Assembly: GCF_036323395.1 (NCBI RefSeq)
Contig: NZ_AP028907.1
Coordinates: 2,192,220 to 2,224,219 of the forward strand
Source: Pyrodictium abyssi
Lineage (GTDB): Archaea > Thermoproteota > Thermoprotei_A > Sulfolobales > Pyrodictiaceae
Length of the DNA stretch: 32,000 nucleotides
Direction: 5' to 3'
In this document: in pieces, positions 1-32,000 of the stretch
Numbering within the stretch: the first letter of the stretch is position 1
Layout: each line of letters begins with the position of its first letter
The notes under the pieces: generated by a model
What the model was told of the DNA's origin: nothing
Seen by the model: the letters and a program-made list of their open reading frames with translations, nothing else
Databases searched by the model: none
Made by a program: the position numbers and the translations under genes

Positions 1-416
1 CACGCGTACTCATAAATATACGCTCCATCGGTTACAGTGCCCTTATCAATGTCCATTCCATTTACTTCATAGCCGCATATACTGCCATTTTTGACTGCAT
101 TCTCTAAGCTTCTTACGTAGTTCAGTATCTCTTTAACATCAGTATATATAAATAGCATGTCGGGCTGCGGGTATTTATCTTGAAGTATGTCTTCACGATT
201 TGACTTTGATCCAAGGTGCGTTATAGCTATCCTGAGCACTTCGACGAGCGGTTCTGGGCATGTATATTCTCCACTAGTCCAGCTGGATAGAAGGCCTAAT
301 GCTCTAGCAGCACCTATCGTTATATACCAGGTTGCGTTCCCTACGATGAGCTGTGTGTTCTCTTCATTAATTGGTTGTGCCTCTCGAAGAGCCTTATGTA
401 GGCACTCCTCGGGCAA
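1..416 (-). CDS. hypothetical protein, 3' end runs off the window (not in the ORF track because no stop is seen)
   Basis: The minus-strand frame is open from 464 to the window edge. Translation: ...IFYRLPEECLHKALREAQPINEENTQLIVGNATWYITIGAARALGLLSSWTSGEYTCPEPLVEVLRIAITHLGSKSNREDILQDKYPQPDMLFIYTDVKEILNYVRSLENAVKNGSICGYEVNGMDIDKG... The only candidate start is TTG at 416-414. No family recognised. AT-rich context. Confidence 0.45.
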   Translation of the reverse strand, partial: MPEECLHKALREAQPINEENTQLIVGNATWYITIGAARALGLLSSWTSGEYTCPEPLVEVLRIAITHLGSKSNREDILQDKYPQPDMLFIYTDVKEILNYVRSLENAVKNGSICGYEVNGMDIDKGTVTDGAYIYEYA

Positions 417-542
417 ACGATAAAATATTGCGTGTGCCCATGTAGCTTCACCAATATAACAGCCTCAGCGCGGGAGTAACTTAGATTTATTTCATGAGAA
501 GAGGATAATATACGGTACGTCATCCGGCCAGTTTTTCGAGGA

Positions 543-735
543 TTAGCAATCGTCTTGGAGGCAGTTGTATAGCTTTTCACAGCTCGCCAATATTTCGAGC
601 AGCTGGTAGGCATTATGTATCGTTCTGGCTAGCATGCCTTGGCGCTCATTCTGCTAGCAAATGCTAGCATTGCGAGATTCGTCATTACATATTGGACACT
701 GGGTTACTGACTTGTTGTGATTCGCCTGGCTTGGG
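543..735 (-). pseudogene. C-terminal remnant of a second TGT-fold (DpdA-like) gene, with an in-frame TAG and no catalytic N-terminal part
   Basis: Minus-strand translation: ...KSVTQCPICNDESRNASIC*QNERQGMLARTIHNAYQLLEILASCEKLYNCLQDDC*. This aligns with the C-terminus of the intact gene at 5091..6068 (KCSCPVCRTEPEALAEWGRRGLLARTVHNAYQLLEVLEDPEKAAKLL). In-frame TAG at 654-656. The remnant abuts the vapC stop at 737. Confidence 0.6.
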
Positions 736-736
736 G

Positions 737-1216
737 CTAGATAATTCTCTCTAATTCTTTCTCCGGCACAGCTCTTAATAGTAGTGCTCTGGCTCCAATC
801 CTGGATGCATGCATACTCATAGCCTCGTCGTCTGTGACTAGTATGGCGTTTCTCCTCCAGGCTAGGGCTATTATGTAGGCGTCGAAGCCCGAGCTCCCGG
901 TCCTTATTGCTACCTCTAGTGCGTCTTCCCGGATCTCCTCCTCGAATACGATAGTGTAGTCTCTCGTGGATTTGAGGGACTCGACTATCTCTCTTGCCAG
1001 CTTCTCGCCCGCTAGCCTGGAGATTACGGCTCCCGTCTCGACTATAACGGGGTACGGTAGCAGAACCTCGTACTCCCTGTCTCTAAGCAGCCTTATGACC
1101 ATTCTAGCCTTGCGGTGTGTCTCCAGCTCCCTGCGGTAGATGTTGCTGGGGAGCCAGCGGCCTGGCCTCAGTACGGACTTCACGAGCACGCTACTATCTA
1201 GTACCACCTTTCCCAA
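737..1216 (-). CDS. vapC: PIN-domain ribonuclease toxin (VapC family)
   Basis: 159 aa with the PIN acidic residues in the expected order: VVLDSSVL, VIVETG, SGFDAYIIA, LVTDDE. It overlaps the upstream antitoxin gene. The start may instead be GTG at 1207. Confidence 0.85.
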   Translation of the reverse strand: MGKVVLDSSVLVKSVLRPGRWLPSNIYRRELETHRKARMVIRLLRDREYEVLLPYPVIVETGAVISRLAGEKLAREIVESLKSTRDYTIVFEEEIREDALEVAIRTGSSGFDAYIIALAWRRNAILVTDDEAMSMHASRIGARALLLRAVPEKELERII

Positions 1217-1401
1217 CGCATGCGGGCCTCCCGGAGCACCTTGTCAACATCCTCTTTGGCCTCCACGCTGACTTTCTCTATAAGTTCGGGAAATTCCTCG
1301 GGTAGGAGTTGTACTCTGAGTTCCTCGCCTTCCCTCAGCTCTAGGGGCTCGAGGGGCTTCAGCACGCCATTCTCGTAGCGGACCCGGATTACCTTGGACA
1401 T
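1198..1401 (-). CDS. DUF104/AF2212-like antitoxin (VapB partner)
   Basis: 67 aa starting MSKVIRVRYENGVLKPLEPLELREGEEL. Four small proteins in this window share this N-terminal signature. It lies immediately upstream of the PIN gene and overlaps it. Confidence 0.8.
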   Translation of the reverse strand: MSKVIRVRYENGVLKPLEPLELREGEELRVQLLPEEFPELIEKVSVEAKEDVDKVLREARMRWERWY

Positions 1402-1565
1402 GTACTCGTCCCTAGAGTTCTAGTGCTTGCTTAGCCCAATTAACCCCTGCCCTAGCAGGGCGTGTCCTAAGCACTCTCTGCTCGGAGGCGGCTGATAATC
1501 GCTGCTACGGTGTGCCCTCGCTTAAGCGCCCCTATCTGGGTCTACTTGGCTTATCATGCCCCGGC

Positions 1566-3575
1566 CTATGCTGTTCGGTGGCCTATTGCTGCTGGTGCGC
1601 TTACTAGGCCTAGGTAGCCTCCGTGGACTGCGTAGCTGGAGAGTACTGCGGCGTAGTCGGCGTAGAATGGTAGTCGTTTGCGGTACTCGGTGGGGAGTTG
1701 TAGCTCTTCTGCGGTCTTGCGGTCTGTCCTCATGTATATCTTGGTGTTGGCTAGTGTGACGACGAGTGGGCTGAGGTCGCTCTCCCTGTGAGTGGATAGT
1801 AGCAGGGATATTCCGCGGCTCCTGCCTAGCCTTGCTAGGCGCTCTAGGGTTCTCCGGAGCATCTCTGCGTACTCGCCGCCGCCCCGTGGGAAGAAGAGGT
1901 GGGCTTCGTCGACGACTAGGAGTATCCGGCCGGGCCCGGTGCCTTTCTCTGCTGTTGATGCTAGGCTACGGAGGAGCTGGTAGCCTAGCAGCACTTTTAC
2001 CGCTGTGGGGTCGCTCTCCGACCTTGTGGCCGCGTAGCCTAGGTCGAGCATGAGCGTATTCACGCCGAGGCTTTCCATGGCGTTGGCTAGCTCGTTGTAG
2101 TCTATCCCTGGTGCCGCCGTGTTTATCACCCCGGTGTTTGCGAGGACTCGTAGCCGGCGGAGCAGGTGCTGTAGCGTCGCCTCGGGCGCGTAGCGCTTAG
2201 CCTCCTGTATCTTGCGCTCTATGCAGTAGGCGAGCTTGGCGGGGTGTGGAATGCGGCAGCCCAGTGAGTCTACTAGCGCTGGGAGGGCTTCGCGGGCGCG
2301 CTCTGTCATGTAGGGGTCTATCTCCGATAGCTGCCTGGGATCTCTCAGCTCTATGCCCCGAGGCGCGATATACACGCTCACTGTCTTCTCGCCGCCGCAC
2401 TCCACGGTGTACCAGGCCTCGTAGACGTATGGGGCGCCGGTGTCGTGGACCACGGGGCCGTCTACGAGCCTGCATTCTCCCCCGGCGCGGCTGTACATGG
2501 CTCTGGCTATCCCGGCCAGGGTCTCGGCGTACCGTTTTGCCTCGCTCTGGGGGCTGCAGTTGTCGCCGGGGCAGGGTATGACCACGAGGCCTCTTAGAGA
2601 GGGCCCCTTCACGGGCTCACCGGGCTCGGCCTCTACGCCGTATAGCCTGAGTATGCCCGCCCTCTTCGCGTCCACCAGGACCCGGGGGATGTAGCCCGGG
2701 AAGAGCCCGGCTACGTAGTCCTGGTTAGCGTCGAGCACTACTATGTGGACGTCTCCTCCCTGGGTCCTTGAGACGCTGTAGAGGATGTTCTTTACGAGGC
2801 TCGTCTTACCGCTCCCCGTGGTCCCGGTCACGAGGATGTGCTTCACCATCACGCTCCAGGGGAGGGACACGGGCACCGGTGAGCCGGCTGCGAGGTACGG
2901 CCGGTCCATTATCGCTAGTGCTCCTAGCGTGACATCGCCCCGTGGGGCTATGAGCGCTGAGAGGACCGCGGGGTGCGGTATCGCTACGGGGCTGCCCGGG
3001 TCTATGGGGAAGGATGGGGCTAGCTTCTCCGCCTCCGCGAGGATCCCGGCCAGCTCCTCTACGCTGCGTGCACGCGAGGCCTCCTCTAGCCCCTCCCGGC
3101 CCAGGTGGACTGCCAGCACGGGCCTAACATAGACCCGGATGCTGACAACGTTGCCCGCTACTGTTATCGGGCTGGGCCTGGCGAGCGGTATGCTCGTGAG
3201 AGGCTCCTGCGCACCGAGCACCCCCGGTATGCTGGAGCGCGTAGACTCGGCCACCTCGCCGAGGACCACGCTCGCCGTCTTTAGGTCTACTATGGCGTAG
3301 AAGTAGCCCGGCGAGAACACCTCAGGGTGGCTATGGGCTAGCCCTATCCAGGCCTCTGGCGCCAAATCCACGGGGACCAGGTCGGAGCCTATATCCCGGG
3401 ACGCCGAGACGCGGCCTACGAGCCAGCCGTACTGCTGGAGCGTCTCGACCCCAAGCTCCGCCGCGAGGAGCCTTGCAAGCCTCTCCGCCGCCTCCACCAT
3501 CTCCTCGTAGCGCTGGACTATGCGGCGGCGCTCGTTCACCAGCCTCTCGAAGCCCGCGCCCTCGCCGCCGGTCAC
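1566..3575 (-). CDS. herA: HerA-like FtsK/HerA-superfamily ATPase (DUF87)
   Basis: 669 aa. Walker A ILVTGTTGSGKTSLV, Walker B ILLVVDEAHLFFP, C-terminal LGRSRGISLLLSTHRESDL...ANTKIYMRTD. The GTG start overlaps the upstream stop (GTGA, 3572-3575). Confidence 0.85.
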   Translation of the reverse strand: MTGGEGAGFERLVNERRRIVQRYEEMVEAAERLARLLAAELGVETLQQYGWLVGRVSASRDIGSDLVPVDLAPEAWIGLAHSHPEVFSPGYFYAIVDLKTASVVLGEVAESTRSSIPGVLGAQEPLTSIPLARPSPITVAGNVVSIRVYVRPVLAVHLGREGLEEASRARSVEELAGILAEAEKLAPSFPIDPGSPVAIPHPAVLSALIAPRGDVTLGALAIMDRPYLAAGSPVPVSLPWSVMVKHILVTGTTGSGKTSLVKNILYSVSRTQGGDVHIVVLDANQDYVAGLFPGYIPRVLVDAKRAGILRLYGVEAEPGEPVKGPSLRGLVVIPCPGDNCSPQSEAKRYAETLAGIARAMYSRAGGECRLVDGPVVHDTGAPYVYEAWYTVECGGEKTVSVYIAPRGIELRDPRQLSEIDPYMTERAREALPALVDSLGCRIPHPAKLAYCIERKIQEAKRYAPEATLQHLLRRLRVLANTGVINTAAPGIDYNELANAMESLGVNTLMLDLGYAATRSESDPTAVKVLLGYQLLRSLASTAEKGTGPGRILLVVDEAHLFFPRGGGEYAEMLRRTLERLARLGRSRGISLLLSTHRESDLSPLVVTLANTKIYMRTDRKTAEELQLPTEYRKRLPFYADYAAVLSSYAVHGGYLGLVSAPAAIGHRTA

Positions 3576-4012
3576 CCTGCAGCCCCCTGCTCGGCCATAG
3601 ATAGGTGTGTCTCGTAGCTGAAGCCGACAGCGTGGCGTAGAGTGTTGTAGAGGAGCCTAGCACTATGTCTGGAGACTCTGCGCGCGGCATAGTCAGCCAG
3701 CCCTACCGGGATGGGGACCGGCGCGGCGTCGGGGTAGCCCATGAGCTCTACTATACCCGCCAGCAGCTCCAGGTCGGCGTCGAGCATAGCTCGGAACCTC
3801 AGCCTATCAAAGCCTACACCACCACTGCCGTCCACGGTGACGCCGCATCCCTTCACGGGGGCAGCCGGCATCTCTACCCGTAGGAGCACCCGGCCGTGGA
3901 GCGGCGACGGGACGTAGAGGTAGTAGCTCCTCTTGACCAGCACCTTCTGTGTAAACACTCTCCCGAAGCCCTGGAGCCCCAGCACATCAGCAACGCTGCG
4001 GCCGTCACGCAC
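3572..4012 (-). CDS. probable C-terminal portion of the NurA-like nuclease (listed as a separate 146 aa ORF)
   Basis: It is in the same frame as 4091..4990, separated only by TGA at 4091-4093 and 26 open codons. It contains PIPVGLADYAARRV, which resembles the C-terminal NurA motif. It is coupled to herA by a 4-nt overlap. Confidence 0.45.
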   Translation of the reverse strand: MRDGRSVADVLGLQGFGRVFTQKVLVKRSYYLYVPSPLHGRVLLRVEMPAAPVKGCGVTVDGSGGVGFDRLRFRAMLDADLELLAGIVELMGYPDAAPVPIPVGLADYAARRVSRHSARLLYNTLRHAVGFSYETHLSMAEQGAAG

Positions 4013-4090
4013 AGACGGCTGGTAGGCGTCCAGCCTGCTCCCGTGGCTGCCCCCGGGGCTTGTGAGTCCCCGTAGCGCTGGGCCCCATCC

Positions 4091-4990
4091 TCACCGTACT
4101 CGACCTCGGCAGGGTGGCTGCAGCGCTACGGGGACCTGGTAGCCGCCCACCCACCTCCGGGGCCCGTAGGCGCGGACAAGCATCTCGACGAGCTGGACAT
4201 CCCTCGAGGCATACAGCCCGCTTGCCTCCACCTTTCTCCTCCACTCTTTATCCGCCACTAGAGCCGAGGCGAGGAAGCGGCTCCTCTCGAGCCTCTTCAC
4301 GACTCCTACTAGCCTTACGCCGTGCTGCAGCGCCTCCTCTATCAGCTTGCCCCGGTCGAGCACATTGACGAGGTAGCTTAGAGCATAGTAGGCCTTCAGC
4401 ACAGTATAGGGCGAGAGGGCAGCGGGGCCGCCGCTCTGGGCTACCTGCACGAAGAGCCCCGGCGTGTTGAATACCGGGCCGTCTACGAGCACTAGGGAGC
4501 CGCCGGGGACCCAGCCTAGCAGCCATTCTAGCGCCCTATTCTCCAGCCACATCCTGTTCTCGTCGAGCATCGTCTGCCTATTGAAGCCATTCCAGTAGTC
4601 TAGCTCGGCTATAACCCGGCAGTAGGCGGGCCTGCTTCCCCCGCTGCAGCCGGGTAGAAGCGAGGCGTAGACGCGCGGGTCAACTAGCGGCGAGTCGGCT
4701 ACAAGGCCGCCGAACGACGCTGAGGCGGCGTAGCCTAGCCCTAGGCTGACCACGGGCTCCTGGCCTAGCTCGAGGCGGGGAAGGACACCGGTATCCGGGT
4801 AGGAGCCCACCAGTACTACACTGGATACGTGGGAGACGGCGACGCTGTAGACCCCTAGGAGGAGCGTTGTCGCTTCTAGCTGCTGGCTGCTGCCATCCAG
4901 CCCGTAGGCTTCTAGGCGGCCTGGCGGCTCGGGGAGCCGGGACCACACCACTCTGCCATGCGCCGCATCTTCGCGGTCCTCCTCCGTCAC
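4091..4990 (-). CDS. nurA: NurA-domain nuclease-like protein (N-terminal part, or a truncated form)
   Basis: 299 aa with NurA-like motifs AYGLDGSSQQLE, ENRMWLENRALEWLL and LVLVDGPVFNTPG. It lies upstream of herA on the same strand. GTG start. Confidence 0.65.
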   Translation of the reverse strand: MTEEDREDAAHGRVVWSRLPEPPGRLEAYGLDGSSQQLEATTLLLGVYSVAVSHVSSVVLVGSYPDTGVLPRLELGQEPVVSLGLGYAASASFGGLVADSPLVDPRVYASLLPGCSGGSRPAYCRVIAELDYWNGFNRQTMLDENRMWLENRALEWLLGWVPGGSLVLVDGPVFNTPGLFVQVAQSGGPAALSPYTVLKAYYALSYLVNVLDRGKLIEEALQHGVRLVGVVKRLERSRFLASALVADKEWRRKVEASGLYASRDVQLVEMLVRAYGPRRWVGGYQVPVALQPPCRGRVR

Positions 4991-5090
4991 GCCGGCGCCG
5001 CCTATGCTTGCTGGGCGTGGCTGGCTGGTAGAGGCTATGCGTAGCAGCTCGCCTGCGAGGCCCGCTATGTCCAGGAGTGTGGCAAGAGCT

Positions 5091-6068
5091 ATGACCGTGG
5101 TCTACTTCGTCCACAGCCTGACACAGTTCAGCCCAAGGCTCTGGCGCACACTAGGCCACCCATACGTGATGGTCTCCGCCGACGACGCGGCCCGCGACCC
5201 CCAGAGAGCCGTCCAGCTCCTCAGAGGCCTCAACGTCATAGTGGACAGCGGCGGCTACCGGCTCATAAGCCGCGGGAGGCTGCCCAGCCCCGAGGAGGTC
5301 CTAGAGGTACAGCGGACGCTAGCCGACGAGGTGGGCGCAGAGCCCGTCGCGCTCGACACCCCGGTCCCCCACCCCCTAAGGGCGGGGGACGCCGACTTCC
5401 GCGCCGCAAACGAGGCCACGGCGAGAAACGCCCGGCTATGGGCCCGGGTATTCGGGGACCACTTCATCTACCCCCTCCACGCCCATACACCGGGCCAGCT
5501 CCGGGACGCCCTCCAGAGGCTCCGCCAAGCCGCCCCCACGGTCGAGGCCGTAGGGCTCGGAAGCCTAGCACCCCTCGCGCGCCACCGGCCAGCCCAGGCG
5601 CTGAGGCTAATAGCGTACGCGCGGAGCATGATAGACAAGCGCATCCACGTCTTCGGGGCCGGTAACAGCCTCCTCGCAGCACTAGTGCTCCACAGGCTAG
5701 CAGACACGGCTGATACGAGTAGCCCGCTCCAGGACGCTCGCTACGGGCTAGCCCGGCACCCCAAGACACTAGCCATGACGCTCACAGCGCCCCGCCGCGC
5801 TCAGGGGAGACCGCGCGCAGAGCCACACGAGATAGCGGCGAAGTGCAGCTGCCCAGTCTGCAGGACCGAGCCAGAAGCTCTGGCAGAATGGGGCCGTAGA
5901 GGCCTCCTAGCCAGGACCGTTCACAACGCCTACCAGCTACTAGAAGTGCTAGAGGACCCCGAGAAGGCGGCAAAGCTGCTAGCGAGGCGGCCACAGCTAG
6001 CAGCTGCGCTGGCAGAGACCCGGCCTGGGAGAGGCTCCGTGGCTGCAGGGCTGCCCGGCAAGGCTTGA
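5091..6068 (+). CDS. TGT-fold transglycosylase, short DpdA-like form (no arcTGT N-terminal motif and no PUA domain)
   Basis: IVDSGGYRLIS (TGT DSGGfQ motif, 5244-5258), PVALDTP, IHVFGAGNSL...DTADTSSP...ARYG, and a Zn motif CSCPVC (5844-5861) followed by ARTVHNAYQLLEVL. The ORF opens at 5004; ATG at 5091 (MTVVYFVHS) is the more plausible start. Divergent from the nurA/herA operon. Confidence 0.75.
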   Translation: MTVVYFVHSLTQFSPRLWRTLGHPYVMVSADDAARDPQRAVQLLRGLNVIVDSGGYRLISRGRLPSPEEVLEVQRTLADEVGAEPVALDTPVPHPLRAGDADFRAANEATARNARLWARVFGDHFIYPLHAHTPGQLRDALQRLRQAAPTVEAVGLGSLAPLARHRPAQALRLIAYARSMIDKRIHVFGAGNSLLAALVLHRLADTADTSSPLQDARYGLARHPKTLAMTLTAPRRAQGRPRAEPHEIAAKCSCPVCRTEPEALAEWGRRGLLARTVHNAYQLLEVLEDPEKAAKLLARRPQLAAALAETRPGRGSVAAGLPGKA

Positions 6069-6520
6069 TAGTCTCCTCCCCGGCTTCCGTGGAGAGGGGC
6101 AGGCCTACTGTGCACGGGGAGCAGCTACGCTGCCTCGCCGGCGTGGCGTCGAGGTGGCGTCTCCGCTACCTGGTGGTCTTCGGGTCCCAGGCTAGGGGCT
6201 ACGCGGGGCCTCACAGCGACTACGACGTGGCCGTCAAGGCCGGCAGGAGGCTAGCCTTCGTGGAGCGTGGCCTCCTCTACACGGAGCTAGAGAGGTGTGT
6301 AGACGGGCGGCTCGACCTACTGTTCATAGACGACTGGGACCCCATAGCCGTGTGGGAGGCGCTAGCACACGGGAGGCTAGTCTACCACTGCGGGGCCCAG
6401 TGCCTCCGCGAATACTACGAGGACCTCGCCCGAGCCATAGACGAGGTAGCAGACCTAGAACCCATCCTGGTGCTCTTCCGGAGGGAGATGCAGCGTGCCC
6501 TCGCCGGGCCTAGTAGCTAG
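6065..6520 (+). CDS. minimal nucleotidyltransferase (MNT) antitoxin of an HEPN-MNT pair
   Basis: LVVFGSQARGYAGPHSDYDVAV matches the GSxxRG...DxD nucleotidyltransferase signature. The start is uncertain: TTG at 6065 overlaps the TGT-like stop, and GTG at 6110 is an in-frame alternative. Confidence 0.8.
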   Translation: MIVSSPASVERGRPTVHGEQLRCLAGVASRWRLRYLVVFGSQARGYAGPHSDYDVAVKAGRRLAFVERGLLYTELERCVDGRLDLLFIDDWDPIAVWEALAHGRLVYHCGAQCLREYYEDLARAIDEVADLEPILVLFRREMQRALAGPSS

Positions 6521-6920
6521 GGTGACGCGGGCCCGGAGGAGCCTCGAGAGGCTTAGGAGGCTGGCCTCGATGCCCTGGGAGGAGTACAGCGTAGACGAGG
6601 ACGCGCAGGCGCTAGCGGAGAGGCACCTCCACATACTCCTGGAGTCCATCCTCGACCTCGCAGCGTTCATCGCCGCCCGCCGCGGCCTGGCATGGAGCCC
6701 GACCTACCGCGGTGTAGTCGAGGCCCTCGTGGCCAGCGGCCTCGTGCCAGAGGAGCTAAGGAGCCTCGCCCTCTCAGCAGCCGGCATGAGGAACATACTG
6801 GTCCACGGCTACGCGGAGGTACGGCACGACATAATCTACGAAGTACTCCGACACGACCTAGACCGGCTAGAAAGACTCCTCGACACGCTGTGGAGGGAAG
6901 CAGAGAACCTAGACCCCTAG
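6495..6920 (+). CDS. HEPN-domain (DUF86) toxin of an HEPN-MNT pair
   Basis: 141 aa with an Rx4-6H motif (MRNILVHGY). Helical. Overlaps the MNT gene end. An alternative in-frame GTG start is at 6522. Confidence 0.8.
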   Translation: MPSPGLVARVTRARRSLERLRRLASMPWEEYSVDEDAQALAERHLHILLESILDLAAFIAARRGLAWSPTYRGVVEALVASGLVPEELRSLALSAAGMRNILVHGYAEVRHDIIYEVLRHDLDRLERLLDTLWREAENLDP

Positions 6921-6966
6921 CACCAACCACTCCGGCACCACATATACGCCTCCCCTAGGGCCGTGT

Positions 6967-7302
6967 ATGCCGGGGCGTTGGGCTGTGGCCTACGCTGGTG
7001 CTGCGGCTGCCGCGGCTGGGGCCTCGGCGTCTGCCCAGGCCAAGGCGTTCACCTACGGCTTCCTCGTAGTGGAGCCCAGCGAGTTTCTGAAGCTACTGGG
7101 CAGGAGCAAGGAGCCGGTGGTGGTTGTTGTCCGCCGGCGCGTCGGGATACTGAACCGGAGGGACGAGCTCGTCTACATAGCCGGGTACGGCGACTTCACG
7201 GTGCTTACCCGGTCCCCAGAGCCACTACCCCTACCCCCAGGGACCGAGGTCATAGAGGCCCGGAAGCTAGTGCTCCCGCCCGCAGTCCTGACAGCACTCT
7301 AG
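6967..7302 (+). CDS. hypothetical small protein with an Ala-rich signal-like N-terminus
   Basis: The 111 aa frame (…AFTYGFLVVEPSEFLKLLGRSKEPVVVVVRRRVGILNRRDELVYIAGYGDFTVL…) looks protein-like. The overlapping 6963..7337 frame is Arg/Gly-rich. No family recognised. Confidence 0.35.
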   Translation: MPGRWAVAYAGAAAAAAGASASAQAKAFTYGFLVVEPSEFLKLLGRSKEPVVVVVRRRVGILNRRDELVYIAGYGDFTVLTRSPEPLPLPPGTEVIEARKLVLPPAVLTAL

Positions 7303-7439
7303 CCCGGAGACTCGTCGTCCCAGCCGGGGTCAGTTAGACGCCCGCGGATATGCCTGGTCTCGCGTGCTGGGGGTGCTGCCTCTCTACATTGCCATGCAGT
7401 GTAGGGCCCCGTGGGCGCGCCGCCCTAGGCCATGGTCTG

Positions 7440-8036
7440 CTAGTCTCTGTGGTGGCGTGACATCTCTCTTAGTTTCTCGTGGAGCCTCTGCAGAGCCTCC
7501 TGGTGCTCTCTGGTCCACTTGCCCTGGCTCTCTAGCCTCGGCTTTACCTGCTCCTCGACTATCTCGGCTAGCTTGCCTAGGATGGATGCGATGTCCCTTG
7601 CAGCCTCTCCGCGGTCTGGGTACTTGCTCAGCTCCCCGGAGGGGTCTGGGCCGTGGTACTGGTAGTCGTGGAGCTCGAGCGCTGTGCTGGTGAGGTGCGT
7701 GTAGTATGGCACCCCAGCGGCCTCCTCTACGAGCCTTGCTAGGGGCTTGAGCCGGCTGCTAGGCACCCGAGGTACCCCGACCTCCTCTAGCCATTTCCTC
7801 TCCTTCTCGCCTAACATCTCTACTATCCTGTCCCTCTCTAGGGCTAGCAGCGCTGCTGTTAGCGCCCGCCACGCCTGGAACGCCTTACCCGCAGCGTTCC
7901 TGGTGTAGCCCTCCTCGAGGAATCGTAGCGCTATCTGAGCTTCTAGGAGAGCTTCCAGTGCCCGGGCAGAGGCGTAGCCCACTAGGTCTCGCCGGGGCTT
8001 GGGCAGGGGCTGCTCGAGTAGCGCTGCGGGGTTCAA
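7440..8036 (-). CDS. PaREP1-family (HEPN-like helical) protein
   Basis: 198 aa. FLEEGYTRNAAGKAFQAWRALTAALLALE and LELHDYQYHGPDP resemble the archaeal PaREP1 family as I recall it. TTG start. Confidence 0.5.
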   Translation of the reverse strand: MNPAALLEQPLPKPRRDLVGYASARALEALLEAQIALRFLEEGYTRNAAGKAFQAWRALTAALLALERDRIVEMLGEKERKWLEEVGVPRVPSSRLKPLARLVEEAAGVPYYTHLTSTALELHDYQYHGPDPSGELSKYPDRGEAARDIASILGKLAEIVEEQVKPRLESQGKWTREHQEALQRLHEKLREMSRHHRD

Positions 8037-8103
8037 AGCCGCTGTACCCAGAGGGATGGGTAGAGGGCTGCCTGGCTCCTATAGTGTTGCCCCGCTAGAA
8101 CAC

Positions 8104-9087
8104 ATGTACGTGGCGGTATCCAGGGGCTGGTTGTGGCGCTGTATTTATGTCTGGGCTAGTGTTTTGTCGCATTCTTTCCCGCCGGCTCCGCTGACGGGGG
8201 CTGCTGCCTTGGCCTTGGAGGCTGTGTTCTATGTCGCGCGGGTGGTGTTCCGGCCGCTGCGCCGGGTGGCGTTGACGGCGTGGAGCGGGGTGTACGCGGG
8301 CAGGGCTGTCTATGAGAGCCTCAACCGGGCCGGGATAGTGCTCGACCGGGGTGGATTGTTCCGGGTCTCCCCGGTCTACCCCCTGGGGTCCCGTGCCCCG
8401 GTGGGCGGGTTCCTGGCTCCAGGCGAGCGGTACTGGTTCCGGGCCGTGTTCTGGGGCGCTCCCGGCTCCGCTAGCGGGCAGCAGCTGGCTCGGGGCCTTA
8501 TGGCGGGCCTTGGGCTGTGGACCCGGGAGCTTGTGGTGGAGGAGCTGAGCCTGGAGGAGAGGAGGGCCCGTCTGCCGGACCCCGGCGCGGGGGAGGGCGA
8601 GGCGGATGGCGAGCCGGTGGCGGCGCTGGTGCGGGTGCGGCACGGGCCCACATTCTACCGGTTCCACGGCGCTGTGGTCTCGTATCCTAGCCCCTGGAGG
8701 CTCGTGGCGAGCATCGCGCGGCGGCTGAGCCTGGCCACGGGGATCGACTACCGGCCACTGGCGCGCCGGCTGCAGCCGTGCCTAGAGCTGGCTGTGGACC
8801 GGACGAGGCGGGTGAGGATACGGCTCAGCCACGGTGCGGAGCCGCCGGTGTTCACCGGCGAGGCTCTCTACCACGCTGTGTGCCCCAGGGGCCTGGCCTC
8901 GGCGCTCCAGAGGCTCCTCGAGGCCGGCGTCTACACGGGTGCTGGGGCGAGCCCCGGCCTCGGCCTAGGCGAGATACACGCCGTGGACCTGGGGCCTCCG
9001 CGGCACCGGGCCCCGCCGGCCCTCGAGCCCTGGACCGAGGAGCAGGAGGAGCCCAGCGGCGCCGAAAAGGAGGCCCGGCCAGCATAG
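8104..9087 (+). CDS. cas6: Cas6-like RAMP protein (orphan)
   Basis: The C-terminal glycine-rich loop GAGASPGLGLG (8938-8970) fits the Cas6 pattern GhGxxxxxGhG exactly. It is preceded by FTGEALYHAV...LQRLLEAGVYTG and by PSPWRLVASIARRLS, which resembles Cas6 second-RRM features. The ORF opens at 7999 but would then overlap the divergent gene; ATG at 8104 is preferred. Confidence 0.55.
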   Translation: MYVAVSRGWLWRCIYVWASVLSHSFPPAPLTGAAALALEAVFYVARVVFRPLRRVALTAWSGVYAGRAVYESLNRAGIVLDRGGLFRVSPVYPLGSRAPVGGFLAPGERYWFRAVFWGAPGSASGQQLARGLMAGLGLWTRELVVEELSLEERRARLPDPGAGEGEADGEPVAALVRVRHGPTFYRFHGAVVSYPSPWRLVASIARRLSLATGIDYRPLARRLQPCLELAVDRTRRVRIRLSHGAEPPVFTGEALYHAVCPRGLASALQRLLEAGVYTGAGASPGLGLGEIHAVDLGPPRHRAPPALEPWTEEQEEPSGAEKEARPA

Positions 9088-9372
9088 GTATCTGCTTGGC
9101 CGGGGCTTGTTCTGGCGCTTTGGCGCAGGGTCTATCCCAGCCTGGTAGGCTTTGGGGCGCAGGCGTAGCTCCGCGTCCTGGACACCAGGCTCTAGAGCGG
9201 CGCCATGGCCTGGGGCGGTGCTGCTAGGACCAGGGTCTCCGGCCCTCTCTCGGGCAGGCGGGCGAGCCTCAAGGGAGAAGCCGGGGGACACCCATATAGA
9301 GCACCCTGGCGGCACAGCATTTGATGGTACAGCTCCTTCCCGGTCCATCTCAGCTCGTGTAGTAGGGGCGGG

Positions 9373-9648
9373 GTGCTGCTGGTGACTGCTGTTGCCGTGC
9401 TAGACGCTTTGACCAGGGAGGCTAGGCTGTTGAGGGCTAAGCTAAGAGTCTACGATGCTAGGATACGCGAGCTAGAGGAGAAGCACAGAATGAGCTCTGA
9501 CGAGTTCCTCGCCGGGTTCGAGAGAGGAGAGCTGGGGGACGACGAGGACTACTTCCTCTGGTGGAGCTACCTGAGGGCCAGGGCAACGATAGCTGAGAGG
9601 CTAAAGGAGCTTGAGAAGGAGATACGGAAGCTTCAGGGACTACGCTAG
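9373..9648 (+). CDS. small helical protein, putative antitoxin partner of the DUF6516/TumE-like gene
   Basis: 91 aa, coiled-coil-like, with SSDEFLAGFERGELGDDEDYFLWWSYLRA. It overlaps the start of the downstream gene. Confidence 0.5.
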   Translation: MLLVTAVAVLDALTREARLLRAKLRVYDARIRELEEKHRMSSDEFLAGFERGELGDDEDYFLWWSYLRARATIAERLKELEKEIRKLQGLR

Positions 9649-10009
9649 CTGGTTCCACGACGTTATCAGCTCGTTTGGAGAGGCCATTGTAGACTATAGC
9701 ATATCCATCGAGGAGGTTACTCCCTCGGAGGGGCTCATCCGGGGAGTCATAGTGTTCCTCGACGGCTCTAGGCTCCGTTTCCTCGAGTACGTCTCTATCA
9801 CCGGAGGCAACGCGGCCAGGCTCAAGTATAGGTATCACTACGAGGACCCGGATGGCAGGCTGGTCTTCCGCTACGATAATGCGCCGCACCACCCCGAGGT
9901 GGAGACGTTCCCGCACCACAAGCATCTGGGCGACGGCAGGGTAGTCGCATCCATTGCTCCCTCGATAAGGAGCGTCCTGGAGGAGATACTAGACCTCATA
10001 CCGGTCTAG
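9611..10009 (+). CDS. DUF6516 / TumE-like putative toxin
   Basis: 132 aa with LKYRYHYEDPDGRLVFRYDNAPHHPEVETFPHHKH, the hallmark His-rich motif of the family as I recall it. The start is uncertain because of a 38-nt overlap with the upstream gene. Confidence 0.65.
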   Translation: MRRRYGSFRDYASWFHDVISSFGEAIVDYSISIEEVTPSEGLIRGVIVFLDGSRLRFLEYVSITGGNAARLKYRYHYEDPDGRLVFRYDNAPHHPEVETFPHHKHLGDGRVVASIAPSIRSVLEEILDLIPV

Positions 10010-10072
10010 CGCGGCGCTGGAGACACGGCACTGTGTATTGCCATCCGCGTTCTCTACGCCATGGAGCTGGGT

Positions 10073-11530
10073 TTAGTGTTGTGTTTCTTTCCGTAGTGGT
10101 AGTAGTGCTAGGAGGACTGCTGTGGAGACGGCTAGTGTCCAGAAGGGCGCGGGTAGGCCTAGTAGTAGCGGCTTGGCGAGTGCCTTCACCCCGTAGGCTA
10201 TCGCTGCCGCGGTTGCTAGGGCGGCGCCGGAGGCCATCGAGGCGAGTGCTGCCTGCCAGCGGCCCCGTGCTAGCTCGGGCTTCGCCCACGCGAGGATGGT
10301 GGCGGGCGCGGTGGAGAGGAGTATGGCGGAGGACAGCACGGATAGCGCTACTATGAAGCCTATCCTGGCTAGTGCTAGGGCGCTAGCGGCGGCTATGAGC
10401 ACTGCTACCACGGCTGCTCCGAGGAGTATCTCTGCTCGCTCGCTGGGCCTCCGGGCCCTCGGCGCGTAGAGGTCTCTTACGACGCTGCTCGCCACGCTGA
10501 GCGCTATGGAGTCCGCTGTGGAGACGGCTGCCGCTACTATGCTGGTGAACACTATCGCCGAGAGCAGCGGCGGCGCGTGGGCTAGGAGTGTCGGCGTCAC
10601 GGCGTCTCGGCGCTCTATGGGGGCTAGTAGGCCGGCTTCGCTGAGGCTCCGGGCAAGCAGCCCCGTGAGGGTGACTGCTACTGTGTACGCGAGCCCGAAC
10701 ACGGCGAACCAGACCACCATGCCCCTGAGCGCCTTTGGGCTCCTGGGCATGAAGAGCCGCTGGACCGCCTGGGGGTTCGTGGCGGCGAAGAACATCCATG
10801 GTAGCGTGAAGCCCAGGAATACGCTGGGCTGCCAGAACTCGGTTAGGCCTAGCAGCCCCTTCTCGCCCAGCAGCCTGGTGGCGCCGTCGAAGCCGATGCT
10901 GCCGGCTACCCAGCCTGCTAGCCACGCTAGGAGGAGGGACGCCGAGGCTATCATCCATAGGCCCTGGAGGGCGTCGGTGACGGCTACGCTCCATACACCG
11001 GCTACGAGCGTCCAGGCGATCATCACCGCCGCGCCGAGGGCCACGCCGTAGAGGTAGGCGGCGTCGCTGCCCGCTAGGCCCGCCACGGCCTCGGCTATGC
11101 CCTTGACCTGGGCGCTCATGTAGGGCACGAGGGCGTAGAGGTACACCACCGCTACGGCGGCTGCTAGCTTCTTGGAGCCGTAGAGGTCGCCGAGCATCTC
11201 GGCCGGGCTTATCCACCGCCTCTCCCGGGCCAGGGCCCATACCCTTGGGGCGAAGAGGGAGAGGAGGAGCATCGTGCCCACGAAGTAGACGAGCTCGAAG
11301 CCCAGCGCCCCGGTGCCGGTCGAGTATGCGAACCCTACGAGCCCGACTATCATGAAGGCGCTGTACGTGGTAGCCGCGTAAGTCATCGCTGCCAGGAAGG
11401 TGCCTAGCCGGTAGCCCGCGACGTAGTAGTCCTGGCTACTCCTGACACCGGCCCGCCGCGCAGCCACGGCTAGCAGTGTGCCGACCAGCATGTAGAGCGC
11501 GAGCACGGCTAGGCCAAGGGACACCGCCAT
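10073..11530 (-). CDS. sodium:solute symporter family (SSF) transporter
   Basis: Multi-TM protein. The N-terminus MAVSLGLAVLALYMLVGTLLAVAARRAGVRSSQDYYVAGYRLG is typical of SSF. The listed ORF extends to 11872, but its first 114 codons are Arg/Gly-rich junk that overlaps the small upstream gene. ATG at 11530 is used here. Confidence 0.85.
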   Translation of the reverse strand: MAVSLGLAVLALYMLVGTLLAVAARRAGVRSSQDYYVAGYRLGTFLAAMTYAATTYSAFMIVGLVGFAYSTGTGALGFELVYFVGTMLLLSLFAPRVWALARERRWISPAEMLGDLYGSKKLAAAVAVVYLYALVPYMSAQVKGIAEAVAGLAGSDAAYLYGVALGAAVMIAWTLVAGVWSVAVTDALQGLWMIASASLLLAWLAGWVAGSIGFDGATRLLGEKGLLGLTEFWQPSVFLGFTLPWMFFAATNPQAVQRLFMPRSPKALRGMVVWFAVFGLAYTVAVTLTGLLARSLSEAGLLAPIERRDAVTPTLLAHAPPLLSAIVFTSIVAAAVSTADSIALSVASSVVRDLYAPRARRPSERAEILLGAAVVAVLIAAASALALARIGFIVALSVLSSAILLSTAPATILAWAKPELARGRWQAALASMASGAALATAAAIAYGVKALAKPLLLGLPAPFWTLAVSTAVLLALLPLRKETQH

Positions 11531-11562
11531 CCCGTCGGCCACCCCTCCCCTGCTCCCGGGGG

Positions 11563-11772
11563 CTACTGCGCGGGGGCCTCCCCCGCGGTGCGTGCTGCTA
11601 GCCTGGCAAGGGCGTAGGCCGAGTAGGCCGCCGCCACTGCTACCCAGTAGACGTAGAGGCTCCAGTCGCGCGCATCCCCTAGCACCGTGTAGGGCACCAG
11701 GTACATCGCTGCGAGGGCTGCTAGGCCAGCGGCGGCGTCGAGTAGCCAGCCCCCGGGCATGTCCCCATCCAC
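11563..11772 (-). CDS. small two-TM membrane protein, DUF3311-like accessory subunit of the SSF transporter
   Basis: 69 aa, hydrophobic, immediately upstream of the symporter on the same strand. This position is typical of DUF3311-type small subunits. Confidence 0.5.
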   Translation of the reverse strand: MDGDMPGGWLLDAAAGLAALAAMYLVPYTVLGDARDWSLYVYWVAVAAAYSAYALARLAARTAGEAPAQ

Positions 11773-11920
11773 CGCGAACAGTTGTTCGGTAAACTAAACC
11801 CCTAAAAACTCGCCGGCGCCACCATCCACGAGGGCCCCAGGCAGGGGGAACCCTTAAGACCAAGGATGCCACCTCTACCTAGTGCCCTCGGTGCACAGCC
11901 ACAAGCGCTAGGCTAGAACC

Positions 11921-12949
11921 ATGGGGGCCGGTAGTAGGGGCTCGCTGAGGCATAGGCTGCTAGGACTAGTCGCAGCCGAGCCCGGGCTCAGCGTATCGGA
12001 GATAGCCGCCAGGCTAGGCGCGTCCAAGAGCACGGTATCGGTGCTCGTCCGGAGGCTCGAGGCCGAGGGGCTCCTACGCCGGGTCCGCCGGGGCTCCATG
12101 GTCCTCGTCTACCCCGCCCAGGGGGCAGCCGGCGGCAGCAGCCCAGCCGGGGCGGAGGCTCGGCGGCTCCGGCTCGGCATAGTGAGGGCGGCCGAGTACC
12201 CCTTCATAGCCCACCTCGCCAAGGCGCTTAGGCACCGCGGCGTAGAGCTAGAGGTAGTGGTCTACGACAACGGGCTAGACGCGTCCTTCGACCTGGTATC
12301 GGGCAGGCTAGACCTGGCGCTCGCGCCGCTGCCAACCCAGGTCCTCTTCTACGCGCTCACGGGGCGGCTCCGCATAATAGGCGGCGGCGCCTACGGCGGA
12401 GCCTACGTCCTCGAGTCCCGGGCCGCCAGGGGCCACACCGCCTACACGACGCGCGCGTCCACGATGGAGCTCTGCCTCAACACCAGCGGCGTAGTGGACT
12501 ACGCCGAGGCCGTGGTCTACGCCGGGGCCGGGCACGGTATAGAGGAGGCCCTGGCCAGGGGCCGGGCACGGTACGCTGCGCTCTGGGAGCCCTACGCCAG
12601 CCAGGCCCTCTCCAGGGGAGACGTCAGAGTAGTCGCGGCCTGCAGCGACCTAGGTGTGGAGAACTGCTGCACACTAGCAGCCAACCCCGACAGGCTAGGC
12701 CCGGAGCAGCGGAGCCTCATAGCCAGGCTGTACAGCGAAGCGCTCGCCGAGTACCAGCGGAGGCCAGACGCCATGCTAGAGTGGTACTCGGGCCTCACCG
12801 GTATACCCGTGGACACGCTACGCCGGGTACAGGCGAGCTACAGGATAGCCCACGAGGTGAACCCGGCCACGGCCGAGAGGATCCTGGAGCGCGCGGGCAT
12901 GAGGATGCCACGGCCAGCCCTCGTCAGGGAAGCAGTAGAGCAGCCATAA
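11921..12949 (+). CDS. transcriptional regulator: N-terminal MarR-like winged helix plus a periplasmic-binding-protein-like (NMT1/SsuA-type) sensor domain
   Basis: wHTH segment LSVSEIAARLGASKSTVSVLVRRLEAEGLLRRV, followed by LRLGIVRAAEYPFIAHLAKALRHRGVELEVVVYDNGLDASFDLVSGRLDLAL. Divergent from the symporter operon. Confidence 0.65.
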   Translation: MGAGSRGSLRHRLLGLVAAEPGLSVSEIAARLGASKSTVSVLVRRLEAEGLLRRVRRGSMVLVYPAQGAAGGSSPAGAEARRLRLGIVRAAEYPFIAHLAKALRHRGVELEVVVYDNGLDASFDLVSGRLDLALAPLPTQVLFYALTGRLRIIGGGAYGGAYVLESRAARGHTAYTTRASTMELCLNTSGVVDYAEAVVYAGAGHGIEEALARGRARYAALWEPYASQALSRGDVRVVAACSDLGVENCCTLAANPDRLGPEQRSLIARLYSEALAEYQRRPDAMLEWYSGLTGIPVDTLRRVQASYRIAHEVNPATAERILERAGMRMPRPALVREAVEQP

Positions 12950-13127
12950 CAGCCCCCGGGCGCGTGATGCCAGGCACGGTGCTCCACCGGGCTATCCCCG
13001 TAGGAACGTGTTGGTGCTACACCCCAGGCCCTGGGTGGTTACAGTTAACAGTAAGCGGTACCCAGTATACCGTGGAAGCAGTGAATACCACGTCTTAGAG
13101 TAGCGAGGGCCACACCAGGGTCCAGCA

Positions 13128-13352
13128 TTGGCGAGAGTAGGTGCTGCCACGAAGCGGGCTACTATCCTACACCGTGTAGAGGCTGAGATAAAAGAAATTC
13201 TAAGACGCTACAATGTGGAGAGTCTCGAGGAACTCGACAAGATGATAGCTCTCGGCGAGATAGACGAGACAGACGCGCTCGACGACCTTATACGGCTCGA
13301 CCATCTGCTATGGCTTCGAGACCAGCTTCGGGGCAAGAGAAGCCGTTCCTAG
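13128..13352 (+). CDS. small helical protein (antitoxin-like, orphan)
   Basis: 74 aa, TTG start. ESLEELDKMIALGEIDETDALDDLIRLDHLLWLRDQL has the same overall design as 9373..9648. It is convergent with a decayed TumE-like gene. Confidence 0.4.
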   Translation: MARVGAATKRATILHRVEAEIKEILRRYNVESLEELDKMIALGEIDETDALDDLIRLDHLLWLRDQLRGKRSRS

Positions 13353-13381
13353 CCGGTCCAAGACTGCCAGGGGCCCGGGGA

Positions 13382-13862
13382 TTAGAGGGCACAGTCCCAG
13401 CCATCCCGGGGAGGGCTTCCTGTGAGCTTTCTGCGCACAAAGGCGAAGACCGTGTCGAGTAGCTCCAGGAGAGCATCGATCCGGTATCCACCTACGCCTT
13501 CGGGAGGAGTAAAGTCACATACATCATGGTCTCTACAGTGATGGAAATGATGCGGAAACGTGGAGACACGCTGCCGATGAGCTTCATGCGGGCTATTATC
13601 CCATCGATAGATACACCCATCGACGCCTCGACGGTCCAGTGTATCGCGTACCTTCCCTTCATCCTCTTGGAGAGCCAGACGTACATTGTACTTCCATCAC
13701 GTAGCCTTATCTCTAGCCTCTCTGGCAGCGTTGTCTGACAGACTCCACCACATCGCCATAGCGTTCCCCGACTAGTCTTTCTAGCTTTACAAGCGCCTCT
13801 ATTGCCGCGTATCCTGTATCGCTGCCCTCTGTGCCCGGGTTGTTAGACACTTCCTCCCCCAT
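13382..13862 (-). pseudogene. DUF6516/TumE-like gene, disrupted (absent from the ORF track)
   Basis: The minus frame 13696..13385 is open for 104 codons with no start codon. It reads WKYNVRLALQEDEGKVRDTLDRRGVDGCIYRWDNSPHEAHRQRVSTFPHHFHHCRDH...RIDALLELLDTVFAFVRRKL*, with YRWDNSPH at 13609-13586. This parallels RYDNAPHH...FPHHKH of 9611..10009. It is preceded by an in-frame TGA (13697-13699). A likely N-terminal piece (MGEEVSNNPGTEGSDTGYAAIEALVKLERLVGERYGDVVESV, ATG at 13862) lies in another frame. Confidence 0.55.
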
Positions 13863-14099
13863 ACTCTGCGTTATTATCTAGCCGGTTTCGGCATAGCCTA
13901 TATAAGGCGTAGGACCTCTTGAGATTTGTAGCTGGAATTGGAGGTTTTCCTTACGCTCGGCTCCATGATTTGCCATATACACGGTACTACTGGGGCTTGA
14001 GCCGTCGATAACCCTGTTATCGTAGTATTGAAAAGGGGACCTCTGGTGGGCCTGGTCCCCAGGGGTAGCAGGCTCTTTCACGGGGGTGTATGATAGGCC

Positions 14100-15434
14100 T
14101 TGGCGTCTCGTAGCCTATACTTCCTAGTAGGCGTCGCAGTCATAGCGGTGCTCGTCGCCGCCTCCTACATGGCTGTACAGGATAGGAGCGGGGCAAAGCC
14201 AGCAGAGGGACCAGCACCTGCAGCAGCCCCGGCAGCCACGGCTACAACCATGGAGCATGGAGAACACATGGAGGAGAGCACCGAGCACACCGGCGCGGCA
14301 GCGCATACCGCTACGGCCACCGAGACCCGGCATGAATCCGGGCACATGGCCACAGAGGCCGAGACAGAGGCGGAGAAGGAGACCACGACAGCCACCGCCC
14401 AGGCGGGCGGCGGGAAGAAGCTAGTGGTCTACGTCTACGAGGACTTCATGGCGTGGGGCGAGGACCCCGAGCTATTCGACAAGCTCGTGGAGAACTTCAC
14501 CAGGGAGACCGGGATAGTGGTAGAGCTGCGCCGGTTCGACGGAGCCCGCAACATGGTGACCCAGGTTATAGCCGAGAGCCGCGCCGGGATGGAGACAGCC
14601 GACGTAGTGGTAGGCGTGGACCCGGTGCTCCTCGTTGAGCTGAAGAGCCACGGCCTAGTGGAGTGCTACGCCTCGCCGCTCGCCGCCCGGGAGCTCGTGG
14701 AGGCCCTCGACCCCGAGGGCTGCGCCACCCCCGTGGACTACGGGCTGATAGCGCTGGTCTACGACCCGGGCCGGCTGAACGAGACCGAGAAGGCCATGTT
14801 GAGCGACGGCGTCACACTGGACGAGCTTGTCGCGCTAGCGCCGCGGATAGTGGCCGAGGACCCGACGCAGAGCAGCACGGGGCTCAACTTCCTCCTCTAC
14901 ACGATAGCTGTCTCCGAGCTGGAGGACCGGGACTGGCGGGACCTATGGCGGGCCATGAGGGATAACGGCCTCATGGTGGCGCCGAGCTGGGGCGACGCCT
15001 ACGACGAGTTCTTCCGAGAGGGCAGCCCCAGGGCCATAGTGGTCAGCTACGGCACTGACCCCGCCTATAGCGCCTGGTACAACGCCCGAGAGGGCGGAGA
15101 GGAGAAGCCCAGCGTGGCCGCGACAGTGCTCACAGCCGGCGGCGAGAAGATAGGCTGGCTACAGGTGGAAGGCGCGGCTATAATCAAGGGCGCCCCCATG
15201 GAGGAGGCCCGGAGGTTCATCGACTGGCTGCTGAGCCGCGAAGTCCAGGAGGAGATACCGACCAGCCAGTGGATGCTCCCAGCCAGCAGCGACGCAGGGC
15301 TGCCGAGCTTCTACCGCTACGCCCTAAGCGTGGACAGCGTTGATAAGCTCGGGAACACGCTGCTCCCTGGCAGCAGGGTCGCAGGGGAGCTGGAGAAGTG
15401 GCTCCGCGACTGGCTAGGCGTCATGACCGGCTGA
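14100..15434 (+). CDS. ABC transporter substrate-binding protein, thiamine/Fe3+ (TbpA/AfuA) type, membrane-anchored with a His/Thr/Glu-rich linker
   Basis: TTG start and an N-terminal TM anchor. The linker is TMEHGEHMEESTEHTGAAAHTATATETRHESGHMATEAETEAEKETTT. It is followed by KKLVVYVYEDFMAWGEDPELFDKLVENFTRETGIVVELRRFDGARNMV...ADVVVGVDP...DYGLIALVYDP, typical of cluster-D SBPs. Confidence 0.75.
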   Translation: MASRSLYFLVGVAVIAVLVAASYMAVQDRSGAKPAEGPAPAAAPAATATTMEHGEHMEESTEHTGAAAHTATATETRHESGHMATEAETEAEKETTTATAQAGGGKKLVVYVYEDFMAWGEDPELFDKLVENFTRETGIVVELRRFDGARNMVTQVIAESRAGMETADVVVGVDPVLLVELKSHGLVECYASPLAARELVEALDPEGCATPVDYGLIALVYDPGRLNETEKAMLSDGVTLDELVALAPRIVAEDPTQSSTGLNFLLYTIAVSELEDRDWRDLWRAMRDNGLMVAPSWGDAYDEFFREGSPRAIVVSYGTDPAYSAWYNAREGGEEKPSVAATVLTAGGEKIGWLQVEGAAIIKGAPMEEARRFIDWLLSREVQEEIPTSQWMLPASSDAGLPSFYRYALSVDSVDKLGNTLLPGSRVAGELEKWLRDWLGVMTG

Positions 15435-16993
15435 GGCTCCTAGGCGGCCTAGGCCGCGCACTGGAGGCGGCAGCGTGGCTCGTAGCGCTGCTCTACGCGC
15501 TCCCCCTCGCCCTCTCCCTGGCTCTTTTCTGGCCCCCCGGCGGGGCCCCGCCCTTCAGCCTCCCACGGGTCCTAGCCTGGACGGCCGGCCAGGCAGCCGC
15601 GAGCGCGGCCATCGCCGTGGCCCTGGGCTGGCCCCTGGGCGTGCTCGCCGGGTTCTACAGGCTCCCCACAGCCCGCGCCGCCGTGGCGGCGAGCCTAGCG
15701 CCCTTCATGTCCCCGGTAGCCGCCGTGGCCGTGGGGCTCCGCGCGGTCTACGGCGAGGGGGGCGTGCTCTCCGAGGCCCTGCCGGGGCTCCGCGTGCTCG
15801 CCGAGGGCTGGACAGGGGTGCTGGCGCTGCACAGCTACTTCAACATAGGCCTGGCGGCGGCGATGACCGCCGCGGCCGCCGGCTCTACCGAGGCGAGCGT
15901 GGTCGAGCACGCAAGGCTCCTAGGGCTGCGGGGGCCCCGTCTATGGCTCCGGGTACTCCTGCCCCTCACCCGGCGCGCCGCGGTCTACGCCTGGGGCGTA
16001 GCCTTCCTCTACTCCTTCACGAGCGCCGCGCCGCTCCTCGTCAAGGGCGCCGCCTACCGCTACTACACGCTCGAGGCCTGGCTCTACACCCTGTACCGCG
16101 GGTTCCCGGGGCTCGTCGGGCTCGTCCCCCTGCTGGCCCTCGCCGAGCTGGCCCTGGCCGCGCTGGCGGCGTGGCTGCTGCTACGGGTCTCCCGTGGCCT
16201 CGTCTCGTCGCCGCTAGCCGCCCGGGGCGAGGCGGCGCTAGAGCTGCGCGGCGCCCGGAGACTCCTAGCCCTCGCCTATGTAGCTGTGCTGCTGGGCTAC
16301 CTCTACGCGCCCATCGCGGGCCTAGCGCTCCAGGCGCTGGACGCGGACCCCGGGAGGCTCCTAGCCTACGCGGAGAGGGGCCCCGGGCTCGCCGGAGCCG
16401 TGGCTAACAGCCTCCTCTACGCAGCCGCCTCCACAGCGCTAGCCCTAGCCCTAGGGCTCACAGCCGCCGAGGGAGGCCTAGCCGTGGCCACGCTCTCGCT
16501 CATCGCCGTAGCTCCAGTAGCCTACGGCGTCGCCGCCAGCCTCGCCTACTACCGGCCCCTAGCAGGCCTCCTCGGCGGCGTCGCCGCCTCCAGGCTACTC
16601 ATACTCCTAGCCCATACAGCCGCCGGGCTTCCCCTAGCCAGCCGGGTCATGGCCGAGGCTTGGGCCCGGCTCCAGCGCGAGGTCGGCGACACCATGCTCC
16701 TCCTCGGGCTCCGCGGAGCCCGGCTCCTCCGCCACCTATTAGCGGCGACCGCGCCCCACACGGTCCTCGCCGCCGGGCTAGCCACGGCAGCAAGCCTAGG
16801 AGAATTCGGCGCAAGCATAGTCGTCTCGATCCCCGACACCTGGAGCCTAACAGTCCTAGTCTACAACATGCTCGGCAGCGGCCGCCTCTTCCACGAAGCC
16901 TGCCTAGCAGCCCTCATCCTAGAAGCAATGAGCCTAGCAGCCATAGGCCTAGCCGCAACAACTGCCAAACACCTAACAAAAACCAGAACATAG
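15398..16993 (+). CDS. ABC transporter permease, fused two-domain (ThiP/FbpB-like)
   Basis: 531 aa, about 12 predicted TM segments, with an internal duplication typical of thiamine/iron(III) permeases. GTG start overlaps the SBP gene. Confidence 0.8.
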   Translation: MAPRLARRHDRLRLLGGLGRALEAAAWLVALLYALPLALSLALFWPPGGAPPFSLPRVLAWTAGQAAASAAIAVALGWPLGVLAGFYRLPTARAAVAASLAPFMSPVAAVAVGLRAVYGEGGVLSEALPGLRVLAEGWTGVLALHSYFNIGLAAAMTAAAAGSTEASVVEHARLLGLRGPRLWLRVLLPLTRRAAVYAWGVAFLYSFTSAAPLLVKGAAYRYYTLEAWLYTLYRGFPGLVGLVPLLALAELALAALAAWLLLRVSRGLVSSPLAARGEAALELRGARRLLALAYVAVLLGYLYAPIAGLALQALDADPGRLLAYAERGPGLAGAVANSLLYAAASTALALALGLTAAEGGLAVATLSLIAVAPVAYGVAASLAYYRPLAGLLGGVAASRLLILLAHTAAGLPLASRVMAEAWARLQREVGDTMLLLGLRGARLLRHLLAATAPHTVLAAGLATAASLGEFGASIVVSIPDTWSLTVLVYNMLGSGRLFHEACLAALILEAMSLAAIGLAATTAKHLTKTRT

Positions 16994-17020
16994 CCATGAT
17001 AGGGCGTTGACTCTTCGGAG

Positions 17021-17056
17021 CCGGAGGTCCCCCGGGTTTAAATCCCGGCGGGCCCG
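17021..17056 (+). repeat. tRNA 3'-half-like fragment (T-arm plus acceptor 3' strand); possible att remnant
   Basis: ccggg(17032-36) tttaaat cccgg(17044-48) forms a perfect T-arm, followed by cgggccc and g (acceptor 3' strand and discriminator). No matching 5' acceptor strand or D-arm lies upstream. The T-loop reads TTT rather than TTC. Confidence 0.5.
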
Positions 17057-18078
17057 TTACACCTCACAGCTTAAGGTACGCCGGGTGCTGATGGCCTGCA
17101 TCGTCTAGAAGGCCCTCGTATCCCGGCCTCGCTGGCACGTAGCTCGCAGAAACGGCTCTGACCTAACCTACTCTGGCTCGACCAGGGCTTCCTCTCCAGG
17201 AGCTTCTACAGCACAAGCCTTACTCATAGACTAGAGTAGAGGAGGCTGGAGAGTAACACCGTTAGCAAGAATCGCTGTGAGAGCCTCAACCATGGCTAGC
17301 CCTAAGCAGCCCGCTAGGCTTCCCTTCCAGGCCCAAGGTACACCGCGTCCACGCTGAGGAACTCCCCGAGGAACCCGCCTAGGCCCTCTGCAAGACCATC
17401 AACAAACCTCTTTCACGGTACTAGCGTGCCCGGCGATCCAGGGACTGTTGGAGTAGCACCGGAGCGCCGGTTGCCGTTCATCATGGATGACGGCTAAGCC
17501 TCGCTTGCCGCCCTCTCCCTCAAACAGTACTAGGTTCAACCCCTCTAGGTTTAGTAGCGTCTGCATAGCCGCACACCCTTAACCACCGCTCTCCTCCTTA
17601 CCCTGCTCTGGAGTTCTTGCCTGCTCCCGGTATTTCAGTGAGCCTATGCAACTGCTCATCGTTTAGCCTCACGTAGCCTCTCTGCTCATGTTGATGCCAG
17701 GGTTGATACTGGGATGCTGCTGTGGCTATAGCCTGGTTGGAGGAGCGTGACCGCTGGAGGCTATTAGGCTCCGTATCCCGGTGGACGCTGTTAGGGAGTT
17801 GTTCGGCTATAGGGGGGTTAGCTTGTCTAGGAGTATTGACGGGTGCTGGACAAGTATTCAGAGAAAGTAACTAAGACCTAAAATATTTAGGATAAAGCTC
17901 TTTTAATGGTACTTGGCGTGAGGTCAGCCTTACATGCCTCATTCACGAGGTTGACAACAATTAGATAGTCGCATGCTAGTGATCAGAACGCTAACCTAAG
18001 CACCAAACACTAACGGCAACAACGAAGATAGAGGTCCATACAGTAACAGTTACCGGGACACCCGCATCAACCCATACA

Positions 18079-18315
18079 GTGCCGAGAAACACCTACAACT
18101 ACGAAATTCTAGAGTACTTCCCTATCGATGAAGGACGCTACGCTCTATACATGTTCGTGGACACCATGAATAACATGAGTGCCACCTACCAAATAACTAT
18201 ACAACAACGAGCCTACACCAGGGCAGGCCTAATCTTCCTGATGACTCTCGCTAAGATAAACGGGTCAGGAAGACCGCTGAACTCAGCATTGTACGGGAGA
18301 CTCAACTCGCCTTGA
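18079..18315 (+). CDS. hypothetical small protein
   Basis: 78 aa ORF with a GTG start in an AT-rich segment. No recognisable motif. Confidence 0.25.
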   Translation: MPRNTYNYEILEYFPIDEGRYALYMFVDTMNNMSATYQITIQQRAYTRAGLIFLMTLAKINGSGRPLNSALYGRLNSP

Positions 18316-18602
18316 AGCACTAAGACACCATGTACACCGACTACACCTAGTGTTCTTAGGCCTGTTATCCAGCTAGAGTCCTTGAAGGTCTAGCAAGTAC
18401 GTAGTTGGCAGCCAACCCTATGGAGTCCTCAAGGCATCCTTGTTCGAAGCTGTAGCTGAGTAGGATATCGACGCGAGGAGTTCTAGAACTCTAGGGTCTT
18501 TGGGATTAGGCAAAGCACAACATACTGCCCCTCCCCCTTTAAGCTCTGCGGTAGGCTATTAGCCTGGAGAGCTACCTAAAGCAGTCTTGGAGGCGCTCTG
18601 TT

Positions 18603-18911
18603 TTGTGCTTCTGGACTCCAGAGATAACAGTTGTGAAAAGGGATGGTAGTAAGGAGCCCTTCATGTACGAGAAGGTCGTCGTGTCCTGTCTAAAAGCTGG
18701 CGCGACGCTGGATGCTGCCCGGAGAATCGCTACAAAGGTGCTTGCTAGGCTTATCTCTGAGAACCGGAAGGAGGTTACTGCAAAGGAACTCACCCGCTGG
18801 ATACTAGAGCTGCTTCGCGAGGAGAATGAGGAGTGGTACCGTAACTGGATAGTCTTCGACAGAGCTGTCAAGAGGAGGAGGACCGAGGAGGAGCTAAAGT
18901 CTCCCCAGTAG
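18603..18911 (+). CDS. stand-alone ATP-cone domain protein
   Basis: ITVVKRDGSKEPFMYEKVVVSCLKAGATLDAARRIATKVLARLISENRKEVTAKELTRWILELL matches the ATP-cone pattern (vKRDGr.epFd.eKi...). The start is uncertain: TTG at 18603 or a nearby GTG. Confidence 0.65.
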   Translation: MCFWTPEITVVKRDGSKEPFMYEKVVVSCLKAGATLDAARRIATKVLARLISENRKEVTAKELTRWILELLREENEEWYRNWIVFDRAVKRRRTEEELKSPQ

Positions 18912-19152
18912 AGCCCATGTTTTTACTCTCCTCCCTCAACAATATCCGTAGGCAATCGATTATAGCCTCCCTGGACAAGGGCATGCCTATCCTAGACCCC
19001 CAACGGCCCTGAGGTATGAATGCTCTTACCGGAGCTTCATCGCAACGGATATCCATGGAGGAGAGTTGCTCCTCGACAACATAGCATAGGGTCCGCCTTT
19101 TGGCTACTAGCTCTAGGCCAGCATTAGCATCTGTTCGTCTTCACCCATTCAA

Positions 19153-19989
19153 TTATATTAACCATGTCGTAGATCTTTTCTCGCAGTATTCTACTAGCAG
19201 GTCGAAGAGTCGCTTGTACCGCTCGGCTTCTCGCTGGAAGTAGAGGACGTTTTCCAGCCTGGCATTGGCCCTGTCTACGAGCCCTATTATCTTTGAGAGA
19301 TAGCCGTCTGGAGCCGAGACGTCTATCACTAGTTCCTCGATATCATGCTCTAGTTCTACGCTGTTTAGCCTTATAAGCCCGTGTAGCAGCTCGTGGATGG
19401 CTAGGTCAAGTACGTGGCTCTCCCCATGGAGATCGTTGACGTAGACTGCGGTGACGGGGTTCTCATCGTCGAAGTAGAGCATAGTCCCGAAGGACATGCC
19501 GGGCATGGGGTTGAAGCCGTAGACTACGTAGAGCTTCGTAAAGAACCGTTTAAACCCAAATACCTTCTCTATATAGCTGATTATCTTGTCTTTCTTTCTC
19601 CGGTATAGATTGCTAACTCTTTCGCCTATATCAGCAAAGATTGCCCTAACTTCGCCCCATCTATGTATGCTGATGGCCTTTAACTCGTTTAGGATAATGT
19701 CGACTTCTCTGTCGGAGGTTGATGCTATTCCCGCCAGCTCTGTGAACAGCTTGTTCCACAAGTTGCTTCTCTCGATACAGTATGATACGTGGAGTAGCGG
19801 CCCAAACAGCTGGCGTAGAGAACATGGGGTATCGACCGGACGGGCGAATATGGGATGTGAATCAAATCGTAAATAGAGGCGGCCAGGTACGCCTCCTTGC
19901 TGACGACGGGTATGAGCTCCATATTCCTGGTTCCTCTCTACTACACGCTGCCTCCGGCAACGTCCTTTGTTCTTATAAAATGCTTTCAC
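19153..19989 (-). CDS. putative Zn-metallopeptidase-like protein (HExxH)
   Basis: LDLAIHELLHGLIRL contains HExxH. YVVYGFNPMPGMSFGTMLYFDDE and the C-terminal DGYLSKIIGLV parallel 21603..22588. The N-terminal roughly 40 codons of the listed ORF look like junk. A more protein-like start (MELIPVVSKEAYLAASIYDL, 19922) lies in another frame, so the start is uncertain or there may be a frameshift. Confidence 0.5.
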   Translation of the reverse strand: MKAFYKNKGRCRRQRVVERNQEYGAHTRRQQGGVPGRLYLRFDSHPIFARPVDTPCSLRQLFGPLLHVSYCIERSNLWNKLFTELAGIASTSDREVDIILNELKAISIHRWGEVRAIFADIGERVSNLYRRKKDKIISYIEKVFGFKRFFTKLYVVYGFNPMPGMSFGTMLYFDDENPVTAVYVNDLHGESHVLDLAIHELLHGLIRLNSVELEHDIEELVIDVSAPDGYLSKIIGLVDRANARLENVLYFQREAERYKRLFDLLVEYCEKRSTTWLI

Positions 19990-20090
19990 AGCGTACTAGT
20001 ACCCCACCATGCGGTAGTGTAGTGCTAGGAAGCGTGCGGCGCCAGAGCCCCGGAGCTGGTTGCTGTGAATTGTGCTCGTTGGGGCTGGCT

Positions 20091-20538
20091 TTACGGGATT
20101 GTTCTTAGCCAGGGTATTCTCTTGAAGTCCTCGTCGAAGGTGAGGATAGCGTCTATGCCGTAGTGCCTGCATGTTGATGCTATTACTGCGTCGCTTGGTG
20201 TCAGTTTGTAGTTCTCCATAATCTCTAGTAGTTGTCTGGGCTCGGCGTAGTCCTGTAGTATGGTTATCCCTAGCTGCTCTATGACATCTATTAGTGTCCA
20301 TAACTTATCCATTGCAAAGTCTAGCCCGTGTACTGTAATGTGCCTCTTTACCCTGTCTAGCCTCCTTAGTCCTAGACGCTCGAGTGCTAGCCTCCTTATG
20401 GATACATAACATTACCTCGTCGATAACACGGATGGAGGTTGCTAGGTCTCTGTGCTGCGTGAGGAGTTGCGCAGCTTTATCGGAGTACTCGCTTTCAAAG
20501 ATATAGTAGACCAGCACATTCGAGTCAACAAACTTCAA
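20091..20538 (-). pseudogene. vapC: PIN-domain VapC toxin with a frameshift near 20405-20415
   Basis: The N-terminal half (MKFVDSNVLVYYIFE...SIRVIDEV, ORF 20305..20538) and the C-terminal half (...YVSIRRLALERLGLRRLDRVKRHITVHGLDFAMDKLW...LTPSDAVIASTCRHYGIDAILTFDEDFKRIPWL, ORF 20091..20312 and its open upstream extension to 20411) lie in different frames. Confidence 0.75.
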
Positions 20539-20559
20539 ACCAAGCCACCGCCCCTGCTA

Positions 20560-20775
20560 CTAGAAGCTCTCAAGCTCCGCCTCAAGGAGCAGCTCGTCGA
20601 GCTCCTTCTTCGAAGCCCTGCCCATGAATCCCTTGTATCTCTCGACTATCCTTCTTCTTTCCTCGTCTGTAAGTATAATGGCTATTAGTATCTCTTCCCC
20701 TTCCTGTAGCTGTAGGGGCTCTAGTGGCTTAAGTACGCCCCCCTCATAGCGGGCACGTATAGTTTTCAGAGCCAT
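20560..20775 (-). CDS. DUF104/AF2212-like antitoxin (VapB partner)
   Basis: MALKTIRARYEGGVLKPLEPLQLQEGEEILIAI, the same family signature as 1198..1401. Located upstream of the broken PIN gene. Confidence 0.8.
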   Translation of the reverse strand: MALKTIRARYEGGVLKPLEPLQLQEGEEILIAIILTDEERRRIVERYKGFMGRASKKELDELLLEAELESF

Positions 20776-21083
20776 GCGGGGTCCCTAAAGTAGTGTACTT
20801 ACTGAAGTCCTTTTAGCTCTTTAGCTCTTCTATAGACGAGCCAGGCTACCCGGAGCACATGGGGGAAGCCTTATGATAGGCTTCTACTTTACGGCTCCGC
20901 GGGCGTTCTTTAAGACTGCGAGCTAGGGTGTCATGTTCAAGGCTTCTATGCACGATACCACACGGCCATCTAATGGTGCATTAATGCTAGGCTTAACGTG
21001 TCTTGGCTTGCCGGGTGTAGTGGTATAAGTGGGGTTTAGCGTGTCTCTATTGGCTAGTGGGATGGACGAGTTTGAGTACTGCT

Positions 21084-21600
21084 GTGAGTATTCCTAGGAG
21101 GCTCTACGAGGAGGCGAAGAAGCAGAGCATAGACGTGGAGTCTCGGATTGTTGAGTTCCTGGCTAGGGGCTGAAGCCTAATCCTAGGGGTGAGGCTGGTC
21201 TGCACCTCGAGCTTGTGGAGATGTATCTCCGGGAAGCACCTCGCTCTTCGAGAAGAGCTACTGTGCAGGCTAGCAAGAAGCTCTACAAGGTTACTGAGTG
21301 AGGAGGTAATCAGGGCTATGGCGGAGGCCCTGGGACTCCGGGGGTCGGAGAGGCCAGGAGAAGGAACGAGTGGACTCTAAGACTGCTAGACTCCGCCGCT
21401 AGCACGCTCTCAGAAAGGATAGACAGGAGGATATACGACGGGGATCACGCCTACTTCCTACATGTGGAGGGTCTCCATGGAGCACGCCCGGGCGTAGAGC
21501 AGGTGAAGATGCGGGCAAATTACGTGGAAGAGTTCCCTGGAGATAGCCAGGAGAGTAGTATCCGGGAGAAGCTAGCCCCCGCAGGCTACGCCTACACACC
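21084..21600 (+). pseudogene. PaREP1-family gene with multiple frameshifts and stops
   Basis: The pieces read across three frames: SIPRRLYEEAKKQSIDVESRIVEFLARG* / GLKPNPRGEAGLHLELVEMYLRE...QASKKLYKVTE* / EEVIRAMAEALGL... / NEWTLRLLDSAASTLSERIDRRIYDGDHAYFLHVEGLHGARPGVEQVKMRANYVEEF. The order and motifs match a PaREP1-like protein. The boundaries are approximate. Confidence 0.5.
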
Positions 21601-21602
21601 CT

Positions 21603-22588
21603 TTGCTCCAAAAGGAGGGCGCCCAGCACCATGCCTTCGGGGCCTGCCTGTTGGCTGTGGAAGTGGTGGATACGCTGCCTTCCCTCCTCAGCGCCTGCAG
21701 GGCCGGGGCGTGCGGTGCTCGTAGGCTGCTGGAGGGCTATGTGGAGCCTAATAGAGGGGTTCTCGCCGGCTACATCGACGAGCACCTGGACGGCTCGGCG
21801 GAGAGGCTAGCGGAGAGGGTCCGGGGTGCGCTGTCCTGGTTCCCTGGTCTCCTAGCCCGTATAGCCGGGGGCGTGGCTCCGAGGATCGATGCGAGCGTGA
21901 TAGCATCGAGGGTAGAGGAGGGTGTTTCTGCGCTTTCCCAGCTGCTCGGCGTAGACCCGGGCGGCGTGAGGCTGGTCTTTATGGTGACTGGGTTTGACTC
22001 CGCGCTCTCGGCCTACGGTGGGACGATATACGTGGGCCTAGAGTGGTTCGTTGAGCCCAGCGCGCTGGGTCTACGGGAGGATGATCCGCCTACCCCTGTG
22101 CTCTCCCGGCTGTCCCGCGACCCCACCGGCTTCATAGTGTCTAACGCGGTCCATGAGCTGGTCCACATCCTTACCCCGAGGGTCGCCGGGGATCCGCTTC
22201 TTGCGAGGCTCCTCGAGGAGGGCCGGGCCGTCAACATAGCGTGGCTGCTGACCGGGGCCTCGAAGGAAGCCGTGCCCCCTGGTGTACCACGGGCTCAGCG
22301 ACTACGCCAAGTGCCTCACAAAAGATGCTCCATGCTCTGCACCGGCACGTAAGGGGGGCGATCTGAGGATACCGGGAGCGTGCTCTTCACGATACACGAA
22401 AGGGCCGGGTCTGCGGGCTAAGGCTCTCCGGCTACTACATGGGCCTCTACCTCGCCCAGCTGCTCCACGACTACTACAACGGCGGCCTAGCCCGGCTCGC
22501 CAAGCTAGACAACACAGCTGATCTAGAAGCACTACTCGTCAACGCATTCCCCGGAGGCGGCCAAGGCCACAGACATGCACATGAGTAG
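21603..22588 (+). pseudogene. HExxH metallopeptidase-like paralogue, apparently frameshifted near its 3' end
   Basis: The main ORF 21603..22352 contains VFMVTGFDSALSAYGGTIYVGLEWF and NAVHELVHIL. The expected C-terminus (GYYMGLYLAQLLHDYYNGGLARLAKLDNTADLEALLVNAF...*) is open in another frame at 22367..22588. The true start is uncertain. Confidence 0.45.
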
Positions 22589-22708
22589 CATATAGTATGG
22601 GAACCATTATATAGCTGTGGGCTAGGTGTACCAGGAGCTGGTGATCTCCCCTGCCGGAGCATGCTAGGAGACTATACCTAGTACACGGGAGATGCTGTAG
22701 AGCCCGGT

Positions 22709-23674
22709 ATGCTTGAGCCGTGCAGTTTCCCCGACGAAGGCGTGCTTCAGCGTTTCCTCGCAGCTAATCCTGATGTCCTCGGAGACGTCCTCGGTCTCCG
22801 CCTCGATGTTTGTGCCGCCGAGGTCTCTCTCCATGGAGGGTTGAGTGCTGACCTTGTATTCTTAGCGCGTGGTGACAGACCGGCCGTGATTGTTGTGGAA
22901 ACGAAGCGTGCTGACGCTACCCGTCTGCGCCGCGAGGCTCTGGCTCAGCTCCTAGAGTAGATGGCTCAGATCGCAGAGGATCCTGATGGGCCGGCTATGG
23001 CATGTCTTGGTAGGAATGCCGCCGAGCAGATAGTGGAGGAAGCCCAGAAAGCAGCGGAAGATGGCCGGATCCACGGCGTCATTGTGGCGGAGAAGATGAC
23101 AGACTACCTAAAGAACGCGCTAGCATATCTTAACGCTAGGCTTCAGGGTACTATGCTCTGGGGCGTAGAGGCTAGGCCTTATTGCAGCCGTGGAGGCGGG
23201 GAGCCGGTCCTAACTGAGCTAGAGGCTATGGTATCTCCTGCTGATAAGAAGGACGGCACGTTGAAGGCAGTGAGGAGGAAATGGAGCTATTCTGAGCTGC
23301 GCGAGGTATACGGGAGCATAGAGGACACAGCGCTGCGTGAGAGGCTCCTGGATCTCCTTGAATGAGCTCAGGAGAAGGGCCTACTGGAAACGTACCCAGC
23401 CACAGCGCCAAGATTCCGTATAGGAGGAGTTGTCTCAGTTAACCCCGGAGGAACACTCTACGTGAGGTTCGGGAAGAGCGCCGAGAAGATCCTGGCCAAG
23501 CCTCTGAGACAGCGGCTACTTGAGGGCCTCAAAGAGCTGGGTCTACTGGACACTGACATCACGGACGCAGATAGTCAACGAGACGGGAAAGGCACAAAGA
23601 GCATAGCCGAGCTGAGCGACGAAGAATACGAGAGGCTAAAGGAGCTTCTCGAGGAAACACTGCGGCAAGCGTAA
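22709..23674 (+). pseudogene. NucS/DUF91-like PD-(D/E)xK nuclease-domain gene interrupted by two in-frame stops
   Basis: Three listed ORFs (22709..22960, 22961..23365, 23462..23674) share one frame, and 23366-23461 is open. The junctions read QLLE[TAG]MAQI and DLLE[TGA]AQEKGLLETY. The nuclease core is SADLVFLARGDRPAVIVVETKRADA...QLLE. Confidence 0.65.
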
Positions 23675-23697
23675 GCAAGAATCCGCAGGAGTCCTCT

Positions 23698-23717
23698 GAA
23701 TCCCGGCGGACCCGCCA
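23698..23717 (+). repeat. tRNA 3'-end-like fragment including CCA; possible att remnant
   Basis: gaat-cccgg-cggaccc-g-cca. It shares aatcccggcgg[a/g]cccg with 17041-17056 (one mismatch in 16 nt). No T-stem 5' strand or other tRNA parts lie upstream. Confidence 0.45.
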
Positions 23718-24019
23718 AGCAATGTCTTCTCCTATTACATCCTATTACGTTAGATTGTACGAGAGTAATAATGGTTAGCTGTTCTCTAGCCTAGAAATTC
23801 AGTTCTTACTACCTCTTCCTTCAACTTAGTGGCTTCATTATACGCTATTGATATCACTATGGTCTGATTAGCTTCTCCCTCACACCCGCTATGCCACATA
23901 TTAGCTTGAGAAACTACATTGATGAAACTAAGCCATACTACTAAGTATCGGGGCTATATTTCTCTCCAGGTAATGCTAATTAGCTACATTACATAATGTG
24001 CTTCTACATTGTGAGTCCT

Positions 24020-24453
24020 TTATGTTCCTTTCACTGTTTTTAGCCAGGGGACTCTTCCAAAGTCTTCATCAAAGGTTGCTATATTCTCTATACCGTAGGC
24101 TCTGCATGTAGCTGCTATCAAGGCATCATTTGGTAGTAATTTATACTTCGTCATATACTCTATCAAAGTATCGATACCTATGCTAGTCGGTAAATGCTCG
24201 AAACATGTGAATAAGGGGTACACATCATGCCATAGTAGCTCTTTAACCTCATCTGTGTATTTGACTTATGTATTTTCTGAGCCTATACCTAGAAACATTA
24301 AGAGCCAGCCTTAAGTACCCGTAAACAACCTCGCTAACCACAACATCATTTATGTATCCTTTCCACTCGCCACGCTCAACCGCATCTATGAGTTTCTTAG
24401 CTTCCACACTACCGGCAAGATACTTGAGAAAGACGTTAGAGTCAAAAGAACAC
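24020..24453 (-). pseudogene. vapC: PIN-domain VapC toxin with two frame disruptions
   Basis: FDSNVFLKYLAGSVEAKKLIDAVERGEWKGYINDVVVSEVVYGYLRLALNVSRYRLRKY is in one frame but has no usable start. The GTG at 24453 is out of frame because of an extra base in the A/T run at 24444-24447. A second shift at 24249-24268 leads into VKYTDEVKELLWHDVYPLF...LLPNDALIAATCRAYGIENIATFDEDFGRVPWL (ORF 24020..24223). Confidence 0.7.
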
Positions 24454-24649
24454 CCTCATTCTCAATCTCCTCGATAACCTTGTCGATGTCCTCGGGCTTC
24501 AAGTCAGGTTTCCTGCGGAGAAGGACGCCAAATACGTGAGAGGGTGCTCTACGGATAATGATCTCGATTTCTTCTCCCTCCCTGAGGTCTAGTTTCTCGA
24601 GAGGCTTTAGCACCCCTTTCTCATACCTCGCACGGATAACTCTAGACAA
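24386..24649 (-). CDS. DUF104/AF2212-like antitoxin, with a C-terminal read-through extension
   Basis: The TTG at 24649 gives MSRVIRARYEKGVLKPLEKLDLREGEEIEIII, matching its paralogues. The listed ORF starts at ATG 24673. The tail ...IENEGVLLTLTSFSSILPVVWKLRNS runs into the PIN gene. Confidence 0.75.
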   Translation of the reverse strand: MSRVIRARYEKGVLKPLEKLDLREGEEIEIIIRRAPSHVFGVLLRRKPDLKPEDIDKVIEEIENEGVLLTLTSFSSILPVVWKLRNS

Positions 24650-24681
24650 CCTAGTTCTCACCTGCTTTCGCATTTTTTACC

Positions 24682-24688
24682 TATATAA
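24682..24688 (-). promoter_or_regulatory. candidate archaeal TATA box for the vapB gene
   Basis: The minus strand reads ccggTTATATAggtaaaaaa, 33-39 nt upstream of the TTG at 24649. This is compatible with a short-leader or leaderless transcript. Confidence 0.35.
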
Positions 24689-24986
24689 CCGGCTAGCCTC
24701 TGTCTCACTTCAAGAAACTTCTCCAGGTTATCTCTCATAAAAGTTTGACAAAGGACAAGCCTACCCCCGAGGTGGCTAGTTCTCCTTCACGGGTTCAGAC
24801 CATCCTATATGGTGTGGCCATGTTTATTCCTTCTGCTTCATTCGGGTACTCCGGGGTTCTATGGACCCGGCAGGCCCGCCTGGTTCTCCTGATGAACTTG
24901 GGCTTCCTAGCGCTCATGTCTACGGCCTGAACTGTATGTAGTAATTATGTAGTACGTGTTAGACTCATACACCCTAGGTAGCCGTC

Positions 24987-25058
24987 TTAACAGTGGTGGT
25001 AGTGGTCTCTACGCTTGAAGGCTGCTATGATGACCCCGGTGTCTAGGAGTATGCTCAA
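24987..25058 (-). pseudogene. truncated PIN toxin (only about 23 codons remain)
   Basis: The TTG overlaps the antitoxin stop (TTGA). Translation is MSILLDTGVIIAAFKRRDHYHHC*. The N-terminal LLDTG motif is PIN-like, but no continuation is recognisable in any frame downstream. Confidence 0.5.
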
Positions 25059-25333
25059 CTGTAGAGTACCTCGTCGATTCTTGTGGAAGCGTCTTCGGGG
25101 CCTTCGAAGCTGTGCTCTTCTAGCAGCTTTTCGGCCTCCTTGGGGCTTAGTGGCTTCCAGCCGCCTTGGAGCTCTGCGATGATCTCGTCTCTCTTTTTCG
25201 CGGCGAGTCTTAGGGCGGCTGCTAGTATGTCCTGTAGCCGGTAGCGCACCCCGGTCTCGAGCAGTATCCTGGCCTGTAGCTCTTCGAGGAGCTTCTTGGA
25301 GGCTGTATCCAGCTTTACGCTGGTCCCGGCCAC
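25055..25333 (-). CDS. VapB-type antitoxin (ribbon-helix-helix-like N-terminus)
   Basis: 92 aa. TSVKLDTASKKLLEELQARILLETGVRYRLQDILAAAL, then KPLSPKEAEKLLE...STRIDEVLYS. Its stop overlaps the PIN remnant start. Confidence 0.55.
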   Translation of the reverse strand: MAGTSVKLDTASKKLLEELQARILLETGVRYRLQDILAAALRLAAKKRDEIIAELQGGWKPLSPKEAEKLLEEHSFEGPEDASTRIDEVLYS

Positions 25334-25801
25334 TGCTCCACCCGGTAGAACACTCTACCCAGAGCCCCCGGGCTTTGGCCGGCGTGGCTGCTGTTGCGTC
25401 TATCATCAATACTGGTTATCGTGGTCTTGGTACCTATAAGGGCTCCCAGGGTCGGCGTGTAGTCCTTACGCCCCTCCATGACTACTAGCGTGCTGCTACA
25501 TGCTCCTAGATACTGAGCCCTCTTACAGGGCGCTACGTCTATAGAATACTGTTTCAACCCTAGTGCTTCATGATAGGCAGGGACTTAAGTAATGCCTGGT
25601 CCCCTAAGCGGGCTATCCTAGACAAGGTATCGGGGGTCTTTGTCGTTATTGCCCAAAATAGGGGGTCAACCCTGCTTTGTATAGTGCGGGTCTTCGTGGC
25701 CAGAGGCCGGGGTCTGCGGATGTGTCCACGGGCCTCGGGGGCCTGCCGCCTATTGTAGTGTATACAGTTAACATTGTGGCTGGATGGCTAGCTAGCCTGG
25801 T

Positions 25802-26277
25802 TTAGCTGGTTACTAGGTTGCTTATGAGCGTATTGTAGTCTTCGTCGCTAAGTAGGTAGTAGGCTTCGACTCTGGCTTTTAGGGCGTTATACTTCATGGT
25901 CCTATCGTTGGTGACTAGGATTGCGTCGACGTGTTTGGCTGTTGCTATGTAGTATGCGTCTACTGCTCTGCACCCGGTGAATAGGGCTATCTCCGCCGCC
26001 TTATCATGGATGGTTTCCTCTCCTACGACATCCACGAACTGGAGCGCCGTGTCTACTATCTCGAGAGCCTGTTCTGGCTTGATCCTTCTCACGAGTACTG
26101 CTCGCAGCTCTACCTCGAAGAGGAAAGGCTCGTAGACGTAGAGGCCGAGGCTGGACAGCCTGTCGAGGGTGGCCCTAGCTCTCTCGTGTCTCTCTGGTCT
26201 CCCGAGGGTAGAGGAGGTAGTAGTCAGCGAATGACGCTAGTATCCACCACGGCAGCCTGGATGGTTTCCCTCGGCAA
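25802..26277 (-). pseudogene. vapC: PIN-domain VapC toxin with frame disruption(s) between about 26150 and 26230
   Basis: TTG at 26277 gives MPRETIQAAVVDTSVIR*. The continuation is FADYYLLYPRE... in a second frame. RPERHERARATLDRLSSLGLYVYEPFLFEVELRAVLVRRIKPEQ...CRAVDAYYIATAKHVDAILVTNDRTM follows in the frame of ORF 25802..26092. Confidence 0.65.
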
Positions 26278-26472
26278 TTACCTCCTCTCCTCCACCAACT
26301 CCTCGACAACATCACGGTCTACCTTGAACCTGTATCTGCCTGCCTTCTCCCGGAACCCCATGAAGCTCCTCTTGACAACTATGATCTCTAGCTCCTCTCC
26401 CTCTCTGAACTCAGCGTTGTCGAGAAGCCGCAGTATACTCCTCTCATACTTCACCCTAACCGTCCTAGACAA
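26278..26472 (-). CDS. DUF104/AF2212-like antitoxin (VapB partner)
   Basis: MSRTVRVKYERSILRLLDNAEFREGEELEIIVV. Its stop is directly followed by the PIN TTG start. Confidence 0.75.
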   Translation of the reverse strand: MSRTVRVKYERSILRLLDNAEFREGEELEIIVVKRSFMGFREKAGRYRFKVDRDVVEELVEERR

Positions 26473-26511
26473 CCCGGCCTATCCCACACATAGTGCTCTC
26501 CGTCAAGGCAG

Positions 26512-26718
26512 TCATAAGACTTTACCTTGAACGTAGCTATCGGTGCCATGATGCCGAGAAGGCTTAGGAAAGAGTAAAGAAACATATGCCAAAATGCTTT
26601 CAATACTCGAGGTCGTAGCATCTACTACCCTGTCGTCCTCATCGATGCCGATAGCCTCCCTTACGGCCTTCGGAAGCATGGTGCACCCCCTTCCAACCCG
26701 GGGCCCTAGGGCTAACAT
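26512..26718 (-). CDS. possible AbrB/SpoVT-like small protein
   Basis: RVGRGCTMLPKAVREAIGIDEDDRVV resembles the AbrB swapped-hairpin motif (G.vtlPk.vRe.lgi.eGD.v). The rest is unremarkable. Weak call. Confidence 0.35.
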   Translation of the reverse strand: MLALGPRVGRGCTMLPKAVREAIGIDEDDRVVDATTSSIESILAYVSLLFPKPSRHHGTDSYVQGKVL

Positions 26719-26904
26719 GGCGCATCCAGGGCGGAAATCAGGCTAAGCAGTCGGCATAAACTGCAGCATCTCTGTGTACCTAGCCCCCTCTGCTGAGGAC
26801 GTTACTGCACCCCCGGAATCCTCAGCCGATTATGGGCATGTCTACGATGGGCCTCAGAATGGTCTGCGAGGATACGGGCATCATTCCCGGCACTGGGAGG
26901 GTTA

Positions 26905-27342
26905 TTGGGGTGTCTTGGTGGAGCTGCTGTTCTGGGCTCTGGGGCATTGGCTGGCGCAGCTGCTGTTGTGGATACTAGTGTGCTTCACGCGTACCTCGTG
27001 GAGGAGGATGTGCTCCACCCTGTGGCGGCTGGGCTGCTCGAGGCGCTGGAGGAGCCGGTGGCGCCGTCTATCGTGGTGCATGAGCTTGTGTGGAGTCTGA
27101 GGCGGCGGCTCGGCCCTGGTGCTGCGGGGTCGCGGGTGGGCTGGCTGCTTGCTGGCGGGCTTCGGGTGGAGCCAGTGGTGCTCGGGGACGTCTGGTTCGC
27201 GTTGCGTGACCCCCGGCGCTACGAGGACCTGGTTGTGGTCGCTGTGGCCCGGAGGCTGGGGCTCCCGCTGGCTACGCTCGACGAGGGTATGGCGAGGCTG
27301 GCATCCCGGTACGGCGTAGAGGTTCTATCCGCGCAGCGGTAG
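26905..27342 (+). CDS. PIN-domain protein (VapC-like), with no recognisable antitoxin upstream
   Basis: AAVVDTSVLHAYL, IVVHELVW, YEDLVVVAVARRLGLPLATLDEGM. The start is probably an internal TTG (26947). Confidence 0.75.
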   Translation: MGCLGGAAVLGSGALAGAAAVVDTSVLHAYLVEEDVLHPVAAGLLEALEEPVAPSIVVHELVWSLRRRLGPGAAGSRVGWLLAGGLRVEPVVLGDVWFALRDPRRYEDLVVVAVARRLGLPLATLDEGMARLASRYGVEVLSAQR

Positions 27343-27376
27343 GCGGTGGCCCTGGGCGCTGTGGAGGGGCACGTGT

Positions 27377-28018
27377 GTGGAGGTGGTGGGGCACCGTGCT
27401 AACACGGTGAGGTGGCTCCGCCGCCACCTCGCCTGCACCCGCAGCGTGGAGGTGGACGTGTACCTGCGCGGCGGCGTCCCCGTCGCGGGGCACCTTCTGC
27501 CCCGGGCGAGGCCGCTGCTCCTCCGGGAGAGGCTAGCCCGGCTCCTCGAGGGCCTACACTTCACCCCTAGCAGGCCGCTACGAGAGCTGCTGGCCCATGT
27601 GCCGCCGGGGAGCATGGTTATGCTCGACCTCAAGGACCGGGTGCCCCCGCGGCTCCTCGCCGACTCCCTGGAGGGGGCTGGGGGCCTGGAGCTGGTGCTT
27701 GTCACGCGCTGGCACAGCGACGCCCGGGCGCTAGCCGAGGCGCTCCCCGGGGCGCGGGTGCTGCTGAGCATCGATAGCCGCCCAGCCGAGCCCCGCGTGC
27801 TGGTGGAGGCGGCGGGGGCGCACGGCGTCAGCGTCCGGGCCAGCTACGTTGACCGCGGGCTGGTCGAGGCCCTGCACCAGGGGGGCTACCTGGTTGCGGC
27901 GTGGACGGTGAACGAGCCCCGGGAGGCGCTCCGCCTAGCAGAGCTAGGCGTAGACATGATCGTGAGCGACGTACCCTGCGAGATAGCTAGGGCCCTATGG
28001 GCAGGGAGGAGCAGCTAG
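27377..28018 (+). CDS. glycerophosphodiester phosphodiesterase (GDPD) family protein
   Basis: VVGHRANT, VEVDVYL, MLDLK, AAWTVNEPREALRLAELGVDMIVSDVP. GTG start. Confidence 0.7.
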   Translation: MEVVGHRANTVRWLRRHLACTRSVEVDVYLRGGVPVAGHLLPRARPLLLRERLARLLEGLHFTPSRPLRELLAHVPPGSMVMLDLKDRVPPRLLADSLEGAGGLELVLVTRWHSDARALAEALPGARVLLSIDSRPAEPRVLVEAAGAHGVSVRASYVDRGLVEALHQGGYLVAAWTVNEPREALRLAELGVDMIVSDVPCEIARALWAGRSS

Positions 28019-28169
28019 GCGCGGCCCCCGGGTTGAATAGCCTGTTGCCGGCTTTGGGTCGGGAGCCGCCGGGCTCTATAGCGGCTGTGCCGGGCTTGTT
28101 GTAGCCGCAGCCTGGTATACCGTGTATAAAGTGGGTATGTTGTCTTCTCTTCCAGGGTGTGTACCGGGA

Positions 28170-28391
28170 ATGCAGGGTAGTGGTATAGTATTCCGGGTGA
28201 AGCTGTCAAGGAAGGGTGCTGTTTACCTGCCTCGTGACGTGCTTAGGCGTCTCGGCCTCCGTGAGGGCGACGAGCTGGTGCTCCGTCTCGAGGATGGGCG
28301 TATAGTGTTGATGCCGGTTTACGACCCTCTAGAGCTCGCCCTAAGGGGGCCAAAGTATGGCCGCGTAACGGTAGAGGAGCTAGAGGGGTAG
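28170..28391 (+). CDS. vapB: AbrB/SpoVT-type antitoxin (VapB)
   Basis: RVKLSRKGAVYLPRDVLRRLGLREGDELVLRLEDGRIVLMP. The ORF opens at 28122; ATG at 28170 is the more plausible start. Confidence 0.75.
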   Translation: MQGSGIVFRVKLSRKGAVYLPRDVLRRLGLREGDELVLRLEDGRIVLMPVYDPLELALRGPKYGRVTVEELEG

Positions 28392-28393
28392 AC

Positions 28394-28839
28394 GTGGAGC
28401 ACATACTGCTCGATACTAGCTATATACTGCCTACCTCGGCGTGGAGGTCGAGGGCGCCAGGCCAGCCCTTGAGAAGCTGAGAGTGCTCCGGGCGGAGGGC
28501 AGGATAGTACTCTACTACTCGGAGTTCTCGCTGCTCGAAGCGATAGCTAAGGCTGTAAAGCTTAACGTACCCCGGAGTGTCGTCGAGTACGGCGTTACAG
28601 CGATAACTGCTGGCTACAGGAAAGCCGGGCCCAGAGTCGAGGCGTGGCTCCTTGCAGCAGAGCTTCGCCGGGAGGGCCTCCGGGACCTCATAGACGCGCT
28701 GCTCTACGCTATGGCCTCTACTGGCAGGCTCCAGCTACTAACCAGGGATAGGCGGCTACTAGAATTACTAGAATTCCTCGAGGAACACGGATACCCTACC
28801 ACTGTAGTGATGCGTGAGGAGCAGCTACTAGAGAGCTAG
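28394..28839 (+). pseudogene. vapC: PIN-domain VapC toxin whose N-terminal catalytic Asp segment is out of frame
   Basis: GTG at 28394 gives MEHILLDTSYILP, then runs out of frame. The listed ORF 28441..28839 continues with (YLG)VEVEGARPALEKL...SLLEAIAK...LIDALLYA...LLTRDRRL. An apparent 1-nt deletion lies near 28430-28432. Confidence 0.7.
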
Positions 28840-28882
28840 GTTATTAGCATGTGGCAATGCTGCAGTGTGGAGGAGGAAAGGG

Positions 28883-29971
28883 CTAGGTGATTATCTTCTC
28901 GAGTATGCCCTTCTCGGCTGCTTCGCGTAGCTCCCTGGCTATCCGGCGGCCCATGTACATCGGGTCCTCCCAGTAGAGGCTGGCGTAGGGCGTCTGGAGC
29001 CCGGTGTACACGTTGGTGCCGGCTACTATCCTGCCGCTGAACTCGAATATCTTGTACTCTAGGCTCTCGGTTACTATGCCCTCGAGGCTGTAGGGCCCGG
29101 CTGCGGGGTAGCCGGTGGCCCTCTCCACGGCCCTGGCGAAGCGCTCGCCGTAGTCTAGTACCCGGGCGAGGAGGCTTTCACGCGCCACTATCGGCATGTT
29201 GGCTACCACGGTGTAGCTGGGCTCTAGGCCTAGCTCCTCCTGGAGCCGGGGCGGCACCCGGGCGAGCCCATCCACGTTGCTCTCTAGCCGGATGTCCATG
29301 CCGAGTAGCTCTACACGGCCGTGGACTAGGCTGTTGAAGTAGTGGCTGTAGAGCCGGACACCCACCACGTACTCCTGGAGGACCAGGTCCCCGGGGCGGT
29401 AGCCCTGCTTCTCCAGCTCCGCGGCCACCTTCTCCACGTCGCGGGGGGCTGCTAGCCTGTAGCCGCGGCCACCCTTGGCGCCGGGGAGCTTGACTATCAC
29501 CGGGACGCCTGCCTCGGCGGCCTCGCGGGGCGAGCTGAACCTCCTGGGCGTGTCTATCCCGGCGTCCTCTAGCAGGGAGAGCTTCCGGTCCCAGCTAGCC
29601 TCTATCTCAAGGAGGTACCGGTTGCCGAGAACCGGTAGCTCCAGGGAGAGGAGCGTCTCCACGCCCACGTACTCTATGAGGCTCGCGTGCGGCACGAGCA
29701 CGGCGTTGGCCTCGCGGAGCTGCTCGACTACGCTGGGGGCTAGGAGGTCCCGCCAGGACTCGACCACTACTGCGCGGCTGTAGAGCCACGGGAACCGCGA
29801 GTATATAGCGTCGTAGTAGCGGCGGTGCGCGATCAGTATGGCCTCTACGCCCTCGTCCCGGGCGCCCCGCAGCAGCTGCAGCGCAGAGTGGCTAGCGGGC
29901 ACTGCTAGCCGGACACGCCCCGGGTCGTAGCCCCGGGCAACCTCCTGGCCAGGACTCCTACCACGAGCCAA
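28883..29971 (-). CDS. purP: 5-formaminoimidazole-4-carboxamide ribonucleotide (FAICAR) synthetase, ATP-grasp
   Basis: ASHSALQLLRGARDEG, VLGNRYLLEIEASWDRK, VIVKLPGAKGGRGY, LQEYVVGVRLYSHYF, ESNVDG, VVANMPIVARESLL, GPYSLEGIV, FEFSGRIVAGTN, PMYMGRRIA. All are typical archaeal PurP blocks. TTG start, uncertain. Confidence 0.85.
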   Translation of the reverse strand: MARGRSPGQEVARGYDPGRVRLAVPASHSALQLLRGARDEGVEAILIAHRRYYDAIYSRFPWLYSRAVVVESWRDLLAPSVVEQLREANAVLVPHASLIEYVGVETLLSLELPVLGNRYLLEIEASWDRKLSLLEDAGIDTPRRFSSPREAAEAGVPVIVKLPGAKGGRGYRLAAPRDVEKVAAELEKQGYRPGDLVLQEYVVGVRLYSHYFNSLVHGRVELLGMDIRLESNVDGLARVPPRLQEELGLEPSYTVVANMPIVARESLLARVLDYGERFARAVERATGYPAAGPYSLEGIVTESLEYKIFEFSGRIVAGTNVYTGLQTPYASLYWEDPMYMGRRIARELREAAEKGILEKIIT

Positions 29972-30295
29972 CCCCGGGCAACCCCGCCAGAGCCTGGGGG
30001 CAGCGCCCTAGTACCTTTACGCTTCTATAGTGCGCATGCATAGACACAATCTTGACATTTAACTAGTCCATCTCATGTTAGACCTTCGATAACATTTGAT
30101 AATAGGATGCACTGTACTCATATACTACCAATATCTTATAGTTCCTATGATTTCTGCCTATAGACTCGGAGTATATTAGGCGGGCGATGCACGTAGGTTA
30201 TTGTGGGCTTCTTTTATAGTTTTAGGCAAATTGTATATTCGCTCTACCCCCTTATTCTCATGCACATTCTTATCATATTCTTTAGGGGTTACAGA

Positions 30296-30601
30296 ATGTT
30301 ACGCCCAAGGTACGAGATCTTAATACTAGCTTTTCTCTACATGAGAGGAGAAAAAGGTGCACGACTAGAAGAGCTGAAACATGTTATTGCAAAGGCCGAG
30401 AAATATGATGGCCTCTCATTTATGTTAATGGGTGGACCAGATAATGTGGAACCATACATAAGATACCTGGAAGGACGTGGTCTTGTAGAGAGATATGGTG
30501 ACAAATATATTTTGCGTCGCGAAGCACTGCCTCGTCCACTACATAGAACCATAGAACGTATCCTTTCCGAGAAAGGATTAAAAGAAGTGCTAGTAATCTA
30601 G
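30296..30601 (+). CDS. small winged-helix-like protein, hypothetical
   Basis: MLRPRYEILILAFLYMRGEKGARLEELKHVIAKA...YIRYLEGRGLVERYGDKYILR suggests a wHTH fold. The listed ORF starts at 30203, but ATG at 30296 is preferred. AT-rich island. Confidence 0.4.
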   Translation: MLRPRYEILILAFLYMRGEKGARLEELKHVIAKAEKYDGLSFMLMGGPDNVEPYIRYLEGRGLVERYGDKYILRREALPRPLHRTIERILSEKGLKEVLVI

Positions 30602-30631
30602 ATATTCTATCAAATATGGGTATTGGTCGAT

Positions 30632-32000
30632 ATGTCCTCCACACAACATAGTGATAAAGAAGGCCCGGTACATAGTAGTAATAAAGGACCACATCTGCGC
30701 TACGTGAAAGATGTTGTACATGGATTTTCCATACTTGACCGTGAGTTCTTCAATTACATAATAGATCATCCGCTTTTCCAGCGGTTGAGAAATATTACGC
30801 AAAACAGCTTAGCTAATATGGTTTATCCAGGTCTAATGCATTCAAGATTCGAACATTCTCTTGGAGTCGCATACTCCTTAGGCAAAGCTGTAGAAAATTT
30901 AGCTAATAATACGCATAAGTTTGAAGACACGATAACAAGTGCCCTTAAAGAAAGATTCCCGAGCGCTTCAGAAACCCTTATGGAAGCTACGATAGCTTTC
31001 ATAAAGGAACTTATAAATGAGCTTGAAAGTAAAGAAACAATTCAATCCGCTATATTGGCAGGGCTTATGCATGATGTGGGCCACTTAGCATGGTCGCATG
31101 TATTTGACTATGCTCTTGAATCATCATGGTTGGGTCTTGAGCGGGCTCATGAACAGCTTACACTATTATTATCTGAAGCATTACTTCATGAAGAATTTTG
31201 CAACAAGACGGAATATAATAAGAAAATATGTACGAGAGCATTAGATCTACTTAATATAGCTTATAGAAAGGAACAAAAAAGGAACGTCTGTGTAGCTGAA
31301 ATTTGCGCAGATGGTAGGCAGAGTAATATACGCGAAGTAGCTAACTGTATTTTAACAAAGTTACTTAGTTCGTCTGTTGATATAGATAGAGCTGATTACG
31401 TCATAAGGGATAGTATTCATTCTGGTGTCACATTTGGGATATTTGATCTAGAAAGATTATATTCCTCTCTTGTACTTGCATTAACAGTTACTGAAAACAA
31501 GAACAAACCAGAATGTATAAAGTTCTTAATTGAACCTGGCATACTAGAAAAAGGTGTGACAACTGTAGAGAATATGCTTCTTGGTCGCCTCTACATGTAT
31601 AGCGAAGTTTATCTTCACGATGTTGTTCTCGCTTATAATGCCCTAGCCCAAAAGTTCATAACACTACTCCTAAACATAGCCGAAGACGACAGAGTATGCA
31701 ATGACGATGATGCTGGACTAACTTGCGAAGTCATAAATTGTATGAATATAATTACTGAACTCCTTAGAGAAGGGAAGCCAGTAAACGAGGATCATATAAC
31801 TTGCCTAGGTATGCTTACCGACGCTCAATTCAAGTCTCTGACATGGATATTTGCAAGAGAAAGACTTCTAGAGAAAGAATTCAAAGCTGCTCCGAGCCTA
31901 AAGCAATACTTTAGTAACAATGTTAGCCAACTTGCAGCACTAATAGCTGTTGCAAGGGCAATAGCTCACCGCAGGCATTGGCATAGTTTCACTCTCGCGG
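30632..32000 (+). CDS. HD-domain phosphohydrolase (SAMHD1/dGTPase-like), 3' end beyond the window; absent from the ORF track
   Basis: Open frame from ATG 30632 to the window end. Motifs: VKDVVHGFSILDREFFNYIIDHPLFQRLRNITQNSLANMVYPGLMHSRFEHSLGVAY, LAGLMHDVGHLAWSH, SSVDIDRADYVIRDSIHSGVTFGIFDLERL. Confidence 0.8.
   Translation, partial: MSSTQHSDKEGPVHSSNKGPHLRYVKDVVHGFSILDREFFNYIIDHPLFQRLRNITQNSLANMVYPGLMHSRFEHSLGVAYSLGKAVENLANNTHKFEDTITSALKERFPSASETLMEATIAFIKELINELESKETIQSAILAGLMHDVGHLAWSHVFDYALESSWLGLERAHEQLTLLLSEALLHEEFCNKTEYNKKICTRALDLLNIAYRKEQKRNVCVAEICADGRQSNIREVANCILTKLLSSSVDIDRADYVIRDSIHSGVTFGIFDLERLYSSLVLALTVTENKNKPECIKFLIEPGILEKGVTTVENMLLGRLYMYSEVYLHDVVLAYNALAQKFITLLLNIAEDDRVCNDDDAGLTCEVINCMNIITELLREGKPVNEDHITCLGMLTDAQFKSLTWIFARERLLEKEFKAAPSLKQYFSNNVSQLAALIAVARAIAHRRHWHSFTLA

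Follow-up and report, generated by a model that had tools for sequence, protein, structure and literature searches.

A HerA–NurA–transglycosylase gene trio usually found in CRISPR-Cas loci, and its probably inactive copy in Pyrodictium abyssi

The window analysed here is a stretch of 32,000 nucleotides from Pyrodictium abyssi (contig NZ_AP028907.1). It contains a HerA gene, a NurA gene and a gene for a short TGT-fold protein, together with the following neighbours and sequence features:

558..698, − strand: relic of another TGT-like gene (its C-terminal Zn/HN part, interrupted by a stop; found by tblastn)
737..1401, − strand: VapC (PIN) and AF2212-like antitoxin (Pfam PIN 43.4 bits, AF2212-like 59.6 bits)
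1566..3575, − strand: HerA ATPase/translocase, Cas-type (669 aa, ORF intact)
3572..5092, − strand: NurA nuclease, pseudogene (frame from 5092 to 3572 by homology; no canonical start codon)
4066..4135, no strand: inversion cassette within NurA (perfect 15-bp inverted repeats 4066-4080 and 4121-4135, core 4081-4120)
5070..5071, no strand: junction of a 70-bp deletion (three-way DNA alignment)
5091..6068, + strand: short, single-domain TGT-fold transglycosylase (325 aa, ORF intact)
6065..6920, + strand: MNT (Pol-beta nucleotidyltransferase) and HepT toxin-antitoxin (Pfam Polbeta 41.8 bits, HepT-like 77.2 bits)
8209..9087, + strand: Cas6 endoribonuclease (Pfam CRISPR_Cas6 29.2 bits)

An earlier note on this DNA had named the three central genes correctly (Pfam DUF87, Pfam NurA and the TGT fold). 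Its overall observation stands for HerA and the TGT-like protein, whose ORFs are intact, but not for NurA, which is a pseudogene. The locus had also been described as framed by toxin-antitoxin modules. Both pairs are present, the VapC/AF2212-like pair separating HerA from the TGT relic and the MNT/HepT pair occupying the site of the CRISPR array in P. delaneyi (locus L001, 9007 to about 12700), but the relevant frame is CRISPR-Cas and not a toxin-antitoxin-bounded island. The relic lies downstream of HerA and VapBC and reads CPICNDES...*...MLARTIHNAYQLLEIL, the asterisk being the stop. In a tblastn search of all loci it aligns to family residues 254-297 (E 1.5e-7, 47% identical) and is matched by 16 of the 18 family members. 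Cas6, the sole cas gene detected in the window, is 79% identical to P. delaneyi Cas6, which comes after a 54-repeat array, and 96% identical to the Cas6 of L006, a metagenomic relative that is itself 97% identical to the window. The earlier note overlooked both this gene and the CRISPR-Cas setting of the close homologues.

The HerA reading frame is as previously described. It matches Pfam DUF87 (38.7 bits) and HerA_C, and its translation shows a Walker A motif (GTTGSGKT) and a Walker B motif (VVDEAH). A Pyrodictium abyssi protein matches it at 100% identity and Pyrde_0302 of P. delaneyi at 87%. The NCBIfam equivalogs for repair HerA give 29-41 bits where their cut-offs are 800-970, and a profile search found neither Mre11 nor Rad50 in the window, in agreement with the suggestion that this is not the canonical repair operon; judged by sequence, the HerA-NurA pair is distinct from the canonical Mre11-Rad50-linked pair. 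The PADLOC model PDLC01055 ('HerA, Type III coevolved') matches at 107.6 bits (E 1.7e-31), and the predicted protein matches the already described CRISPR-coevolved "Cas-HerA" type (PMC3973734, PMC6546367).

The stop codon of NurA overlaps the HerA start codon as GTGA (3575-3572), as had been noticed before. NurA was taken to be one ORF from 4990 to 3572, but it is interrupted by an in-frame TGA at 4091-4093, and Pfam NurA scores 29.8 bits on the piece 4094-4990. The sequence is 72% identical to P. delaneyi NurA (524 aa) over a single frame with one stop, with a 17-codon deletion near 4924/4925. The TGA is due to inversion of the 40-bp core 4081-4120 between its inverted repeats: the + strand of the inverted core encodes GPILTVLDLGRVAAALR, the counterpart of which in P. 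delaneyi NurA is GPILTVLNLGGVAASIR, and flipping 4081-4120 in silico gives a single unbroken NurA ORF of 506 codons. The reported spacer of about 100 nt between NurA and the TGT-like gene is an artefact that arose because GTG 4990 was chosen as the NurA start; NurA homology extends past 4990, upstream to 5092, and there is no ATG, GTG or TTG in the NurA frame between the upstream stop and GTG 4990. Compared with L006 and P. delaneyi, 70 bp are absent at 5070/5071, with the direct repeat C(T/C)AGGAGTGT at the bounds of the lost segment. The missing DNA holds the TTG start of NurA and the intergenic region of the divergent genes with its TATA-like ATATAAGG, so that the NurA start codon and the whole shared promoter region are gone. 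The window NurA is a pseudogene, in a decayed copy of the module. With NurA broken by an inversion and deletions and the shared promoter lost, the P. abyssi module is probably inactive. Assembly errors are in principle conceivable as the source of these lesions.

The start of the TGT-like ORF at 5091 agrees with 17 homologues. The motifs DSGG, VFGAGN...DTADTSSP and CxCxxC...HN, which the earlier note had listed, are present in the translation, the latter two as HVFGAGN...DTADTSSP and CSCPVC...HN. Invariant residues are DSGG 52-55, D89, H130, GLGS 155-158, D208, C252/C254/C257 and H278-N279; the three catalytic Asp residues (Asp52, Asp89 and Asp208), the substrate-pocket glycines and the four Zn ligands are unchanged in 18 sequences of 50-97% identity. 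The AlphaFold model (pLDDT 89.4) was compared with known structures using Foldseek, which returned arcTGT (1iq8, TMq 0.72), bacterial and eukaryotic TGTs (0.62-0.72) and a protein of Sulfolobales Beppu rod-shaped virus. The match to Pfam TGT is 25.9 bits (GA 26.3).

The closest relative of the catalytic barrel in both sequence and structure is arcTGT (TgtA; PDB 1IQ8), which is the best NCBIfam match and the sole PDB sequence match (E 2.7e-7), and shares the DSG, LDxP, HxFGxG, D-S/T and CxCxxC...HN motifs. The P. delaneyi homologue is named 'tRNA-guanine(15) transglycosylase' in UniRef. However, the window protein scores 26.8 bits on the arcTGT equivalog (TIGR00432), whose cut-off is 350, it lacks about 45 N-terminal residues and every one of the C-terminal C1-C3/PUA domains, Gln169 of arcTGT is replaced by His, and the taxonomic distribution is patchy. 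The view that this is not a canonical arcTGT is therefore upheld, and the predicted protein has a complete transglycosylase active site and Zn site but no tRNA-binding domains. Its assignment as DpdA-type is less clear. The DUF6884 fusions described below and the change of Gln to His are in its favour, while neither the DpdA equivalog (E<=0.1) nor PADLOC DpdA matches the window protein, and the only solved relative by sequence is arcTGT. His130 stands where arcTGT and bacterial TGT have Gln; it is found in 84 of 101 short TGT-like proteins, canonical arcTGTs keeping Gln, and would correspond to His181 of DpdA. The ArcS model matches 34 of the 101 wider relatives but not the window protein.

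Conservation of the adjacency to HerA and NurA had been set beforehand as a refutation test. Both genes adjoin the TGT-like gene in 10 of 10 evaluable loci encoding the family, in three gene orders (divergent, co-directional and convergent). The identities of the three proteins to those of the window co-vary (Spearman rho 0.93-0.98, 9 loci), and the families are similar in size, a set of 5.8 billion proteins yielding 18-21 TGT-like clusters and 22 HerA clusters. These results show that the trio is inherited as a unit. The hosts are a small group of hyperthermophilic archaea, most of the roughly 20 known TGT-like clusters being metagenomic; P. delaneyi and Pyrofollis japonicus have intact copies of the module. 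Hyperthermus butylicus has the same HerA-NurA subfamily at a type I-A locus; no TGT-like gene was found within 10 kb of it, nor in searches for this species, and the nuclease pair is therefore not strictly TGT-dependent.

The usual setting of the trio is a type I-A or type III CRISPR-Cas locus: 8 of the 10 loci are within or beside such cassettes or arrays, and every close homologue of the window locus has a CRISPR-Cas setting. Its neighbours include Cas5, Cas7, Csa5, Cas3 and Cas3-HD genes, Cas1, Csa1, Cas2 and Cas4 genes, genes for Cas10, Cmr3 and a CARF protein, and CRISPR arrays. At locus L015, Cas10, Cmr3 and the CARF gene are followed in the same direction by the TGT gene after a 5-nt gap, and at L004 the TGT gene lies between HerA and Cas6.

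The sister clade of the TGT-like family consists of TGT+DUF6884 fusion proteins. Where the trio stands apart from CRISPR-Cas, its TGT is of this fused kind: two loci with the fusion have housekeeping neighbours alone, with no cas genes within 8-10 kb. A more distant TGT-like relative adjoins a 1263-aa DEAD/MZB helicase, a neighbourhood that we take to resemble Dpd gene clusters. One fused protein (P0019) matches PADLOC DpdC (9.5e-6) and another (P0020) Pfam YaaA (1.8e-4). DpdC is a member of DUF328/YaaA (PMC12839542), and DUF6884 is YaaA-like, the YaaA/DpdC-like family being one that binds DNA (PMC11701544). No DpdB-like ATPase or stand-alone DpdC/DUF6884 was found in the non-fusion trio loci.

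The Cas-HerA/Cas-NurA pair of crenarchaeal CRISPR-Cas systems, first noted in Pyrobaculum (Vestergaard 2014, PMC3973734; Shah 2018, PMC6546367, clusters 57/58), resembles the trio in that NurA and HerA are adjacent, translationally coupled and located within or next to crenarchaeal cas cassettes of types I and III. The trio HerA matches the 'Type III coevolved' model, and the pair is distinct from the repair pair. However, no transglycosylase partner is listed in these papers ('transglycosylase' and 'TGT' occur 0 times), whereas the subfamily described here has a TGT-like gene in 10 of 10 loci, two of which lack any cas gene. The bacterial Dpd restriction-modification system (DpdA/B/C with DpdD-K; PMC10164549) likewise has a short TGT-fold enzyme that lacks tRNA-binding domains, conserves the three Asp and the Zn residues and carries His instead of Gln, and it pairs this enzyme with an ATPase and nuclease; the trio's sister clade carries a DpdC-like YaaA/DUF328-like domain. 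The trio differs in lacking DpdB (a ParB-like ATPase), in a TGT-like protein that the DpdA equivalog model does not match, in having HerA-NurA in place of the DpdD-K helicase/nuclease set, and in being archaeal and embedded in CRISPR loci, with DNA modification that is putative. BREX-related capture (BRC; HerA/FtsK + GNAT + TGT; PMC12839542, 2026) also combines a HerA/FtsK-family translocase with a TGT homologue, which is proposed to mark self DNA. It is defined by PglZ, BrxC-like DUF6079, STAND NTPase and DUF4007, none of which was found at trio loci, and it has neither NurA (0 occurrences in PMC12839542) nor a CRISPR link, while the trio has both.

Our preferred explanation, which we hold to be somewhat better than an even bet, is that the trio couples an enzyme for 7-deazaguanine modification of DNA to the HerA-NurA translocase-nuclease and was often recruited by CRISPR-Cas, the window copy having decayed. 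The chemistry, and DNA over RNA as the substrate, we infer from domain loss, fusions and neighbours. The 7-deazaguanine preQ0 is already made by archaea for archaeosine. The TGT-like enzyme would exchange guanine in DNA for preQ0, which in the fused forms the DUF6884 domain would process further. HerA may provide the ATPase activity that is DpdB's part for bacterial DpdA, and HerA-NurA would load on DNA and degrade DNA without the mark.

Purely CRISPR-Cas accessory proteins, with the TGT-like enzyme modifying crRNA, pre-crRNA or a tRNA-like substrate, HerA-NurA processing DNA for adaptation or interference and genomic DNA unmodified, would suit the eight loci in or beside cas cassettes, the arrangements at L015 and L004, and a tRNA enzyme as closest solved relative by sequence. 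We consider this unlikely, given the two fusion loci without cas genes, the fused domain from a DNA-binding family (PMC11701544), and the loss of all the RNA-binding C-terminal domains of arcTGT. It is quite improbable that the TGT-like protein targets invader DNA already containing 7-deazaguanines, recognising or becoming covalently trapped on modified sites and passing the DNA to HerA-NurA as an anti-modification arm supporting CRISPR. A 7-deazaguanine is a poor leaving group in TGT chemistry, which makes base exchange effectively one-way. The DpdC-like fusion also fits making a modification rather than sensing one, and a search of viral contigs found no TGT-like relatives; on the other hand, the position by CRISPR interference genes fits, the structural matches include a protein of a rod-shaped virus, DpdA or arcTGT-like genes occur in some crenarchaeal viruses, and rod-shaped viruses and bicaudaviruses of archaea encode TGT/DpdA-like proteins (PMC6884629).

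Two further readings we regard as very improbable. The TGT-fold protein might be catalytically inert, acting as a DNA-binding or adaptor subunit of a HerA-NurA machine; non-catalytic TGT-fold partners exist (QTRT2, ArcS alpha), and a third of the wider relatives (34/101) match ArcS, but the window protein does not, and its catalytic, pocket and Zn residues are invariant. Or it might be a tRNA-guanine transglycosylase in a housekeeping or auxiliary role, a truncated paralogue of arcTGT whose adjacency to HerA-NurA is functionally meaningless, as the UniRef name and the best NCBIfam and PDB matches would have it. That is hard to reconcile with the score far below the arcTGT cut-off, the missing PUA and C1-C3 domains, His for Gln, and an adjacency kept in 10 of 10 loci although the gene order is rearranged into three forms. 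Moreover, there are only about 20 clusters worldwide, with none found for Hyperthermus butylicus, yet archaeosine is near-universal in archaeal tRNA (PMC5485725).

We found no published description of the HerA-NurA-TGT trio. Within a CRISPR locus, a module that marks DNA and degrades unmarked DNA would back up or feed interference or the acquisition of spacers, and the conserved co-location of the three genes, usually in CRISPR-Cas loci, points to an undescribed DNA-marking immune module.

Most gene calls of the earlier note were upheld by an ORF listing and profile searches. The features on which the analysis rests are the following.

1566-3575, minus strand: HerA, with Pfam DUF87 and HerA_C matches, and Walker A GTTGSGKT and Walker B VVDEAH in the translation
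4066-4135: inversion cassette within NurA, a 40-bp core between perfect 15-bp inverted repeats (4066-4080 and 4121-4135)
5091-6068, plus strand: TGT-fold ORF of 325 aa, with motifs DSGG, HVFGAGN...DTADTSSP and CSCPVC...HN
8209-9087: Cas6, 79% identical to Cas6 of P. delaneyi
Left side of the trio: VapC and an AF2212-like antitoxin (Pfam)
Right side of the trio: MNT and HepT pair (Pfam)

Upstream of HerA is a frame homologous to NurA, whose stop overlaps the HerA start in a GTGA; together with the TGT-like gene these two make up the trio. The HerA and TGT ORFs are still open, and HerA is 100% identical to a protein of Pyrodictium abyssi. More toxin-antitoxin (TA) genes are found at 9373-10009, 26905-27342 and 28441-28839 (a TumE toxin with its upstream partner and two further PIN-domain proteins), so that the entire window is TA-rich. 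Three stretches of low GC content (17000-21000, 23000-25000 and 30000-32000; 38-55% vs ~65% elsewhere) contain few long ORFs, with no Pfam match on the ORFs tested, and could represent foreign or degraded DNA. Downstream of HerA and VapBC, also in low-GC DNA, is the remnant of a second TGT-like gene (558-698, minus strand), a C-terminal CPxC...ARTIHNAYQLLE region interrupted by a stop, which hints either at an older co-directional NurA>HerA>TGT order or at gene turnover.

The earlier note had read NurA as one ORF (4990-3572), separated from the TGT-like gene by about 100 nt. Translation of this ORF reveals an in-frame TGA at 4091-4093. When P. delaneyi NurA is used as a tblastn query, it aligns in one frame from 5092 to 3578 with 72% identity, and gives a second match on the opposite strand at 4042-4131. 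The plus strand at the inverted core encodes GPILTVLDLGRVAAALR, which matches GPILTVLNLGGVAASIR in P. delaneyi NurA, and flipping the 40-bp core in silico restores a single NurA ORF of 506 codons. A programmed ON/OFF switch was considered for this inversion and judged less likely than a template-switch mutation, because the flanking inverted repeats are absent from P. delaneyi and because NurA carries two further lesions. One of these is at the start of the gene, where there is no ATG, GTG or TTG in the window ahead of the conserved NurA N-terminus. DNA alignment with L006, a metagenomic relative of 97% identity, and with P. delaneyi, in both of which the segment is present, indicates that 70 bp are missing at 5070/5071. 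With this segment went the TTG at which NurA starts and all of the DNA between the two divergent genes, a TATA-like ATATAAGG included. Direct repeats of 10 bp, C(T/C)AGGAGTGT, border the deletion. The third repeat-associated lesion is at ~4924/4925, where 17 codons of P. delaneyi NurA (DLVGQRLNSLIHPLPEP) are absent between two LPEP motifs. The spacer of about 100 nt is thus an artefact of taking GTG 4990 as the start, the homology to NurA reaching 5092, and the copy of the module in P. abyssi looks inactivated. Assembly errors could account for the lesions, but a single gene hit by three independent repeat-mediated events speaks for genuine decay. The N-terminal 31 residues of NurA (4994-5083, minus strand) are identical to P. 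delaneyi at 30 of 31 positions, compared to 72% for the whole protein, which suggests a dual constraint through overlap with the upstream region of the divergent gene.

The nuclease pair is of an accessory class that is already known, Cas-HerA/Cas-NurA. The window HerA matches the PADLOC model PDLC01055 ('HerA, Type III coevolved') with 107.6 bits (E 1.7e-31) and scores 29-41 bits against the repair-HerA equivalogs, which have cut-offs of 800-970; the match of NurA to PDLC01056 is weak (19.5 bits, E 1.2e-4). The adjacent, coupled NurA-HerA genes thus fit the CRISPR-coevolved models and not the repair equivalogs. CRISPR-linked HerA/NurA pairs of Crenarchaeota have already been described (PMC3973734, PMC6546367). 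Neither of these papers mentions a transglycosylase, whereas here a TGT-like gene adjoins the pair.

The AlphaFold model of the TGT-like protein (pLDDT 89.4, pTM 0.88) is a (beta/alpha)8 barrel with a Zn subdomain, which superposes on solved TGTs with a Foldseek probability of 1.0. TMq is 0.72 to arcTGT and 0.62-0.72 over bacterial, eukaryotic and archaeal TGTs. The best 50 PDB matches are mostly entries for Z. mobilis TGT, and the viral library gives weaker phage TGT/DpdA-like matches. Structure was therefore discarded as a way to choose between DpdA and arcTGT, since Foldseek confirms the fold only. The family profile, in turn, matches no PDB sequence other than arcTGT from P. horikoshii (E 2.7e-7). 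Against Pfam PF01702 the window protein scores 25.9 bits, just under the cut-off of 26.3, which other family members exceed (e.g., P0019 with 28.5 and P0023 with 43.5 bits), and against the general TGT model TIGR00449 it scores 18 bits vs a cut-off of 47.6. It falls far short of the arcTGT equivalog TIGR00432 (26.8 bits vs 350), on which the canonical arcTGTs P0157 and P0158 score 510-525 bits. Compared to arcTGT, about 45 N-terminal residues and all of the C-terminal tRNA-binding domains are missing. The protein ends about 45 residues past the HN motif; the C1-C3/PUA domains are absent, and there is no PUA or DUF5591 Pfam match in the window protein.

The catalytic Asp and Zn-binding residues are retained. 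D52, D89, D208, C252, C254, C257 and H278 are invariant in 18 sequences and align with the arcTGT motifs DSG, LDIP, FDSAS and CSCPVC...HN. H130 is also invariant in the family, at the site of the Gln that reads the base in arcTGT and bacterial TGT. Short TGT-like proteins number 394 representatives; of 101 drawn from an exhaustive search, 84 have His here, while the canonical arcTGTs in the alignment keep Gln. DpdA has His181 at its base-recognition position (PMC10164549), and H130 is probably its equivalent. The suggestion that this is a DpdA-type enzyme therefore survives in part: the single-domain TGT core, the absence of tRNA-binding domains and the replacement of Gln by His all agree with DpdA, but the window protein has no match at E<=0.1 to DpdA models (NCBIfam NF041059, cut-off 200 bits, and PADLOC DpdA). 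Among the wider relatives, 65 of 101 match DpdA weakly, the best at 1.3e-26. The transglycosylase thus appears DpdA-like in its workings, yet the curated model does not place it in the DpdA family.

The TGT-like family is very small, with about 20 clusters (18 at E<=1e-3) among 5.8 billion proteins, mostly from Pyrodictiaceae and vent metagenomes. The HerA subfamily is of about the same size (22 clusters). Scans of genome contigs and of metagenome contigs gave one confirmed locus each, and no relatives were found in viral contigs. The adjacency noticed in the window is kept in related genomes: HerA and NurA adjoin the TGT gene in all 10 loci that have enough flanking DNA, namely P. delaneyi, Pyrofollis japonicus, three MAGs, four metagenomic or read-assembly contigs and the window. 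This is so in three different gene orders, which are divergent (most loci), NurA>HerA>TGT>Cas6 (L004), and convergent TGT><HerA-NurA (L009, L015). Identity to the window co-varies among the three proteins over nine loci (Spearman 0.93-0.98).

The sole counter-example is Hyperthermus butylicus (L020), in which Csa3, a split NurA and HerA are found beside Cas1, Csa1, Cas2 and Cas4. No TGT-like sequence was found within 10 kb of this HerA-NurA pair, and the family search turned up no member for H. butylicus. The pair is of the same subfamily as that of the window and lies within a type I-A locus (L020, 4754-11923). Its NurA is split into ORFs of 355 and 152 aa, at a point close to that of the split in the window copy, and a 660-aa PAPS-reductase/4Fe-4S protein is encoded divergently upstream, next to Csa3 fragments.

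Two distant short TGT-like proteins have other neighbours, P0025 (32% identity) adjoining a DUF5591 protein and P0178 (26%) adjoining MBL-fold and DEAD/MZB genes. HerA-NurA is absent beside both, and the linkage is thus specific to the close TGT-like family. In arcTGT and ArcS, DUF5591 is the domain between the TGT core and the PUA domain. At L017 (7399-8939) the 32%-identical gene overlaps with a 201-aa DUF5591 gene that precedes it, and follows eight co-directional genes that have no Pfam matches; HerA-NurA is again absent. At L018 (1198-7909) the 26%-identical gene is followed by genes for a 170-aa protein and an MBL-fold protein, with a convergent gene for a 1263-aa DEAD/Helicase_C/MZB helicase nearby, a neighbourhood that we take to resemble Dpd gene clusters.

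The earlier note overlooked the CRISPR-Cas setting of the homologous loci. Type I-A or III-B loci enclose the orthologous genes of P. delaneyi, Pyrofollis and MAGs. The P. delaneyi trio is located between Cas5...Cas3'/Cas3''(HD) genes and a CRISPR array of 54 repeats, which is followed by Cas6, and in Pyrofollis it is flanked by arrays, Cas3 and Cas1/Csa1. The neighbours at other loci are Cas4-Cas2-Cas1-Csa1, Cas5-Cas7-Csa5-Cas4 and Cas3-Cas5-Cas7-Csa5, and at one further locus a type III-B Cas10-Cmr3-CARF operon runs straight into the TGT gene. In the 32 kb of the window, Cas6 is the only cas gene: tblastn with Cas1, Csa1 and Cas3, and Pfam searches of the remaining ORFs, found no others, and no CRISPR array was detected in the window by repeat search or with the P. 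delaneyi repeat allowing 3 mismatches. The position of the array is taken up by TA modules and a PaREP1 gene. A 717-aa protein from a read-assembly contig (P0151) combines a TGT-like core with a long C-terminal extension that may be another TGT-CRISPR connection; its match to the Csa3/cas_HTH model is weak (E 0.0024).

The strongest clue to the function of the TGT-like protein comes from fusions to DUF6884. This domain, with its CxxxK and LSAxxG motifs, is C-terminal in four close relatives and in the gene at L011. The fusion genes (L009, 2246-3673; L011, 9995-11440) still adjoin HerA-NurA, and otherwise have only housekeeping neighbours and no cas genes close by. This makes the trio a unit complete in itself, for which CRISPR loci are a frequent host. 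DUF6884 has been described as having a YaaA-like DNA-binding fold (PMC11701544), and DpdC is a DUF328/YaaA protein (PMC12839542). Fusion protein P0019 matches PADLOC DpdC (9.5e-6) and fusion protein P0020 matches Pfam YaaA (1.8e-4). The DpdC-like domain is found only in this fused form, in the sister clade of L009 and L011; local HMM searches found neither DpdC (DUF328/YaaA fold) nor a stand-alone DUF6884 in the window or in any non-fusion locus. A gene for the ParB-like ATPase DpdB is likewise absent from the window and from all homologous loci.

The most economical reading is that the TGT-like enzyme would be a DNA-guanine transglycosylase that inserts preQ0, a base already made by archaea for archaeosine. 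Proteins fused to DUF6884 could use that domain to modify the inserted base further, and the translocase-nuclease partner HerA-NurA would degrade unmarked DNA. HerA may also power base exchange, given the lack of a DpdB-like ATPase. Where it lies within a CRISPR locus, the module could serve as a back-up for interference or as a feeder for adaptation. Under rival explanations, the TGT-like protein might act on an RNA substrate, sense modified viral DNA, or be an inert adaptor. It might also be a paralogue of the tRNA TGTs, a reading that is weakened by the patchy distribution of the family and by its strict linkage to HerA-NurA. The DNA-guanine transglycosylase reading can be extended to a full scheme for the Pyrodictiaceae, in which a DpdA-like enzyme places a 7-deazaguanine mark on host DNA with exchange driven by HerA, while Cas-HerA-NurA breaks down only unmarked DNA, that of invaders, and so both restricts it and feeds prespacers to the neighbouring Csa1-Cas1-Cas2-Cas4 module. 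We consider it rather improbable that this scheme is correct as a whole; if true, CRISPR adaptation would have a self/non-self filter that works through DNA modification.

A paper from 2026 reported a 'BRC' system of HerA/FtsK, GNAT and TGT (PMC12839542). Its defining components are PglZ, BrxC-like DUF6079, STAND NTPase and DUF4007, and it is without NurA, in contrast to the window trio; none of these four was found by Pfam on the window ORFs or in the annotations of homologous loci. Literature searches found nothing joining HerA, NurA, a transglycosylase and CRISPR; neither a trio of NurA, HerA and TGT nor a CRISPR accessory of TGT type was described in the papers found.

The family provides natural controls, with the module intact in P. 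delaneyi and Pyrofollis japonicus, broken in P. abyssi, and represented in H. butylicus by HerA-NurA with no TGT gene. We know of no archaeal system of cellular origin that modifies DNA with 7-deazaguanine. Should the TGT-like enzyme act on DNA in this way, it would be the first, and HerA-NurA would be a new effector arm for 7-deazaguanine systems. The long-known and unexplained Cas-HerA and Cas-NurA genes would then gain a concrete partner, along with a role, open to testing, in how CRISPR systems tell self from non-self.
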